64,000 bases of DNA. It comes from Ylistrum balloti. Its lineage: Eukaryota. Below, piece after piece: positions 1 to 64,000 of this stretch. Positions within the stretch are counted from its first letter, which is position 1; the number at the start of each line of letters is the position of its first letter. The stretch covers positions 1 through 64,000 of the forward strand of contig NW_026782399.1 of NCBI RefSeq assembly GCF_031769215.1, written 5' to 3'. Under the pieces are notes generated by a model. The model ran no database searches. It was not told the DNA's origin and worked only from the letters and a program-made list of their open reading frames with translations. The position numbers and the translations under genes were made by a program.

Positions 1-2097
1 CAAAAGGGTTAAGTGATTCTTGATGTCTTCAGTAAAACTTTTTTTGAAATGTTGTTTTTGAAAATCTTCTTGTTGTTTGTTTACAAATTTCCCATGCATT
101 GAAAAAATGATTTTGTTTTTTGGATGATAGGTTGCTTTTTTGAAATGATGAAAAGGATTGGAATGATAAGAAAGTTTTTTTGAGAAACCTTTGTGACGGA
201 TAGATGAGGTGGATGAAAAAGAATCTTGATTTGAAGATTTGTTTTTTTTGCTTCCCGCATAAAGGTACGATGCTCCTGTCATGATGGATACACCGTGAAG
301 GGAAAGTAATGCACAGATAAGAGAAAAAACTCCCATGTGGTCATTGGTGATGATATCCACCTTGATGGATTCTTTATCTTTCTTGTCCAAGGTCACTTCT
401 ATTTCCAAATTCTCTTTGTTTTTTTCTAAAGAGACCATTTGCTTGATATGCTTGAGAATTTTTTGTGAAGAGAAATTAATAAAATAATCGCTTTCAAGTT
501 TTTGAATATGAAGATTAAAGTATGGGATAAGTAAAGATTGATCTTCCATGGTTTGAATTCTTTCACTAACCTCTTCTAATTTTTCATAGAATGATAGGGT
601 TATTTCAAACAAGGCAGTGAATAGTTCTCGGTTTTCCAACATGATGGACTGAACTTTTTCGATAAACTGACCTTTAGAAGACTCGGGAAAGCCCATCAAG
701 TGTTCGATGAAGTCTTGAAATTCGGGTTTTTGAGGGACTTCCCTTATGGGCAAGAAATCTTGTAGTTGGAGATAGTGCTCCACTCTTCTTAGGAAGCAAT
801 AGTTATTATATAGGCAGTTATACTCATTTTTATTGATAATTTTATAAGATGCCAGTTTTTTGAGAGTGGATAGGGTATCAGTTGAGTTCAAATAGTCGGT
901 AATTTGACCGTGGCTAATTTGGAGAAATTGGACAATAAATTCGATGTCTCGAATTCCTCCTGGAGAGAGTTTGATGTCCTTGAAGTCTTGGGAATTGAAG
1001 AAGATTTCAATTTTCTTTTTCATTCTTGCAATGCTGAAAAGCATTTTCTTGGATGAGTGATTTTGATTGAAGACAAATTCTTTTCTCAATTCTTCAAACT
1101 GTTTACCGACCTTTTCATCGCCTCCGACCATTCGAGCTTTGATGAGGGCTTGGCATTCCCAAGAATCGGCTCTTTTTTCATAGTACTTCCTGTATTGTTT
1201 AAGGGTTAAGAAGAGAGGTCCTTGGTTCCCTTCTGGCCTTATCCTTAAATCCACCTTGAAAACAAAACCATCCGAAGTGAGTTTATCCAGTAGTTCAATG
1301 AAGAGGTGAATTTTTTTGATAATGGTAGGATAGGAAGAATGAGATACTTTGTTTTGAAGGATATCTTCTGGGTCTGCGAGAACAAACATTAAATCAATGT
1401 CGGATTGGTAATTGAGTTCTCGTCCTCCTAATTTGCCCATTGCGATAACGGCAAGAGGAAATTCTGATAACCCGATCACATCAATGACAAATTGAATGGT
1501 AGCTTCTGCAAATGAGGAAACTTTATTCACTGTTTCTTCAAAACTGTCCATTTTTAAGTAGTCCGAAATACTTATTTGTGTGAACTGCTTAATCTTAGCG
1601 ACTCTTAAATAACGGTAAAAATAAGAAAGATCAGGAAGCCCACTGGGTTTGGAGGTTAAATGATTAGTTTGGTAGATCTCCCATTCATTTTTAAATTGCT
1701 TTTTCACCCTATTATCAAAATCTTGAGTGGATTCTTTAACAATTGGGAAATCATTCAAGAATGGAAATTTTAGAAAATATTGTCCTAATATATCACTGTT
1801 AGAAAATAAAGTGATTAGTTGAATGAGGGATTTAGAATTTTCTGAGAAGAGTTTTTTAGAAAGCTCTAAGAGTGTGTTTGTTGATTCATTCTTGTCTTCA
1901 ATCTTTTCTATTAATGAAACTATTCTTAATACAGCTAATTTGGGGTTAGCGCAATTTTTTAGGGTTTGCTTTAAATAGAGTGAAACCTTGTTTGGATTTT
2001 GAACAGACTTTTTAAGGTAGGGGAGAATTTTATTCTTCACCGCTTGATCGATGTGGCTATTGTGTTTGGTGTCGATTAACAATGTTTTTGTTGTCAT
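1..2097 (-). CDS. glnE: GlnE-like glutamine synthetase adenylyltransferase with an ACT-like domain (partial, runs off left edge)
   Basis: Manual translation: ATG at 2097, no stop down to position 1 (699 codons). Contains AMGKLGGRELNYQSDIDL, VDLRIRPEG, WECQALIKAR and KLSPGGIRDIEF, then an ACT-like segment VDIITNDHMGVFSLICALLSLHGVSI. Not in the ORF track because the stop is outside the window. Confidence 0.75.
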   Translation of the reverse strand, partial: MTTKTLLIDTKHNSHIDQAVKNKILPYLKKSVQNPNKVSLYLKQTLKNCANPKLAVLRIVSLIEKIEDKNESTNTLLELSKKLFSENSKSLIQLITLFSNSDILGQYFLKFPFLNDFPIVKESTQDFDNRVKKQFKNEWEIYQTNHLTSKPSGLPDLSYFYRYLRVAKIKQFTQISISDYLKMDSFEETVNKVSSFAEATIQFVIDVIGLSEFPLAVIAMGKLGGRELNYQSDIDLMFVLADPEDILQNKVSHSSYPTIIKKIHLFIELLDKLTSDGFVFKVDLRIRPEGNQGPLFLTLKQYRKYYEKRADSWECQALIKARMVGGDEKVGKQFEELRKEFVFNQNHSSKKMLFSIARMKKKIEIFFNSQDFKDIKLSPGGIRDIEFIVQFLQISHGQITDYLNSTDTLSTLKKLASYKIINKNEYNCLYNNYCFLRRVEHYLQLQDFLPIREVPQKPEFQDFIEHLMGFPESSKGQFIEKVQSIMLENRELFTALFEITLSFYEKLEEVSERIQTMEDQSLLIPYFNLHIQKLESDYFINFSSQKILKHIKQMVSLEKNKENLEIEVTLDKKDKESIKVDIITNDHMGVFSLICALLSLHGVSIMTGASYLYAGSKKNKSSNQDSFSSTSSIRHKGFSKKLSYHSNPFHHFKKATYHPKNKIIFSMHGKFVNKQQEDFQKQHFKKSFTEDIKNHLTLL

Positions 2098-2136
2098 TGA
2101 TCAGCGATTAGTGGCTTTTCAAATTTATCATAAACT

Positions 2137-2943
2137 TTAATTGTTAAGCGTTTTATTAAATGGTAAAAAGGGGTTGCAATAAAAAACTTTTTTCAAGAAT
2201 AATGCATGAGGAGGCACTCTTTTTTTAGCAAGGGTGCAATCTCTTGCTTTTAAAATTTTTTTAATATGACTTGCAGGTAATCCCTTTTCATAAGTAAAGA
2301 ATGCATTTCCAATTATGGATCGCACCATGCTTCTTAAGAATCCATTTGCGTAAATGTCAATCCACAACTTCCTGCCTTGCAAGGTCAGATCAATTTTATA
2401 AATGGTTCTTCGGTAATTTTTTTCTTTGCTTTGAGTGCTTGTGGAAAAACTACTGAAATCATGATGCCCTTCTAACGGTTTAAAATAGTTTTGAAGTTTG
2501 TTTAAAACCGGTTTAGGACTTGCAATGTAATAGTAATACTCAATATGATTGGCTTTCAAATAAGGTGTGGATTGGTCGGGATTAAGAAAAAAAATTTGAT
2601 AGCGATAAAAACGCAATTGTGCCGAATACCTTGGGTGAAAAGATGCATCAACTTTTTGGAGTGAAGTAATTCTAATTTCTGCAGGGAGTTGGTGGTTTAA
2701 AATTCGAATTAGTTTTTTTAAAGTTATTTTTAGTAGGAGTGGAGAATTAATTTCAGCTGTGAAGGTTTGATGATCGGCATGCACTCCACTATCTGTCCTG
2801 CCCGATACAAGAGTTGGAATTTTTGAGGAAAAAAAATCTTCTAAAACTTTTTCGATATACCCTTGAACGGTAGCAAGTGAGGGTTGCTTTTGAGAACCAT
2901 GAAATTTTCTTCCATCATAGGTGAGGTGAAAAAGTATTTTCAA
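2137..2943 (-). CDS. truA: tRNA pseudouridine(38-40) synthase TruA
   Basis: YDGRKFHGSQKQ, SGRTDSGVHA (catalytic Asp), FHPRYSA, ANGFLRSMVRSIIG. Confidence 0.95.
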   Translation of the reverse strand: MKILFHLTYDGRKFHGSQKQPSLATVQGYIEKVLEDFFSSKIPTLVSGRTDSGVHADHQTFTAEINSPLLLKITLKKLIRILNHQLPAEIRITSLQKVDASFHPRYSAQLRFYRYQIFFLNPDQSTPYLKANHIEYYYYIASPKPVLNKLQNYFKPLEGHHDFSSFSTSTQSKEKNYRRTIYKIDLTLQGRKLWIDIYANGFLRSMVRSIIGNAFFTYEKGLPASHIKKILKARDCTLAKKRVPPHALFLKKVFYCNPFLPFNKTLNN

Positions 2944-2968
2944 TAATTACAATAGAAGAGAGTTTAGA

Positions 2969-3847
2969 CTAAGAATAAAAGTCTTCTTCTTGAAGAGGTG
3001 ATCCTTGTAGCTTTTCAATGCTTCTTTTAATTTGTTCGTAGACAATACGAACTCTTTCAACAAGCGGGGAAGGGGATTTTTTAGAGATTTTCCCAACTCC
3101 AAAAACTTTTGAAAGTTTGATTCGCAAGCGATTGAGTTTTTCAATTTTTTCATCGTCGTTTTGAATCAAGTCAAGAAATTCATTGGATAACAAACAATTG
3201 AGTAACACCATTCCTTGAAATCCAAAATCATGATCAATATCAGGACCATAGTAAGAAATATCTATTTCGTTTGTTCCTTTTTCAATTTCTTCAGCGGCTT
3301 CTTCATAAAAGATGCTTGCTAAATAACGATAATGAATACATAAGGAATTATAGTCTTCATTTTCATTTTCCTCGGCAATTTGTTTTGCACACCAGCTGGC
3401 TCTTAAAGAACAAAGTCCCTTAAAGAAATTACTTGAATTTTTTTGAAGTACAAAACTATAACAGTGAATAGCTAAGAAATAACTAATTAGTCCATGCTGG
3501 AGATTCCGGTTTTTTTTAAAATTAAGAGGTTCTCCCTTATTGAGGGTGAGGGCTTGCTCCTGCCTTTGATCTTTAAAATATTTGATTTTTTCATTATCGT
3601 GGATTCCACTAACAAAGTGTTCTTTCAAAGAAGCAAACCAGCATGACGGACAGACAATAATGCTATAAATCAATGGGTAAATTAATCCAAATTGCTTGCT
3701 TGGAATGTAATTCCTTCTTAAGTCCAAGTCAAGAGAAGAAGTATTGAGTCTGCCTCTTCCACTTCTTAGCATCTCAATATGGAATTGGGTTTCACAAATG
3801 GGGCAAGAAGTGGCATCCTTGGAGAAGAAAGAAATAGTATTATCCAT
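2969..3847 (-). CDS. DUF2225 family protein (two CxxC pairs)
   Basis: CPICETQF...DLDLRRNY...YPLIYSIIVCPSCWFAS pattern, recognised from memory as DUF2225. Confidence 0.75.
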   Translation of the reverse strand: MDNTISFFSKDATSCPICETQFHIEMLRSGRGRLNTSSLDLDLRRNYIPSKQFGLIYPLIYSIIVCPSCWFASLKEHFVSGIHDNEKIKYFKDQRQEQALTLNKGEPLNFKKNRNLQHGLISYFLAIHCYSFVLQKNSSNFFKGLCSLRASWCAKQIAEENENEDYNSLCIHYRYLASIFYEEAAEEIEKGTNEIDISYYGPDIDHDFGFQGMVLLNCLLSNEFLDLIQNDDEKIEKLNRLRIKLSKVFGVGKISKKSPSPLVERVRIVYEQIKRSIEKLQGSPLQEEDFYS

Positions 3848-3864
3848 TCTTATTAATGCTTATT

Positions 3865-4476
3865 TTAAGGTTTAAGGTAATTGATGATTTCACTACTACC
3901 AACTTCAACATCATTAAACAACTTATCTGTCCATCGAACAAAAAAATTATAAGCGACCACCGATGGAATTGCAATGACAAGTCCTATTGCTGTGGTGATG
4001 AGAGCATCTGAAATTCCAGATGCAACGGATCCTTGTTCAATATTGCCTTGTGAGATAACGACGAATGACTTGATCATACCTAACACTGTACCTAAAAGAC
4101 CAAGAAGAGGTGCGATAGTTGAGATTGTGTTAAGGGAATTGAGAAATTTGTCAAATTGCTGTAATTGTTTTTGTGTTTCAATTTGTACAATGCTTTCTAA
4201 ATGTTCTTTACTTTCATTAATGTTTTCAAGGATGACCTTCACCACATAGGCCAAGGGGCTTTGGCGAATTGAATGATTACAGGTTTGCATGGCTAACTTT
4301 ACTTTTTCAGTCGTCAAGTGTCCTTCCAATGTAAGTTTAATTTCCTTGATGAATTGAGCACGATTACTTTTAAATCGAATGAAAAAAAATATTCTCTCCA
4401 AAATGATTGCCAAAGTAACAATCGAAATACCAAGTAAAATCAATACAATGTAATTCTTAGTGTTTAAAATTTCCAT
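3865..4476 (-). CDS. MotA/TolQ/ExbB proton channel family protein
   Basis: Three TM segments; TIAPLLGLLGTVLGMI and GISDALITTAIGLVIAIP motifs. Confidence 0.9.
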   Translation of the reverse strand: MEILNTKNYIVLILLGISIVTLAIILERIFFFIRFKSNRAQFIKEIKLTLEGHLTTEKVKLAMQTCNHSIRQSPLAYVVKVILENINESKEHLESIVQIETQKQLQQFDKFLNSLNTISTIAPLLGLLGTVLGMIKSFVVISQGNIEQGSVASGISDALITTAIGLVIAIPSVVAYNFFVRWTDKLFNDVEVGSSEIINYLKP

Positions 4477-4484
4477 GTTAACTT

Positions 4485-4758
4485 TTATTTGTTTTTTAAT
4501 TTTTTTTTCTTTTCTGTCAGCAGGCTATCGATTTCGTTGAAAAGTTTTTTTATTTCATTAATATTGAGAGAAACGACTTTTTTTTTTTTTAAAACGGGTA
4601 AAAGCATTTTCTCCTAATTCCCGAAGTTTTTTATTTATTTTACTTTCCAAAATTTCAACTTCAATTTTCCTTAATTGAAGTTGAAATTTATCGGGATCGT
4701 TCTTTTTCTTGTCTTTTTGAATGGTAATCCAATCATCAAATTTTTTTCTAATTTTCAT
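4485..4758 (-). pseudogene. Small basic helical protein (about 90 aa) frameshifted in an A13 tract
   Basis: The track ORF 4558..4758 stops just after a 13-A run (plus-strand T 4578-4590). With one A fewer the frame continues VVSLNINEIKKLFNEIDSLLTEKKKKLKNK to a TAA at 4485-4487, which ends 8 nt before the exbB-like ATG. Confidence 0.5.
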
Positions 4759-4831
4759 TGATTTCTTAAGGTAAATAATAACATAGAAACTGTTTTTAGC
4801 ATTGATAAAACTTAAGTTAAATTGAAGCTTT

Positions 4832-5090
4832 TTTTAAAAAGTTTTCATTAAAATATGTTAATCTTAACTAAGTTTTTAAAACAATTATTTGACTATATTA
4901 CTTTAATAATATAGATGAGCAGAAAAAAATGAATAAAAAGAATAAAGTTAACATGGTAAACAAAGATTTAGAAGCTAATCGAATTATCTCAAATTCACTT
5001 AATAAATTTAGCTTATCAAAAATAGCACTCTTTTTAATATTGTTAGTTTTTATACTTATTGCTTGTAGTGACACAGACAGTGGTGGTAGC
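4832..5090 (+). repeat. Duplicated upstream region plus lipoprotein leader (second copy 6354..6612; shorter copies before 7937 and 8338)
   Basis: Near-identical sequence at a 1522-bp offset, from TTTTAAAAAGTTTTC through GACAGTGGTGGTAGC. Confidence 0.9.
4893..4914. promoter_or_regulatory. Inverted repeat CTATATTA-N6-TAATATAG overlapping a TTGACT hexamer; identical copies at 6415..6436, 7904..7925, 8302..8323
   Basis: Perfect 8-bp arms 11-14 nt upstream of each locus-1 paralog start; operator role is inferred. Confidence 0.45.
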
Positions 5091-6263
5091 ATCATCGTGT
5101 TTGTGCCTATTACAGACAGTGGTGATAGCACCCCCGTGCCTATTTACACCCTCACCTATTCTACCGCTTTTAAGGACAACACCAATGATATAGACGGATT
5201 GGGTGGGGCGCTATCTGTTGCCGTTAGTCTTGATGGAAGCAATGTCTATGTGGCAAGTTCTTTCGATCATGCTTTGGCAGTGTTTAATAGAAATACGACA
5301 ACTGGCGTACTCACCTATTCCACTAATTTTAAAGACAATACTAATGGAGTGGACGGATTGGGTGGGGCGGAATCTGTGACCGTTAGTCCTGATGGAAACA
5401 ATGTCTATGTGGCAGGTCGGGATGATGATGCCTTGGCAGTGTTTAATAGAGATACGACAACTGGTGCACTCATCTATAGCACCGTTTTTAAAGATGGACA
5501 AGGTGGAGTGGACGGATTGGATGGGGCGGAATCTGTGACCGTTAGTCCTGATGGAAACAATGTCTATGTGGCAGGTCGGGATGATGATGCCTTGGCAGTG
5601 TTTAATAGAGATACGACAACTGGTGCACTCATCTATAGCACCGTTTTTAAAGATGGACAAGGTGGAGTGGACGGATTGGGTGGGGTGCAATCTGTGACCG
5701 CTAGTCCTGATGGAAACAATGTTTATGTGGTAGGTCGGGATGATGATGCCTTGGCAGTGTTTAATAGAGATACGACAACTGGTGCACTCATCTATAGCAC
5801 CGTTTTTAAAGACGGACAAAATGGAGTGGATGGATTGAATAGTGTTCGATCTGTGACCGTTAGTCCTGATGGAAACAATGTCTATGTGGTAGGTAATAGC
5901 GATAGAGCCTTGGCGGTGTTTAACAGGAATAAGACAACTGGTGTACTTATCTATAGCACCGTTTTTAAAGACGGACAAGGTGGAGTGGATGGATTGTATG
6001 GTGCTCAATCTGTCACCGTTAGTCCTGATGGAAACAATGTCTATGTGGTAGGTGATTTCGATGATGCCTTGGCAGTGTTTAATAGAAATACGACAACTGG
6101 CACACTCATCTATTCCACTAATTTTAAAGACGGACAAGGTGGAGTGGACGGATTGGATGGGGCTCAATCTGTGACCGTTAGTCCTGATGGAAACAATGTC
6201 TATGTGGTGGCAAGTTTGAACGATCATGCCTTGGCAGTGTTTAACAGGAGTAGGATCCAGTGA
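4929..6263 (+). CDS. Lipoprotein with 7-bladed beta-propeller (lactonase/YVTN-like 53-aa repeats), no InlB repeat
   Basis: Lipobox LIA-C46; seven repeats YSTxFKDGxxGVDGLxGAxSVTVSPDGNNVYVxGxxDDALAVFNRxTTTGxL with a 159-bp period. Confidence 0.85.
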   Translation: MNKKNKVNMVNKDLEANRIISNSLNKFSLSKIALFLILLVFILIACSDTDSGGSIIVFVPITDSGDSTPVPIYTLTYSTAFKDNTNDIDGLGGALSVAVSLDGSNVYVASSFDHALAVFNRNTTTGVLTYSTNFKDNTNGVDGLGGAESVTVSPDGNNVYVAGRDDDALAVFNRDTTTGALIYSTVFKDGQGGVDGLDGAESVTVSPDGNNVYVAGRDDDALAVFNRDTTTGALIYSTVFKDGQGGVDGLGGVQSVTASPDGNNVYVVGRDDDALAVFNRDTTTGALIYSTVFKDGQNGVDGLNSVRSVTVSPDGNNVYVVGNSDRALAVFNRNKTTGVLIYSTVFKDGQGGVDGLYGAQSVTVSPDGNNVYVVGDFDDALAVFNRNTTTGTLIYSTNFKDGQGGVDGLDGAQSVTVSPDGNNVYVVASLNDHALAVFNRSRIQ

Positions 6264-6450
6264 AAATGTTGATTCTCGGCTTTATTTATTTGACTTTATT
6301 TAGTAATAAGCGGTGTTTTTCGAGCTCGAGCTTAATTCCACTTGACAAAATCATTTTAAAAAGTTTTCATTAAAATATGTTAATCTTAACTAAGTTTTTA
6401 AAACAATTATTTGACTATATTACTTTAATAATATAGATGAGCAGAAAAAA

Positions 6451-7542
6451 ATGAATAAAAAGAATAAAGTTAACATAGCAAACAAATATTTAGAAGCTAA
6501 TCGAATTATCTCAAATTCACTTAATAAATTTAGCTTATTAAAAATAGTACTCTTTTTAATATTGTTAGTTTTTATATTTATTGCTTGTAGTGATACAGAC
6601 AGTGGTGGTAGCACCACTACGCCTATTTACACCGTAATCTTTAATACAGACGGTGGTAGCACGGTTGTTTCCCAGCAAGTCAATTCTGGTGAGAAAGCAA
6701 CTGAACCTACCGATCCTACACGAGCAAATTACAGCTTTAGTGGATGGTACGAAGATGAATCATTGACCACTATTTTTTATTTTGAAAGTACGATAGTTAC
6801 TAACGACCTAACTCTGTATGCCAAATGGAACATAATAGAATATACTCTCACCTATAGCACCGTTTTTAAAGATGGACAAGATGGAGTAGACGGATTGGAA
6901 GGGGCATTTTCTGTCACCGTTAGTCCTGATGGAGAAAGTGTCTATGTGGTAGGTTTTGACGATGATGCCTTGGCAGTGTTTAACAGAGATACAACAACTG
7001 GGGCACTTACCTATAGCACCGTTTTTAAAGATGGACAAGATGGCGTGGACGGATTAGATGGGATAACCTCTGTCGTGGTTAGTCCTTATGGAAACAATGT
7101 CTATGTGGTAGGCTATAATGATAATGCCTTGGCAGTGTTTAACAGAGATACGGCAACTGGCGCACTTACCTATAGCACCGTTTTTAAAGATGGACAAGAT
7201 GGCGTGGACGGATTGAATAGAGCATCTTCTGTTACCGTAAGTTCTGATGGAAACAATGTGTATGTGGCAGGTCGGGATGATGATGCCTTGGCAGTGTTTA
7301 ACAGAGATACGGCAACTGGCGCACTTACCTATAGCACCGTTTTTAAAGACGGACAAGGTGGAGTAGACGGATTGGGGGGTACTCTATTTGTCACCATTAG
7401 CCCTGATGGAAACAATGTCTATGTGGCAGGTCGAGATGATAATGCCTTGGCAGTGTTTAACAGAGATACGGCAACTGGCGTACTCACCTATAGTACCGTT
7501 TTTAGAGACGGACAAGATGGCGTGGACGGATTAGTCACCTGA
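6451..7542 (+). CDS. Lipoprotein with 1 InlB B-repeat plus propeller, truncated after 4 intact blades
   Basis: FIA-C lipobox; FNTDGGS...FSGWY...LTLYAKW unit; stops at DGLVT* where the fifth blade has a deletion. Confidence 0.8.
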   Translation: MNKKNKVNIANKYLEANRIISNSLNKFSLLKIVLFLILLVFIFIACSDTDSGGSTTTPIYTVIFNTDGGSTVVSQQVNSGEKATEPTDPTRANYSFSGWYEDESLTTIFYFESTIVTNDLTLYAKWNIIEYTLTYSTVFKDGQDGVDGLEGAFSVTVSPDGESVYVVGFDDDALAVFNRDTTTGALTYSTVFKDGQDGVDGLDGITSVVVSPYGNNVYVVGYNDNALAVFNRDTATGALTYSTVFKDGQDGVDGLNRASSVTVSSDGNNVYVAGRDDDALAVFNRDTATGALTYSTVFKDGQGGVDGLGGTLFVTISPDGNNVYVAGRDDNALAVFNRDTATGVLTYSTVFRDGQDGVDGLVT

Positions 7543-7874
7543 TGGAAACAATGTCTATGTGGCAGTTGATGACGGTGTTTGACAGATGATAACTGGTGCC
7601 TTACCTATAGCACCGTTTTTAAAGACAGAGATACGGCAACTGACCGGCGATGGAAACAATATCTATCTGATGGCAATTTTTAATAGTTTTGTTGATGCCT
7701 TGGCAGTGTTTTTAGTACTCACCTATAGTACCGTTTTTAAAGACGGTAATAAAGGTGTGGACGGATTGGGTGGGGCGAAATCTGTGACCGTTAGTCCTGA
7801 TGGAAACAATGTCTATGTGATAAGTGCTTCAGGATGATGCCTTGGCAGTGTTTAACAGGAGTAGTAGCCAGTGA
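7543..7874 (+). pseudogene. Scrambled remnants of blades 5-7 of the 6451 gene
   Basis: Blade DNA fragments with several small indels; ends with the paralog terminus AGGAGTAGTAGCCAGTGA; extra T near 7831 (AGTGCTTCAGGATGA vs paralog AGTTCTCAGGATGAT). Confidence 0.75.
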
Positions 7875-7936
7875 AATTGCGATTCTCGGCTTTATTTATT
7901 TGACTATATTACTTTAATAATATAGATGAAAAAAAA

Positions 7937-8272
7937 ATGAATAAAAGAATAAAGTTAACACAGTAAACAAATATTTAGAAGCTAATCGAATTATCTCAAA
8001 TTGACTGGAAATTTAGCTTATTAAAAATAGCATTCTTTTTAATATTGTTAGTTTTTATACTTATTGCTTGTAGTGACACAGACAGTGGTGGTAGCATCAC
8101 CGGACCTATTTACACCTTTAACTATAGTACCGTTTTTAAAGACGGACAAGGTGGAGTGGACGGATTGGGTGGGGCGAAATCTGTGACCGTTAGTCCTGAT
8201 GGAAACAATGTCTATGTGGTAAGTTCTCAGGATGATGCCTTGGCAGTGTTTAACAGGAGTAGTAGCCAGTGA
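7937..8272 (+). pseudogene. One-blade paralog with frameshifted leader
   Basis: ATGAATAAAAGAAT has one A fewer than paralog ATGAATAAAAAGAAT, plus another indel near 8000; lipobox IACSDTDSGG is joined directly to one terminal blade ending RSSSQ*. Confidence 0.8.
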
Positions 8273-8337
8273 AATTGCGATTCTCGGCTTTATTTATTTG
8301 ACTATATTACTTTAATAATATAGATGAGCAGAAAAAA

Positions 8338-9639
8338 ATGAATAAAAAGAATAAAGTTAACACAGTAAACAAATATTTAGAAGCTAATCGAATTATCTCA
8401 AATTCACTTAATAAATTTAGCTTATTAAAAATAGCATTCTTTTTAATATTGTTAGTTTTTATACTTATTGCTTGTAGTGACACAGACAGTGGTGGTAGCA
8501 TCACCGGACCTATTTACACCTTTAACTATAGCACCGTTTTTAAAGACGGTACTAACGGTGTGGACGGATTGGGTGGGGCGAAATCTGTGACCGTTAGTCC
8601 TGATGGAAACAATGTCTATGTGGGAGGTTGGGATGATGATGCCTTGGCAGTATTTAACAGAAACACGACAACTGGAGCACTTACCTATTCCACTAATTTT
8701 AAAGATGGACAAGATGGACAAGATGGAGTGGATGGATTGGGTCATGCAATCTCTGTCACGGTAAGTCCTGATGGAAACAATGTCTATGTGGCAGGCTATA
8801 ATGATGATGCCTTGGCAGTGTTTAACAGAAACACGACAACTGGTGCACTCACCTATAGCACCGTTTTTAAAGACGGTACTAACGGTGTGGATGGATTGAA
8901 AGGGGCATATTCTGTCACGGTAAGTCCTGATGGAAACAATGTGTATGTGGCAGGTTTTGACGATGATGCCTTGGCAGTGTTTAACAGAAACACGACAACT
9001 GGTGCACTCACCTATAGTACCGTTTTTAAAAACGGTACTAACGGTGTGGATGGATTGGATGGTCCAGCCGCTGTCATGGTTAGTCCAGATGGGGAAAATG
9101 TCTATGTGGCAGGCTATAATGATGATGCCGTGGCAGTGTTTAACAGAAATACAACAACTGGTGTACTCACTTATAGCACCGTTTTAAAAGACGGAGTAAA
9201 TGGTGTGGACGGATTGGATGGTCCAGTCGCTGTCACCGTTAGCCCTGATGGAAACAATGTGTATGTGGTAAGTCTTGTCGATGATGCTTTGGCTGTGTTT
9301 AACAGAAATACAACAACTGGTGTACTCACTTATAGCACCGTTTTAAAAGACGGTACTAACGGTGTGGACGGATTGGATGGGGCGAAATCTGTGACCGTTA
9401 GTCCTGATGGAAACAATGTCTATGTGGTGAGTTCTCAGGATGATGCCTTGGCAGTGTTTAACAGAAACACGACAACTGGGGCACTCAACTATAGCACCAT
9501 TTTTAAAGACGGTACTAACGGTGTGGACGGATTGGATGGGGCATATTCTGTCACGGTTAGCCCTGATGGAAACAATATCTATGTGGTAAGTGAGGAGGAT
9601 GATGCCTTGGCAGTGTTTAATAGGAGTAGTAGCCAGTGA
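8338..9639 (+). CDS. Lipoprotein with 7-bladed beta-propeller, no InlB repeat
   Basis: LIA-C lipobox; seven 53-aa blades; blade 2 carries a 9-bp duplication (DGQDGQDG, 8704-8727). Confidence 0.85.
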   Translation: MNKKNKVNTVNKYLEANRIISNSLNKFSLLKIAFFLILLVFILIACSDTDSGGSITGPIYTFNYSTVFKDGTNGVDGLGGAKSVTVSPDGNNVYVGGWDDDALAVFNRNTTTGALTYSTNFKDGQDGQDGVDGLGHAISVTVSPDGNNVYVAGYNDDALAVFNRNTTTGALTYSTVFKDGTNGVDGLKGAYSVTVSPDGNNVYVAGFDDDALAVFNRNTTTGALTYSTVFKNGTNGVDGLDGPAAVMVSPDGENVYVAGYNDDAVAVFNRNTTTGVLTYSTVLKDGVNGVDGLDGPVAVTVSPDGNNVYVVSLVDDALAVFNRNTTTGVLTYSTVLKDGTNGVDGLDGAKSVTVSPDGNNVYVVSSQDDALAVFNRNTTTGALNYSTIFKDGTNGVDGLDGAYSVTVSPDGNNIYVVSEEDDALAVFNRSSSQ

Positions 9640-9745
9640 AAGTTAGTGGTATTGCTTTAGTGAATTATATAGAATATAAGAATAATCATGCACATTAGCT
9701 TATCGTGGCATTTTAAAAAGTTTCTAAGAAAGCTTATAGTTCCCG

Positions 9746-10528
9746 ATGGCAATTGTTGATACTCATTCCCATCTTACTTTATGCAAATTGCCTGTTGAAG
9801 ACCATCTTCGATTAGCAAGTGAAAATGGGATTACTCACATCCTTGATCCTGGACTTCATTTTGAAGATTTTGAAAATCGTTATCAAAACCTTCAATACTT
9901 TCCAGAAGTATTGTTAGGATTGGCAGTAGCACCCCATTCCAGAATTTCTGAAAAATTTAAAGAAGAAAGTTTAGAAGAATTGATAGGGGGTATGGAGGCA
10001 GTCCTCGAGAGGTATAAGAAACACATTTCAGCAATTTGTGAAATTGGGCTTGACTACTATCACCTGAATCGTACAAAAGACTTCCAGAAAAAACTTTTTT
10101 TGGAACAGTTGAAATTAGCCGAAAAATATGACTTGCCGTTCTTTTTGCACATACGCGATGCTTATGAAGATGCTTTAGAGGTCGTTAAACAATCGGGTTA
10201 TCAAAGGGGGGCGGTACATTGCTTTACAGGGAATGAAAATAACGCCAAGGCATGTTTAGAATGGGGACTCTGTCTTTCTTTTTCAGGAATGGTGACTTTT
10301 AAGAAGAATCTTAGTCTACAAGAAATTGCAAAAAAAATTCCTTTGGATAGAATCCTCACCGAGACGGACGCTCCCTTTCTGTCGCCTGTCCCCTTTCGAG
10401 GGAAACCTAATCAGTCAGCTTATCTTCTCCATATACAGCAATTCATTGCTCATCTTCGAGGAATAGAAGTGGAGGCATTGAACAAGCAATGCTTTAAGAA
10501 TTTTAAAAATCTTTTGAAAATAGATTAA
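9746..10528 (+). CDS. tatD: TatD family hydrolase
   Basis: DTHSHL, EIGLDY, LHIRDA, VHCFTG, LTETDAPFL motifs. Confidence 0.92.
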   Translation: MAIVDTHSHLTLCKLPVEDHLRLASENGITHILDPGLHFEDFENRYQNLQYFPEVLLGLAVAPHSRISEKFKEESLEELIGGMEAVLERYKKHISAICEIGLDYYHLNRTKDFQKKLFLEQLKLAEKYDLPFFLHIRDAYEDALEVVKQSGYQRGAVHCFTGNENNAKACLEWGLCLSFSGMVTFKKNLSLQEIAKKIPLDRILTETDAPFLSPVPFRGKPNQSAYLLHIQQFIAHLRGIEVEALNKQCFKNFKNLLKID

Positions 10529-10563
10529 GTAATAGAAGGGTAGGATTTTAAAAAAACTAAAAA

Positions 10564-11532
10564 CTAATAACTAAAGATGAGAAATTCTTTTGGATCTAGT
10601 TGGTAGTTTCCTATTTTGATTTGATAATTAAAAGGGTAGCTATTTTTCTTATCGTTAGAGGAATGATTGCCGACTTCTCCGATAACCGTTCTTGCTTCAA
10701 TCAAGTCACCCTTTTTAAGGTTCACTTTGTTGAGTCCTTTGTAAACAGTCTTAAACCCAAATTCATGGGAAACGATGACTTCCTTACTGGTTCCCTGGTC
10801 AATGATGTCTTCTATCCGTCCTCGTGAGGTAGAAATAACGGAGGAAGTATTATGGATGTTTAGAGACAAGTTTTGGGAGTTCAATTCTTTTTCATTGATC
10901 GTGTAAAAAGGAGCAACCATTTGATCTTTGCTTGGTGTTTCTGAATTGGCTTTTTTAATTGGCCAAAGGACAGGTAGGCTTCTAATCATTTCCTTTCTTC
11001 TACTAATAAAAAATTCAAATCGACTGATTTGATTTAATATACTATCCATCTCTTCGATGTCTTGGTCCACTACTTCGTAAAAATTGTTGTCCATTCTTTC
11101 AAAAAACTTGTCGTTTAAAAGAGGTAGGTTATTGATCTGTTGAGATTGTAGCTTCTCATTCTTTGCGGGGTTAAGCAATCTTCCACCGATGGCTTTTTTA
11201 GTAAAACTTTTGTCGAATAGGATGGCAATGTTGTTTTTAATATAATTTTCTTTTCTTGCATGATTGTAGAAATAATCTTTCATTAGGCTTTTATAATTTT
11301 TAGCCAGTTCTTGTTTGTGATCAAGTAATTTTTTTTGTTGATACAATTGATAGGAAATTTTGATTTGCTTAAAACTGAAAAATGTGATGAAGAGAAGAAA
11401 ACATAAAAAAAAAATGAAAAAGCTGGAGGCAAGCCAACTTGGTTTAGAAATTCGAATACTTTTGCTCTTGGAATGCGAGTAAATATAGATATAACTTCTT
11501 CCTCGATTAAAAAATTTTTTTAGAAATTTCAT
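10564..11532 (-). CDS. Membrane-anchored M23/LytM-fold protein lacking catalytic Zn ligands
   Basis: N-terminal TM and coiled coil; C-terminal VIVSHEFGFKTVYKGL...KKGDLI...IGEVG matches the M23 fold, but HxxxD and HxH are absent. Confidence 0.65.
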   Translation of the reverse strand: MKFLKKFFNRGRSYIYIYSHSKSKSIRISKPSWLASSFFIFFLCFLLFITFFSFKQIKISYQLYQQKKLLDHKQELAKNYKSLMKDYFYNHARKENYIKNNIAILFDKSFTKKAIGGRLLNPAKNEKLQSQQINNLPLLNDKFFERMDNNFYEVVDQDIEEMDSILNQISRFEFFISRRKEMIRSLPVLWPIKKANSETPSKDQMVAPFYTINEKELNSQNLSLNIHNTSSVISTSRGRIEDIIDQGTSKEVIVSHEFGFKTVYKGLNKVNLKKGDLIEARTVIGEVGNHSSNDKKNSYPFNYQIKIGNYQLDPKEFLIFSY

Positions 11533-11542
11533 AATAATTGAT

Positions 11543-12469
11543 TTATTTTGGGAATTTATGGCGGTATAAGAAGCTGACCCTCTCTAAGAATTTCTTTTCT
11601 TTTTCATTTAGTCCATTGATGCCTTTTAAAGATATGATGTCAAGTAGTTGATCAATTTTATTTTCAATTTCCTGTTCGTTCATTTTTGTTTCATCAAGAT
11701 TGGTCACATCATTTTTAGGATAAAACTGGGAGGAACTAAAGAAATTCTTATTATTTTTTGTTTTCCTAAAGGAAATTATCGTATTTTCCCACCATCGTTT
11801 AAGAGAATAATGAAGCGATGAAAAGTTACGGTTTTTTCGGAATAAAATGATGAAAAGTAAAGCTGAAACTACCCCTCCAATGTGTCCAGAATGGGAAATT
11901 CTCATATTACTACCGAATAATATAGGAATAAAAACTGACAAACCTAATGCAATAAGCAATAAATTTTTGCCTTTGATAGTAACTGGAAGAATGAAAAACA
12001 ATAATAAAGTAATTTCTCGATCTCGAAAAAGAATAGAAAAAGCTAAAAGCAAGCCAAAAATGGACCCACTTGCTCCAACGGTATACCCTAAGGTTGTTAT
12101 ATTATTAGAATCAATTAAAACCAATAGTGCATCTACAAGAAAAATGAATAATCCAGCACCCAGTCCTGAAGCTAAATAGAACTGTAAGAAAGGTTTTGTG
12201 CCTATTTCTCGTTCAATATCAGAACCAATAAAAAACAGCGCCAACATATTTAGAAATAAGTGCCACCAGTTGGCATGAAGAAACATGTAGGAAAAAATTT
12301 GCCAAATTTTATATTCATAAACAACGGAAAGGTAGTCTAATGCAAAATTTCTTTCAAAAGAAAGGGGTGTGCTTGCTAATACGGAAGAGATGTTTTGTAT
12401 GAGAAATATTCCAATATTGATAAAAAGAAGATTTTTAATACCATGCTCCATTTTTCTATTATAATACAC
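11543..12469 (-). CDS. Rhomboid intramembrane serine protease with short C-terminal helical domain (DUF6576-like)
   Basis: YMFLHANWWHLFLNM, GASG (Ser), SHSGHIGG (His); tail KIDQLLDIISLKGINGLNEKEKKFL. Confidence 0.9.
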   Translation of the reverse strand: MYYNRKMEHGIKNLLFINIGIFLIQNISSVLASTPLSFERNFALDYLSVVYEYKIWQIFSYMFLHANWWHLFLNMLALFFIGSDIEREIGTKPFLQFYLASGLGAGLFIFLVDALLVLIDSNNITTLGYTVGASGSIFGLLLAFSILFRDREITLLLFFILPVTIKGKNLLLIALGLSVFIPILFGSNMRISHSGHIGGVVSALLFIILFRKNRNFSSLHYSLKRWWENTIISFRKTKNNKNFFSSSQFYPKNDVTNLDETKMNEQEIENKIDQLLDIISLKGINGLNEKEKKFLERVSFLYRHKFPK

Positions 12470-12699
12470 CTTTATTTAAGCCTCACTAACCCGTGGTTAT
12501 ATAATTATAACCTGTTTATAGGTCCTTTTTCTAATTCTCGGTATGTTTTAATGTCTAATTGAATATTCTTAACCTTTATAAGAATAAGTAAAATTCATCG
12601 GAAAAATAAGGTTTTGACCATTTCTTTATTACCTTGTATTAAAATCTCACTTATATTACAATTAAAATAACAATAAACGATCAAATAAGCAAATAATCA

Positions 12700-14250
12700 G
12701 TGGGAAATGATGTTATCATTCTTGATTTTGGCGCACAATACAGTCAATTAATAGCCAAAAAGATAAGGAAAATAGGTGTTTATTGCATTATTCTTCCTTA
12801 TAACACTCCTCTTCCTAAAATTCTCTCTTATGAACCTAAGGCAATCATCCTTTCAGGGGGACCGTCTTCAGTGTACGGAGAAAATGCTCCTCAATGCGAT
12901 CTCCAAATATTTGATTTTTCCATCCCTATTTTAGGAATTTGCTACGGGTTTCAATTAATAGCCCATTTTTTTAATGGAAAAGTTAAAAGTTCCTCAGAAA
13001 GTGAATATGGTCTTTCCAAAGTAAAGATTTTAGACACACAAAACTCCCTTTTCTCGGGAATTTGCAAAGGACAATCATCCAAATCGTTGAAGGTTTGGAT
13101 GAGCCATGGCGATGAATTGGACCCCAAGTCTATAAATGATTTTAAAGTGATTGCCACGACTAAAAACAGTGTTGCTGCTATTGCCAACCCTAAGAAAAAA
13201 ATTTATGGTGTCCAATTTCATCCAGAAGTAAGTCACACCGAAAAGGGTGAAAAAATTCTGTTGAACTTCATTACTAAGATCGCAAAATTGAAATTGGATT
13301 GGAATATGCCTTCCTTCATCGAAATGGAAACCGAGAAAATTCGCAAACAAATTGGCAATAAAAAGGTTATTCTCGCTTTAAGTGGAGGCGTGGATTCTTC
13401 GGTGTTGGCAGTCTTCCTTCATCGTATTATTAAAGATCAGCTTTTATGTGTCTTCATTGATAATGGATTGCTTCGTTACAACGAAGCTAAGGAAGTAGTG
13501 GCACAGTTTCGCAAGCATTTTTTAATTCCACTTAAATATGTAAATGCGAGAAAAATTTTTTTAAAAAAACTTAGATGGGTGAGTAATCCAGAAAGAAAGC
13601 GTCGAGTTATCGGAAAATTATTTATTAAAATCCTTAAAAAAGAGTCTAAAGGTTTTTATTATCTTGCCCAGGGGACTCTTTATCCTGATGTAATTGAATC
13701 AGTTTCTCCTCATGGTCATTCACAGACGATCAAGACCCACCACAACAGAGTGAAACAAGTTTTGAAGATGCAGGCACAAGGGCGACTCGTTGAGCCCTTT
13801 CAGCAGTTGTTTAAGGATGAGGTACGTGAAATCGGCAAGAAGTTCGGATTGCCTGATTCGATTATCCATCGTCAACCTTTCCCTGGTCCTGGATTAGCCG
13901 TGCGTATCATAGGACGAGTTACCCTAAAACGATTAGTCATGTTGCGGAAGGTGGATTGGATTTTCCAAAAAAAATTAATGGAGTATAATCAACAAAAAAA
14001 TTTTTGGCAGTCCTTTGCCGTGCTTCTGCCTGTTAAGTCAGTTGGTGTGGTCGGAGACAGGCGTAGTTACGGGTATACAGCTGTGTTAAGAGCCGTTTCT
14101 AGTTTAGACGGAATGACAGCTGATTTTGAAATATTAAGTAAGGAAGAGCTTACCGAAGTAGCAAATGAAATCGTTGGTAGAGTGGAAGGAATTGCACGTG
14201 TTGTTTGGGACATCACCTCCAAACCGCCTGCTACAATTGAATGGGAGTAG
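12700..14250 (+). CDS. guaA: GMP synthase (glutamine-hydrolysing)
   Basis: LDFGAQY, GICYG, QFHPEV, SGGVDS, QPFPGPGL, KPPATIEWE. Confidence 0.97.
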   Translation: MGNDVIILDFGAQYSQLIAKKIRKIGVYCIILPYNTPLPKILSYEPKAIILSGGPSSVYGENAPQCDLQIFDFSIPILGICYGFQLIAHFFNGKVKSSSESEYGLSKVKILDTQNSLFSGICKGQSSKSLKVWMSHGDELDPKSINDFKVIATTKNSVAAIANPKKKIYGVQFHPEVSHTEKGEKILLNFITKIAKLKLDWNMPSFIEMETEKIRKQIGNKKVILALSGGVDSSVLAVFLHRIIKDQLLCVFIDNGLLRYNEAKEVVAQFRKHFLIPLKYVNARKIFLKKLRWVSNPERKRRVIGKLFIKILKKESKGFYYLAQGTLYPDVIESVSPHGHSQTIKTHHNRVKQVLKMQAQGRLVEPFQQLFKDEVREIGKKFGLPDSIIHRQPFPGPGLAVRIIGRVTLKRLVMLRKVDWIFQKKLMEYNQQKNFWQSFAVLLPVKSVGVVGDRRSYGYTAVLRAVSSLDGMTADFEILSKEELTEVANEIVGRVEGIARVVWDITSKPPATIEWE

Positions 14251-14253
14251 GGG

Positions 14254-14991
14254 ATGTCTGGTCACAGTAAATGGGCGACAATCAAGCACCGCAAGGGTTT
14301 AGCTGATGCCAAGAGGGGAAAACTATTTAGTAAGATTGCACGAGAAATCACTGTAGCAGCGCGCAATGGTGGTGGAGATACAGCATCTAATCCACGACTT
14401 AAAACTGTGATCATGACAGCTCGAAGTGCTAGCATGCCAAATAAAAATATTGAAAATGCTATCCGCAAGGGTACAGGTGAAAGTAAAGATGGGGTTGATT
14501 ACATGGAAAGTACCTATGAGGGATATGGACCTTATGGAGTAGCAATCCTTGTCAATTGTCTTACTGACAACAAAAATCGAACCGTAGCAGAAGTCAAGAA
14601 GGTGTTCTCTAAAAATACAGGCAACCTAGGAGAGATTGGATCAGTCGCATGGCAATTTGAAAAAAAAGGCGTTATTCATATTGAAAAGGGATCAATTGAA
14701 GAAGATCAAATTTTGGGAATAGGTCTGGAGCTTCCTATTGAAGATGTGATCTCTGAAGAGGAAGGTTATATTATCTACACTACTATAGAGAATTTCAATG
14801 AAGTCTATGAGCAGCTTAAAGAAAATAAAGGAAAATCTTTTGAATTAGCGCATGCCGAAATTTCAATGATCCCAAAAAATACTATTGAAATAAATAAAGA
14901 TCAAGCCGAGAAACTTCAATCATTAATCGATCAATTGGATGATCTTGATGATGTTACATCTATTTCCTCAAATGAATTGGTGAGGGGATAG
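14254..14991 (+). CDS. yebC: YebC/PmpR family protein
   Basis: MSGHSKWATIKHRKG, YEGYGPYG, TDNKNRT. Confidence 0.95.
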   Translation: MSGHSKWATIKHRKGLADAKRGKLFSKIAREITVAARNGGGDTASNPRLKTVIMTARSASMPNKNIENAIRKGTGESKDGVDYMESTYEGYGPYGVAILVNCLTDNKNRTVAEVKKVFSKNTGNLGEIGSVAWQFEKKGVIHIEKGSIEEDQILGIGLELPIEDVISEEEGYIIYTTIENFNEVYEQLKENKGKSFELAHAEISMIPKNTIEINKDQAEKLQSLIDQLDDLDDVTSISSNELVRG

Positions 14992-14992
14992 A

Positions 14993-15520
14993 ATGATTAT
15001 TGGGATAGACCCTGGCTTTGCTACTATCGGCTATGCTTTCATTGCACCTTCTAATAATGAGCCTCGCATAGTGGACTTAGGAATGATTGTTACTGACAAA
15101 AAAAAAAATTTTTATGATCGTTTGACAGAGATTGAAGAAAACTTGCATCAACTTCTAGATCGTCACTTGCCTTCTATTAAGCATATTGATTGCGATGCTG
15201 TGGTGGAAAAAATATTTTTCATGAAGAACAAAAAAACTGCTATTGAAGTCGCCCATGCTAGAGGAGTGATTTGCAACTTATTTAATAAACGTGGCATTAG
15301 AATCTTTGAATACACTCCTAATGAAATTAAAAAGGCTATCACTGGTCACGGTCAATCTTCTAAAAAAGAAATTCAATCCATGGTGATTCGATTGCTTAAT
15401 TTGAAAACGCCCATTTCACAAGATGATATTGCTGATGCTTTAGCAATGACAATATGTCACTGGTTCTATCAAGAAAAGAATTGGGGTTCTCAACCCATGA
15501 AAAGTTTTCCTAATCATTAA
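14993..15520 (+). CDS. ruvC: Holliday junction resolvase RuvC
   Basis: IGIDPG, VEKIFF, AHARGV, DDIADALA. Confidence 0.95.
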   Translation: MIIGIDPGFATIGYAFIAPSNNEPRIVDLGMIVTDKKKNFYDRLTEIEENLHQLLDRHLPSIKHIDCDAVVEKIFFMKNKKTAIEVAHARGVICNLFNKRGIRIFEYTPNEIKKAITGHGQSSKKEIQSMVIRLLNLKTPISQDDIADALAMTICHWFYQEKNWGSQPMKSFPNH

Positions 15521-15543
15521 TAATTTGTAGCGGATTGAGTACG

Positions 15544-16155
15544 ATGTTTGATTATCTTTTTGGTAAAATTACTTTCAAAGAAGAGAGTGTGATCACTATT
15601 GACAATCAAGGTGTGGGTTACCTTGTCTATGTGCCATTAATTTTTGCACAGGAATTAGCAGTTGAAGAAGACAAGAAAGTTTATATCCATCAAGTGGTAG
15701 GTGAGAAAGAAAACACACTTTATGGGTTTCGGAGTCGATTAATGAGATCACTTTTCCAATCTCTTATTGGGGTTTCTGGTGTGGGTCCTAAAATGGCGAT
15801 TAAGGTTTTAGATGACTTTTCTCCCGAACAACTCCTTGACATTTTTGCGAACAAAAGAATTGAACAATTAAAAAATGTAAAGGGATTGGGAAGCAAGACA
15901 CGAGAGAAAATTTTTATCGATTTAAATAAAAAAGCAAAGGAAATGATTGTTCTTTTCAAGGTGGAAAAAAATGTTTCCATACCAAATTCCTCACTGGAGC
16001 AAGAAGTCAAAGCAAGTTTAATACAGCTAGGTTATAAGGAAAGCGAGTTAAAAGATGTCGTGCCTTCTATCATCCAAGACCTCTCTTCCGAGGGATTGCC
16101 CACCATAGAAAGAGTAATCAAGGATACCTTAGAAAAATTATCTAAATTAAAATGA
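15544..16155 (+). CDS. ruvA: Holliday junction branch migration protein RuvA
   Basis: MFDYLFG start (ATG 15544; track uses TTG 15535), LYGF, VSGVGPKMA, VKGLGSKT. Confidence 0.92.
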   Translation: MFDYLFGKITFKEESVITIDNQGVGYLVYVPLIFAQELAVEEDKKVYIHQVVGEKENTLYGFRSRLMRSLFQSLIGVSGVGPKMAIKVLDDFSPEQLLDIFANKRIEQLKNVKGLGSKTREKIFIDLNKKAKEMIVLFKVEKNVSIPNSSLEQEVKASLIQLGYKESELKDVVPSIIQDLSSEGLPTIERVIKDTLEKLSKLK

Positions 16156-17393
16156 CTGAAGACAAAAATAAAAAAAGCGGATTAGATAAACTTTACGAAA
16201 GTTCCATTGAATACTTGGTACACCCAAAGAAGCATTTGAAAGAATACTTATGGGCAATTATTATTGTTCTTCTAATTCGATCCACCATTGGGGTTGTCTA
16301 CCAAATCCCGACAGGGTCAATGATACCTACTTTCAAGATAGGGGATACCCTTTTAGCTAACCGATTCTACTATGGTCTTAAGATCCCTTTTACGGAAGAC
16401 AAGGCGGGGTTTCGTTTGCCAGCTATTCGAGATCCAGGAGTGGGAGACATCATCATTTTTAGAGGACCTAAGGAAGAGAATTTCTATGAATTCAGGTTAG
16501 ACTACGATCCGCGAAAACAAAAATTCTTAAACCAAATCAATCAGGAATCATCTTTCAAAGGGCTTATCTCCCATGATGATTATGACATCTTGGACAAACA
16601 GGAAAACTATATTATTCTCCATCGCTCTCAAGCAAATGTTTGGATTCGGCTTCATGAGAAAATTTACAATACCTACAAGAAAGAAATTCAAGATTTAAAC
16701 ATCGGTAGCTTAGAAAAACATAAAATTACAATGACTTATCAATTTAGCAAGCCGTCATCTTTTATTAAACAAGTTTTCAACACACCTGTAGCTGGAGTGA
16801 GTATCATTGCTACAGTCTTGTTCAAAACCCCCTATTTCTATCTCTATCAAAAAGCCTTGGCCGTTCTTTCTCCTCAGTTGAAAAACAATAAAGGAGAAGT
16901 TGCTTTTTATCCAAATGATTGGGTGGATCTAACCAAAGAATATGTTAAGCGGGTTATTGCCAAAGAAGGTGACAAGGTGGAAATTAAGAAAAAAGTAGTT
17001 TATGTCAATGATGAACCTTTAGTTTGGGCTAAGGAATATGAAATTGACGAGGAAAGTGCAGGATTCCTCATCACCAAGGAGACGCTTACCCATTCAAAAA
17101 AAAATGAAGATGGCTCTTTTAATCATCCATTGAGAGTTTCAACATCACTCATAGTTCCTGAAATTGAATTTGAAAAAAAACACTGGCCCTACGATACGCA
17201 GACTAAGACTGCTTCACTTTTTCGGGATAGCTTCGGACCTATCACAGTTCCAAAAAACCATTTCTTTGTAATGGGTGATAACCGAGATGAATCTTTGGAT
17301 TCCCGCTATATTGGAAGTGTTCCTAAAATGATGATCAGTGGGACACCAATGTTTATTTTCTATCCTTGGAGCCGAAAAGGACTTGTGAAATGA
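16152..17393 (+). CDS. lepB: Signal peptidase I with a large internal insertion
   Basis: IPTGSMIPT (Ser56), YVKRVIA (Lys266), MGDNRDESLDSRY. Confidence 0.9.
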   Translation: MTEDKNKKSGLDKLYESSIEYLVHPKKHLKEYLWAIIIVLLIRSTIGVVYQIPTGSMIPTFKIGDTLLANRFYYGLKIPFTEDKAGFRLPAIRDPGVGDIIIFRGPKEENFYEFRLDYDPRKQKFLNQINQESSFKGLISHDDYDILDKQENYIILHRSQANVWIRLHEKIYNTYKKEIQDLNIGSLEKHKITMTYQFSKPSSFIKQVFNTPVAGVSIIATVLFKTPYFYLYQKALAVLSPQLKNNKGEVAFYPNDWVDLTKEYVKRVIAKEGDKVEIKKKVVYVNDEPLVWAKEYEIDEESAGFLITKETLTHSKKNEDGSFNHPLRVSTSLIVPEIEFEKKHWPYDTQTKTASLFRDSFGPITVPKNHFFVMGDNRDESLDSRYIGSVPKMMISGTPMFIFYPWSRKGLVK

Positions 17394-17523
17394 TTTTCTG
17401 TAAGTTAAACCATTAATATAACTTTTATCCTTTGCTGAATCCTATAATTTCCTAAAAGATTTAAAAGATGCTTGAAAATATCTTTTTAAACGGGTTGCTT
17501 AATAGTACACTCTTTAAAAAAAT

Positions 17524-18369
17524 TTGGAAACAAGATTTTCCTTTCATGATGAAAGAAATTTTGGTAGTCATCCCATTGAATATAAATTTGGAAACAAAAA
17601 CAAAAATTCTTTTCAATCATTCGTTCAATTAATTTTGTCTACTTTTAAGTATTATCGAGGCATGCCATTTGAGTATATTTTTGGGAAGGCTTCATTTCTC
17701 GAAGACGAATTTATAGTGAACCGGCATACTCTTATTCCCCGTCCTGAAACGGAGGAATTAGTTTCTAAAGTCATTACAGATCCTTATTTTACTTACCTTC
17801 TTGAACGTTCAAATAAAAAAAATATAAAAATTCTTGATATTGGAACAGGTTGTGGAGTGATCGGAATTACTTTGAAAAAATACTTTTCTAATGCCGATAT
17901 AACAGGGGTGGATATTTCTAGTTCAGCTCTTCGAGTAGCAAAAAGAAATCATCAAAGAATTCTTCCTAAATCTATCAAGAATGGAATAAGGTGGATAAAT
18001 GCAGATGTTTTTTCAGGGGAAGTTTCCAAAAAGTTGAATGAAGAAAGGTTCGATTTAATTGTTTCCAATCCTCCCTACATTGGTTGGGAAGAAAAAAAAG
18101 ATTTATCTTCTTCAGTTGTCGACTATGAACCTTCCATCGCTTTATTTGCAGGATGGGATGGATTGGATTTTTACAGGAATTTGTCCTATCATCTTGATGG
18201 GTGGCTTGAGAAGGAGGGAATGGTTTATTTAGAATTGGGCTGGAAGCAAGGAGAGAAGGTAAAAAGACTTTTCCCTTTTCTCAAAGGAGAACTACAAGAA
18301 GACATCTTCGGGAAAACTCGTTTTTTCCGTGGGCTTTGTAAAAATAACAATTTTAAAGATAAAAAATAA
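17524..18369 (+). CDS. prmC: Release factor glutamine methyltransferase
   Basis: LIPRPETEEL, LDIGTGCG, SNPPY, ALFAGWDGL. Confidence 0.92.
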   Translation: METRFSFHDERNFGSHPIEYKFGNKNKNSFQSFVQLILSTFKYYRGMPFEYIFGKASFLEDEFIVNRHTLIPRPETEELVSKVITDPYFTYLLERSNKKNIKILDIGTGCGVIGITLKKYFSNADITGVDISSSALRVAKRNHQRILPKSIKNGIRWINADVFSGEVSKKLNEERFDLIVSNPPYIGWEEKKDLSSSVVDYEPSIALFAGWDGLDFYRNLSYHLDGWLEKEGMVYLELGWKQGEKVKRLFPFLKGELQEDIFGKTRFFRGLCKNNNFKDKK

Positions 18370-18585
18370 AAAATTTTAGTTGTAATCAGAAAAATTCCAA
18401 ATAATCTTTTTTTCCAAACTCTCTTCGTCAAATACTTAAAATTCCATTAATTCCTAATACGCAGATATTCACTGCTAATCAAAATAAAAAATTTATGGGA
18501 ATTCGATGATCACTGTCTCTAAAGTTGTGAACTTTCTTAGCTGATTCTTTGAATTGAATAAAAATCAAAACTAATTTTTCTAACT

Positions 18586-19659
18586 TTGAATTTCGATATT
18601 ATAGAGATGGTGAATCATACTGAATTGAATGAAGTAGCTGAAAACGAAGAAGTTTTGCAGGAAGAGGATCAAAATTTAAGACAGGAATCTTATTACTATA
18701 TTAAGGTTAAATACGGAAATTCAAAAGGTAGAATGAAAGCCTTCCAGATTTTTTTATGTGGACTTTTAGGTATAGAGATAAATAGAAATTTTAGTTCCGA
18801 TTTATTTGAAGTTACCTTCCTTAATCAACCTAAGATTATTTTTTCGAACTTTGAAATTGTTTTTGAAAAATTTAATGTCAATATGGGATTTCAAGAATTT
18901 TTAGGTGAACTGGAAAAACTTTATCTCACTACTGTTAAGAATCATTTTTTTGTCTACAATAACTTTATTAAGCGAATGAAGAAAGAATTTTATAACAAAA
19001 AATTTGAATTTAAAAAAAACTTATCACACCAAAAAATTTTAGAAATGCTTTATGAGCGTATTAATTTTTTTTTTGAAACTCAATGGAACCTTAAAGATGC
19101 TGAATTAGAAATGAAGTCAGAGAAGGTTAGTAAAGATAAATTTTTTAATTTTAAGGGAAATACTATGGATGAAATCAATAAAGAAAAAGAAACCAATGAA
19201 GACAAAGAAATCAATGATGAGTCAGAAGAAGAAACTATTCAATGGAATTTAGATCCAGAGGTAGGTGTTAAAACATACCTTCCTGTCATTGATCCTGTTC
19301 ATGGAAGGGTGGCTACTGATTTAAAAAAAAATGACAAGATCTATGTTTCTCTTAATAAAGATAATGAAAAATCAATTTATCCTTACCGTTACTCTGATGT
19401 GAAGTTAGGAAAAATTATAGATATTAAAAGAAATGAGAAAGGTATTTTACACTTTTTAGTTGAATTGGATTCAGGTAAATTTGGAGATGTTGAAGTTGAT
19501 GATGAATTTTTTAAAATTAAGAAATACCTTAATGGAGAAGCAACAATTAAACGGGAAAAGAGGAAAAACATACAAGTGATTCTTGATTTTTGTTTAGTGT
19601 TTTTTTCTATCATGATGATTTACTCTTTTCTGTTTGTCTCTATCTCTTTTATTTTTTAA
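18586..19659 (+). CDS. Hypothetical protein with C-terminal TM anchor (tentatively DUF4899-like)
   Basis: 357-aa ORF; LPVIDPVHG...LKKNDKIYV segment recalls DUF4899; unverified. Confidence 0.5.
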   Translation: MNFDIIEMVNHTELNEVAENEEVLQEEDQNLRQESYYYIKVKYGNSKGRMKAFQIFLCGLLGIEINRNFSSDLFEVTFLNQPKIIFSNFEIVFEKFNVNMGFQEFLGELEKLYLTTVKNHFFVYNNFIKRMKKEFYNKKFEFKKNLSHQKILEMLYERINFFFETQWNLKDAELEMKSEKVSKDKFFNFKGNTMDEINKEKETNEDKEINDESEEETIQWNLDPEVGVKTYLPVIDPVHGRVATDLKKNDKIYVSLNKDNEKSIYPYRYSDVKLGKIIDIKRNEKGILHFLVELDSGKFGDVEVDDEFFKIKKYLNGEATIKREKRKNIQVILDFCLVFFSIMMIYSFLFVSISFIF

Positions 19660-19665
19660 TTAATA

Positions 19666-22398
19666 GTGAGGAAAACAATTCTTATTGATTGCTATGGTCT
19701 TTTTTATAGGTCCTATTATGCCTTTATAAAAAATCCCCTTGTAAACAGTAAGGGCGAAGAAACCTCTGTTATTTTCTCTTTTTTTAATTCACTACACAAG
19801 GTGATTAAGGAACGGGAGCACGATCATCTTGTTTGTGTTTTGGATTCCAAAGGCAAAACATTTCGTCATGAAATCTTCAAAGAGTATAAGGCTCATCGTC
19901 CACCTATGCCGAATAGTCTTTCAAAGCAGATAAAAGTTATCGTTCAAGTGCTTGATTTCTTGGGCATTCCAGTTGTTTCAAAAACCTCTTTGGAAGCTGA
20001 TGATCTCATTGCTCATTACTCGAGACAATCACAAGAAGAAGTAGAAATTTTCTCTCACGATAAGGACTTGATGCAACTAGTCAATGAAAGAGTCCGTGTT
20101 GTTCAATTAGATCGCCAAAACCAACAGTATGTGATTTTTGATCAAGAGAGAGTCGAAAAAAAATTCCAGACACCACCCAACCATCTTGTTGACTACTTAT
20201 CCTTGATGGGGGACAGTAGCGATAATATTCCCGGTGTAAAGGGAGTGGGTGAGAAAACCGCTGTCATGCTCATCAATGAATTTGGCGATCTTGATTCCAT
20301 CTATAAAAATTTAGATAAGATTCCAGAGAAACATAGGAAAAAGTTGATTCAGGATAAGAACTCAGCATTCATTTCTAGGGAATTAGTTTGCTTGAAAGAG
20401 CAATTAAATCGCCTTGACAAGTCTTTCATCGAAGATCTTCCTTCACTTAATGATCTCACTTATCAGTCTTGTCAAGCTGAAAAAATAAAAGACATTTGGG
20501 AACTACATGAATGCACTTCCTTGATTAAAAAGTATTCACTCCTCCCACCATTTGAAAAAATTGAAGGGAAAACCATCCTTGAGATTTTGAAAGGTATCTC
20601 ACCAACTGAAATTACAGAAGATAAAAATCACCTGAAGAGGTTCACTAGACACACCCTGCATCATGAAGAGTGGGGGGATCTTGTTGAAACAATAAAATTA
20701 CAAGGACAATTCGTCTTCGATTTGGAAACAACATCTTTAGTTCCTTTCGATGCTAAGGTGGTGTCGGCTGTTATTGTATTGCCAAATCAACACAGTTATT
20801 ACATTCCAGTTGTGACCCATAAACTAGACTTAGAAATGAAGTGGATCGAAACTTTTAAAAAAGTGCTTGGAAGCAATGAGATAAAAAAAATTGGACATAA
20901 TCTTAAATTTGAATATTCTATCTTAAAAGAAAAGGGAATTGAACTTAACGGAATCGAGCATGACACAATGATTCATGCTTACATGACTGAGCCAGACCTC
21001 AATGCATTCAAGTTAGAAGACCTGATTCAAAGTCATTTTGGGGTGAGTAAGCCTAGCTACAAAGAGATGAGTAAGGGGTATGAAAGCATCCTTGATATTC
21101 CAAAGGACCTATTGGAGGATTACACTTTTCAAGATGGGGAGTACACGACTTTACTTTATGAAATTCAAGTAAAAGGAAAGGCACTTAATGATAAGGAGTT
21201 GGACATTTACAAAAACTGGGAATTGCCTCTTCTTGTGGTACTTGCCAATATGGAATTTGAAGGAGTTGTTATTGACACGAACTATTTAAAAAATTTAGAA
21301 AAAATTCTCCAAACAAGTTTGTCGATTACTGAAAAAGAAATTATCGAATTAGCTGGCGAGGATTTTAATATTAATTCGACTAAGCAACTTCAAACTATTC
21401 TTTTTGAAAAATTGTCAATTAATCCTGTTAAGAAAACAAAAACCGGCTATTCCACGGATAACTATGTTTTAGAGAGATTAAAAAAGAATTATCCGATTGC
21501 TGAATCTTTATTGCAACACCGCAAGACAGCTAAACTTCTCAATACTTATGTGGAGGCACTTCCCAAATTAGTTCATCCTCGTACAGGTCGTATTCATACT
21601 CATTATAATCAATCCGTTACGGCTACAGGTCGGCTGAGTTCCACTTCTCCTAACTTGCAAAACATTCCAGTTAGTGAGGGAAGCCAGGGCATCCGTCGTG
21701 CTTTCGTGGTTGATTCGGGTTACGAAATTGTATCCATTGACTATTCCCAAGTAGAATTAAGGATTGTGGGTTTTTTATCTAAGGATGCCAAACTTCTAGA
21801 AGCCTATGAAAGTAATCGGGACATTCACACTCAAACCGCTCACCTATTATTTGGAAAGCCGATGGAGGATGTTCTCTCGGAGGAGAGAAAAATTGCCAAG
21901 ACGATTAATTTTTCAGTTATCTATGGCATATCGGCTTTCTCATTAGCAGAAGACTTGGGCATACCCCGTAACGATGCTCAAGTGTTTATTGACATATTTT
22001 TTTCAAATTACTCCAATGTGAAGAGTTATCAAGAAAAAATCCTTCACCAAGCTAGAACAAATGGTTGGGTGGAAACTTATTTCGGAAGGAAACGTTACAT
22101 CAAGGACATTAATTCTGAAAACATGATTGTAAAAAACCGTGCTGAGAGAATCGCCTTCAACACGGTCATTCAAGGGACTGCTTCCGATATCATTAAACGA
22201 GCAATGGTGAATGTTCAAAAAAAATTTGTAGGTTCACCGATCAAAATGGTCATGCAGGTGCATGATGAATTGGTTTTCTATGTGCCTACAGATTTAGTTA
22301 AAAAGACCGTCCCTCAACTTGAAAAATTATTAATTGATATTACACCTTTTGACGGAATATTAACCGTCAATACTACAATAGAGAAGCATTGGGGGTAG
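19666..22398 (+). CDS. polA: DNA polymerase I
   Basis: 5'-3' exonuclease (LMGDSSDNIPGVKGVG), 3'-5' exonuclease (FDLETT), polymerase (DYSQVELR, AKTINFSVIYG, QVHDEL). Confidence 0.97.
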   Translation: MRKTILIDCYGLFYRSYYAFIKNPLVNSKGEETSVIFSFFNSLHKVIKEREHDHLVCVLDSKGKTFRHEIFKEYKAHRPPMPNSLSKQIKVIVQVLDFLGIPVVSKTSLEADDLIAHYSRQSQEEVEIFSHDKDLMQLVNERVRVVQLDRQNQQYVIFDQERVEKKFQTPPNHLVDYLSLMGDSSDNIPGVKGVGEKTAVMLINEFGDLDSIYKNLDKIPEKHRKKLIQDKNSAFISRELVCLKEQLNRLDKSFIEDLPSLNDLTYQSCQAEKIKDIWELHECTSLIKKYSLLPPFEKIEGKTILEILKGISPTEITEDKNHLKRFTRHTLHHEEWGDLVETIKLQGQFVFDLETTSLVPFDAKVVSAVIVLPNQHSYYIPVVTHKLDLEMKWIETFKKVLGSNEIKKIGHNLKFEYSILKEKGIELNGIEHDTMIHAYMTEPDLNAFKLEDLIQSHFGVSKPSYKEMSKGYESILDIPKDLLEDYTFQDGEYTTLLYEIQVKGKALNDKELDIYKNWELPLLVVLANMEFEGVVIDTNYLKNLEKILQTSLSITEKEIIELAGEDFNINSTKQLQTILFEKLSINPVKKTKTGYSTDNYVLERLKKNYPIAESLLQHRKTAKLLNTYVEALPKLVHPRTGRIHTHYNQSVTATGRLSSTSPNLQNIPVSEGSQGIRRAFVVDSGYEIVSIDYSQVELRIVGFLSKDAKLLEAYESNRDIHTQTAHLLFGKPMEDVLSEERKIAKTINFSVIYGISAFSLAEDLGIPRNDAQVFIDIFFSNYSNVKSYQEKILHQARTNGWVETYFGRKRYIKDINSENMIVKNRAERIAFNTVIQGTASDIIKRAMVNVQKKFVGSPIKMVMQVHDELVFYVPTDLVKKTVPQLEKLLIDITPFDGILTVNTTIEKHWG

Positions 22399-22414
22399 TT
22401 CCATCATCTAGGAT

Positions 22415-23389
22415 TTAAAGATCCTGGATGATGGATTCTGTGAAATAACTGATAATCATATTCGCCCCTGCTCGCTTAATAGAAGTTAGCGATTCTTCTA
22501 CGATGGCTTTTTCATCAAACAATCCTTTTTCACAAGCAATTTTAATCATGGAATACTCACCCGAAACTTGGTAAGCAGCAATGGGACAATTAAAGCGGGT
22601 TTTAAGTCGTTGGAGAATGTCAAGGTAAGGGAGTGCTGGTTTCACCATTAGGATGTCTGCTCCTTCTTCTATATCTAATTGGACTTCATGCAAGGCTTCG
22701 TCGGAATTTGCCCCATTCATTTGATAGGTTTTGCGATCCCCAAAACTCGGGGTAGACTCTGCTGCTTCTCGAAAAGGTCCATAGAATGAAGAAGCGTATT
22801 TGACCGCATAGCTCATGATAGGTGTTTTAGTAAATCCATGATCGTCGAGCTCCTTGCGAATGGAAGCTACCATACCGTCCATCATGCCAGACGGTGCAAT
22901 CATGTCAGATCCATTTTGGGCATGAATGAGTGATTGTTTAGCTATAAGAGGAAGGGTTTCATCATTACCTACATCATCATTTATTATTAGTCCGCAATGT
23001 CCATGATCGGTGTATTCACAGAAGCAAATGTCGCTTATAACCAATAAAGAAGGAAATGTATTTTTGATTGCTTGAATGGTTTTAATCAAGAAGCTGTTTG
23101 GATTGCAACCTTCACTACCCCATTCATCTTTTTTTTCGGGAATTCCGAAAAGAATAATGGAATGCACCCCTTTGCGAACCCATTCTTTCAAGGTAAGAAG
23201 TGCTTGATCAGGGCTCCATTGATATTGTCCTGGCATGCTTTGGATTGGATGCTTAATGTGAGAACCTTCTTTAATAAACATCGGCATGATGAGATCACTT
23301 GGGTGAAGGCGGTTTTCTTGTACCATGTCCCTTATCACAGGATGGTAGCGAAGTCTTCTATGCCTTTTATTGAATTTCAATGGATTCAT
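22415..23389 (-). CDS. hemB: Porphobilinogen synthase (Zn-type)
   Basis: CFCEYTDHGHC, APSGMMDG, MVKPA, AYQVSGEY. Confidence 0.96.
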   Translation of the reverse strand: MNPLKFNKRHRRLRYHPVIRDMVQENRLHPSDLIMPMFIKEGSHIKHPIQSMPGQYQWSPDQALLTLKEWVRKGVHSIILFGIPEKKDEWGSEGCNPNSFLIKTIQAIKNTFPSLLVISDICFCEYTDHGHCGLIINDDVGNDETLPLIAKQSLIHAQNGSDMIAPSGMMDGMVASIRKELDDHGFTKTPIMSYAVKYASSFYGPFREAAESTPSFGDRKTYQMNGANSDEALHEVQLDIEEGADILMVKPALPYLDILQRLKTRFNCPIAAYQVSGEYSMIKIACEKGLFDEKAIVEESLTSIKRAGANMIISYFTESIIQDL

Positions 23390-24722
23390 GACTTAAAAAC
23401 TTTTCTGCTAATTGAATGGCGTAAAGGTGATCTTGAATGCCAGCTGTTTCTCGAATGCTATGCATGGCTAACATTGCACTTCCAATGTCAACAGTTGGTA
23501 TTCCTAATTGGCTACTCACCAGTGGTCCGATAGTTGAACCACATGGAATTTCTGCTTGCTGAACATACTCTTGATAAGGTAGCTGGTGGTTTAACATGAT
23601 TTGTTTGATGATCGCTGAGCTGCTTCCATCCGTTGCGTAACGTTGATTGGCATTGTATTTGATAACAAGCCCTTGATTCAAGATAGGCCGATGGTTCTCA
23701 TCATAAAGCGATTCAAAATTAGGATGAAAGCCATGTGCCATGTCTGCAGAGATCATAAAACTTTTAGCTAAGCAATCGTAAAAATATTTTTCACTTGAAG
23801 TTTGATTTTTATTTCTTGCTGATTGTGTCAATTGAAGTATTTCGATTAATGCTTGAGTTAGAAAATTGGAAAGAGCTCCTTGATAGGTTTGACTGCCAAC
23901 TTCTTCGTGATTAAAAAATACAACAGCGGGTATGATTGAATCTTGGGACTTAGTTTTCTTGGCATCCAGTTTGTTTTGTTGTTCGGCAACTTTTAAAAAT
24001 CCCTCTAACCCCGCATGCACCATTGCAAGGTTGTCTAGACGAGGAGAATTAATGAATTGCTTTTCTCGACCAAAAATTTTAGGTGGTTCAATATCGACCA
24101 AGAATAGGTCATGGGAAAGGATGTCTTTAGCCTTGCAACCGATGTGTTGAGAAAGGATTGAATTCAAACTTTCATTTCGATTCGAGAAAAGTGCATTGAG
24201 GTGGGTCGCTTTGTTAATAGAAAATTGTTTATTCACCTCTCGATTGAGATGAATGGCAGCATGCGGGATGACCATGAGGGGATCATTGATGAAAAGGAGT
24301 TTTTCTTCAATACCTTTTTGGTTTTTCTTATTATTTTTTTGAACATAGACTTTGCCAGCCATTCCTAAGGGACGGTCCAACCATGAGGAGAGAATGGCAC
24401 CTCCATACACTTCTGTTGAGATCATTTGATAGCCCTTCTTATTGATCTCACAAATAGGTTTTACGTGCAGACTGGGTGAATCGGTGTGAGCCCCCCATAT
24501 CCTAAAAGAAGGCGTGTTTTGAATTTTTATGCGAGGAAGGAGAAAAGCAATGATGCTACCGTTCTTGCTGATGAAATATCCTGCTTGATTTGGTTTTTTA
24601 TTGGTGTTTTCGTCAAGGCAGACAAATCCCCCTTTTTTTAGTCGCTTTATAACTTGATCAACCGTGTGGTAGGAAGTGGGGCTATGCTCAATGAACTGCA
24701 TCCAGCTTTCAATTTCAGTCAT
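23367..24722 (-). CDS. M18 family aminopeptidase
   Basis: GAHTDSP, WLDRPL, RLDNL, HEEVGS, SADMAH, CGSTIGP, MHSIRE. Confidence 0.93.
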   Translation of the reverse strand: MTEIESWMQFIEHSPTSYHTVDQVIKRLKKGGFVCLDENTNKKPNQAGYFISKNGSIIAFLLPRIKIQNTPSFRIWGAHTDSPSLHVKPICEINKKGYQMISTEVYGGAILSSWLDRPLGMAGKVYVQKNNKKNQKGIEEKLLFINDPLMVIPHAAIHLNREVNKQFSINKATHLNALFSNRNESLNSILSQHIGCKAKDILSHDLFLVDIEPPKIFGREKQFINSPRLDNLAMVHAGLEGFLKVAEQQNKLDAKKTKSQDSIIPAVVFFNHEEVGSQTYQGALSNFLTQALIEILQLTQSARNKNQTSSEKYFYDCLAKSFMISADMAHGFHPNFESLYDENHRPILNQGLVIKYNANQRYATDGSSSAIIKQIMLNHQLPYQEYVQQAEIPCGSTIGPLVSSQLGIPTVDIGSAMLAMHSIRETAGIQDHLYAIQLAEKFLSHESIEIQ

Positions 24723-24725
24723 CGC

Positions 24726-25547
24726 TTAGTTTTTTACAAGATGTTGAAAAGAATTTTTAAAGGAGAATTGTGGAGCGGCGAATAGACCCTGTTCAAGTTG
24801 AAAATGGTTATTAGGGTAGGTGAGCTCATTCCCAAACATATCACCGATCACTCCTCCAGCTTCTTGGAGTAGGAGTTGGACGGGAAGGACATCCCAAATT
24901 TTTAAATAGCTATTGGTGTTCAAGTAGTAATGGGCTTTTTTTTCGGCAATTGAACCGATTTTAAGTCCAATGCTTCCCTTAATTTGGTAATCATGAATCG
25001 CTTGCGACTCGAACCATTCGACTTCTCGACGATACTTTTTCATACTGCTAATTAAAAAAATTCGGTTTTCTATAGGGGTAGCTTTGTCCACATGAATTCT
25101 ATTTTGTTCAAACACCTTTTCATTAGGAATCGCTTTAAAATCCTTTTTGAAAAAAAGGTATGCTCCTTCCCCCTGTGCTGCAAAATAACCTTTCCCATAG
25201 GCAGGAGCATAGATGAAACTCAATAAGGGAACTTTGTTTTTCACGAGGGCTAACATAATAACGAAATCCTTCTCCTGCTTTAAAAAGTGCGATGTGCCGT
25301 CAATGGGGTCAACGATCCAAGTCGCTTCCTCTGATAGGAATTGGTGGGGGTTTTCTTCGCTAATGATGAGATGGGAGTATTCTTTTTTTAGAAAGTCATG
25401 GATTTTTTTTTCACAAAAAAGATCCGCTTCACTCACCTTGGTGCCGTCTTTCTTATTGCTAATGTGGAGGTCTTTTTTTTGAAGTTGAAGGATGTCCTCA
25501 CCCAAATCGATTAAGAAAGATTGGATTTGGCTTAATTGATATTCCAT
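24726..25547 (-). CDS. Inositol monophosphatase / CysQ family phosphatase
   Basis: ISEE, WIVDPIDGT, WDV motifs. Confidence 0.85.
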   Translation of the reverse strand: MEYQLSQIQSFLIDLGEDILQLQKKDLHISNKKDGTKVSEADLFCEKKIHDFLKKEYSHLIISEENPHQFLSEEATWIVDPIDGTSHFLKQEKDFVIMLALVKNKVPLLSFIYAPAYGKGYFAAQGEGAYLFFKKDFKAIPNEKVFEQNRIHVDKATPIENRIFLISSMKKYRREVEWFESQAIHDYQIKGSIGLKIGSIAEKKAHYYLNTNSYLKIWDVLPVQLLLQEAGGVIGDMFGNELTYPNNHFQLEQGLFAAPQFSFKNSFQHLVKN

Positions 25548-25553
25548 AAAATG

Positions 25554-25627
25554 CGCGTCCGGTAGGATTTGAACCCACGACCCTCTGATCCGAAGTCAGA
25601 TGCTCTAATCCGCTGAGCTACGAACGC
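25554..25627 (-). tRNA. tRNA-Arg (anticodon UCG), CCA not encoded
   Basis: Reverse complement GCGTTCG...TCTGA-CTTCGGA-TCAGA...GGTTCAAATCC...CGGACGC-G; acceptor, anticodon and T stems pair. Confidence 0.95.
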
Positions 25628-25689
25628 TTTTTTAAATTATATCATTAGTTGGAATTTTTAAAAGTGTTAATGAGGTGTGTGAAAGTGAT

Positions 25690-27414
25690 CTACTGATGAA
25701 CTTCTAAACACTCCTCACCAAGCATGTCAATAATTTTTATAGCAACTTTTCCTTTAACTTCTATTTTATATTCACCTTTAATTAAATCTTTTTTCTTTTT
25801 TGGCACATCACTATAAACAATGTTAAAAACTTTTCCATTATAATTATTATCTATTAAAACACAATCAATCATACTTCTAAAATCTTTTATCTCTTCTTTT
25901 AATAAACCTTTTTCATTTGACAATCTTTTTAGAATTGTAGGACTTGCAAAATTATTTATTTTAATAGTATTGTTTTTCAATTCCACTTGAGCTTTACAAG
26001 GTTCGTGGATCATAAATTCTTTATCTTCTAAATTGATAACTTCAAATTTATTGATACTCGATTTTTTATTCCACTCTTCAATTTCTTTTTTAGTATCTTC
26101 TCTTTGTCCTAAACAAATAATTTTTATATTCCTATCTTCTTCAGGTCTTTTTTTCAATTCTTCTTTAATATCTGTTATATCAAATAAAGATAATGGATGA
26201 TTTATTTCAATTATTTTAACTAAACTATTTCCTATCTTCCCTTCAAAAAAATCATCATTTAATTTTTCCACTCCAAGTTTTTCAAAAGCCAGTTCAATAG
26301 CTTCAGTTCTTAAAATTTGTAAATCATAATCATTAACTTTGAAATGAGAAAATCTATTACAAAAATTTTTCTCCTTGATTAAATCCTTTTCCTGCTCTTT
26401 AATGATTTTTTGAATTCTTTTAGCAGTGGTTTGAATAGCACCTTTATTTATATCTGCCCCAATCCATTTTCTACCTAATTTTTGAGCAACTGCTTGGGTC
26501 GTTCCACTTCCCATAAAACAATCAAAAATGATTGAATCTTCATTAGAAGATGCTTTGATAATTCTTTCTAATAATGCTTCTGGTTTTTGGGTGGGGTAGT
26601 CTAAAATTTGATTGTGTGCATATCCAATAGTTGCCACATCACTCCACCAGTCCTCTAACAATTTACCCCTATTCTCAATCAATTTCACTTTCTCTTAAAA
26701 ACTGATATTGCCTGTAAATGAACTACTTCCTGATACTGATGTTGATTTTTTATATTTTTTTCTTAAATTTTCTGTATCAAAAATGTGTTCTTTAGTTTTT
26801 GAATATAGTAATATATTGTCATGTTTTCTTGGAAAATTTCTATTTTTTGTGACCACCACTATAACACCATACAATTTCATTTCCAAAATTCTCTTCTCCA
26901 AAAACTTCATCTAATAAACATCGTAAATGATGAGATTTATGCCAATCACAATGCAAGTAAATGCTTCCTTTATCACTTAACAATTCTTTTAGTAAAATTA
27001 ATCTTTCATACATAAATTGTAAATAGTCATCATTTTTCCATATATCAAAATATTGTTTTTGTTCTAATTTGTTATGTCCTTCTCCCTCTAATTTTTCATT
27101 ATTTTCATCCCCTCGTAATTCTACTTTTCTAATATAATCTGCTTTACTATCAAAGGGAGGGTCAATATAGATGAGGTCTATTTTTCCTCTAAATCCATTA
27201 TTTAATAGATTTGTTAATACTTCAATATTATCTCCATGAAATAATAAATTACTCCAATATTTTTCTAAATCATTGAAATTTAATTTTATTTCTTTTTTAT
27301 CATTGTTAAAAGTTCTACCAATTGTGCTGGATAATTTTCTTCAATATTGATTGTTTTTTTCCCAATCCAGTTAAGCATAGGTCTTCCTTTAACTTCATTT
27401 ATTTTTTCACTCAT
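25690..27414 (-). pseudogene. mod: Type III RM DNA methyltransferase (Mod), three lesions
   Basis: ATG 27414 (MSEKINEVKGRPMLNWIG); frameshift near 27313; next frame has HGDN and IYIDPPF; frameshift near 26850 (WCYSGG / TKNRNFPRKHD); in-frame TAA 26695-26697; then [14 protein letters not shown] and DCFMGSGTT to 25690. Confidence 0.85.
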
Positions 27415-27480
27415 TTTAAAACCTCATATTTATAAATTGTTTATCTCCATAACTATGTTTGAATTCTCATTTAATAATAA
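27411..27480. repeat. Degenerate second copy of the res 3' end (direct repeat with 28727..28798)
   Basis: TCATTTTAAAACCTCAT..AAATTGTTTATCT(T)CCATAACTATGTTTGAATTCTCA is present at both positions. Confidence 0.88.
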
Positions 27481-27498
27481 AAACAATGCTAAAACGTA

Positions 27499-27608
27499 TC
27501 GAAATTTTGTCATTTTTTCGACATATCACCAATAATATGTCGAAATTTTGTCATTTTTTCGACATATCACCAATAATATGTCGAAATTTTGTCATTTTTT
27601 CGACATAT
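27499..27608. repeat. 41-bp tandem repeat (2.7 identical copies) built of 11-bp inverted arms
   Basis: Unit TCGAAATTTTGTCATTTTTTCGACATATCACCAATAATATG starts at 27499, 27540 and 27581; arms ATATGTCGAAA / TTTCGACATAT. Confidence 0.92.
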
Positions 27609-27612
27609 AATT

Positions 27613-28719
27613 TTAATCCCTTATTTTTTTATATAATCCCCATATTTCTTCCCTTACTATAATAGCTTTTTCAATGAGTTTTTGGTTAATGTAGTAATTA
27701 CTCCTCCCCTTGACTTCTTTTTCTAAGATTTTTTCTTGGGTTAAAGTCTCTAAATAACGACTAGCCGTTTGGCGGTGGACTTTTAAATCTTTTTCAATAA
27801 ACTCTATTTTTGTATAAGGATATTTGAATAAAGAATTAATCAAATCTTGACTATACATTTTAGGATATTTCTTTCTAATCGTTTGTTTGTGATCCTGCAT
27901 CAGTTGAACAATTTCCTTTGTTAATAAAGTCATTTCATAAGCACAAAAAACAACCCCCTCCAGCATAAAAACAATCCAATCTTCCCATTTATCGCTATTT
28001 CTTACTTCCTGTAGTAATCGATAATAATCATCTTTAAATTCAACGATGTAACGGCTTAAATATAAAACAGGGATATCTAATAATCCCTTAAGGGACAAAT
28101 ACAATATATTAATAATCCTTCCCGTTCTACCATTGCCATCATAGAAAGGATGAATGCTTTCAAATTGATGATGAATGATCGCCATTTTTATTAAAGGGTC
28201 TAATTCGCTAATAGAATCATCATTGATAAATTTTTCTAAATTGGTCATTAGGTCTTTTATTTCGTTATGGTCTTGAGGAGGAGTATAAACTATTTCTCCA
28301 TGATTATTTCTTAGTTTTGTACCCAGTTGTTTTCTAAACCCAGCGTTATGATTTTCTAATAAAGTTTTTTGTATAGAAAGAATAAGGTTATTGTTTAATA
28401 GTTTATTTTTTTTAATGCCTGTGAATCCTTGTATAAGGGCTTTTTCATAGTTCCTTACTTCTTTGATATTGCTCGTTAAATTATTTTCAATTTTACTTTT
28501 ATATAACTCGTCCATAGTTGTTACAATCCTTTCAACTTCCGAGCTAGCCTGAGCTTCTTGTAATGGCAACAAGTTTAATAGCACTGCTTCATTAGGAACG
28601 GTCTTAATGATGCCATTTAGTTCTCCTAAACGCCTATGTGCTTCTGCTGCCTTTTTTAAAACCCTTTTTGTCTCTATGTCTTGGGGGAGTGGTAGTTTTT
28701 TTAGTTTGTTAATCACCAT
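27613..28719 (-). CDS. Fic family protein (SoFic-like, C-terminal winged HTH)
   Basis: HPFYDGNGRTGR active-site motif; N-terminal SSEVER inhibitory-like helix; GGAG RBS upstream. Confidence 0.92.
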   Translation of the reverse strand: MVINKLKKLPLPQDIETKRVLKKAAEAHRRLGELNGIIKTVPNEAVLLNLLPLQEAQASSEVERIVTTMDELYKSKIENNLTSNIKEVRNYEKALIQGFTGIKKNKLLNNNLILSIQKTLLENHNAGFRKQLGTKLRNNHGEIVYTPPQDHNEIKDLMTNLEKFINDDSISELDPLIKMAIIHHQFESIHPFYDGNGRTGRIINILYLSLKGLLDIPVLYLSRYIVEFKDDYYRLLQEVRNSDKWEDWIVFMLEGVVFCAYEMTLLTKEIVQLMQDHKQTIRKKYPKMYSQDLINSLFKYPYTKIEFIEKDLKVHRQTASRYLETLTQEKILEKEVKGRSNYYINQKLIEKAIIVREEIWGLYKKIRD

Positions 28720-28726
28720 CTCTCCT

Positions 28727-31308
28727 TCATTTTAAAACCTCATCTTGAATAAATTGTTTATCTTCCATAACTATGTTTGAATTCTCACTCAATAACAATT
28801 TATACTTAAATTTATTAGTCAAGTATGCTTTAAAATACTTTTCTTTTATTTTAAAATCTTCTTCTAAATGTTTTCCCTTTGTCTCTAAAAATATAAATTC
28901 TCCATTTTTTTTAATAATTAAAAAATCTGGGGTGTAATTTCTTAAAACTCCCTTTTTATCTCTATATTCAAAAACTAAATCAGTTTTACTTTTATCAGTA
29001 ATTCCACCAACAAATAAAAAATCTTTTATATTTTCTCTTTTCTCTTGAATTTGATTTAATACAAATTCAAACAAATCTACTTCTAAATTTGAATCGAATT
29101 TATAAGGGGTATAATGAAAACTTAAATCATTTAAATTCGGATAGCTTGCTTTATCTTTTAATAAAGCATCTAATTTTTCTTTATTAACTAAAATTGTAGT
29201 GGTATAAATTTTAACTCCATCATCATTTGTTTCTTCTTTAAACCCTTCTTTTTTAATAATGGTTAAAAGTTCTTCAATTTCTTTTTCTTCTGTTTTGTAA
29301 TTATCTATTTGCTTTTCAATTTGTTTTTTAATATCTTCAAATGCTAAAATTGAAATTTCATTTTGAAATAATTCTTTCAATTTATCAAATATTTCAAAAT
29401 AATCTAATGAATAAAGATTAACTAATTTTTGTGTTGCTTGATAAATATCTAAAATTCTTTGTTTTCATTTTTAATATCTAAAATTTCTTTTTCTGTTAAT
29501 TCTCCCTTTTTAATTTTTGAAAAATCATATTTAATTAATTTAGATTTATTCTCTTCTATTATTTGCGGCTTTTCAATACTTATATTTTTAATAACACTTT
29601 CTTTCTTCAAATATTTTTTAATTTTTCTTTTTACTTTTAGCTGAGGTAATTTATCATCATATTTAATTAAAGTTATTTTTTTTTCTACAAATTTATTTTT
29701 ACTATTTTTTATAATTTGTAAATCTTCTCCATAAGTATCTTTTAATTGATTTTCTAAAATAGCAGTATTTTTTTGTGATAAATAAATTCTTGCTGGCTTA
29801 GTGTTATTAACAATTTGTCTTAAACATCTAGTAGATGCTTGTAAAACAAAATTATTAGAATTTCCTAAGTCTCTTGCCAAACAACAAGAAAATAAAGAAG
29901 GACAGTTCCAACCTTCTTTCCCCATTCCAACTAATAGAAATATTCTATAAGGTAGGTTTTTATCATTTATTCTATTAATAAAAATATCTTTGTCTTTATC
30001 ACTTGATTTTGAATTTACTTCAAAAATGCAATTACTATCTAAACCATATTCTAAAACTTTTTTTTCAATAAAAGGTTTTATTTTTTTGACATCTTCTATT
30101 GTTGGAAAATAGATGGCTATTTTTGATTTTTGATCTCCGTCAATTTTAATGTCTTTATATTCGTTAAAAAAATCATCTAAAACCATTGATATGAAATTTT
30201 CATCTCTAACTTCACTATAAGAATAAATATTCCCTCTAATATCTTTTAAAATATTTTCTTCTATTCCTTCAATTAATCCATACCAAAAAACAACATCTTT
30301 TAAGATTTGTTTTTTGAAATAAGGTGTTCCTGTGGTATTAATAACAACTTTTAAGTCTGTTTTATTTGAGAGATAATCAATCGTTTGTCTAACTTTTTTA
30401 AGCTCTTTGTCTAATTGTATTCCATAGGTATTGTGTGCTTCATCAGAAAAAATCCCTAAATTAGAAAGAGTGGATAGTGTTAGCAGCCTTAGATTATAAA
30501 CATTTTCATTTTCATTTTCTTGTATTTGTTTTTTTGTGCTTAATAAATTTTGTGTTATTTTTTTAGAGAGTATTCTTATTTTTTCAATATTGGTTATTAT
30601 AATGTTATATTCACTCTTTTTGATAATGGGTATATCTTTTTGATTATCTTGGGTATAGGTTATTTTAAGGTTATTTTTTAATATTGTAGAAAATCTTTTT
30701 GGAAGTATTAAATCAATATCAATATAAGAAATTTCTTTTAATGAGCCAATAATTGTTTTTCCAGGAGCAAATACAAGTGCATTTTTTAAAAATTTGTCAC
30801 CTTTTGTTCTTAAAGATAGGGCAAATTCAATATAAATAATAGTTCCAATTAATATAGTTTTTCCAGCACCCATAACAAGAGAAAAAATATAACTTGGATA
30901 ATCTAATAATAAACTTTCTTTTAAATTTTCTAATTTGTATTTTTTTACAAATTCATTATCATTTTTAATTTTATCGAATAAATTATCAATTCCTCCATTT
31001 GATAAAATCTCAATTAAATCATTTTGTTCTAATTCTATGCCTAATGATTTAAATAAATTATTAGACTCAAAATATTCTTTGTATAAATCTATAATTTTTT
31101 TATTATCTTTTTTAAATCTTAAAAATAAATATGTTTCAAGAGCTTCAAATTGTGGTTTTCTTAAAAATTTTAATTTTTTTTTCCCCTCATCTAAAAATTG
31201 AAAATCTAAAATTTCTTTAATCTCTTCAAATTCACATCGATACTTTTGCTCCCTCCATTTTTTTACACCTTCTTTTATTGTTTTGTATAAACTCATTTGA
31301 TTCGACAT
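28727..31308 (-). pseudogene. res: Type III RM helicase/endonuclease (Res), frameshifted near 29452
   Basis: 619-aa ORF has MGAGKT, SDEAH and GWNCP; one more T in GAATTTTAGAT continues LDIYQATQKL... into the 217-aa ORF carrying YTPDF...ETKG (PD-(D/E)xK). Confidence 0.82.
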
Positions 31309-31401
31309 TTTTCTTCTTCTGTATATTCTTTGATATTATACAATATGATATTTATACTACTGTACTTTGCTACACTTCGTCCTAATTACAAATTAGGGAA
31401 A

Positions 31402-31737
31402 CTATTTCAAAAGTTTTGCGATTTTCGCTTCCATCTCAGTTTCCGTGATAGCAAGATGTGAAGCATGCCAGATGGCTTTTGAGTTTTCGATAAGAAATAT
31501 TTGCGGAGATTGGTGTGTGATGGAAAAAAAATCAGCGATATGGTTGGACAGTGGGCGCCCTTCAACGACTAAGACGATGTAAATGAGGGTGTCGGGATTC
31601 CTGCCCTTGTATTTTTCTACATTACGATGAGCTTGAGCTGAGAGCGGGCAGATAGTAGAGTGTTTAAAAAGAAAAAAAGGTTTTTTTTGACTTTCTATTA
31701 AATGATTGAAATCTTCAATGGTTTCTAATAGCTTCAT
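31402..31737 (-). CDS. ytxJ: YtxJ / DUF2847 thioredoxin-fold protein
   Basis: FKHSTICPLS, ITHQSPQ motifs. Confidence 0.85.
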   Translation of the reverse strand: MKLLETIEDFNHLIESQKKPFFLFKHSTICPLSAQAHRNVEKYKGRNPDTLIYIVLVVEGRPLSNHIADFFSITHQSPQIFLIENSKAIWHASHLAITETEMEAKIAKLLK

Positions 31738-31791
31738 AGATGTTTAATTGATGGAGATTGATAATCTTAATGCTATTATCGTTTTAATCAT

Positions 31792-32964
31792 TTAGGACAT
31801 TAGAGATTTTTCTTCTTTTAATCTCATTGAGTGGATCAGATCGGGAAATAGGATTTGTTCAATTCTTTTTTTTACAAGATCCAAATTAATATTTTCTTTG
31901 GCTGAAATCATGATGCCAGAATAAGTGTCCACCCATTTTTTGACCTCTGCAATTTTTTCTTCACCTAAGAGATCCACTTTATTGAATAAATATAACATAG
32001 GAATGGATTGAGCATTAATATCATGAATGATCTCTTCAACAAACTTAATTTTACTGATGAATTCCTCGTCGCTGGTATCAATCACTTGGATGAGGAGGTC
32101 AGACTCAATGGTTTCAAGAAGGGTGGATTTGAAGGCATTGATCAATGTGGGGGGTAGGTTGCGGATGAATCCAATCGTATCAGAAATCAAGACGGTTTGT
32201 TGCGTCTTGGAAAGGTAAAGACGCGTGGTGGTAGTGTCTAAAGTCGCAAACAACTCATCTTTTATCAAAACATTGCGTTTGCTCAAGGTTGTGAAAAGAT
32301 GGGATTTTCCAGCATTGGTATACCCCACAATGGAGATGCACTTGAAACCATTTTTTTTGCGTCTTTTTAAATTGTTGTTTCTCAAGCCCTCCAATTTTTT
32401 TAACCGATCCTTAATAATTTTCTTCTGCTTAGATAAGTGACGCTTCATTATTTCTGTATTGGTCTCACCAGTTCCCCGTGTTCCAATTCCAGCACCTTGT
32501 TGACTCAATTCGGTGCCCATCCCGTAAATGCGTGGTCCGAAATGTTCAATGCGAGCCAATTCTAATTGCAATTTGGCTTCGGCTGTTTTAGCATGCTTGG
32601 AAAAAATCATCAAGATCAAGTCAACGCGATCCCAAACCTCAATTTTCTTTTTCTTTTTTTCAATGATTTCTTCAATGGCATAAATCTGCCTTAGTAGAAG
32701 GGTATCGTTAATAATTAATAGATCCGCTTTGATCTCATCTCCCAATTCTAAAAGTTCTTCTAACTTGCTAAGACCAATGTAAGAGTTGCGGGAAGCATGG
32801 AATCGTCTCTGAATAATTTTGTAATGAGTTATACCTCCATAGGTTTTAAGAAGGCTTTCCGTTTCCTCCATTCGGCTTACCACCTCACCCCTAATCTCAT
32901 GGGGCAGGATAATGTCGAATACAATTGCATTCCGCAGTTTAGGAGTATTGGCTATTAAATTCAT
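31792..32964 (-). CDS. hflX: GTPase HflX
   Basis: GIGTRGTGET, VGYTNAGKS, LFATLD, DTIGFI, NKVD. Confidence 0.95.
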   Translation of the reverse strand: MNLIANTPKLRNAIVFDIILPHEIRGEVVSRMEETESLLKTYGGITHYKIIQRRFHASRNSYIGLSKLEELLELGDEIKADLLIINDTLLLRQIYAIEEIIEKKKKKIEVWDRVDLILMIFSKHAKTAEAKLQLELARIEHFGPRIYGMGTELSQQGAGIGTRGTGETNTEIMKRHLSKQKKIIKDRLKKLEGLRNNNLKRRKKNGFKCISIVGYTNAGKSHLFTTLSKRNVLIKDELFATLDTTTTRLYLSKTQQTVLISDTIGFIRNLPPTLINAFKSTLLETIESDLLIQVIDTSDEEFISKIKFVEEIIHDINAQSIPMLYLFNKVDLLGEEKIAEVKKWVDTYSGIMISAKENINLDLVKKRIEQILFPDLIHSMRLKEEKSLMS

Positions 32965-33007
32965 GGATGCAGGTACTTCTTAATAAACCCAAGAGAAAAA
33001 AATGGCA

Positions 33008-33367
33008 TCAAATAACTGATAAGAGGGTAAAAATCCATATAAAAGAGTGGATGACTATAGCGATGAATACCGCTCCACAACCCAAGTCCTTTACTTTGCC
33101 TGCTAAATCGTTTGGATTGGGAAAGAGGTAATCAGCAAGGTTTTCTAATGCCGTATTGATTAATTCAATCATCATGATGACCAGGTAGGACAGGAGAAGA
33201 AGTAATTTATTCCACCTACCAATTTCGGAGGGGAGTAAAATTAATAAAATACATAAAACCAGAAGCCCCACTGTCTCTAGACGAAAAGACATCTCTTCTT
33301 TAAAGGCGATTTTCAATCCCTTTATAGAATAGATAAGAGATTGAAAAAGTTTTTTAAAAACCTTCAA
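33008..33367 (-). CDS. dgkA: Diacylglycerol kinase
   Basis: ELINTALE, AGKVKDLGCGAV. Confidence 0.88.
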   Translation of the reverse strand: MKVFKKLFQSLIYSIKGLKIAFKEEMSFRLETVGLLVLCILLILLPSEIGRWNKLLLLLSYLVIMMIELINTALENLADYLFPNPNDLAGKVKDLGCGAVFIAIVIHSFIWIFTLLSVI

Positions 33368-33376
33368 TGTGTTCGC

Positions 33377-35020
33377 TTATTGCTTTTTCTTCTTATGGTT
33401 CATGAAACGGTAGGCAAAGTCAACAAGTAGACGAACGCCAAAACCGCTACCCCCTTTACTCGAATGCCCTTGAGATTGGGTGGATTCCATCACGGGAGCA
33501 ATGTCAAGGTGTGCCCATTTCCCGCGATATTCTTCGGGGATGAATTGCTCCAAGAATTTAGCTGCGGTACTTGCTCCACCGTAGGGGCTTCCGATATTTT
33601 TCAAGTCGGCGACATCGGATTGCAACTCCTTGAGATAAATGTCATCAATGGGGAGTCGCCATAGAGCTTCGTCAACCTGGCGAGAGGAAACAAGCAAATT
33701 CTCGGCCAAGTCATCGCTCGGCGTGAAAAGACCACCATAGTGTTGCCCCAAGGCAACGATGCAAGCACCCGTTAAGGTAGCGAGGTCAACAGTGCAGTCA
33801 GGATTATATTTTTTAACACCATAATTTAAGGCATCACAGAGAATGAGACGTCCTTCCGCATCAGTATTTAATACCTCCACACTTTTTCCAGAATAAGTTT
33901 GGATAATATCGTTCACCTTCATCGCTCCGCTTCCTGTCATGTTGTCAGTAATGGGGATGATTGCCACTACACGCGACGAGTAGCCGGTCTTAACCAATGC
34001 TTCAAAAGCAGAGATGACAGTAGCCGCTCCAGCCATATCCATCTTCATACCAATCATGGCATTGGGTGACTTGAGTGAAAGCCCTCCGCTGTCGAACATC
34101 ACTCCTTTGCCGACCATCATAAAGGTAGAGGTGTTTAGATTGTTAGGTCGGAAATTGTCTAGGATAATCATCTTCGCTTCGTGTTTGGATCCCGCATTAA
34201 CCGAAAGGATGGCATTCATTTTCATTTTTTTAAGTTCTGCTTTGCCGAAAATCCGACAATTAACTTTCAAAGAATGAGCCATTTCCCGTACTTGTTTGGA
34301 TAGGCTTTCTGTATGAAGAACATTGGGAGGTTCATTCACCAGATCGCGAGCACGGAATACACTTTCTTTAACAGCTTGGGCTTGCTTGAGTAGGTGGTTG
34401 ATATCGCATTGTTTTTTCAATAGAGTGGGAATGGTGATGATCACTTCAAATTTATTCGATGGAGGGTTTTTTTTAGAAGAATTTTTATCGCTTTTATATT
34501 TTGAAAACTGATAACATCCCAAGTGCAATCCTTCTACAAATGCCGTTAAATATCGTATGGTTTCTTCATTGCTGAAATGGTTAAAAGAGGAAAGATCAAC
34601 AACTTGGGGAAGATCGCTTTTTTTTGCAAATGCTTGTTTTGAAATCATGCCTCCAATAGAACGAAAATCATTCGTAATGCTTTTAATGGGACAGCTGTGA
34701 TAGCTTTGTTTTTTCCGTAAGCGAGGAGATTTCCCCAATGAAAAAAAAGTCATTTGTTCAAAATTAAATTCTTTTTCTCGATAGAGGACGAGTTGTGAAG
34801 TTGCATCAGTTTTTAAATGTTTGTCCTCTACTGACTGTTTTAGCAGTTTTTGAAAATGAACAGAAGAAAGAAGAAGGGTTTTCAAAGGATTATTTTTTAT
34901 ATTCTTGTTTGAAGGGGTTTCTTTTAAGTCATTCTTGTCATTAAAGAACAGAATGATTTGATTAATCTTTTTTTTCTTTTCTAATGTGGTTTGGATGTTA
35001 ATTTTGAGATTTGTTTTCAT
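33377..35020 (-). CDS. pepA: Leucyl aminopeptidase (M17)
   Basis: GKGVMFDSGGLSLK, MKMDMAGAA, NTDAEGRL, AHLDIA; start moved to ATG 35020 to reduce overlap with lspA. Confidence 0.93.
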   Translation of the reverse strand: MKTNLKINIQTTLEKKKKINQIILFFNDKNDLKETPSNKNIKNNPLKTLLLSSVHFQKLLKQSVEDKHLKTDATSQLVLYREKEFNFEQMTFFSLGKSPRLRKKQSYHSCPIKSITNDFRSIGGMISKQAFAKKSDLPQVVDLSSFNHFSNEETIRYLTAFVEGLHLGCYQFSKYKSDKNSSKKNPPSNKFEVIITIPTLLKKQCDINHLLKQAQAVKESVFRARDLVNEPPNVLHTESLSKQVREMAHSLKVNCRIFGKAELKKMKMNAILSVNAGSKHEAKMIILDNFRPNNLNTSTFMMVGKGVMFDSGGLSLKSPNAMIGMKMDMAGAATVISAFEALVKTGYSSRVVAIIPITDNMTGSGAMKVNDIIQTYSGKSVEVLNTDAEGRLILCDALNYGVKKYNPDCTVDLATLTGACIVALGQHYGGLFTPSDDLAENLLVSSRQVDEALWRLPIDDIYLKELQSDVADLKNIGSPYGGASTAAKFLEQFIPEEYRGKWAHLDIAPVMESTQSQGHSSKGGSGFGVRLLVDFAYRFMNHKKKKQ

Positions 35021-35609
35021 AGTTTTTTTTCTTTTGGAATAAAATTGAAATGATAAGTGCAAAAAAGCCACAGGTGATGAACACATCAGCTAAATTGAAA
35101 ATGGGCCAAGGGTTTAAAAGTTTTATATCGGAATCAGGTATGTACCACTTCACATAATCGATGACATAGCCATGAGTGAAACGGTTAATGACATTGCCTA
35201 ACCCTCCAGCGCAAACAAGTAGGAAAGGGATGAAGTTTTCCATTTTTTGGAAGAAGAAAACGAGCAAGATGACTGTTAAGCCAAGTAGTTGAAGCAGTTT
35301 GAAGAACCAACTAAGGGTTTCAGGTGAAAATCTTTTTTCAAGAAAAGATAGAAGAGAAAAACCAATGTTATAGTTACGGACATAAAGGAATGACCAAAAA
35401 TTATCAATGACTTTGATTTCTTGAATTATATATTTTTTGTTTTCTGGGTCATTGCCGAATACCACCAAAGATTCATTCTCTTCCAAGTTGATTGAGATAG
35501 ATGGATTGGCTTCTCTCACCCAGTTGTCCTCCACCCAATCTTTTACAATGAGGTCAATTCCTGTCAGTATGGCAATGCCTATTAAGAAAAAAGAGGTTTT
35601 TTTTTTCAA
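34998..35609 (-). CDS. lspA: Lipoprotein signal peptidase II
   Basis: NYNIGFS, GGLGNVINR, VIDY, FNLAD. Confidence 0.88.
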   Translation of the reverse strand: MKKKTSFFLIGIAILTGIDLIVKDWVEDNWVREANPSISINLEENESLVVFGNDPENKKYIIQEIKVIDNFWSFLYVRNYNIGFSLLSFLEKRFSPETLSWFFKLLQLLGLTVILLVFFFQKMENFIPFLLVCAGGLGNVINRFTHGYVIDYVKWYIPDSDIKLLNPWPIFNLADVFITCGFFALIISILFQKKKNYENKSQN

Positions 35610-35620
35610 ATGTAATTCGA

Positions 35621-36013
35621 CTATCGATGACCTTTTTGGTAATTCGTCACTAATCGTTGATAGTCTTCTTCACTAAAAGAAAGTTTGGGATTAGAGAAAT
35701 TTATGTCGGATACTTTATCGATCGGGACGAGATGAATGTGCGTGTGTGGAACTTCCAATCCAACCACGGCAACCCCGATGCGTTGGCAAGATACGATTTC
35801 TCTTAGACGTTGTGAAACCTGTTTGGCAAACTTTTGTAGTTCTAAATAATCTGTTTCTTCAAGGTCAAATAAGTAGTCGATTTCTTTTTTGGGTACTACC
35901 AGGGTGTGCCCCCATTTAATGGGTTGGATGTCAAGGAAAGCAATGCAATGTTGATTCTCTTCAAGAATGTATCCTGGCAACTCTCGGTTAATGATTTTAG
36001 TAAAAATAGTCAT
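35621..36013 (-). CDS. HIT family hydrolase
   Basis: VPHTHIHLVP triad, LDIQPIKWGHTLV. Confidence 0.92.
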   Translation of the reverse strand: MTIFTKIINRELPGYILEENQHCIAFLDIQPIKWGHTLVVPKKEIDYLFDLEETDYLELQKFAKQVSQRLREIVSCQRIGVAVVGLEVPHTHIHLVPIDKVSDINFSNPKLSFSEEDYQRLVTNYQKGHR

Positions 36014-36051
36014 TTTGTGCTTCTTTTAATGATAATTAATTTATTGTCAAT

Positions 36052-36966
36052 CTATCGTCTCTTTAGCTGTGTGAACAAAAAACTCAAAATAGCTTTTTGA
36101 ACATGGAGGCGATTCTCAGCTTGGTCAAAAACTTTGGAATGCTTCCCATCAATGATTGACTCACTCACTTCTAATCCTCGATAGGCTGGGAGACAATGCA
36201 AGAAAATATAATCTTTTGTTGCGTCTTTTAGTAAGCGATCGTTCACTTGAAAGCCTTTGAAAGCTTTGAGTTTGTTTGCTTTAGATTCCTTGTCTCCCAT
36301 AGAGAACCATGTGTCGGTATAAATTACATTGCACCCCTTAACTGCCGATTGGGGGTGATGGTTAAACTCAATCCAACGGTCGTTCACCAAGCAATCTTTC
36401 AACACCGATTTTGGACAAGCATGGGATGGAGGGGTTGTGACTCGCAGAGGCCATTTTAATAAACTGCAGAGTTCAATCAAGGAGGTAGCAACATTGTTTC
36501 CATCACCGACATAGGCGATCTTGGGTTTAGCAACATGTTCATTGATGGTGAAGGCATCCGCTAACACTTGACAGGGGTGGTGTCGGTTGCTCAGCCCATT
36601 AATGATTGGAATCGTGGATGTCTTGGACAAATTTTCTAACACGTCATGATCATTGTTACGGATAATCAGGCAGTGAAAATAACGCTCCAATACGCGAAAG
36701 GTATCGGAAAAGCTTTCCCCTCTTTTAACCTGCGTATTTTCTCTTGTTAAAAAGATATTTTCTCCTCCGAGTTCCTTGATCCCCACTTCAAAAGAAATGC
36801 GTGTACGAGTAGACGACTTTTGAAAAAACAAACCAATGATTTTGCCAGTGAGAGTCTTTTTCCTTATCGTCTCCCTTCTTTTTTTGAACAACAGAGTTTC
36901 TTTGAGGATCTGATTAATCTCAGAGTAAGAAAAATCGGAAGGTTTTAAAAAATGCCTTTGTTTCAT
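36052..36966 (-). CDS. argF: Ornithine carbamoyltransferase
   Basis: SSTRTRISF, HHPCQ, YTDTW.SMG, HCLPA. Confidence 0.95.
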   Translation of the reverse strand: MKQRHFLKPSDFSYSEINQILKETLLFKKRRETIRKKTLTGKIIGLFFQKSSTRTRISFEVGIKELGGENIFLTRENTQVKRGESFSDTFRVLERYFHCLIIRNNDHDVLENLSKTSTIPIINGLSNRHHPCQVLADAFTINEHVAKPKIAYVGDGNNVATSLIELCSLLKWPLRVTTPPSHACPKSVLKDCLVNDRWIEFNHHPQSAVKGCNVIYTDTWFSMGDKESKANKLKAFKGFQVNDRLLKDATKDYIFLHCLPAYRGLEVSESIIDGKHSKVFDQAENRLHVQKAILSFLFTQLKRR

Positions 36967-37017
36967 TTTAAAATTAAAGAATTAATTATAGAATAAACTA
37001 TATTAAAAATCAAGAAT

Positions 37018-37794
37018 ATGAAAAAGAAAGACACTAAACAGATTAAACCTCTTTTACTAATCACTGGTGGAACCAGGGGTATTGGAGCCGCTCTTGCTTG
37101 TTTGTCTGTAAAAGATTATCGGCTCGCCCTTGTTTATCATCGAAACCACGAGGCTGCTCATGCCCTACAAGATCGGATCTTTGCTAATCATAAGAAAGTG
37201 AGAAAAGAAGAAGTCCAGGTTTATGCAAGTGATCTCTCTAAGCCGTTGCAAGTTAAGAAAGTTTTTGCACAGGTTCGAAAAGAAATGGGTCCCGTCTCTT
37301 ACTTGGTAAACAATGTTGCTAAGATTGGAGAAATTGCTAATTTTGATAAAATAAGCCTGCGGCGCTTTCAAAAAACCTTCTCAACAAATTGCTATAGTGT
37401 TATTTCGTGCATTAAGGAAGCCCTTCACCAAATGAGGGAACATCCACGCAAACAGGACAAGTGCATTATCAATATTTCGTCAGGAGCGGTTAGAACTGGT
37501 GCACCCCATGAGTACATCGACTATTCCATGAGTAAGGGAGCTTTGGAATCCCTCACTTTTGGATTAGCAAGGGAATTGGTTGTAGATAACATACGCGTCA
37601 ATGGAGTTCGACCCGGAGTTATAGACACCGACATTCACCCTAATAAAGAAACTCGAATTCAAACAAAAGTCCCTATCATTCCTATGGGACGCATCGGCAA
37701 GGCAGAAGAGGTGGCAGAGGGCATTTTGTGGTTGCTTTCTCGAAAAGCATCCTATGTAACAGCAACTTTTCTCGACATAGCTGGGGGCAAATAA
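37018..37794 (+). CDS. Short-chain dehydrogenase/reductase
   Basis: TGGTRGIG, YSMSK (YxxxK), RVNGVRPG. Confidence 0.9.
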   Translation: MKKKDTKQIKPLLLITGGTRGIGAALACLSVKDYRLALVYHRNHEAAHALQDRIFANHKKVRKEEVQVYASDLSKPLQVKKVFAQVRKEMGPVSYLVNNVAKIGEIANFDKISLRRFQKTFSTNCYSVISCIKEALHQMREHPRKQDKCIINISSGAVRTGAPHEYIDYSMSKGALESLTFGLARELVVDNIRVNGVRPGVIDTDIHPNKETRIQTKVPIIPMGRIGKAEEVAEGILWLLSRKASYVTATFLDIAGGK

Positions 37795-37924
37795 AAATTT
37801 AAACATTTAATTAACTGGATAAAATTTAATAACACAAGTTATTTTTTAACTTGTATAGTATAATTAAATAATCATTCGGGAAATGGGAAAGATTGTCGAT
37901 AATTAATGAGTTGAAAATTCCATA

Positions 37925-39385
37925 ATGAAGAATCAATCTTTTTGCGACATCGTTATTATTGGGGGTGGCATTGGTGGACTTTATTTGGCTCATCGATTGG
38001 AAGAAGAAAAGCAAGACTGGATGCTTTTTGAAGGATCAGACCGTCTAGGTGGGAAGATTGAAAGTGTTGAATACCCTTATCAAGAAAGCGAAGGATCACT
38101 TAAGTTGGAGTGGGGTGCGATCCGTTTCGAGTGGGGATGCCAACCTAAATTTGAGTCCCTAATTAAAAAAAACAAAATTAATCTTAAAGGATTCCCTGCC
38201 TTTTGTTCCGATAAGGGATGGGAGCTTGGTTTTATTAAGGAAATGTGTAGTCATCTTTGGCGACTTTATCTTGATTATCGTAATTTACCATTTGCTTCTT
38301 TGAGTGACGATGAACTGTGGAATCTCTTAAGAGAGAATCAGTCTTCCTTTCTCAGTGAAGAGAGAAACCAACCTTGGTCAGACTTGGATGTTCACAAGTG
38401 GCTTCCTTTAAAGTTTGGAGAAACAGGAAAAGAAAGTGGGGTTCAACCTTATCAATACCACTTTGGAAATTGGCTTCAGGTCTACCACTCCGATTGGTAT
38501 CATAAGATGAAGAAGGCGGAAAAATCCATTAAGGCTTTCATTGTTTTAGAGTTTACCGTCATGGCATGGCTTATGAGATGGACGAAGGTTTTGCTGGCTA
38601 ATCACATGATTAAAACTTGTATAAATGGGAATGATGACATTACGGGTCAACTGGGAGAAGATCTTCCGATTGATCGCATTTCCCTTCGCACTTCTTTAAA
38701 TGGGTGGGTCTTTGACAAGGAAAATGGCACTTATGAGTTGCATTTTAACGAAGGGGCGCCAGTCATTTGTCGAAAACTGGTTCTTGCCATTCCACCACGG
38801 TCGATTCAAAAAATCATAGGTATTCCTCAAGAATTGAAGACTTTGTTTAGGAAAATGAAAGGTTTTTCACTGGGGAGACTTTTTGTGGAGATTGCTGATC
38901 CGTGGTGGGGTGAGAATGATTTTTTTACTACCCAGCACAATTTGGCTGAAGAACTCCAAACAAGAGAGGTGTATTATTATGGAATGCCTGCGGAAGAAAA
39001 GCGAGGTGTGATCATGATGTACTTTGAAGATTCTTTTATTAGATATTGGAGTAAAGTTATTCAGGAAAAACAACTTGTTCCTCATCTTGCGCAATGCCTT
39101 CAAATTCCCGAAAAACAAATTTTGAGCACTCAATATCGTTTTTGGGATGGTGTTCACAGCCCGTATGCATTTAATTACCTTCTTCCTGGAGTTTGCCCTC
39201 GTAAAGTAATTGAAGAGGTGTCACAACTTAATGCTGGGACGCTTTCAGTGGTGGGGGATACCTACTCTTTCGACTCTGGATTTATTGAAGGTGTGCTTTC
39301 TTCTTGTGATCAAGCTCTCCAAAACTGTCTTTTGAAAGAAGAAATAAAAGGACAAGAAAAGTCTAAAGTTTTTTCTAAAATATAA
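37925..39385 (+). CDS. Flavin-containing amine / L-amino acid oxidase family protein
   Basis: IIGGGIGG, LGGKIES, EWGAIRF, C-terminal GDTYS...GFIEG. Confidence 0.78.
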   Translation: MKNQSFCDIVIIGGGIGGLYLAHRLEEEKQDWMLFEGSDRLGGKIESVEYPYQESEGSLKLEWGAIRFEWGCQPKFESLIKKNKINLKGFPAFCSDKGWELGFIKEMCSHLWRLYLDYRNLPFASLSDDELWNLLRENQSSFLSEERNQPWSDLDVHKWLPLKFGETGKESGVQPYQYHFGNWLQVYHSDWYHKMKKAEKSIKAFIVLEFTVMAWLMRWTKVLLANHMIKTCINGNDDITGQLGEDLPIDRISLRTSLNGWVFDKENGTYELHFNEGAPVICRKLVLAIPPRSIQKIIGIPQELKTLFRKMKGFSLGRLFVEIADPWWGENDFFTTQHNLAEELQTREVYYYGMPAEEKRGVIMMYFEDSFIRYWSKVIQEKQLVPHLAQCLQIPEKQILSTQYRFWDGVHSPYAFNYLLPGVCPRKVIEEVSQLNAGTLSVVGDTYSFDSGFIEGVLSSCDQALQNCLLKEEIKGQEKSKVFSKI

Positions 39386-39394
39386 TATCAAATA

Positions 39395-40327
39395 TCAATT
39401 AACCGATCCTAAATGGTCGTTAAGATTTGAGTTTCTTTTTTTTAGATAACTTTCAATACTCACCAAGGCAATAGCCACCCAGATAAAAGAAAAGACGATA
39501 AAATCCATGAAGCCAAAGCTTTCAGCGTAAACAAAGATAGCGATCAAGAAATGTAAAGTAGGGGTGATGTATTGGATGAACCCCATGATAGACAAATCAA
39601 TGTGCTTAGCGGATCGGCTAAAGAGAATAAGAGGTAGAGATGTAATGGGCCCTAATGCGATAAACAGAAGGTTGGTTTGTTCCCAGTCTAAGAAAAAATT
39701 TGATTGTCCCGTATTGAATAAGTAGAGTACATACCCTAGGGCAGGGAAAAACATGAAAAAAGTTTCGATAAAGAATGTTGTAATGGAGTTAGCTTTAACC
39801 GTTTTTTTAATTAATCCGTAAAAGCTAAAGGTGAGGGCAACCCCTAATGAAATCAAGGAAAATTGTTGTGCCAAGAAAGCCTTAAATATAAAAGCAAGAC
39901 AGGCAAGGGTAATGGCTATTTTTAGACGGGGTCGCTCTTTGAAGACTAGAATACCTAAGGAGATGGTGATCAACGGTGAAGCGAAATAACCCAAGCTAAC
40001 TTCTAAAATTTGTCCTCGATTCACAGCGTAAACAAATACAAGCCAGTTAGAAGTGATCAGTGAGGCTGCAATGAATAATTTCCAAAGATAGTTTTTGTTC
40101 ATCAAAACTCTTTTAACCTCTTTGGTTTTCTTAAAAAGAAAAATCAATACCCCTACAAATAGAAAGGACCAAATTCCTCTGTGGGCAGTAACTTCCAAAT
40201 GTGAGGCAAAGTCAAGGGATTTAAAATAGATAGGAAAAAGTCCCCAAAATAAAAAACCTAGAACGGCAACAAAAATGTGATGGTTTAGATAACTGGAATG
40301 GTTGGGAATATCAGTTGAAAGTTTCAA
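39395..40327 (-). CDS. rarD: EamA family transporter RarD
   Basis: Ten-TM pattern; WGLFPIY, SLGYF.SPL, GFIQYITP. Confidence 0.88.
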   Translation of the reverse strand: MKLSTDIPNHSSYLNHHIFVAVLGFLFWGLFPIYFKSLDFASHLEVTAHRGIWSFLFVGVLIFLFKKTKEVKRVLMNKNYLWKLFIAASLITSNWLVFVYAVNRGQILEVSLGYFASPLITISLGILVFKERPRLKIAITLACLAFIFKAFLAQQFSLISLGVALTFSFYGLIKKTVKANSITTFFIETFFMFFPALGYVLYLFNTGQSNFFLDWEQTNLLFIALGPITSLPLILFSRSAKHIDLSIMGFIQYITPTLHFLIAIFVYAESFGFMDFIVFSFIWVAIALVSIESYLKKRNSNLNDHLGSVN

Positions 40328-40445
40328 GAGATTTTGTGTGGCTTATAATTCTATCATTCACCTATCATTCACGTCGATGAGAACTAGAAATTCCAAGAGA
40401 TAATTCATTGTAGAATTAAATGTCTTTTGGGTATTAAATATTGAA

Positions 40446-41075
40446 ATGAAAATCAAACAAGTTTTTGAAAACAATCGACAATGGTTAAACAAAAAACTTG
40501 AACTTGATTCCAATTACTTTAAAAAACTTTCTCAAGGTCAAAGCCCCAAACTTCTTTATATTGGTTGTGCGGACAGTCGGGTATCTTGTGAGGAAATCAT
40601 GGGACTTTCTCCAGGTGAGGTTTTTGTTCATCGCAACATTGCTAACCTTGTTCCCAGCAATGATTTAAGCTCCATGTCGGTGATTCAATACGCCGTAGAG
40701 CATTTAAAGGTAAAACATCTCATCGTGTGTGGGCATTATGAATGTGGTGGGGTTAAGGCAGCACTGGAACCACAACATTTTGGGTTGCTCAATCCATGGT
40801 TAAGAAATATTCGGGATGTTTATCGTACTCACCAAGAAGAACTTGACTTGATCCAAAATCAAAATGAACGACATTGTCGTTTAGTGGAACTTAATGTTCG
40901 AGAACAGTGTATCAATGTGCTTAAGGAAACAGTGGTGCAAGAAGCCATTCGCCAACGAACTTTAAATATTCATGGTTGGGTTTTTGATGTTCATACAGGT
41001 AAGCTCATTGATTTAAAAATTGACTTCAAAGCCCTTTTAAAAAACATCACCAACATTTATCGGTTGGATGGTTAG
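40446..41075 (+). CDS. can: Beta-class carbonic anhydrase
   Basis: GCADSRV, HRNIANL, CGHYECGG. Confidence 0.95.
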   Translation: MKIKQVFENNRQWLNKKLELDSNYFKKLSQGQSPKLLYIGCADSRVSCEEIMGLSPGEVFVHRNIANLVPSNDLSSMSVIQYAVEHLKVKHLIVCGHYECGGVKAALEPQHFGLLNPWLRNIRDVYRTHQEELDLIQNQNERHCRLVELNVREQCINVLKETVVQEAIRQRTLNIHGWVFDVHTGKLIDLKIDFKALLKNITNIYRLDG

Positions 41076-41077
41076 GA

Positions 41078-42259
41078 TTAAATCCGATAATACTTTTTTC
41101 CTGGCAATTCTCCAATTTCCCCAGCTAACATGCCTTCCATTACCAATTTAATCAGGTCTGGAATTTGTATCTTTAGGTTTTCTGAAAGGTCGTTAATTGT
41201 TTGAGGGTTCTGCGAGATTTCATCCATCAGTCGTTTTTCAACAGAGATTGAATCCAAATCTTTGTTGCGTGAAAGATCAGATGCCGATTCATTTTTTTTA
41301 TTGCTTGGTTTGTAATGATTATTCGCATCTTTTTTTAAAAAACCAAATTGATGATCTAAAATATCATCAAGCTTCTTCACTGGAATGCCACCCTCTTGGA
41401 AAATACGATAATTCCCAAGGTTGATTTCAGGAATGTTTTCAAAGGTTTCATTTGAAATATTGTAGTCATAGACATAAATCGTCTTGCCTTGTTCAAGACC
41501 GCAGTTAACGGTAATAAGTGCTCCACTTTTAAGGGGAGCTTGCATCAGAAGAACACCTTCGCTTAATGCGGAAATGATACGGTTGCGACGGGGAAAATGC
41601 ATGTAATGTGGTGGGGTACTTGGAGTGAATTCTGAAATAATGCAACCTCCACGATCAAGGATTTTTTTATAAAGAGGTTGATTCCCAAGTGGGTAGTAAA
41701 CATCCACCCCGCATCCCAGTACAGCTGTAGTAGAGCTATCTCTACCTTCAATGGCTCCTCGATGGGCACAAGTATCCACTCCGATTGCTAAACCCGAAAT
41801 CACATGTCCCCCTACAGAGGTGAATTGTTTGGTGATTTGATGTGTGGTTTGGTTGATAAAAGAGTCACTTCTCCTTGTACCGATAACAGATAGGCAACAG
41901 GAAGTCGGTTGGTCTAAATAATAGGTAGGAAGATCACCTTTATAGTAGAGCACTAGAGGCGGTTGGTAAATTTCTTTTAAAATCTTAGGGTAGTGCCTGT
42001 CTGCGATGGTAACCCATTGAATACCCAATTTCTTGCATTCATTCTGTACCGTTTCACTTTTTTTTAAAAGTTTATCTCTGCCTTCATATTTTCGATCCTT
42101 CCTAATCAGGCCGATTTTATTAAATTTGGAAGGAGGTAAATTCAAAACAGTTTCATATTTATCAAAACATTTTTGATAAATATCGATGTGCCTTAAACTC
42201 AATGCTTCTGACATACTGATTGCAAAAGCGCTTTGTGATTCACTGTATTTCATAATCAT
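41078..42259 (-). CDS. dprA: DNA processing protein DprA
   Basis: YPKILKEIYQPP, ISGLAIGVDT.AH, FPRRNRIISALS, SGALIT. Confidence 0.92.
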   Translation of the reverse strand: MIMKYSESQSAFAISMSEALSLRHIDIYQKCFDKYETVLNLPPSKFNKIGLIRKDRKYEGRDKLLKKSETVQNECKKLGIQWVTIADRHYPKILKEIYQPPLVLYYKGDLPTYYLDQPTSCCLSVIGTRRSDSFINQTTHQITKQFTSVGGHVISGLAIGVDTCAHRGAIEGRDSSTTAVLGCGVDVYYPLGNQPLYKKILDRGGCIISEFTPSTPPHYMHFPRRNRIISALSEGVLLMQAPLKSGALITVNCGLEQGKTIYVYDYNISNETFENIPEINLGNYRIFQEGGIPVKKLDDILDHQFGFLKKDANNHYKPSNKKNESASDLSRNKDLDSISVEKRLMDEISQNPQTINDLSENLKIQIPDLIKLVMEGMLAGEIGELPGKKYYRI

Positions 42260-42341
42260 ACCTACAAAAGTATTGTATTGATTAATGAATTTTAAAGTAC
42301 TATTTGAAATTTTGTAGGGTTAACTGAAATTATCCGAGGAA

Positions 42342-43622
42342 TTAAACTGAAAGAATTCCTTCATTAATTCCTTCCTTAATTAATTGATTGAGAATCTCCC
42401 CAATTAAGCGAAACGAACCACTATAAACAAATAGCTCATCAGGTGAATTTTGCCATGGAATTTCACTTAAACTAGTGACGGTTTCCACCTTTTCACCTCT
42501 TGTTTCGTCGATAATATTTTTTACCCATTCGACTTTCCTTAATGGAACATAGTGTAATCGGCAGTCAAAAAATACTAAATTCCATTCATTCGGAATGATC
42601 TTTATTAAATGAGCGATGTCCTTATCGTAAAGGGCATAAAAGTAGAAATGAATTTTTGAATACTTTTGCAATTCGGGATCATTTACAATACAATCAATCA
42701 AGTGTTTAAAAGACTGTGGGGTATGAGCTCCATCAAAAAGTAAGTTTCGTATTTTTTGATAACGCCCAATAATGGGGAGTTTCTTCAATACTTCTTCAAG
42801 GTGTTTTTTTTGAAAAGAATAGCCTTCACCTTCTAAGGTGTGCATAACCAAACTTAAATTCATTTGAGTGGAGGAAGGGATAAAGGATGGTGGATCAAGA
42901 AGCAACGGGTGAATCTCAATCGAGTGGCAGGGGGAGCCTTGTTGATGGGCGGTGTTTTCAATCAGATGGTTTACCTCAATGTTTTGTCGAATATAATAGA
43001 TAGGAACTCCGGGCTTGATAATACCAGCCTTTTCGTGTGCTATTTCGGGTAAGGTTCCCCCTAACTTGTCTGTATGGTCGTAGTCGATCAATGTGATCAT
43101 GCTTGCCAAGGTTTGGGAAGGGTTTAGACAATTAGTCGAATCCCAACGCCCACCTAATCCAGTTTCAAGAACAGCAATTTCTATACCGTTATTTTTAAAT
43201 AAGCACATTGCGATAGCGGTAAACAAGTCAAAGAGGGTAGGGTTGAAGTCATCGACATTTTTTTTCAGTGTTGCTGCTACATCCAAAACTTCTTCCATAA
43301 CGGGAAGTAATTCCTCCCAAGATACTCTAGATCCTCTGATTGAGAAACGATCTCTTTCATCGAGAATTTGCGGAGAAGTAGTGTGACCCGTTTGATGTCC
43401 GAGTACTTCTAAAAAGTAGGCGAGCATAGTGGTAGTTGTGCCTTTACCTTTTGTACCAGCAATGTGAAAAGACTTGAAGTGATTTTGGGGATTGCCAAGA
43501 GCGGTTAATAATTGCTTGATTTGATCTAAATTATAAAAAGTTTTTGTGTAGGGGGTTGACCTTCTTTTTTCAAAATTGCTATAGCTGTAGAGCCTTTTAA
43601 AAAGAGAGGTGAACGAGTCCAA
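42342..43622 (-). CDS. folC: Folylpolyglutamate synthase / dihydrofolate synthase
   Basis: HIAGTKGKGT, ETGLGGRWDSTN, IAHEKAGIIK, DGAHT. Confidence 0.92.
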   Translation of the reverse strand: MDSFTSLFKRLYSYSNFEKRRSTPYTKTFYNLDQIKQLLTALGNPQNHFKSFHIAGTKGKGTTTTMLAYFLEVLGHQTGHTTSPQILDERDRFSIRGSRVSWEELLPVMEEVLDVAATLKKNVDDFNPTLFDLFTAIAMCLFKNNGIEIAVLETGLGGRWDSTNCLNPSQTLASMITLIDYDHTDKLGGTLPEIAHEKAGIIKPGVPIYYIRQNIEVNHLIENTAHQQGSPCHSIEIHPLLLDPPSFIPSSTQMNLSLVMHTLEGEGYSFQKKHLEEVLKKLPIIGRYQKIRNLLFDGAHTPQSFKHLIDCIVNDPELQKYSKIHFYFYALYDKDIAHLIKIIPNEWNLVFFDCRLHYVPLRKVEWVKNIIDETRGEKVETVTSLSEIPWQNSPDELFVYSGSFRLIGEILNQLIKEGINEGILSV

Positions 43623-43625
43623 TAA

Positions 43626-44432
43626 TTATTTAGAAAAAGAGTAGAGAATAACATTTAGTCCGAATTGAAGAGCTTGCTTGCGAACAGATTCGGGGTTTTT
43701 ATGTACTTGATAGGGTGCCCACCCGTCTCCGATGTCTGTGTTCTTAGTGTAAAGAATGACTAATTTGCCATTATGATAAAACCCTAAGACCTCAGGTGCT
43801 CCTCCATCATGTTTGTGGATTTTAGGGACTCCTTTGGGGAATGAGTAATAAATATTGAAGATGGGATGATTGAGTGGAACTTTTTCCCATTCCTTGTAAG
43901 GAAGAACCTTTTTGATTTCATTTTTCACCGAGCTATCTAACCCGTAATCATCGTTAATAAAAAGGAAGCCTCCCTGCTCAAGAAATTTTTGTAACTTAGT
44001 CACTTCCGATTGGCTGAAAACGAAATTCCCGTGACCCGTCATGTAAAGGAAGCTATGATCGAAAACGTTATATCCATCCAGTTCAACTTCCACTGGGTAA
44101 GGATAAGCATTAATTATATTATGCTGATTAACAAATCGCATGAATTCAATAGCTCCGACTTTTCCCTCATACCAGTCCCCTCCTCCTCGGTACTTCACGA
44201 CTGCAAAGATAAAATCATAGGTTTCCAAAGAAGGTGGGATGCGATCATTTACGAAAGACTTCTGTGAGGTTCGGTTGTTTTGGGCGAGGAGAAACATTGT
44301 TGTGAAATAGAACAATAAAAAGAGCAATCTACTCGTTTTTAAGCCGATGAAAATCAGGGATACAGAAGGCATTAAAGATGATTTTATCATAAAATAAATG
44401 GTGAGTTTAAAACTGGTGTTTTGATTTGACAA
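43626..44432 (-). CDS. DUF4159 family protein
   Basis: KYRGGGDWY, FLYMTGHG, GGFLFIND, KIHKHDGG, DIGDGW. Confidence 0.82.
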   Translation of the reverse strand: MSNQNTSFKLTIYFMIKSSLMPSVSLIFIGLKTSRLLFLLFYFTTMFLLAQNNRTSQKSFVNDRIPPSLETYDFIFAVVKYRGGGDWYEGKVGAIEFMRFVNQHNIINAYPYPVEVELDGYNVFDHSFLYMTGHGNFVFSQSEVTKLQKFLEQGGFLFINDDYGLDSSVKNEIKKVLPYKEWEKVPLNHPIFNIYYSFPKGVPKIHKHDGGAPEVLGFYHNGKLVILYTKNTDIGDGWAPYQVHKNPESVRKQALQFGLNVILYSFSK

Positions 44433-44579
44433 CCTATTTAAGAATATGAAATTATTTTTCGATTCTAATAATAGAAGGATAAAAAATAAGCTTGTATAAA
44501 TTTTATTGATTTTATACCATTACATTGTAAGGAAAATGTGTTGAAATTATTAATAAATAAAAAAAAATGCTATAAAGAA

Positions 44580-44616
44580 TGTTATAATATTTTGGAATAT
44601 ACACATTAATTAATGT
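44580..44616 (+). promoter_or_regulatory. Extended -10 (TGTTATAAT 44580-44588) followed by a perfect palindrome ACATTAATTAATGT (44603-44616)
   Basis: Same pair at 49506-49514 and 49530-49541; palindrome alone at 46431-46442. Confidence 0.55.
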
Positions 44617-44669
44617 AAAAATATGTGAATTTAAAAATTTATTTTAAATCTTATTTAAGATAGTAAAAA

Positions 44670-46379
44670 ATGAATAAAACCAGTAAAATTAACACAACAA
44701 ACAAAGCTTTAAAAGCTAATCAAATTACTTTCCATTCATTAATAATTAAGTTCAGACTCTCACAATTAATATTACTATTATTGTCTTTTCTTCTTCTTAC
44801 ATCTTGTTTTTTTGATAAAATTAACCCCACTTACACAACAACTTTTGACAGTCAAGGTGGAAGCACGGTTCCAGATCAGCAAGTCAATTATGGCGAGAAA
44901 GTAACTCAACCTTCTAATCCTACACGAGTAAATTATAACTTTGGTGGATGGTATGAAGATGAATCATTGACCACTATTTTTAATTTTGCAAATACAGTAA
45001 TCACTAGTGATCGAACTTTGTATGCCAAATGGAACGCAGGTCAAAACGCAGTTCAATATGCCGTAACATTTGATAGTCAGGGTGGAAGCACGGTTACAGC
45101 GCAACAAGTCAATTCTGGCGAGAAAGTAATTCAACCTTCTAATCCTACACGAACACATTACAACTTTGGTGGATGGTATCAAGATGAATCATTGACCACT
45201 GTTTTTGATTTTGAAAATACAGTAATCACTAGTGATCGAACTTTGTATGCCAAATGGAACATAATAGAATACACCTTCACCTATGGTGCCGTTTTTAAAG
45301 ATGGAGTAAATGGTGTGGACGGATTGAATCATGCAGAATCTGTTGCCGTTAGTCCAGATGGGAACAATGTCTATGTGACAGGTTTTAAAGATGATGCCGT
45401 GGCAGTGTTTAACAGAAATACAACAACTGGTGTACTCACTTATAGCACCATTTTAAAAGACGGAGTAAATGGTGTGGACGGATTGGATGGTGTATATTCT
45501 ATCACCGTTAGTCCAGATGGAAAGAATGTTTATGTGACAGGTTATTACGATAATACTTTGGTAGTGTTTAACAGAAATAGGACAACTGGGGCACTCACCT
45601 ATAGCACCTTTTTTGAAGACGGACGATTTGGTGTGGACGGATTAAATGAAGCAGCTTCTGTCATCGTTAGTCCAGATGGGAACAATGTCTATGTGGCAGG
45701 TTATCAAGATGATGCCGTGGCAGTGTTTAACAGAAATACAGCAACTGGGGCACTCGACTATAGCACCATTTTTAAAGACGGAGTAGATGGTGTGGACGGA
45801 TTGGATGGAGCTCAATCTGTCACCGTTAGTCCAGATGGGGAAAATGTGTATGTGGCAGGTTATCAAGATGATGCCGTAGCAGTGTTTAACAGAAATACGA
45901 CAACTGGTGTACTTACCTATAGCACCGTTTTTAAAGACGGAGTAAATGGTGTGGACGGATTGGATGGAACTCAATCTGTCACCGTTAGCTCTGATGGGAA
46001 CAACGTGTATGTGGCAGGTTATGAAGATGATGCCGTAGCAGTGTTTAACAGAAATACAACAACTGGTGGACTCACCTATAGCACTGTTTTAAAAGACGGG
46101 CAAGGTGGTGTGGACGGATTATTTGGTTCAACTTCTGTCATTGTTAGTCCTGGTGGAAACGATGTCTATGTGGCAGGTTATAATGATTCTGCCGTGGTAG
46201 TGTTTAACAGAAATACGACAACTGGAGCACTCACTTATAGCACCGTTTTTAAAGACGGAGTAAATGGTATGGACGGATTGGCTGGTGCTCGATCTGTTGC
46301 CGTTAGCCCTGATGGAAAAAATATCTATGTTGCAAGTGAGAATGATAATGCCTTGGCAGTGTTGAACGGTAGCGAGTGA
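44670..46379 (+). CDS. Lipoprotein with 2 InlB B-repeats plus 7-bladed beta-propeller
   Basis: LTS-C lipobox; two FDSQGGS...GGWY...LYAKW units; seven blades ending GSE*. Confidence 0.87.
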   Translation: MNKTSKINTTNKALKANQITFHSLIIKFRLSQLILLLLSFLLLTSCFFDKINPTYTTTFDSQGGSTVPDQQVNYGEKVTQPSNPTRVNYNFGGWYEDESLTTIFNFANTVITSDRTLYAKWNAGQNAVQYAVTFDSQGGSTVTAQQVNSGEKVIQPSNPTRTHYNFGGWYQDESLTTVFDFENTVITSDRTLYAKWNIIEYTFTYGAVFKDGVNGVDGLNHAESVAVSPDGNNVYVTGFKDDAVAVFNRNTTTGVLTYSTILKDGVNGVDGLDGVYSITVSPDGKNVYVTGYYDNTLVVFNRNRTTGALTYSTFFEDGRFGVDGLNEAASVIVSPDGNNVYVAGYQDDAVAVFNRNTATGALDYSTIFKDGVDGVDGLDGAQSVTVSPDGENVYVAGYQDDAVAVFNRNTTTGVLTYSTVFKDGVNGVDGLDGTQSVTVSSDGNNVYVAGYEDDAVAVFNRNTTTGGLTYSTVLKDGQGGVDGLFGSTSVIVSPGGNDVYVAGYNDSAVVVFNRNTTTGALTYSTVFKDGVNGMDGLAGARSVAVSPDGKNIYVASENDNALAVLNGSE

Positions 46380-46496
46380 AACTAGTGGATAAAATTATCT
46401 TTGGTCAAAGAAATTATATAAAAATATACGCATTAATTAATGTAAAAATATGTGAATTTAAAAATTTATTTTAAATCTTATTTAAGAGAGTAAAAA

Positions 46497-49459
46497 ATGA
46501 ATAAAACCAGTAAAATTAACACAACAAACAAAGCTTTAAAAGCTAATCAAATTACTTTCTATTCACCCTCACAATTAATATTACTATTATTGTCTTTTAT
46601 CCTTCTTACATCTTGTTTTAAAAGAATTTACCCTACTTATGAAATAACATTTGATAGTCGAGGCGGTAGCATGATTCTTCCCCAGGAAATCAATTATGGC
46701 GAGACAGTAACTGAACCTTCTAATCCTACACGAGTAAATTATAACTTTGGTGGATGGTACGAAGATGAATCATTGACCACTATTTTTGATTTTGAAAATA
46801 TGATAGTTACTAACGACCTAACTCTTTATGCCAAATGGAATGCAGTTCAATATACCATAACATTTGACAGTCAAGGTGGTAGCACGGTTCCAGCTCAGCA
46901 AGTCAATTATGGCGAGACAGTAATTCAACCTTCTAATCCTACACGAGTAAATTATAACTTTGGTGGATGGTACGAAGATGAATCATTGACCACTGTTTTT
47001 AATTTTGCAAATATGGTAGTTACTAACGACCTAACTCTTTATGCCAAATGGAACGCAGATCAAAACGCAGTTCAATATACCATAACATTTGACAGTCAAG
47101 GTGGAAGCACGGTTCCAGATCAACAAGTCAATTCTGGAGAGACAGTAATTCAACCTTCTAATCCTACACGAACACATTACAACTTTGGTGGATGGTATCA
47201 AGATGAATCATTGACTACTGTTTTTAACTTTGCAAATACAGTAATCACTAGCGATCGAACTTTGTATGCCAAATGGAACAGAATTGAATATACCGTAACA
47301 TTTGATAATCAAGGTGGAAGCACGGTTCCAGATCAACAAGTCAATTCTGGAGAGACAGTAATTCAACCTTCTAATCCTACACGAACACATTACAACTTTG
47401 GTGGATGGTATCAAGATGCATCATTGACTACTGTTTTTAATTTTGCAAATACAGTAATCACTAGTGATCGAACTTTGTATGCCAAATGGAATGCAGTTCA
47501 ATATACCATAACATTTGACAGTCAAGGTGGAAGCACGGTTACAGCGCAACAAGTCAATTCTGGAGAGACAGTAATTCAACCTTCTAATCCTACACGAACA
47601 CATTACAATTTTGGTGGATGGTATCAAGCATCATTGACTACTGTTTTTAATTTTGTAAATACAGTAATCACTAGTGATCGAACTTTGTATGCCAAATGGA
47701 ACAGAATTCAATATGCCGTAACATTTGATAGTCAGGGTGGTAGCACGGTTCCAGATCAACAAGTCAATTCTGGAGAGACAGTAATTCAACCTTCTAATCC
47801 TACACGAACACATTACAACTTTGGTGGATGGTATCAAGATGAATCATTGACCACTGTTTTTAACTTTGCAAATACAGTAATCACTAGTGATCGAACTTTG
47901 TATGCCAAATGGAATGCAGTTCAATATACCATAACATTTGACAGTCAAGGTGGAAGCACGGTTACAGCGCAACAAGTCAATTCTGGAGAGAAAGTAATTC
48001 AACCTTCTAATCCTACACGAACACATTACAACTTTGGTGGATGGTATCAAGATGCATCATTGACTACTGTTTTTAATTTTGTAAATACAGTAATCACTAG
48101 TGATCGAACTTTGTATGCCAAATGGAACAGAATTCAATATGCCGTAACATTTGATAGTCAGGGTGGTAGCACGGTTACAGCGCAACAAGTCAATTCTGGA
48201 GAGAAAGTAACTCAACCTTCTAATCCTACACGAACACATTACAACTTTGGTGGATGGTATCAAGATGAATCATTGACCACTGTTTTTGATTTTATAAATA
48301 CAGTAATCACTAGTGACCAAACTTTATATGCCAAATGGAACATAATAGAATACACCTTCACCTATGGTGCCGTTTTTAAAGACGGGCAAGGTGGTGTGGA
48401 CGGATTGAATCATGCAGAATCTGTTGCCGTTAGTCCAGAGGGGAAAATGTCTATGTGACAGGTTTTAAAGATGATGCCGTGGCAGTGTTTAACAGAAATA
48501 CAACAACTGGTGTACTCACTTATAGCACCGTTTTTAAAGACGGGCAAGGTGGTGTGGACGGATTGGATGGTGTAGATTCTATCACCGTTAGTCCAGATGG
48601 AAACAATGTTTATGTGACAGGTTATTACGATAATACTTTGGTAGTGTTTGACAGAAATAGGACAACTGGGGCACTCACCTATAGCACCTTTTTTGAAGAC
48701 GGACGCTTTGGTGTGAACGGATTAAATGAAGCAGCTTCTGTCATCGTTAGTCCAGATGGGAACAATGTCTATGTGGCAGGTTATAAAGATGATGCCGTGG
48801 CAGTGTTTAACAGAAATACAGCAACTGGGGCACTCGCCTATAGCACCATTTTTAAAGACGGAGTAGATGGTGTGGACGGATTGAATGGAGCTCAATCTGT
48901 CACCGTTAGCTCTGATGGAAAAAATATCTATGTGGCAGGTTATAATGATGATTCCGTAGCAGTGTTTAACAGAAATACGAAAACTGGTGTACTTGCCTAT
49001 AGCACCGTTTTAAAAGACGGGCAAGGTGGTGTGGACGGATTGGATGGAGCTCAATCTGTCACCGTTAGTCCAGATGGGGAAAATGTCTATGTGGCAGGTT
49101 ATCAAGATAATGCCGTGGCAGTGTTTAACAGAAATACGACAACTGGGGCACTCACCTATAGCACCGTTTTTAAAGACGGAGTAAATGGTGTGGACGGATT
49201 AGTTGGTTCAACTTCTGTCATTGTTAGTCCTGGTGGAAACGATGTCTATGTGGCAGGTTATGAAGGTAATGCATTGGCAGTGTTTAACAGAAATACGACA
49301 ACTGGAGCACTCACCTATAGTACCGTTTTTAAAGACGGAGTAAATGGTATGGACGGATTGGCTGGTGCTCGATCTGTTGCCGTTAGTCCTGATGGAAAAA
49401 ATATCTATGTTGCAAGTGAGAATGATAATGCTTTGGCAGTGTTGAACGGTAGCGAGTGA
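46497..49459 (+). pseudogene. Lipoprotein with 8 InlB B-repeats plus 7-bladed propeller, split by a 1-nt deletion at 48439/48440
   Basis: ORFs 46497..48458 and 48455..49459 join if T is restored (CCAGAGGGGAAAAT vs paralog CCAGATGGGGAAAAT); head is nearly identical to that of the 44670 gene. Confidence 0.85.
46645..48350 (+). repeat. Tandem array of eight ~213-bp InlB B-repeat units
   Basis: 213-bp period (210 where a codon is lost near 47625); units 4-5 resemble units 6-7 as a 426-bp higher-order repeat. Confidence 0.9.
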
Positions 49460-49603
49460 AACTAGTGGATAAAATTATATTTGGTCAAAGAAATTCTATA
49501 AAAAATGTTATAATATTTTGGAATATACTCATTAATTAATGTAAAAGTATATAAGTTTAAAATTTATTTTATAGTATTTTTACTACTATAAAAAAGGGAA
49601 AAA

Positions 49604-51130
49604 ATGAATAAAAACAATAATATCATCAAAGCAATTAATCATTTGATAGCTAGCCAAATTAGATTAAATTCGCTAATTAAGTTTACTGGATCACCATTAA
49701 CCTTCTTCTTTGTTTTATGGACTTTTATAATCCTTACATCTTGTGGAAGTGGAATCGTAGAACCTGTTCACACCGTAACATTTAATACCGACGGCGGAAG
49801 TGCAATTGCTTCCCAGCAAGTCAATCACCGCGAGAAGGCTACAATGCCCACCGAGACCCCTACCTTTAGTGGTATGACATTTGAAGGGTGGTACCAAGAT
49901 GCAGCAGTGACCACTGTTTTTAACTTCGAAAATACAGAAATCAGAAGTAGTCTAACTGTGTATGCTAAGTGGAATGGGCATTCTTATTCCACCGTTTTAA
50001 AAAATAGCGAAAATGGGATACCTGATAACCCAAATTATAACCAAGCTAATAGAGCAATTACTGCTACTGCTAGCTCTGATGGAAAAAATGTCTATGTAAT
50101 GAGTAGTATATTGGGACTGGAGGTTTTGGTCGTGTTTAATAGAGATGCGACTACTGGTACACTCACCCATTCCACTAATATCTTTACGGCAGATGTAGGT
50201 GGAGGGACCGAAATGATGGGTGGTAGGGGTATCACCGTAAGTCCTGATGGAAAAAATGTATATGTATCTTTGTTCTCCTCTACTGCTCCTGCACCTGATG
50301 ATGGTGATGGCTTGGTAGTGTTTAACAGGAATACGACAACTGGATCACTCGCCTATAGCACCGTTTTAAAAGACAACAAGAATGGTGTGGATGGATTGGC
50401 TGGTGCATATACTATTACCGTTAGTCCTGATGGGAAAAATGTCTATGTGGCAGGTAGTACAGATGATGCCTTGGCAGTGTTTGACAGAGATACGACAACT
50501 GGGGCACTCACCTATAGCACCAATTTTAAAGACGGAGTAAATGGTGTGGACGGATTGGAAGGGGCAATCTTTATTGCGGTGAGCCCTGATGGGGAAAATG
50601 TCTATGTGGCAGGTTTTGACGATGATGCCTTGGCAGTGTTTAACAGAGATACGACAACTGGTGCACTCGCCTATAACGCCGTTTTTAAAGACAATCAAGG
50701 TGAAGTGGACGGATTGAATGAAGCATTTTCTGTCACCGTTAGTCCAGATGGGAAAAATGTCTATGTGGCAGGTTTTGAAGATGATGCCTTGGCAGTGTTT
50801 AACAGAGATACAGAAACTGGTGCACTTACCTATAGTAACGTTTTTAAAAACGGTACTAACGGGGTGGACGGATTGAATGGAGCATTTTCTGTCACCGTTA
50901 GTCCAGATGGGAAAAATGTTTATGTGGCAAGTGATGCAGATAATGCCTTAGTTGTGTTTAAAAGAAATACGACAACTGGTGCACTTACCTATAGTACCGT
51001 TTTTAAAGACGGAGTAAATGGTGTGGACGGATTGAAAGAAGCCCAATTTGTCACCCTTAGCCCCAATGGAAAAAGTATCTATGTGGGAGGTAGAGGAGAT
51101 GGTATTCTGGCAGTGTTTCACAGGAGGTAG
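49604..51130 (+). CDS. Lipoprotein with 1 InlB B-repeat plus 7-bladed propeller (blades 1-2 divergent, with loop insertions)
   Basis: LTS-C lipobox; FNTDGGS...FEGWY...YAKW; five consensus-like blades and two expanded ones. Confidence 0.85.
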   Translation: MNKNNNIIKAINHLIASQIRLNSLIKFTGSPLTFFFVLWTFIILTSCGSGIVEPVHTVTFNTDGGSAIASQQVNHREKATMPTETPTFSGMTFEGWYQDAAVTTVFNFENTEIRSSLTVYAKWNGHSYSTVLKNSENGIPDNPNYNQANRAITATASSDGKNVYVMSSILGLEVLVVFNRDATTGTLTHSTNIFTADVGGGTEMMGGRGITVSPDGKNVYVSLFSSTAPAPDDGDGLVVFNRNTTTGSLAYSTVLKDNKNGVDGLAGAYTITVSPDGKNVYVAGSTDDALAVFDRDTTTGALTYSTNFKDGVNGVDGLEGAIFIAVSPDGENVYVAGFDDDALAVFNRDTTTGALAYNAVFKDNQGEVDGLNEAFSVTVSPDGKNVYVAGFEDDALAVFNRDTETGALTYSNVFKNGTNGVDGLNGAFSVTVSPDGKNVYVASDADNALVVFKRNTTTGALTYSTVFKDGVNGVDGLKEAQFVTLSPNGKSIYVGGRGDGILAVFHRR

Positions 51131-51166
51131 TGAAACTAGTGGATAAAATTAATTTGGTTAAAGAAA

Positions 51167-51283
51167 ATGAATAAAAACAATAAGGTTAACACAATAAACA
51201 AAGCTTTAGAAGCTAATCAAATTAGTTCAATGATTTATCAAACTAGTTCCACTTCATACTATTACCCTTCTTCTTTGTTTTAA
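51167..51283 (+). pseudogene. Leader-only remnant of another paralog
   Basis: MNKNNKVNTINKALEANQI matches paralog leaders; downstream CCTTCTTCTTTGTTTTA matches the 49604 H-region but out of frame. Confidence 0.7.
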
Positions 51284-51616
51284 ATAAAATATATTTTGGG
51301 ATATATTTTTCAATAAAAAGCTTTACACTGCTTCCAATACTCTTTCATATTGTAAGCAGTTTTATTTATTCCTTTCTCCTCAAACGAGTTTCTTTTTGTC
51401 TTCTTAATTTAAAAAAATAAATAAGAATTAATAGGAACTAAAATTTACGGAAGCTTTGCTAAAAAAATTCAATCCATTTAATTTTTGATTGGCTGACTTC
51501 TTCATTGCGAATAAGATTAATTGAATTAACACCAAGGACTATTACAAGTCTTTTAATAAATATTATATAATTAGAAAACTACAAAAATAGCTACAGGCTT
51601 ATAATATTAAAATCAA

Positions 51617-53623
51617 ATGAGATTTTTTTCAACAGGACTCCTCCTTTTTAGTTTACAATTTTTTACACTATTCCTACAAGCTGAAACATTTATTTCGCCA
51701 TCTCAACTTAAAAGAGGAGATTTTTTAACTGGCAAAACTCGGATTGACGGCAATGAGATGCATGAATTCTCTCTTGAAATCATTGCCATTCAACACAGAG
51801 GACGAGAAGAATATAATATTTTTGCCACCGTTAAAAGCGATTTCCTCAATGAAACAGGTGTCGCTGCAGGAATGAGTGGTTCTCCCGTCTATTTCAAGGG
51901 TCAATTAGTCGGTGCAGTAGCATCAACTTTTTCTTTCCTTAAAAAACCGATTGCAGGAATCACGCCAATTAAAAGTATGCTCAAGGTCTTTAATCATGTA
52001 GGGAAAGAACCCCCTGATATTGCCTCCATTTCAGACTTATCATTTGACCAATCTTTATTTGTTAAAATGGGTTTCTCTATTGACCCTAATGATCCATCAT
52101 TGGCTTCCATGAACCATTTATTTGAAATTCTATCAAAACGTTATTCTCCCACTATGATGCAGTCCGCAATTACTTTTGAAGCCTTTTTGAGATTTTTATC
52201 TCAACCACCTAGGTCTTCGATCTTAAACATTGAAAAAAAGGAGTTTTATAGCGAGGATGATGGCCAAAATAATCTTGAAGGCTTGGTTTCCCGACCAATT
52301 TCTCAGCCTTTTACTTTTTCTACCCCTTTCCCTATAAGCATTGGGGGTCTTGGTCACTTAAAAGACATCCTTGGTTTTAAGCATGCCACCTTTATTCCAG
52401 GAGGGGGTGCACCTTCACTTAAGAACAGCTCGAAGAAAAACTCATCAGCCGATGCATTTTTAGAAACGGACAAGCTTGAACCGGGAGACTACATTGGAAT
52501 TAATCTTGTGAGAGGGGATATTAACCTTTCGAGTTTTGGAACAGTGACTTATGTGAGCAACCATTCCATTCTTGCTTTTGGTCATTCGATGAGTGGCATT
52601 GGAGCAGTGGAACTTCCTCTCTACAAAGCAAAGGTAGAGACCTTTATTCCTCTTCAAGTTGTGTCTTTTAAGTTAGGTAGTTTAGAAAAAGAAATCGGTA
52701 GTTTGGTGCAAGACCGTCAGGCTGCCGTATCAGGTGTCATAGGAAAAATGGCAGAATATGTTCCCGTTAGATTAGATTTAAAAAGCCCTATTCAAAATGA
52801 AAGCTATCGTTTTGAAGTTGCTCAAAACTTAAACTTTTTTGGTCAATTAGTATCTTTTTTATTAATCAATGTTTTTAGTTACTTTGAAAATACTGGGACT
52901 TTCGGTAGTTTTGAATATCGACTGCAAATCGATACAGATCTTCATTCCGATTCTTCTTCAAGAAGCATTGTTTTTTCTAATCGGATCAATGCTATGAACA
53001 CAATAGGCAAGTTGTTTGGAACAATGTTTTTAATCGATCAAATCGACAGAGAAATTAGAAATAATCGCTTTTTAAAGACGAAAATTACCAATATTCACCT
53101 GTCCTTGGAAACGAGTCCTGAAGTTAATTTTCAATGGGTTGAGTCCGTCAAAAAGAAAAAACAATTCTACAAACCTGGGGAAGTCGTCCAATTTCAGGTG
53201 GAATTCAATCAGTTTAGGAAACCAAATCGTATTGAGGAATTCTCCTTTACTTTACCAAAAAATTTATCTGAAGGACAGCACTATATCATTGTGAGTTCTG
53301 AATTCGATCGATGGCTCTTTAATTTATTTAATTATTACCGTGCAAAAAAAAATTTAACCCTCAATGAAAAGTTTGAATTTTACGAAAAAATCCCTCGTGA
53401 TAACTTGCTTAACATTTGGATGGTACAAGAAGAACCATCCTTTGTATTTGATCAAGAAGTTTATCATCGCTTGCCAGCAAACCCCAAAAACTTATTGTGG
53501 AATTCCTTCCAATCAAGTAAAGGTACTTTCAATCGAGTGATCCACCAAGCGATTCCTCGATCCGGCTTTGTCAGAGGATCTGCTGTATTGGATATTCAAG
53601 TAAGAAAAAAATTAAAAGACTAA
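51617..53623 (+). CDS. Secreted SpoIVB/S55-like serine protease, apparently circularly permuted
   Basis: Signal peptide ending LQA; GVAAGMSGSPVY (Ser87) near the N-terminus; GTVTY...LAFGH (His323) later. Confidence 0.75.
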   Translation: MRFFSTGLLLFSLQFFTLFLQAETFISPSQLKRGDFLTGKTRIDGNEMHEFSLEIIAIQHRGREEYNIFATVKSDFLNETGVAAGMSGSPVYFKGQLVGAVASTFSFLKKPIAGITPIKSMLKVFNHVGKEPPDIASISDLSFDQSLFVKMGFSIDPNDPSLASMNHLFEILSKRYSPTMMQSAITFEAFLRFLSQPPRSSILNIEKKEFYSEDDGQNNLEGLVSRPISQPFTFSTPFPISIGGLGHLKDILGFKHATFIPGGGAPSLKNSSKKNSSADAFLETDKLEPGDYIGINLVRGDINLSSFGTVTYVSNHSILAFGHSMSGIGAVELPLYKAKVETFIPLQVVSFKLGSLEKEIGSLVQDRQAAVSGVIGKMAEYVPVRLDLKSPIQNESYRFEVAQNLNFFGQLVSFLLINVFSYFENTGTFGSFEYRLQIDTDLHSDSSSRSIVFSNRINAMNTIGKLFGTMFLIDQIDREIRNNRFLKTKITNIHLSLETSPEVNFQWVESVKKKKQFYKPGEVVQFQVEFNQFRKPNRIEEFSFTLPKNLSEGQHYIIVSSEFDRWLFNLFNYYRAKKNLTLNEKFEFYEKIPRDNLLNIWMVQEEPSFVFDQEVYHRLPANPKNLLWNSFQSSKGTFNRVIHQAIPRSGFVRGSAVLDIQVRKKLKD

Positions 53624-53658
53624 CATAAAATAAGTAATATAAAAAATTATTAACTCAC

Positions 53659-56028
53659 ATGCAATACTCAAACCAAGAACGAAAACCATTATCTTTTTTT
53701 AGAATGATTTTTTTATTATTCTTGACAACCATTTTATTCTCTCTATCTTTTTTATGGTCTGAGAAAACACAATCAGTTACTATTAACGGTGCGGATTGGA
53801 TGGATCAATCCAAGTTCGAAAATGCCTTTATTAATCAACTTGAAAATTTACAACTCTCTTATGAGGTGAAAAAAATCATTTCCTTAAATGAAATGAATAC
53901 TGATAAGTCCAATTCCACCACTCCAGTAAATGAAGAAGGTGAAATCTACGAGTTGTCTCAGTCGCCATCAGTTATTTGGGATGTTTATAAAGACCGCGAA
54001 GGCATTATCATCGCCACAGGTAGCAAAGGTAATCTTTTTTTCTTTGACAACAATAATCGCTTTCAAAAAAGCCTCTCCCTTCCAGCATCTGAAATTACTT
54101 GCTTGGTCAAAGATTCCAAAGGCAACCTATATGTTGGGAGTGGGGTAGAAGGAAAGATTTTTCGGATTAATAAGCGACATGAAGTGGAAGAATGGTTCAA
54201 CACAGAGGAACAGTTCGTTTGGAAATTACGAATTATTGGGAATAACCTTTGGGCTACCACAGGAGGAGAATCAGGTAAAGTCTTTAAAATTCCTTTGTCA
54301 TTTAAAAGCAATAAAGACAGTTCTAATAAACCCGATCCCATTGTTAAAGTCAATGAGCCGAATATTATGAATATTGAATTTCAAGGACAAGATTTTTGGA
54401 TTAGTACTTCTTCGCCTGGAAAACTTTATAAAGTCAATATTGAAGCTGGATCTAAAAAAAGTAAATTAGAAGTGATCTTTGATGCGGGAGAAAAAGACAT
54501 TGCCGACTTCACTTTTATTGATGAAGAAATTTTTCTTCTTACTTCAGGGCAAGAGATTACCTCTTTACAAGAATCCCCTCTGCATAATGGTGGGGAAAGT
54601 GTTGCTGATGAAAATCAATTGTCTTCCGAAGATCTATATCCAGAAAGTAATGGTGCGGAAGGTGGTTTTGCGAATTTTGAAGGATCATTTCCCGTGGATA
54701 AAGGTCCTTCTTATCCAAAGAATTACTTGGTTAAAATCGATAAAAACTATCAAACAACTTTCATCTATCACTTTGCCAAGAAAAATCCGGTTAAAGTAAA
54801 CTATAAAAAAAAGGATAAGAAGCTTGTCATCGGTATCTTAGAAAATTCTGAGATTTATCAAATCCCGATCAATAATCTTAATACGGTAGAAAAGATTTTT
54901 TCTAAGGAATCGGCTAGTCTATCCAGTTTTTTTTTAAGTGGGGACAATCTTTTTTTTACAATAGCGAATCTTGGAGAAATTTATCAGATGAATTCTACTT
55001 TTGTAGAAAAAGGTCGATATGAAAGCAAGGTTTTCGATTTCAAGGAAAATGCTAATTGGGGCAGGGTGGTCTACGAAAACTACTCCAAAAACAACGATAT
55101 CAAAATCTATTCACGAACGGGTAATACGCAGAATCCAGAAGAGTATTGGAGTGAGTGGCAAGAGGTGAAAGAGAAAATCGACAGTCGATCGGCGAGATTC
55201 CTTCAATTGGCAGTTGAGATGAGAAGGAGGCGGGATAGTAGCCCACAAATTCACGAAGTGAAGTTTTTCTATGGGGTTCCAAACAAGCCGCATCGTATCT
55301 TGTCTCTTAAAATCTTCAAACAAAACCCCTTGATGCCCTTACCTCTTGAAACCTTCAATCAAAGCGGTGAAGGTGTTTTAGAGGTTTTTGACATTGATAA
55401 GTCGCTTAACACAACCTTCTCAACAACGGGAGACAGTTTAATTTCTTCCTTAAAAATAGATGGATCTCCCGAAGCTCTTCTCAATCAAGTTGGAAAGAAA
55501 AATTTTGTAATGAACTGGGAAGTAGAAAATCCTGATATGGATACCCTCACCTATCAAATTTATTATCGCATCAAAAAGAAGTCTAAGTCTTCTTCTTCGC
55601 AGTTTTCTCAGTGGAAAGTTTTTAGGGGAAATTATCTAAATAATTTAATCCTTCTAGATGGTTATAAATTCATTGATGGAATTTATCAGTTTAAACTTGT
55701 TGCTGAAGATAATCTCAACAATGAAATAGGAAAATCTTATAAGCATGAGGCTCTTTCCGCCTTCCATGTCTTTGATAACAAGCCACCTCATGTTAATAAT
55801 CTCAAATTGACATCAAGCTCCATTTCATTTAAGGCAACAGACAATCTTTCATCCATCCAGTCCGTTAAATACACTGACGATAAAAAAACCGTTTACCTAA
55901 TCAATCCAGTTGATGGAGTGTTTGACGGACTTACGGAGGAATTTTTTTTTAAAAGCTCGGCAGATGAAATTGTCTTAATCATTACGGATGCATCTAACAA
56001 TATTTTGTATCACAGCATAGAGAGATAG
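53659..56028 (+). CDS. Exported beta-propeller protein with C-terminal Ig/Fn3-like region
   Basis: N-terminal hydrophobic segment; WD/NHL-like repeats (IATGSKG, YVGSGVEG, WATTGG); C-terminal NWEVENPDMD.L.Y and DGIYQFKL.AED. Confidence 0.6.
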   Translation: MQYSNQERKPLSFFRMIFLLFLTTILFSLSFLWSEKTQSVTINGADWMDQSKFENAFINQLENLQLSYEVKKIISLNEMNTDKSNSTTPVNEEGEIYELSQSPSVIWDVYKDREGIIIATGSKGNLFFFDNNNRFQKSLSLPASEITCLVKDSKGNLYVGSGVEGKIFRINKRHEVEEWFNTEEQFVWKLRIIGNNLWATTGGESGKVFKIPLSFKSNKDSSNKPDPIVKVNEPNIMNIEFQGQDFWISTSSPGKLYKVNIEAGSKKSKLEVIFDAGEKDIADFTFIDEEIFLLTSGQEITSLQESPLHNGGESVADENQLSSEDLYPESNGAEGGFANFEGSFPVDKGPSYPKNYLVKIDKNYQTTFIYHFAKKNPVKVNYKKKDKKLVIGILENSEIYQIPINNLNTVEKIFSKESASLSSFFLSGDNLFFTIANLGEIYQMNSTFVEKGRYESKVFDFKENANWGRVVYENYSKNNDIKIYSRTGNTQNPEEYWSEWQEVKEKIDSRSARFLQLAVEMRRRRDSSPQIHEVKFFYGVPNKPHRILSLKIFKQNPLMPLPLETFNQSGEGVLEVFDIDKSLNTTFSTTGDSLISSLKIDGSPEALLNQVGKKNFVMNWEVENPDMDTLTYQIYYRIKKKSKSSSSQFSQWKVFRGNYLNNLILLDGYKFIDGIYQFKLVAEDNLNNEIGKSYKHEALSAFHVFDNKPPHVNNLKLTSSSISFKATDNLSSIQSVKYTDDKKTVYLINPVDGVFDGLTEEFFFKSSADEIVLIITDASNNILYHSIER

Positions 56029-56030
56029 AA

Positions 56031-57038
56031 GTGTATCCAGAATGTCGTTTATCGACCAATTTTGAAAAAGTACTTCCCATCATATCACTGGAAAAAAAAT
56101 ATCAATTGATGGAAAAGCAAGCTTATCAAGAAATTCTTCTGCAACAGGAATATGCTGATCTTCTCAATCAAATTTCCAACTTCAAGCAATTGACTCAACT
56201 TTTAAACCCTGTTTGTTTTGATCATACAGAAAATCCAATCCGATTTTCGTTTAAAGAAGACAAGATTGTCGATAAAGCAGAAATAGAAAAATTTCAGCAA
56301 AACAAAAGTCAATTGATTGAGGATCTCATTCCGTGGAGGAAAGGACCAATTGATTTTTTTTCGACACTCATTAATTCAGAATGGGATTCCTCCATCAAGT
56401 GGGATCGCCTTCGCGAAATCCTTGACATCAAAGACAAAGTGGTCTGTGACCTTGGATGCAACAATGGTTATTTCATGTTAAGACTACTCTCGCTATCTCC
56501 TTCATTAATTGTAGGGATGGATCCAGTTTCCAAATATTTTCTACAATATACCTTTTTAACTTCCTTGTTGTCCTCCTCCATTCTTAGTCGTCTTTCATTT
56601 CTTCTTATGGGGTTCTCCTGTCTCCATTATTTTAAAGCGAGTTTTGACTGGATACTTTGTTTGGGTATTCTCTATCACCATCCCAATCCTATTGAAATCC
56701 TACAACTTATAAGAAATAGTTTGAAGCCAGGCGGAAAGGTCGTGATTGATTGTCAAGGAATTGCTGAAGATGGGAATGTTTGTTTATTTCCTGAGAAGAC
56801 CTATACTGGCAAGAAGGGTTTTTGGTTTCTTCCCACACCGACTGCTCTTGTCAACTGGATGAAGCGGACTAATTTTAGTCACATTGAAATCCTTGCACAA
56901 GAGCCTATCCTTCCAGAAGAGCAACGCAGAACCGTTCATTCTCCAATCGACAGTTTAAAAGAAGGGCTGGCTGAAGACGGTCAAACCACAGAAGGTTATC
57001 CGCCACCCATTCGCATTTATCTATTGGCTCAAAAATGA
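56031..57038 (+). CDS. cmoB: tRNA U34 carboxymethyltransferase CmoB
   Basis: LIPWRKGP, INSEW.S..KW, DLGCNNGY, GILYH. Confidence 0.9.
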   Translation: MYPECRLSTNFEKVLPIISLEKKYQLMEKQAYQEILLQQEYADLLNQISNFKQLTQLLNPVCFDHTENPIRFSFKEDKIVDKAEIEKFQQNKSQLIEDLIPWRKGPIDFFSTLINSEWDSSIKWDRLREILDIKDKVVCDLGCNNGYFMLRLLSLSPSLIVGMDPVSKYFLQYTFLTSLLSSSILSRLSFLLMGFSCLHYFKASFDWILCLGILYHHPNPIEILQLIRNSLKPGGKVVIDCQGIAEDGNVCLFPEKTYTGKKGFWFLPTPTALVNWMKRTNFSHIEILAQEPILPEEQRRTVHSPIDSLKEGLAEDGQTTEGYPPPIRIYLLAQK

Positions 57039-59761
57039 AAGTATTAACTCCTATGATGAGGCAATACTTTGAAATTAAAAATCAACATCCCGACAAGTAT
57101 ATTTTTTTCCGCTTGGGTGATTTTTATGAAATTTTTAGCGAAGAGGCCGTTGAAGTTTCTAAAATCTTAAATATCACTCTCACTAAGAGGAATAACATTT
57201 ACATGTGTGGTTTCCCGCACCAACAACTCCATCATTACACTCAAAAGGTGATCTCCAAAGGCAAGAAAATTGTCATTGTCGAACAAATGGAAAAACCAGA
57301 AGACTCTTCTCAAAAATTAGTTGAAAGGAAGGTTTCACAAATCATCACACCCGGGACAACCTTGGATGATTTTAATTTGTTGGAAAAAGAAAAAAACTTT
57401 ATTATTCACCTTTCCTTTAATGAAGCGGCTTTGAATCTTTTAGTTTCTACCCATTCCTATTTTTTGGTTGCTCTTGATATTTCAACGGGTGAAACGATCT
57501 TTGTTAGTTTACAAGACAAGCAGGATTTGGAAAACGAAATCGATAGATTTTTTGAAAACTATTCTCCTAAGGAAGTTATTCTTTTCAAAGAGGACGAAAC
57601 AGGTGGATCTCAAGAGAGTTTTTATAATATAGAAAAAATCAAAAATAATTATCCGAATGCGATTATTAACTACTTGGATAAACCAGACCATGCCACCATA
57701 ACTAATCGTCTTAACAGGGTTTTTTCGAAAACCCCGTTAGATTCTCAAGACTCTCAAGAAAATGATTCCTCATCATCTCCATTAAGTAATTTTTGGAGCG
57801 ATCCTCAATATCCCGATTATCCTCTCGCTCAAGGATTGTGCCTCTTACTTAACTATGCTGAAAGCAACCAAAATGAAATCATCACCTATTTACAGAAACC
57901 CAAATGGATATCCAAGAAAAACTACATGGCATTGGATTTCCAAACACTAGTCCACTTGGAAATTTTTAAAAACAACCTTGATCACACTTCAAAATACAGT
58001 TTAATTTCCGTTATTGATTACACTCTTACTTCAATGGGAGCACGAAAACTCCAAGAATCGATTGCCCTGCCATCTCTTAATGCCGAACTCATCAATTATC
58101 GCCTTGATCAAACCGAGTATCTCTACCTTCACCCCCATACACTTAAGGAGATTCGTAGTCAATTAAAGAACATTTCCGATTTGGAAAGGATAGGGTCTCG
58201 CATTGTTTTAAAAAAAGTTTTACCAAGGGAATTCATCTCTTTAAAGCAATCTCTTAGATGCATTCATCAACTTTTTTCATTAGTACTGGGGAAAAATCCT
58301 AATCTACTTGTGTCTTCACTCAACCATAACATTCAACTTTTTGAAAAAATGATGCCAGTACTTCTTCAATTGATTAAGAGGATTGATGATTGTTTGGTCA
58401 GCTCGCCTGGTAATGACTTTCAAAAAGGTGGCATTGTTAAACCCGACATTGACCCTAAACTTAGCGAATATTTTCTTATTAAGAAAAATTCCGAGGAACT
58501 TCTTAGCCAATTAGAAGCAAAAGAAAGACAAAAAAGTACTATAACCAATTTAAAAATAAAATATAACGGTAACCTAGGCTTCTTCTTTGAAACTCGCAAG
58601 CATAACTTAAAAAATATTCCAGAATATTTCATTCCTAAACAAAGTTTAGTCAATTGTGAAAGATTTACGACGAAAGAGCTCATTAAGCTTGAGGGGAAAA
58701 TTATAGAAGCAACGGAAAAATCTTGCGCGTTAGAAAAAGAAATTTTCATGGGATTAAGAGATGAAATTGCTAAACAAGTAGGACTTTTTCAATCGATTGC
58801 TTCCTCCATTGCGGACATTGATTTAATTGCTAGTTTTGCTGAATTAGCAGTGACGAAAAATTATGTGAAACCTCAGGTGATTAATGAAGGAATGTTGTGT
58901 ATTAAAGGAGGACGCCATCCTGTCATTGAAGAGCATATTCGAGAACCTTTTATCCCTAATGATTTGGAGATCGGAAATGAGGAAAATACAATTGAAATTA
59001 TAACGGGACCGAACATGTCTGGGAAGTCAACATTCCTGCGACAGAACGCTATCATTGTTATCCTCGCTCAAATTGGAAGTTTTGTTCCCGCTCAATCAGC
59101 CGTTATTCCTATTTGTGATAACATTTTCTCTCGTATCGGATCGGGGGATCGCTTAGTGCAAGGAGAATCAACTTTTTTTGTGGAAATGAAGGAGACAACT
59201 AACATCCTTAGAAAACTGACATCGAAAAGCTTAATCATCATGGATGAAATAGGACGCGGAACCAGTACCTATGATGGGATCGCACTCGCATGGAGTCTGA
59301 TTGAGCACCTTAATGAGGAAGGGCGAAAACCCAAAACTTTGTTTGCCACCCACTACCATGAACTTATTGTACTTAGTGAAAAAAAGGGTATCTCACACTA
59401 CCATGTAACTGTTAAAGAAGAAGGAGAAGAAATCATTTTTCTTAAAAAAGTTATCAAAGGGATGGCTTCCAAGTCTTACGGTATCCACGTTGCTAAATTG
59501 GCAGGAATGCCATTTCCAGTTATTCAAAGGGCTCATGAAATACTTCATCGATTGGAAAGCAAACAGCCCGAAAAAGGAGTGGATCAAGTTTCTAAAAATT
59601 CTTCTTCATCTTCTAACCCAAAGCAATCAAGTATTCCCACCCCAATAGAAAAATCCTTATTGGAATTTGATATCAATACAAAAACGCCATTGGAAGCCAT
59701 GCAGTTTTTATCTGAGTTAAACAGACAATTAAAGGATAAACCAAATAAAAATAGTTTTTGA
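57035..59761 (+). CDS. mutS: DNA mismatch repair protein MutS
   Basis: TPMMRQY, FRLGDFYE, TGPNMSGKST, STFFVEM, DEIGRGTS, ATHYHEL. Confidence 0.97.
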   Translation: MKVLTPMMRQYFEIKNQHPDKYIFFRLGDFYEIFSEEAVEVSKILNITLTKRNNIYMCGFPHQQLHHYTQKVISKGKKIVIVEQMEKPEDSSQKLVERKVSQIITPGTTLDDFNLLEKEKNFIIHLSFNEAALNLLVSTHSYFLVALDISTGETIFVSLQDKQDLENEIDRFFENYSPKEVILFKEDETGGSQESFYNIEKIKNNYPNAIINYLDKPDHATITNRLNRVFSKTPLDSQDSQENDSSSSPLSNFWSDPQYPDYPLAQGLCLLLNYAESNQNEIITYLQKPKWISKKNYMALDFQTLVHLEIFKNNLDHTSKYSLISVIDYTLTSMGARKLQESIALPSLNAELINYRLDQTEYLYLHPHTLKEIRSQLKNISDLERIGSRIVLKKVLPREFISLKQSLRCIHQLFSLVLGKNPNLLVSSLNHNIQLFEKMMPVLLQLIKRIDDCLVSSPGNDFQKGGIVKPDIDPKLSEYFLIKKNSEELLSQLEAKERQKSTITNLKIKYNGNLGFFFETRKHNLKNIPEYFIPKQSLVNCERFTTKELIKLEGKIIEATEKSCALEKEIFMGLRDEIAKQVGLFQSIASSIADIDLIASFAELAVTKNYVKPQVINEGMLCIKGGRHPVIEEHIREPFIPNDLEIGNEENTIEIITGPNMSGKSTFLRQNAIIVILAQIGSFVPAQSAVIPICDNIFSRIGSGDRLVQGESTFFVEMKETTNILRKLTSKSLIIMDEIGRGTSTYDGIALAWSLIEHLNEEGRKPKTLFATHYHELIVLSEKKGISHYHVTVKEEGEEIIFLKKVIKGMASKSYGIHVAKLAGMPFPVIQRAHEILHRLESKQPEKGVDQVSKNSSSSSNPKQSSIPTPIEKSLLEFDINTKTPLEAMQFLSELNRQLKDKPNKNSF

Positions 59762-59857
59762 TCATTATTCTTACCCTTTTTTATTGATTATTGAAGTGGC
59801 ATCGTTAGAGAGTCACATCCAAAGACCCCCTTCATTCATGATAAAATAATTTAACCG

Positions 59858-61330
59858 ATGAATGATTCCAAGTCCCCCTTACCAAAGCGAGTTATCAACA
59901 AAAAAATAGAAGAGATGTTCAATGACCTATCATCGGGCTCCTCATCAAAAAACCCAGACCATGAAACTCCTAAGGAGCAACCTAACCTCATCAAGCAGTT
60001 TTTTTCACACAGGGCATTTGTCATTTTTGGACTTGTCATTCTCTCAGGTTGGACGTTTTATTTTATCAATTATTTTTCTAAACCAACACTTCAGCAAGTT
60101 CAAATGGAACGCTATTGGGGATGGGAGAGCCCAGCTCCTATTTTTTCCACTCCCATTATCATGGATGTGGACAAGAATGGGCTTCAAGATTTAATTTTTG
60201 TTGATAGTCTTGGGTTTATTCAAGCCATTGATCCTCGAACCAAGAAACAGCTTTACCGCACTCAGTTAGGGAGTTCAGCGGTTGCTTCGCTAGCTGCAGT
60301 TGATGTTGATGACAAAGATCCCGATGAAGTGCTGGTTGTCACCCAAGGCGGGAAATTCTTTACCATCAATCAAGACGGCAATTATTTTTATCAATCAAGA
60401 GAAGAGTTTTTTTCCGAGCCGCTTTACTCTAAACCCGTTAGTTTGTCGAAAAGTTTTTTTATTGCTGGTATGGAGGGAAGAATATGGGCAGTCAATTCTT
60501 CCTATGGCGAGGTTATTTGGGTGAACGAAAACTCTCCTTTGATTGGACAGAAAATCTTTCCTTCCCTCCTCTATGTTGAGCTGGAAAACCCTGTTTTATT
60601 TGCAGCGAGTGAGGAAGGGGGTGTCATTGCTTTAGATGCGACAGGTGGGGGATTGATTTGGGAAAAACAATTCGACACTGGTTTCAAGGCATCGCTTCTA
60701 TGGGGACAGTTTATCGACCGAGAAATATTCACAAGAATGGGGGAAAAAAATGCCTTTAGCGATCATTCCTTATTTGCGAGCGGTTTGAATGGAGAGGTGT
60801 TCATCCTATCACCCCATGGGGAAATTCTTGGTAAGGGGAAAGGGGAAAAACCATTTATTAGTTCACCAGCTAAGGGGAGATTTAGCGAGAAAAGAATTGA
60901 TCAAGCCGTATTGGCGAGTGAAGACGGCAAACTGTTTTTCACTCAAATTAACATCTCTCCCGAAGAAAGACAAGTCTCTATTGAATTAAAAAATATTTTC
61001 TCTCGTCCAACTGCCTTTATCAGCAGTCCAGTTGTTTTTGATTTCGATCATGATGGGATCGACGATATTTTGATTGTATCAAGAAAAGGAGATGTGTATT
61101 TAATCAATGGTAAGAATCATAACCTTTTCCTTCCCGCCTATGCACTTAATTTTAATGTGAGTAGTACACCCTTGGTTGCCGATCTTGATGGAGATATGGA
61201 TATAGAAATAATCATCGGGGGAGAGAACGGCAAATTAGAAATCCTAACTCTCAAGACTACTCCAAAAATCTTTGAGAAATATGCTTTGATCAACACTCAA
61301 TTTTTAAAAAACTCTATGAATCAAAACTAA
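59858..61330 (+). CDS. Membrane-anchored PQQ/FG-GAP-type beta-propeller protein
   Basis: One TM near the N-terminus; Ca-loop-like DVDKNG, DFDHDG, DLDGD; SSP/SxP repeat starts. Confidence 0.7.
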   Translation: MNDSKSPLPKRVINKKIEEMFNDLSSGSSSKNPDHETPKEQPNLIKQFFSHRAFVIFGLVILSGWTFYFINYFSKPTLQQVQMERYWGWESPAPIFSTPIIMDVDKNGLQDLIFVDSLGFIQAIDPRTKKQLYRTQLGSSAVASLAAVDVDDKDPDEVLVVTQGGKFFTINQDGNYFYQSREEFFSEPLYSKPVSLSKSFFIAGMEGRIWAVNSSYGEVIWVNENSPLIGQKIFPSLLYVELENPVLFAASEEGGVIALDATGGGLIWEKQFDTGFKASLLWGQFIDREIFTRMGEKNAFSDHSLFASGLNGEVFILSPHGEILGKGKGEKPFISSPAKGRFSEKRIDQAVLASEDGKLFFTQINISPEERQVSIELKNIFSRPTAFISSPVVFDFDHDGIDDILIVSRKGDVYLINGKNHNLFLPAYALNFNVSSTPLVADLDGDMDIEIIIGGENGKLEILTLKTTPKIFEKYALINTQFLKNSMNQN

Positions 61331-61345
61331 TAACCAAAACTAATT

Positions 61346-62374
61346 ATGGAAAGAAAAAAAATTTTAATCACTGGGGGATTGGGTTTCATTGGTAGCGCCT
61401 TTCTTTGGTACCTTAACAAAAAAGGCTACAACGACATTGTTCTTTGCGACCGCTTTCGTACAGAGGAAAAATGGAAAAATGTCCGCAATCTCCATTTTAG
61501 TGACATTATCTTAGTTGAAAACCTATGGGAGACCATTCAAAAAAATAAGTTTGATGTGATGATCCATCTCGGTGCTTGTTCTTCCACCACTGAAAAGGAT
61601 ATGGACTTTCTCTTCTCAAATAATTATGAATTCTCTAAGAGGCTTTGGCAAGTAGCCACGGATCAAGGATCGACTTTCATCTATGCTTCTTCGGCTGCCA
61701 CCTATGGTAATTTTCACCAATCAAAAGACTTCCCAAATTACCCCGACATCAAGAAGCTAACCCCGCTTAATAAGTACGGTTATTCCAAACAGCTTTTTGA
61801 TCTGTGGGTGGAAAGACAGATCATTGAAGGAAACACCCCTCCCGAATATGCGGGCATTAAATTTTTTAATGTTTTTGGTCCTCATGAATATCATAAGGGG
61901 TCAATGGCATCGGTGGTCTATCATGCTTATCAACAAATGGAAAAAAAAGGGGAAGTCAAACTTTTTCAATCGCATAACCCCCATTTCAAAGACGGTGAGC
62001 AGAAAAGGGACTTTGTTTATATCAAAGATGTTTGTGTTGCTATGTATTTATTGATGACTCGATTAGGTGAAATTAAAAAAAACAAGATGAATGAACAGTC
62101 CTTTTTATTTGATTTAGGGACAGGAAAGGCTTCCACTTTCAAAGAATTGGTGATCCCCATTGCGAAAAAAAATATTCAATACATCCCTACTCCAGAAAGC
62201 TTAAGAAAAAATTATCAATATTTCACGCAAGCCAATATGGTTGACTGGAGAGAATATTTCAAAATTAAGCATACTTTGCAAGAATCTGTGGAGGATTACC
62301 TGCACAATCATCTTGAAAAGGAAAACCCTTTTCTCAATGTGTTCGAGAAAGATGATTATTTATCGCTTAAATAA
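61346..62374 (+). CDS. hldD: ADP-L-glycero-D-manno-heptose 6-epimerase
   Basis: TGGLGFIGS, HLGACSSTTE, YASSAATYG, YGYSK, FNVFGP.EYHKG.MAS. Confidence 0.9.
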   Translation: MERKKILITGGLGFIGSAFLWYLNKKGYNDIVLCDRFRTEEKWKNVRNLHFSDIILVENLWETIQKNKFDVMIHLGACSSTTEKDMDFLFSNNYEFSKRLWQVATDQGSTFIYASSAATYGNFHQSKDFPNYPDIKKLTPLNKYGYSKQLFDLWVERQIIEGNTPPEYAGIKFFNVFGPHEYHKGSMASVVYHAYQQMEKKGEVKLFQSHNPHFKDGEQKRDFVYIKDVCVAMYLLMTRLGEIKKNKMNEQSFLFDLGTGKASTFKELVIPIAKKNIQYIPTPESLRKNYQYFTQANMVDWREYFKIKHTLQESVEDYLHNHLEKENPFLNVFEKDDYLSLK

Positions 62375-62389
62375 CAATTGATAGTCTTT

Positions 62390-63181
62390 ATGAAAGACAA
62401 ACTTTTTAAGAAGCCTCCTTATCCTACTTCCTTTGTGTTTGACGAAAGGGTTGCAGAGGTTTTTGATGACATGCTGCTAAGGTCAATTCCACACTATCAC
62501 CATGTAATGAAATTAAGCATTTCCTTCGCTGAAATGATTTTAAATCAAATCCCATCGGTAAAACTCGCAACACGATCCAAATCCCGATTTAGTAAAAATG
62601 GAATTCACTCAATCTACGACCTTGGATGCTCTACGGGAAGTTTTTTGTTAGAAATGGAAAATTCTATGAATAAAAAAATCCAACGAGCACAATTTATTGG
62701 AGTTGACCAATCTGAAGCGATGATTACCCAAGCCGTGAGGAAGTTAGAAAGCAAGCAAAATGCTGATAAGAAAAAATTGAATATTGAATTTACTTGTGCA
62801 GACTTAAGAAAACTTGAGATGAAACCCTGCTCCATGATCTTCATGCATTACACATTGCAATTCATTCCCCCCAATCAGAGACTGAAGCTTTTGAGAAAAA
62901 TTTATCAAGCACTTCAAAAACAGGGCGGCTTCGTCTTGAGCGAGAAGATTAAAGAGCGTGGTCAAAGAATGAATGAACATTTTCAAAAATCCTATTTCGA
63001 TTTCAAGAAAAAAAACAATTACACCCAATCTGAAATTGCACGCAAAAAGGATTCTCTTGATAAAGTGCTCCTTCCCAATTTTAGTGATACCTACATTAAG
63101 CAATTAAAAGAAATTGGATTTAAAGAGGTCTCAATTACTTTCAAGTGGCATAACTTTATTACTTATTTCGCTATCAAGTAA
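62390..63181 (+). CDS. cmoA: Carboxy-SAM synthase CmoA
   Basis: FVFDERVAEVFDDMLLRSIP, YDLGCSTG, YTLQFI, YTQSEIARK; ATG 62390 (track uses TTG 62378). Confidence 0.9.
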   Translation: MKDKLFKKPPYPTSFVFDERVAEVFDDMLLRSIPHYHHVMKLSISFAEMILNQIPSVKLATRSKSRFSKNGIHSIYDLGCSTGSFLLEMENSMNKKIQRAQFIGVDQSEAMITQAVRKLESKQNADKKKLNIEFTCADLRKLEMKPCSMIFMHYTLQFIPPNQRLKLLRKIYQALQKQGGFVLSEKIKERGQRMNEHFQKSYFDFKKKNNYTQSEIARKKDSLDKVLLPNFSDTYIKQLKEIGFKEVSITFKWHNFITYFAIK

Positions 63182-63230
63182 GCTGATTTCGAAGAATTCT
63201 TTGATTTTTAAACATGTTAGAATTTGAACG

Positions 63231-63824
63231 GTGTTTAAAAGTCGTCCAGCTTCCAATTCGTCTTCTCTTGAATACTTTATTTCTCTTCTTTTAATTATTA
63301 TTTTCATACTTTCAAGTTGCGGTTCAACGTATCCAGATGAGGACTCATTTAAAAAAAAATATCCGGGAACCGATGATTATTATCTTTTTGACGATCTCAC
63401 TTATAATTTGCAATCCAGTGGCATAGCTAATCATGATTACAATATTCCCGTATTGGAGTCTACCAATGCTGGAGCTGATCGGCTTTTCTTATTCAATCAA
63501 AGAGATGACATTTATTATCACGATGGATGGAATGTTGATTTTAAAGAATACGACAGCAGACTTTTTATTAAATTACAAAATGCCACTTCAACGAACAATC
63601 ATGTTTTTACCAATGATGCATTCCCTTCTCAGTTGGAAGTGTATTATTACAAATTGATGAATGAACCTACTCAATTCACGAGAGGAGAGGTTTATATTAG
63701 CAAGGAAAACGATAATGCCTGGTGGGTTTCAGTTAATCTTTCAGAAGGAGCATTGAATTTCAACTATAGCAATCGCTATGTGAAGGCAAGCTACACGAAC
63801 GGAGGATTTACAGTCGATCCATAA
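63231..63824 (+). CDS. Hypothetical lipoprotein
   Basis: Hydrophobic stretch ending LSS-C-GS; no family recognised. Confidence 0.6.
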   Translation: MFKSRPASNSSSLEYFISLLLIIIFILSSCGSTYPDEDSFKKKYPGTDDYYLFDDLTYNLQSSGIANHDYNIPVLESTNAGADRLFLFNQRDDIYYHDGWNVDFKEYDSRLFIKLQNATSTNNHVFTNDAFPSQLEVYYYKLMNEPTQFTRGEVYISKENDNAWWVSVNLSEGALNFNYSNRYVKASYTNGGFTVDP

Positions 63825-63829
63825 TTCCA

Positions 63830-64000
63830 ATGATTAGTGTTGAAAAAATAGGCGGCACGTCAATGATTCAGTTTGACAAAGTGCTTAACAATGTCATCTT
63901 AAATAAAAGTAATTTCACCCTACCATCATCGCCCTACAACCGCATTTTTGTGGTTTCTGCCTATGCGGGAGTGACAAATAAACTTCTGGAAAATAAAAAA
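63830..64000 (+). CDS. ask: Aspartate kinase of the ectoine-associated type (Ask_Ect), partial
   Basis: Manual translation MISVEKIGGTSM...RIFVVSAYAGVTNKLLENK; the VEKIGGTSM and VVSAY.G.T..LLE patterns match Ask_Ect; runs off right edge. Confidence 0.8.
   Translation, partial: MISVEKIGGTSMIQFDKVLNNVILNKSNFTLPSSPYNRIFVVSAYAGVTNKLLENKK

What the first reader, a model, noticed from the sequence alone, without database searches (positions are those of the whole stretch)
4929..9639. Candidate combinatorial surface-receptor system: tandem arrays of 7-bladed propeller lipoproteins (locus 1; locus 2 at 44670-51283)
Seen: eight paralogous starts in two arrays about 35 kb apart. All follow one plan: long leader with lipobox Cys, 0-8 InlB B-repeats, then a head of 159-bp blades. 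Every complete head has exactly seven blades (about 40 readable blades in total). The scaffold is conserved down to synonymous codons (AGTCCTGATGGAAACAATGTCTATGTG, GATGCCTTGGCAGTGTTTAACAG), while short blocks vary and recur in new combinations. Intact, frameshifted, one-blade and leader-only copies sit side by side. Established: homogenised tandem modules are substrates for unequal crossing-over and gene conversion, and spirochetes diversify surface lipoproteins by recombination. Inference: a mix-and-match binding repertoire (adhesin or antigenic variation) on a propeller scaffold. I do not know a described system of this form, but I cannot search the literature.
Basis: partly seen in the sequence, partly recalled or inferred. 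Interest (0 to 1): 0.85.

Follow-up and report, generated by a model that had tools for sequence, protein, structure and literature searches.

The report
Tandem propeller-headed lipoprotein gene family
A bacterial contig inside a scallop genome assembly carries two clusters of duplicated lipoprotein genes with a seven-bladed propeller head; the copies have swapped short DNA stretches and differ mainly on one face, so they look like an ordinary, evolving family of binding proteins, and nothing shows a programmed switching system.

Summary
Eight paralogous gene starts sit in two arrays (4929-9639 and 44670-51283). Each has a long lipobox leader, 0, 1, 2 or 8 Flg_new repeats, and 159-bp blades. 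A, D, E and G have seven intact blades. F has seven but is split by a one-base deletion. B is eroded, C has one blade, and H is a leader only.

The heads belong to a known and very widespread family, the highly repetitive PF10282 lactonase-like propellers. Gene D is already in RefSeq, mislabelled as a scallop protein. Variable residues fall in the two loop types that form the top face, and the same positions vary in distant relatives.

Recombination has clearly happened: a one-blade collapse product, a 102-bp tract 99% identical between the two loci, and block swaps between the youngest duplicates. However, blades cluster by gene, E and F are collinear, every full copy has its own start and leader, and no reverse transcriptase or recombinase is nearby. 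No reads could be obtained.

My best reading is a lineage-specific family of lipid-anchored binding proteins that evolves by duplication, loss and gene conversion. Programmed antigenic variation is unsupported. Three earlier notes of this scan on the same stretch agree with these points.

The parts
4929..6263 (+). Gene A: lipobox leader (Cys46), no Flg_new repeat, 7-blade propeller; intact, 444 aa
   Evidence: ORF. PF10282 E 1.5e-30. Seven blades at 159-bp spacing. Lipobox LIAC.
6451..7874 (+). Gene B, a pseudogene: leader, 1 Flg_new repeat and 4 intact blades (ORF to 7542), then blades 5-7 eroded by several deletions
   Evidence: The alignment with A and D shows deletions of about 14 to 32 nt in blades 5-6.
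7937..8272 (+). Gene C, a pseudogene: frameshifted leader plus one hybrid blade (blade-1 start, blade-7 end). Product of unequal recombination.
   Evidence: Sequence. Leader 96.6% identical to D. 404-bp repeat unit at 7723-8660, 93% match. Frame analysis.
8338..9639 (+). Gene D: leader, no stalk, 7-blade propeller; intact, 433 aa. Equals RefSeq XP_060077766.1, mislabelled as scallop.
   Evidence: AF2 model with pLDDT 92.3 showing 28 strands in 7 blades closed by the N-terminal strand.
9121..9222 (+). Tract at the D blade 4/5 junction that is 101/102 identical to E blade 1/2 (45390-45491): inter-locus gene conversion
   Evidence: Exact matches of 60 and 41 nt. Identity is 99% against a mean of 79% (sd 14%) over 240 inter-locus pairs in the same register; the best same-gene partner is 91%.
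44670..46379 (+). Gene E: leader (lipobox LTSC), 2 Flg_new repeats, 7 blades; intact, 569 aa
   Evidence: In the AF2 model the propeller is confident and the stalk is poorly modelled.
46497..49459 (+). Gene F: leader, 8 Flg_new repeats, 7 blades. Split into two ORFs by a 1-nt deletion in an A-run near 48445 (true frameshift or assembly error).
   Evidence: PF09479, 8 stretches. Alignment with E blade 1. Blades 2-7 are positional orthologues of E at 93% identity.
49604..51130 (+). Gene G: divergent paralogue with leader, 1 Flg_new repeat and 7 blades (the first two irregular, with spacings of 168 and 183 bp); intact, 508 aa
51167..51283 (+). H: leader-only remnant (38 codons, then a stop)

Best explanation
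The two arrays are a lineage-specific, tandemly expanded family of lipoproteins in an undescribed AT-rich diderm bacterium. PolA suggests a deep Spirochaetota lineage. The bacterium's contig sits in the Ylistrum balloti (scallop) assembly.

Each protein has three parts:
- an N-terminal lipid anchor (lipobox cysteine);
- an optional stalk of 0 to 8 Flg_new repeats;
- a rigid seven-bladed PF10282-type propeller built from near-identical 53-residue blades.

The propeller most likely works as a binding head, not as a lactonase. About nine positions per blade, in the D-A and B-C loops, differ between blades and between paralogues. By propeller topology these loops all lie on the top face. Each paralogue therefore presents a different surface on the same scaffold, at a different height.

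The family evolves by duplication and loss together with concerted evolution. The events seen are whole-gene tandem duplication (E and F), homogenisation of blades within a gene, unequal crossing-over that collapses or erodes copies (C, B, H), and occasional short gene conversion within and between loci.

Shown here: the anatomy, the fold, family membership and the recombination footprints. Inferred: lipidation, surface exposure, the binding function and diversifying selection. Nothing indicates a programmed switching mechanism.
For: Anatomy and domains.

Lipoprotein features: lipoboxes LIAC, FIAC or LTSC after 13-20-residue hydrophobic stretches, with Cys at 40-47 and S, F or G at +2. LspA is encoded at 34998-35609.

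Fold: the AF2 model has pLDDT 92.3 and seven four-stranded blades. The nearest solved sequence relatives are 6PGL-like PF10282 propellers (E 1e-16 to 1e-19) and the YVTN S-layer propeller 1l0q.

Variable positions: codons 10-11, 17-20, 34 and 36-37 of the blade. They fall between strand 4 and the next strand 1, and between strands 2 and 3. The same positions vary between blades of distant family members (Spearman 0.69, p 1e-8).

Substitution rates: pN/pS is 1.06 in the variable codons against 0.37 in the scaffold. Between the E and F orthologues, variable-codon pN (0.176) exceeds scaffold pS (0.106).

Blade tree: blades cluster by gene (16 label changes against 24.6 when shuffled, 0 of 500 shuffles as low) and by locus, but not by blade position. 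E and F pair position by position.

Recombination:
- PHI p 0.001 on gene alignments.
- The 102-bp inter-locus tract.
- The same 5-nt block swap in E/F blades 1, 2, 5 and 6.
- 19 of 21 synonymous and 40 of 46 non-synonymous E-F differences reuse states found in other blades, against 58% and 43% expected.
- The hybrid copy C.

Literature: Flg_new is treated as a stalk domain of fibrillar adhesins (10.1101/2021.12.07.471604). Repetitive lactonase-like propellers are a described class (PMC9218822).
Against: No expression, lipidation, localisation or ligand data exist. No sequencing runs could be listed.

pN/pS near 1 in the variable codons also fits relaxed constraint. Gene conversion confounds any selection estimate.

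The taxon is only weakly placed. The best named PolA hit is 45% (Spirochaetota), and GuaA is uninformative.

That the variable loops share one face rests on secondary structure plus canonical propeller topology. Model coordinates could not be inspected.

The stalk was not modelled with confidence. The F frameshift may be an assembly error.
Confidence: 0.65

Rival explanations
1. Programmed combinatorial or antigenic variation. The arrays, including the broken copies, would act as a donor and acceptor repertoire. Frequent segmental gene conversion would change the exposed propeller face within a population, as in vls, tprK or pilE/pilS.
For: Gene-conversion footprints within and between loci. 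Broken copies lie next to intact ones. Variable patches are flanked by near-identical scaffold that could guide recombination. RuvA and RuvC are in the window.
Against: Every full copy has its own start codon, leader and conserved upstream region, so there are no promoterless cassettes feeding one expression site. Blades cluster by gene, and E and F are collinear. Only a handful of exchange events are visible, and 32 of 37 patch-2 alleles are unique or nearly so. No reverse transcriptase or dedicated recombinase lies in the 64 kb. MutS is intact. The apparent host is an invertebrate. No population data exist.
Confidence: 0.12
2. Neutral family expansion without functional diversification. The variable loop positions are simply unconstrained, and the copies are redundant or decaying.
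For: pN/pS is about 1 in the variable codons. Three or four of the eight copies are broken. The same positions are variable across the whole family.
Against: Between the youngest duplicates, variable-codon pN exceeds scaffold pS. Four or five long ORFs of 433-569 aa stay intact despite repeat instability. The variable positions cluster in the loop types that form the classical binding face of propellers.
Confidence: 0.13
3. Paralogous periplasmic enzymes: lactonases or cycloisomerases of the PF10282 family with different substrates.
For: The best sequence and fold matches are 6-phosphogluconolactonase-type propellers (1ri6, 6nau, 4qrj) and the periplasmic gluconolactonase PpgL (6igb). RefSeq names gene D 6-phosphogluconolactonase-like.
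Against: All NCBIfam lactonase equivalog scores (39-66 bits) are far below their cut-offs of 370-500. Blades are near-identical copies, which leaves little room for an asymmetric active site. A stalk of adhesin-type repeats and a lipid anchor are not typical enzyme features. Structurally the model fits repetitive binding propellers (WRAP, WD40) about equally well.
Confidence: 0.08
4. Assembly artefact. Repeats were mis-joined, so the copy number, the broken copies or the inter-locus tract are not real.
For: Repeat arrays are hard to assemble. The frameshifts in F and in the C leader lie in A-runs, a typical long-read error. No reads were available.
Against: Copies differ by 5-20% and each has unique flanks among housekeeping genes. 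The erosion of B consists of several multi-base deletions, not homopolymer slips. Related genomes also carry several paralogues.
Confidence: 0.05

Closest known systems
Highly repetitive lactonase-like (PF10282) beta-propellers, annotated by NCBI as 'beta-propeller fold lactonase family protein' (Pereira and Lupas 2022, PMC9218822)
   Same: Same Pfam family and the same 53-residue blade consensus. The same loop positions vary. Blade numbers come in multiples of seven (7, 14, 21, 28). Gene-specific blade signatures resemble the independent amplification described in that paper. More than 3900 relatives at 40-67% identity occur in many phyla.
   Different: Elsewhere there is usually one gene per locus; only 5 of 159 fetched loci have two adjacent propeller genes. 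Here there are eight starts in two arrays, with lipobox leaders, Flg_new stalks of different lengths and visible exchange between loci.
Staphylococcus aureus lpl tandem lipoprotein cluster (Tsuru and Kobayashi 2008, PMC2568036)
   Same: Tandem paralogous lipoprotein genes recombine at conserved internal sequence. The conserved unit runs from the 3' end of one gene, through the spacer, into the 5' end of the next. Here that unit is the 404-bp repeat, and leaders are 95-97% identical while heads are about 80% identical.
   Different: Unrelated protein fold and phylum. Here the conserved recombination substrate is repeated seven times per gene. There are no multi-strain data.
Leptospira Lp49 (PDB 3bws) and other propeller lipoproteins
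   Same: A spirochaetal membrane lipoprotein with an N-terminal beta-sandwich domain and a C-terminal seven-bladed propeller. The literature groups it with the lactonase-like families (PMC9218822).
   Different: Only a weak profile match (E 3e-4). Lp49 blades are not near-identical, and it is not known to me as a tandem family (own knowledge).
Fibrillar or 'periscope' adhesins with variable-length stalks (Monzon and Bateman, 10.1101/2021.12.07.471604)
   Same: An anchor, a stalk of near-identical tandem domains whose number varies (Flg_new is listed as a stalk domain) and a distal head.
   Different: Those are mostly Gram-positive wall-anchored proteins with the head at the N-terminus. Here the anchor is an N-terminal lipid, the head is C-terminal, and adhesion is untested.
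Cassette-based antigenic variation (Borrelia vlsE, Treponema tprK, Neisseria pilE/pilS)
   Same: Surface protein genes with conserved framework and variable patches, nearby partial copies, and gene-conversion footprints.
   Different: There is no single expression site with silent promoterless cassettes. No population-level variation has been shown. The host probably lacks adaptive immunity.

Membership tests
PF10282 lactonase-like seven-bladed beta-propeller | Pfam model above its gathering score | tested here: met
   78-134 bits against a cut-off of 21.7 for all six propeller-bearing ORFs.
PF10282 lactonase-like seven-bladed beta-propeller | Seven four-stranded blades forming a closed ring | tested here: met
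   AF2 model with pLDDT 92.3 and 28 strands, with the N-terminal strand completing the last blade. Foldseek TM 0.81 to 1ri6. VIA Z 37-39 to seven-bladed propellers.
PF10282 lactonase-like seven-bladed beta-propeller | Lactonase or cycloisomerase activity and active-site residues | not testable with these tools
   NCBIfam 6PGL equivalogs score 39-66 bits against cut-offs of 370-500. No residue-level test was possible.
Bacterial lipoprotein (Lgt/LspA pathway) | Lipobox [LVI][ASTVI][GAS]C after a hydrophobic stretch and a basic N-region | tested here: met
   LIAC (A, D) and LTSC (E, F, G). B has FIAC, with F at position -3. Four to seven K/R residues lie upstream.
Bacterial lipoprotein (Lgt/LspA pathway) | Signal peptidase II present in the genome | tested here: met
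   LspA (TIGR00077, 85 bits against a cut-off of 74) at 34998-35609.
Bacterial lipoprotein (Lgt/LspA pathway) | Actual lipidation and surface exposure | not testable with these tools
   Needs experiment.
Flg_new / Listeria-Bacteroides repeat (PF09479) | Pfam model above its gathering score, in tandem copies | tested here: met
   1 copy in B and G, 2 in E, 8 in F (550 bits). 213-bp array at 90% match.
Cassette-type antigenic variation system | One expression site plus promoterless, start-less silent cassettes | tested here: not met
   All full copies keep the ATG, the leader and the conserved upstream region.
Cassette-type antigenic variation system | Segmental variation within one population | not testable with these tools
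   No sequencing run was listed.
Diversity-generating retroelement | Reverse transcriptase with a template repeat near the variable region | tested here: not met
   No reverse transcriptase among the ORFs of at least 150 aa that were scanned. This covers the 64-kb window only.
Recently amplified or highly repetitive propellers (PMC9218822) | High blade-to-blade identity with gene-specific blade signatures | tested here: met
   Mean blade DNA identity is 80%, and 84% within A, B and D. Blades cluster by gene.
Tandem paralogue cluster of the lpl type (PMC2568036) | A conserved unit spanning the 3' end, the spacer and the 5' end of adjacent genes | tested here: inconclusive
   The 404-bp unit is 93% matched, and leaders at 95-97% contrast with heads at about 80% in locus 1. 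In locus 2 the pattern is reversed (leaders 85%, heads 93%). There is no multi-strain comparison.

The most novel reading that the evidence does not exclude
The two arrays, with their broken copies as donors, form an actively recombining repertoire. It would remodel the ligand-binding face of a propeller lipoprotein within a host-associated population. That would be a propeller-based counterpart of the vls, tprK or vlp systems in a bacterium living with an invertebrate, perhaps driven by host lectins or phages rather than antibodies.
Probability: 0.12. Interest if true: 0.75.

Novelty: new variant of a known kind. Interest (0 to 1): 0.38.

Why it matters
The locus is a compact natural example of how a symmetric repeat fold behaves once it is duplicated into a gene family. 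It shows blade homogenisation, collapse to a single blade, erosion, changes in stalk length and exchange between loci, all within 64 kb.

If the binding role holds, it would show a propeller with about sixty variable loop residues used as a diversifiable recognition surface by a bivalve-associated bacterium. That would be of interest for host-microbe adhesion and for the design of propeller binders.

It also flags bacterial genes annotated in RefSeq as scallop proteins.

Tried and rejected
- Reads test: the look-up of sequencing runs listed no run. The decisive population test could not be done.
- Close relatives: scans of genome and metagenome contigs with gene D found only distant family members. 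None had the same leader or a similar GC content.
- Taxonomy: GuaA gave 52-55% identity to many phyla, and cluster look-ups gave no names. PolA gave a graded series whose only named member is a Spirochaetota bacterium at 45%. The 57% PolA relative shows no synteny.
- Promoter and terminator scans were no better than shuffled sequence.
- PHI on the blade alignment is window-dependent (p 0.001 at 25 nt, 0.40 at 40 nt). It is confounded by multi-base codon changes, so I gave it little weight.
- The stalk model of E was of low confidence.
- VIA structural ranking does not separate propeller families; all Z values are about 37-39.
- My first registration of F blade 1 was off by one base. Those F1 rows are disregarded, and one search gives the correct alignment.
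- A paper on a six-bladed lactonase (PMC12362111) proved irrelevant to this seven-bladed family.
Full report
**Observation**

Both loci are as described. ORF listing, TRF and motif searches show tandem 159-bp units (81-87% match) and a 213-bp array of 7.9 copies.

Blastn with the leaders and an alignment of the upstream regions find eight related starts: A 4929, B 6451, C 7937, D 8338, E 44670, F 46497, G 49604 and H 51167.

- A, D, E and G are intact, with seven blades each.
- F has eight Flg_new repeats and seven blades. It is split by a single-base deletion in an A-run near 48445. This could be real or an assembly error.
- B has four good blades followed by three that carry several multi-base deletions.
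- C has a frameshifted leader and one blade that starts like blade 1 of D and ends like blade 7.
- H is a 38-codon leader remnant.
- There are no N runs in the window.

**What the proteins are**

Pfam assigns the heads to PF10282 (lactonase, seven-bladed propeller; 78-134 bits against a cut-off of 21.7). It assigns the stalk units to PF09479 Flg_new, with 0, 1, 2 and 8 copies. NCBIfam lactonase equivalogs score far below their cut-offs.

The leaders have 4-7 basic residues, a hydrophobic stretch of 13-20 residues and lipoboxes LIAC, FIAC or LTSC. The cysteine lies at position 40-47 and is followed by S, F or G. Signal peptidase II is encoded at 34998-35609.

An AlphaFold model of D (pLDDT 92.3) has 28 strands in seven four-stranded blades. 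The N-terminal strand completes the last blade. Foldseek places it nearest E. coli YbhE and Klebsiella 6-phosphogluconolactonase (TM 0.80-0.81). Profile search of the PDB gives 6PGL-like propellers at 1e-16 to 1e-19, the archaeal YVTN S-layer propeller at 1e-14 and Leptospira Lp49 at 3e-4. A VIA re-ranking puts repetitive and WD40 propellers on a par, so the fold alone does not discriminate between families.

**Where the DNA comes from**

The window is bacterial chromosome. It carries TruA, TolQ, TatD, GuaA, YebC, RuvC, RuvA, LepB, PrmC, PolA, HemB, HflX, FolC, DprA, MutS, CmoA/B and ADP-heptose epimerase.

Gene D is identical, apart from a spliced-on start, to RefSeq XP_060077766.1, '6-phosphogluconolactonase-like [Ylistrum balloti]', on a 70,996-bp contig. 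So this is a bacterial contig in a scallop assembly.

GuaA does not place the organism. PolA gives a graded series of hits (57, 56, 50, 47 ... 42%) above a plateau of 38-41%. The only named member of that series is a Spirochaetota bacterium at 45%. The spirochete premise is therefore plausible but weak.

**The family is known and widespread**

A search with D returned more than 3900 relatives at 40-67% identity, from Chloroflexota, Thioploca, SAR202, Planctomycetota, Saprospiraceae, Solirubrobacterales and a clam-associated Spirochaeta MAG.

A 31-sequence alignment gives the same blade consensus, with ambiguity at the same positions. In 159 fetched loci the blade counts per ORF are mostly 7, 14, 21 or 28. 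One ORF, cut off at both ends of its locus, shows 47 blades. Only five loci have two adjacent propeller genes. Five further neighbourhoods have single genes.

Pereira and Lupas list two lactonase-like families among highly repetitive propellers and describe gene-specific blade signatures (PMC9218822). The fold, the scaffold and the seven-blade rule are thus family properties. What is unusual here is the local expansion into arrays.

**Variation**

In 37 register-aligned blades, the high-entropy codons are 10-11, 17-20, 34 and 36-37. On the model these fall between strand 4 and strand 1 of the next blade, and between strands 2 and 3. By canonical propeller topology (established knowledge) these are the D-A and B-C loops, both on the top face. 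I could not inspect coordinates, so this last step is inference.

The same positions vary between blades of distant relatives (Spearman 0.69).

| Comparison | Codon class | pS | pN | pN/pS |
|---|---|---|---|---|
| All blade pairs | Variable | 0.46 | 0.49 | 1.06 |
| All blade pairs | Scaffold | 0.27 | 0.10 | 0.37 |
| E-F orthologues | Variable | 0.027 | 0.176 | - |
| E-F orthologues | Scaffold | 0.106 | 0.042 | - |

They suggest diversifying selection but do not prove it, because gene conversion confounds the estimate.

**Recombination**

A maximum-likelihood blade tree clusters blades by gene (16 label changes against 24.6 when shuffled, 0 of 500 as low) and by locus (4 against 12.5). It does not cluster them by blade position (24 against 25.6). 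E and F are the exception and pair position by position.

Within-gene identity (0.84) exceeds positional identity between genes (0.80) in locus 1. Leaders in locus 1 are 95-97% identical while heads are about 80%. In locus 2 the reverse holds.

PHI is significant on gene alignments (p 0.001 and 0.007). On the blade alignment it depends on the window size.

Concrete events:
- C lies in a 404-bp repeat unit made of the last blade, the spacer, the leader and the first blade. This is the signature of unequal crossing-over.
- 9121-9222 (D blades 4/5) is 101/102 identical to 45390-45491 (E blades 1/2). The mean for that register is 79% (sd 14%) over 240 inter-locus pairs, and the best partner within D is 91%.
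- E and F differ by 3 to 21 sites per blade. The same five-base block swap occurs at patch 1 in blades 1, 2, 5 and 6.
- 19 of 21 synonymous and 40 of 46 non-synonymous E-F differences use states present in other blades, against 58% and 43% expected (p 0.001 and 6e-10).

**Why not a programmed system**

- Exchange is visible but sparse. Patch 2 has 32 alleles in 37 blades.
- Every full copy has its own start codon, leader and conserved upstream region.
- No reverse transcriptase or dedicated recombinase was found among the window's ORFs.
- MutS is intact.
- The probable host lacks antibody-based immunity.
- The decisive test, population variation, could not be run because no sequencing run was listed.

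**Verdict**

This is a lineage-specific family of lipid-anchored propeller proteins with stalks of different length. It evolves by duplication and loss, and is most likely a set of binding heads. It is a new variant of known kinds: repetitive PF10282 propellers, and tandem lipoprotein clusters such as S. aureus lpl (PMC2568036). Interest is moderate.

Noticed in passing
window 25553-31600: A low-GC island (25-27% against 35-39%) lies next to tRNA-Arg(TCG). It carries a truncated N6/N4 DNA methylase, a Fic/SoFic-like adenylyltransferase (27613-28719) and two ORFs without Pfam hits (28727-29380; 29449-31308, 619 aa). It is probably horizontally acquired.
   Followed up: partly
window 27499-27608: A perfect 41-bp tandem repeat, 2.7 copies at 100% match, just downstream of the minus-strand Fic gene, next to its stop codon.
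   Followed up: no
window 8338-9639 and 17524-22398: RefSeq annotates bacterial genes of this contig as scallop proteins. XP_060077766.1 is gene D with an artificial spliced start. A 1099-aa 'DNA polymerase I, thermostable-like [Ylistrum balloti]' carries methyltransferase Pfam domains as well as PolA domains, so it may join the upstream PrmC methyltransferase gene to PolA.
   Followed up: partly
window 5211-6227 (minus strand): A 338-aa antisense ORF runs through gene A, and similar ones run through the other arrays. They are by-products of the repeated codon pattern, not genes.
   Followed up: no
window 59858-61330: Another, unrelated beta-propeller/FG-GAP protein (PF13570, PQQ_2, FG-GAP_3), 490 aa.
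   Followed up: no
L160 and L161 (SRR30680104, SRR14371676): Contigs from two other public runs carry GuaA at 72% and 64% identity. L161 has the same gene order GuaA-YebC-RuvC-RuvA-LepB-PrmC; L160 shares GuaA-YebC-RuvC before the contig ends. Relatives of this bacterium therefore exist in other samples.
   Followed up: partly
L007 (Thermoanaerobaculia MAG, JAXLQW010000001.1): One open frame of more than 12.5 kb, cut at both ends of the fetched locus, holds at least 47 blades of the same family, which is roughly seven propellers in one protein.
   Followed up: no

What the first reader, a model, noticed from the sequence alone, without database searches (positions are those of the whole stretch)
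5150..6263. Two hypervariable sites per blade that should map to the same propeller face
Seen: variation concentrates at HV1 (DGL-x-x-A-x-S: GGAES, DGAQS, NSVRS, YGAQS, KGAYS, GHAIS, NEAAS, FGSTS, AGARS) and HV2 (YV-x-G/S-x-x-D: GRDD, GNSD, GDFD, GWDD, GYND, SLVD, SSQD, SEED, GFKD, GYYD). Changes are mostly non-synonymous and include aromatic and charged residues. Established: in YVTN/lactonase-type blades SVTVSPDG is strand a, NVYV strand b, ALAVF strand c; the d-a and b-c loops both lie on the top, ligand-binding face. Inference: 14 variable loops form one paratope-like surface on a constant frame. The Asp/Gly-rich DGxDGxDG linker may bind Ca2+ (speculative).
Basis: partly seen in the sequence, partly recalled or inferred. 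Interest (0 to 1): 0.75.

Follow-up and report, generated by a model that had tools for sequence, protein, structure and literature searches.

The report
Variable-faced propeller lipoproteins of a scallop bacterium
A bacterium whose DNA sits inside a scallop genome assembly carries a family of probable lipoproteins with a seven-bladed propeller head: the blades are near copies, and four positions per blade, all on one face, vary freely, which suggests a diversified binding surface rather than the sugar-lactone enzyme its database name implies.

Summary
In 34 in-register 53-residue blades from six paralogous genes in the window, entropy peaks at four columns: 24 and 27 (HV1) and 43 and 44 (HV2).

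A confident AlphaFold model (pLDDT 94.5) gives a seven-bladed lactonase/YVTN-type propeller. Its strand map puts the seven most variable columns at the end of the D-A loop, the start of inner strand A and the B-C loop. By propeller topology these all lie on the top face. Coordinates could not be inspected.

Non-synonymous change at the four columns runs at about 2.1-2.4 times the background synonymous rate (p about 1e-4; 0.017 after a conservative correction for choosing the columns). Against the columns' own synonymous sites the ratio is only 1.2-1.8 and not significant.

The same four columns are the most variable within 118 homologues from many phyla. No blade-specific residue is conserved there, which argues against a conserved active site. 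The proteins have lipoboxes, stalks of 0-8 repeats and acidic heads, and they fail the 6-phosphogluconolactonase model.

My best reading is a diversified ligand-binding head on a constant frame, analogous to fungal NLR WD40 repeats. The function is inferred, not shown. No canonical Ca2+ motif supports the Ca2+ idea.

The parts
4929..6263 (+). G1: lipoprotein gene of 444 aa with no stalk domain and a seven-bladed propeller head. This is the gene of the finding.
   Evidence: ORF. Pfam PF10282 Lactonase 1.5e-30. AF2 model pLDDT 94.5.
4929..5066 (+). Signal peptide with lipobox I-L-I-A-C. The Cys46 codon is at 5064-5066.
   Evidence: Translation. The lipobox pattern was read directly from the sequence. 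Cleavage and lipidation were not tested.
5133..6248 (+). Seven blade units of 159 nt (the last is 162 nt), starting at 5133, 5292, 5451, 5610, 5769, 5928 and 6087. The N-terminal strand D closes blade 7 as a velcro strand.
5202..5213 (+). Blade 1 HV1 (columns 24-27, GGAL)
5259..5264 (+). Blade 1 HV2 (columns 43-44, SF)
5361..5372 (+). Blade 2 HV1 (GGAE)
5418..5423 (+). Blade 2 HV2 (RD)
5520..5531 (+). Blade 3 HV1 (DGAE)
5577..5582 (+). Blade 3 HV2 (RD)
5679..5690 (+). Blade 4 HV1 (GGVQ)
5736..5741 (+). Blade 4 HV2 (RD)
5838..5849 (+). Blade 5 HV1 (NSVR)
5895..5900 (+). Blade 5 HV2 (NS)
5997..6008 (+). Blade 6 HV1 (YGAQ)
6054..6059 (+). Blade 6 HV2 (DF)
6156..6167 (+). Blade 7 HV1 (DGAQ)
6213..6221 (+). 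Blade 7 HV2 (SLN; the loop is one residue longer)
6451..8272 (+). G2: a decayed paralogue. It has a lipobox, one Flg_new stalk repeat and four intact blades (ORF 6451-7542). Blades 5-7 are riddled with deletions. A collapsed one-blade mini-gene follows at 8045-8272.
8338..9639 (+). G3: an intact paralogue of 433 aa with seven blades and no stalk. Its HV residues differ from those of G1.
44670..46379 (+). G4: paralogue with two Flg_new stalk repeats and seven blades.
46497..49459 (+). G5: paralogue with eight stalk repeats and seven blades. A 1-nt deletion in blade 1 (about 48446), relative to G4, splits it into two ORFs.
49604..51130 (+). G6: a more divergent paralogue with one stalk repeat and seven blades.

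Best explanation
G1 and its five paralogues in the window encode lipid-anchored, probably cell-surface proteins. Each has an optional stalk of 0-8 Listeria-Bacteroides (Flg_new) repeats and a seven-bladed lactonase/YVTN-type beta-propeller head.

The head is a constant frame. Its 53-residue blades are kept alike within each gene by intragenic recombination or recent amplification. Four positions per blade differ from blade to blade and from paralogue to paralogue: two at the mouth end of inner strand A with the preceding D-A loop, and two in the B-C loop.

These 28 residues, with two second-tier D-A loop positions per blade, ring the top opening of the propeller. That face is opposite the one where both chain termini, and hence the stalk and lipid anchor, emerge. 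I propose that this ring is a ligand-binding surface whose specificity is set by the variable residues, so the gene family provides a repertoire of binders for host, glycan or other extracellular ligands.

Shown here: the variability pattern, the fold, the strand map, the family-wide recurrence and the lack of conserved top-face residues.

Inferred: the face geometry (from topology, not coordinates), surface exposure, binding function and diversifying selection.
For: - Entropy peaks at columns 24, 27, 43 and 44.
- The AF2 model has pLDDT 94.5 and pTM 0.91 with 7x4 strands. Its nearest solved folds are 1RI6/6NAU Pgl, 3FGB and the 1L0Q YVTN S-layer propeller.
- The seven most variable columns all lie in the D-A loop, the start of strand A or the B-C loop.
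- In 12 independent sister-blade pairs, HV pN is 0.30 against a pooled pS of 0.14, while scaffold pN is 0.057 (Fisher p about 1e-4). A conservative simulation correcting for column choice gives p = 0.017.
- On the tree, HV N/site is 10.1 against a background S/site of 4.2.
- Close paralogues G4 and G5 (93% nt identity) differ at 8 of 24 HV codons against 46 of 296 others.
- Blades cluster by gene rather than by blade index, which indicates concerted evolution or independent amplification.
- In 118 homologues (1,079 blades) from many phyla, the same four columns rank among the top four in 40, 85, 81 and 75 proteins. They are rich in D, S, R, N, Y and F and poor in K.
- No HV position is conserved by blade index in 28 single-propeller homologues: the commonest residue reaches at most 13 of 28, usually 5-8.
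- Lipoboxes and stalk repeats are present. Homologues commonly have N-terminal signal-like hydrophobic runs (73 of 120, crude test) and accessory domains seen on extracellular proteins.
- The closest named relatives, from a Spirochaeta sp. MAG, have lipobox-like N-termini, an fn3 stalk and the same blade design.
Against: - No ligand, no expression data and no proof of surface exposure exist.
- The HV codons' own synonymous rate is also raised, so site-specific dN/dS is only 1.2-1.8 and per-site tests are not significant. Relaxed constraint at the few structurally free positions would give a similar picture.
- The columns were chosen after seeing the data.
- Gene conversion violates the tree model and can depress the scaffold's synonymous divergence.
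- In most distant homologues for which DNA was retrieved, synonymous sites are saturated and give no test.
- In G1, three adjacent blades share the same HV2.
- Model coordinates could not be read, so 'one contiguous surface' rests on topology.
- No sequencing runs were listed, so neither population variation nor assembly accuracy in these repeats could be checked.
Confidence: 0.55

Rival explanations
1. Neutral drift on a young repeat. The blades were amplified or homogenised recently from a consensus-like unit, and the four columns are simply the only side chains with no structural role. They drift freely, and the variation carries no binding function.
For: Site-specific dN/dS at the HV codons is 1.2-1.8 and not significant. 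Highly repetitive lactonase-like propellers are known to arise continually by amplification (PMC9218822). Decayed copies (G2, possibly G5) show gene turnover.
Against: HV non-synonymous divergence exceeds the pooled synonymous rate about two-fold. The other surface loops (SPDG, NTTTG) are tightly conserved. The same four columns are the variable ones in 118 homologues of very different ages. Their composition is biased towards aromatic, acidic and amide residues and depleted in Lys, despite an AT-rich genome.
Confidence: 0.25
2. Extracytoplasmic enzyme family. Each head is a lactonase-type or other hydrolase whose active site is built from blade-specific top-face residues, and the paralogues differ in substrate.
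For: Pfam PF10282 and SGL matches. The nearest solved folds include Pgl (1RI6, 6NAU) and the periplasmic gluconolactonase PpgL 6IGB. Propeller active sites sit at the top of the central channel, where column 27 lies.
Against: NCBIfam 6-phosphogluconolactonase equivalog scores are 33-66 bits against a cut-off of 370. No top-face residue is conserved by blade index among homologues. The heads have only 1-2 His and no Cys. The stalk-and-anchor architecture is typical of binders.
Confidence: 0.1
3. Programmed antigenic or phase variation. Silent or partial copies (G2 fragments, mini-genes) donate HV patches to expressed genes by segmental gene conversion, changing the exposed face during colonisation.
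For: Partial and collapsed copies lie next to intact genes. HV2 motifs recur in different paralogues: GRD x5, GYN x5, GFD x3. There are mosaic differences between G4 and G5.
Against: No within-sample variation could be examined, because no runs were listed. There is no dedicated cassette array or recombination signal. The host is an invertebrate without antibody-type immunity. The same pattern occurs in free-living phyla.
Confidence: 0.1

Closest known systems
Fungal HNWD/NLR WD40 sensor domains (het-e, het-d, het-r of Podospora anserina) with 'high internal conservation' repeats
   Same: The propeller repeats are kept highly similar by concerted evolution. About four codons per repeat are hypervariable, and these map to the interaction face of the propeller (PMC12222747). 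This is the closest match in design logic.
   Different: The fungal domains are WD40 (about 42 aa) rather than lactonase/YVTN blades (53 aa). They are intracellular NACHT-containing receptors rather than secreted lipoproteins. Diversifying selection and repeat-number polymorphism are demonstrated in the fungi, whereas selection is only moderately supported here and all intact copies have seven blades.
Highly repetitive 'Lactonase-like' (PF10282) beta-propellers catalogued by Pereira and Lupas 2022
   Same: Same Pfam family and same phenomenon of near-identical blades. The paper lists two distinct lactonase-like families among recently amplified propellers (PMC9218822).
   Different: The passages I read (a term search and section 12) do not analyse which positions vary, the lipoprotein and stalk context, or paralogue families. 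The four-column top-face pattern does not appear in those passages.
6-phosphogluconolactonase YbhE/Pgl (1RI6, 6NAU) and periplasmic gluconolactonase PpgL (6IGB)
   Same: Seven-bladed propeller. These are the best Foldseek and profile matches, and they are the source of the database name '6-phosphogluconolactonase-like'.
   Different: Sequence identity is 17-20%. The equivalog model fails by a wide margin. The blades of the enzymes are divergent rather than near copies. The window proteins carry a lipobox and a stalk. No conserved top-face residues are found.
YVTN propeller of the Methanosarcina mazei surface-layer protein (1L0Q) and the Leptospira lipoprotein antigen Lp49 (3BWS)
   Same: Both are cell-envelope proteins that mount a seven-bladed propeller of this superfamily on Ig-like or PKD-like domains. 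1L0Q scores E 6.6e-15 with the family profile, and Lp49 is a weak hit at E 4e-4.
   Different: No hypervariable columns or multigene repertoire were found described for them in the texts I read. Their blades are divergent, and the sequence relationship to Lp49 is marginal.

Membership tests
Pfam PF10282 Lactonase, 7-bladed beta-propeller (domain family) | Score above the Pfam gathering threshold | tested here: met
   G1 107 bits, G2 77.9 bits and G3 108.5 bits against a cut-off of 21.7.
Pfam PF10282 Lactonase, 7-bladed beta-propeller (domain family) | Seven four-stranded blades, with a fold like solved members | tested here: met
   The AF2 model has 28 strands and pLDDT 94.5. Foldseek top hits are 1RI6 and 6NAU, with TM 0.81 normalised by target length.
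6-phosphogluconolactonase Pgl/YbhE (NCBIfam NF008258 equivalog) | Score at or above the equivalog cut-off of 370 bits | tested here: not met
   34.7 bits (G1), 33.1 bits (G2) and 65.5 bits (G3).
6-phosphogluconolactonase Pgl/YbhE (NCBIfam NF008258 equivalog) | Cytoplasmic enzyme without an export signal (own knowledge of the pentose-phosphate enzyme) | tested here: not met
   All six paralogues begin with a hydrophobic signal ending in a lipobox Cys.
6-phosphogluconolactonase Pgl/YbhE (NCBIfam NF008258 equivalog) | Conserved catalytic pocket residues at the top of the channel | tested here: inconclusive
   No top-face residue is conserved by blade index among 28 homologues. I had no verified list of Pgl catalytic residues to compare against.
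YVTN beta-propeller repeat (TIGR02276) | Repeat model score at or above 27.85 bits | tested here: inconclusive
   G3 scores 38.1 bits (met). G1 scores 20.7 and G2 17.9 (below the cut-off).
Ca2+-dependent six-bladed lactonases (SGL/PON/SMP30 type) | Six blades with a central Ca2+ held by conserved acidic or amide residues | tested here: not met
   The model has seven blades. The channel-mouth residue (column 27) is the most variable position. The SGL Pfam match is blade-level only.
Bacterial lipoprotein | Signal peptide ending in a lipobox [LVI][ASTVI][GAS]C | tested here: met
   L-I-A-C in G1, G2 and G3, and L-T-S-C in G4, G5 and G6. Processing itself is not testable here.
High-internal-conservation repeat sensors with hypervariable sites (HNWD-type) | Repeats highly similar within a gene, clustering by gene rather than by position | tested here: met
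   TRF reports 82-87% matches. The blade tree clusters by gene.
High-internal-conservation repeat sensors with hypervariable sites (HNWD-type) | A few hypervariable codons per repeat on the interaction face | tested here: met
   Four columns per blade, all at the top-face end. This rests on topology, not coordinates.
High-internal-conservation repeat sensors with hypervariable sites (HNWD-type) | Diversifying selection at those codons | tested here: inconclusive
   The ratio is 2.1-2.4 against the pooled synonymous rate (p 1e-4; 0.017 corrected), but 1.2-1.8 and not significant against the codons' own synonymous sites.
High-internal-conservation repeat sensors with hypervariable sites (HNWD-type) | WD40 repeats attached to a NACHT/STAND NTPase | tested here: not met
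   No such domains are present. The blades are lactonase-type and the protein is a lipoprotein. It is therefore an analogue, not a member.

The most novel reading that the evidence does not exclude
Secreted lactonase-type propellers with near-identical blades form a widespread bacterial 'constant frame, variable face' recognition scaffold. Specificity would be written in four residues per blade and re-assorted by blade-level recombination among paralogues. That would make it an extracellular, prokaryotic counterpart of the fungal NLR WD40 repertoires. In this scallop-associated bacterium it would serve as a repertoire of host- or glycan-binding heads on stalks of different lengths.
Probability: 0.2. 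Interest if true: 0.8.

Novelty: new variant of a known kind. Interest (0 to 1): 0.5.

Why it matters
If the top face is a tunable binding surface, this very large and almost unstudied family would need re-labelling. It had over 3,900 significant hits in one capped word search, and they are annotated as 'lactonase' or '6-phosphogluconolactonase'. They would instead be a class of extracellular recognition proteins built on the same principle as repeat-based immune receptors.

The family would also offer a natural, highly regular seven-fold scaffold with 28 defined specificity positions, which is of interest for binder engineering.

Finally, it would give a handle on how an uncultured bivalve-associated bacterium interacts with its host. 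If the variation is only drift, the case is still a clean example of concerted evolution in propeller repeats, and a warning about homology-based enzyme names.

Tried and rejected
1. Reads. The look-up of sequencing runs listed no run for 4900-9700. I could not test within-population variation at the HV sites, the reality of the G5 frameshift or the assembly of the repeats.

2. Close orthologues. Scans of genome contigs and metagenome contigs gave nothing closer than 57-59% identity. The apparent full-length matches L082-L086 turned out to be ordinary family members without the shared N-terminus. Allele-level comparison was therefore impossible.

3. dN/dS in distant homologues. In six of the eight usable proteins synonymous sites are saturated (pS 0.5-0.7). 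Only L001 and L005 were informative, and both pointed the same way as the window.

4. Taxonomy from GuaA. The best named relatives are only about 52-55% identical and come from many phyla.

5. Model coordinates are not exposed to scripts, so no solvent-accessibility or distance mapping was possible.

6. The promoter and terminator scan was not above chance.

7. Ca2+ motif. There is no DxDxDG or D.[DN].[DN]G motif in any head.

8. A diversity-generating retroelement was considered and set aside. The variation is among blades and paralogues at four codons per blade, not an adenine-specific pattern against a template repeat. I did not run a systematic search for a reverse transcriptase.

9. Literature searches for PpgL catalytic residues, Lp49 and YVTN variability gave nothing usable.
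Full report
WHAT IS THERE

The finding lies in G1 (4929-6263, + strand, 444 aa). It is one of three adjacent paralogues: G1, the decayed G2 (6451-8272) and G3 (8338-9639). A second cluster lies 35 kb away: G4 (44670-46379), G5 (46497-49459, split into two ORFs) and G6 (49604-51130).

Each gene starts with a hydrophobic signal ending in a lipobox Cys. The lipobox is L-I-A-C in G1-G3 and L-T-S-C in G4-G6. A stalk of Listeria-Bacteroides repeats (Pfam Flg_new, 5e-22 in G2) follows in some copies: none in G1 and G3, one in G2 and G6, two in G4 and eight in G5. Seven tandem 53-residue (159-nt) units complete each intact protein.

The window is ordinary bacterial chromosome, with GuaA, PolA, MutS and signal peptidase. 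The identical protein is filed at NCBI under the scallop Ylistrum balloti as '6-phosphogluconolactonase-like' (P0001, 99% identity, contig of 70,996 bp). The contig is therefore a bacterial passenger in a mollusc assembly.

The nearest named relatives of the propeller are two proteins of a Spirochaeta sp. MAG (61-67% identity). GuaA has no named relative above about 55%, so the lineage is poorly sampled and I leave the taxon open.

CHECK OF THE OBSERVATION

I cut 34 blades in register from all paralogues.

- Entropy is 3.50 bits at column 27, 3.04 at column 44, 2.71 at column 43 and 2.61 at column 24.
- A second tier (columns 17, 18 and 26) has 1.6-1.9 bits.
- Several columns are invariant: Y9, G22, L23, S32, G35, Y39, V40 and V50.

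The hypervariable core is four codons per blade rather than seven. Within G1, blades 2-4 share the same HV2.

On a parsimony reconstruction the four columns take 103 non-synonymous and 15 synonymous changes. That is 30% of all non-synonymous changes in 7.5% of the columns.

STRUCTURE AND FACES

An AlphaFold2 model of mature G1, built on an alignment of 32 family members, has mean pLDDT 94.5 and pTM 0.91 and shows 28 strands.

Mapped onto the blade unit, the elements are:

- Strand D: columns 7-14
- D-A loop: columns 15-25
- Strand A: columns 26-31
- A-B loop: columns 32-36
- Strand B: columns 37-42
- B-C loop: columns 43-46
- Strand C: columns 47-53
- C-D loop: columns 1-6 of the next unit

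The N-terminal strand serves as strand D of the last blade (velcro closure).

In a four-strand antiparallel meander the D-A and B-C connections lie at one end and the A-B and C-D connections at the other. This follows from established knowledge of propeller topology. Columns 24 and 27 (end of the D-A loop and first residues of the innermost strand) and columns 43 and 44 (B-C loop) are therefore on the same, 'top' face. Column 27 lines the mouth of the central channel.

With first blades excluded, the seven most variable columns (27, 44, 24, 43, 17, 26, 18) all fall in these top-end positions. Mean entropy is 0.62 bits in the bottom C-D loop and 0.47 in the bottom A-B loop. The chance of seven out of seven falling there is about 2e-4.

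Both chain termini emerge at the opposite face, because strand D runs bottom to top and strand C runs top to bottom. The stalk and lipid anchor should therefore point away from the variable face. This is an inference.

I could not read the model's coordinates, so the mapping is topological rather than metric.

Foldseek and profile searches place the fold next to Pgl/YbhE (1RI6, 6NAU), the Bacteroides structural-genomics 'putative 6-phosphogluconolactonases' (3FGB, 3SCY, 4QRJ), PpgL (6IGB) and the YVTN propeller of an archaeal S-layer protein (1L0Q). Leptospira Lp49 (3BWS) is a weak hit.

SELECTION

Nei-Gojobori estimates over all blade pairs give a scaffold dN/dS of 0.37-0.40. For the four HV columns dN is about 1.0-1.1. 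That gives a ratio of 1.7-1.8 against their own synonymous sites and about 3 against the scaffold dS.

Tree-based counts give HV N/site of 10.1 against a background S/site of 4.2, a ratio of 2.4. The HV codons' own S/site is 8.2, however, and per-site binomial tests are not significant.

Twelve phylogenetically independent sister-blade pairs give the following:

- HV pN: 0.30
- Pooled pS: 0.14
- Scaffold pN: 0.057
- Fisher p: about 1e-4

Because the columns were picked after seeing the data, I simulated the worst case, in which all 53 columns are neutral and the best four are taken. That gives p = 0.017. With 20 or fewer free columns, p is below 0.001.

Between the close paralogues G4 and G5 (93% nt identity), 8 of 24 HV codons differ against 46 of 296 others.

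Blades cluster by gene rather than by blade index. This is the signature of concerted evolution or independent amplification, so the HV differences persist against homogenisation.

Taken together, the HV sites evolve much faster than the scaffold and about twice as fast as synonymous sites overall. A strict site-specific omega above 1 is not demonstrated. Gene conversion also undermines tree-based tests.

THE PATTERN IS FAMILY-WIDE

The word search returned 3,954 significant relatives among the 8,000 candidates scored. Named hits come from Chloroflexi, Planctomycetes, Bacteroidota, Thioploca, the SAR202 cluster, Myxococcota and other groups, and many are annotated 'beta-propeller fold lactonase family protein'. 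Genome and metagenome scans agree.

I cut 1,079 blades from 118 of these proteins and computed entropy within each protein. The same four columns rank among the four most variable in 40, 85, 81 and 75 of the 118 proteins. No other column exceeds 18.

Pooled, these positions are rich in D, S, R, A, N, Y, G and F, and poor in K at 1.8%.

In 28 single-propeller homologues aligned with G1, no HV position is conserved by blade index. The commonest residue reaches at most 13 of 28, typically 5-8 of 28, with 9-15 residue types per position. The invariant columns are all scaffold residues.

This is the opposite of what a conserved active site would give. The NCBIfam 6-phosphogluconolactonase equivalog scores only 33-66 bits against a cut-off of 370. 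The heads have pI of about 4.05-4.3, only 1-2 His and no Cys. Many homologues begin with signal-like hydrophobic segments (73 of 120, crude test). Some carry fn3, PKD, collagen or other accessory domains recorded; the domain names are from my own knowledge of those accessions.

INTERPRETATION

My best-supported reading is a repertoire of lipid-anchored, stalked binding heads. A constant seven-fold frame displays 28 variable residues around the top opening, plus 14 second-tier residues. Confidence is 0.55.

Three rivals remain:

- Neutral drift at the only unconstrained positions (0.25).
- An extracytoplasmic enzyme family with blade-specific catalytic residues (0.10).
- A programmed gene-conversion variation system that uses the decayed copies as donors (0.10).

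The Ca2+ idea has no motif support. It remains untested rather than refuted, since the heads are very acidic.

COMPARISON WITH WHAT IS KNOWN

Pereira and Lupas (PMC9218822) list two lactonase-like (PF10282) families among highly repetitive, recently amplified propellers. The passages I read (a term search and section 12) do not analyse which positions vary.

The closest analogue in design is the WD40 sensor domain of the Podospora HNWD NLRs. Its repeats are kept 80-100% identical by concerted evolution, and four codons per repeat are hypervariable, under diversifying selection and located on the interaction surface (PMC12222747).

The present case shares that logic but differs in three ways. 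It uses a different propeller lineage, it is a secreted bacterial lipoprotein, and it lacks any NTPase module. It is therefore an analogue, not a member.

My text searches found no paper describing hypervariable top-face positions in lactonase/YVTN propellers. I therefore rate it a new variant of a known kind. The library does not cover all journals.

LIMITS

- There are no reads, no close orthologues and no coordinates.
- Function and localisation are inferred.
- The assembly of such repeats may contain errors. The 1-nt deletion in G5 cannot be told apart from a sequencing error.
- G2's many internal deletions look like real decay.

Noticed in passing
window 1-64000: The whole window is bacterial chromosome (GuaA 12700-14250, PolA 19666-22398, MutS 57035-59761). 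Its proteins are filed at NCBI under the scallop Ylistrum balloti, for example as '6-phosphogluconolactonase-like'. GuaA has no named relative above about 55% identity, so the bacterium belongs to a poorly sampled lineage.
   Followed up: partly
window 25554-31500: A low-GC island (25-27% GC against about 36%) lies beside a tRNA gene (25554-25627). It carries a DNA methylase fragment (25690-26688), a Fic/DOC protein (27613-28719) and two ORFs without Pfam matches. It is probably an integrated mobile element.
   Followed up: partly
window 7465-8660: Blades 5-7 of G2 carry several internal deletions. From 7723 to 8660 a 404-bp unit (gene end, intergenic spacer, signal peptide and one blade) is repeated 2.3 times. 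ORF 8045-8272 encodes a 75-aa one-blade mini-lipoprotein. These are footprints of unequal recombination between blades of neighbouring paralogues.
   Followed up: partly
window 48440-48460: G5 is split into ORFs 46497-48458 and 48455-49459 by a single-base deletion, plus one substitution, in blade 1 relative to the otherwise identical stretch of G4. This is either a real pseudogene or an assembly error. It could not be decided without reads.
   Followed up: partly
window 8702-8727: A 9-nt tandem repeat (AAGATGGAC, 2.9 copies) lengthens the D-A loop of G3 blade 2 by three residues (DGQ). The Spirochaeta MAG relatives have longer, variable insertions at the same loop (P0038, P0061). Loop length is therefore a further variable on the top face.
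   Followed up: no
window 44670-51130: Stalk length differs among paralogues (0, 1, 2 or 8 Flg_new repeats) under similar heads. I confirmed the counts from the translations.
   Followed up: partly
L005 (Thermoanaerobaculia MAG, JAXLQW010000001.1): One reading frame across this locus holds 32 blade matches of the same family. It may be a giant multi-propeller protein.
   Followed up: no
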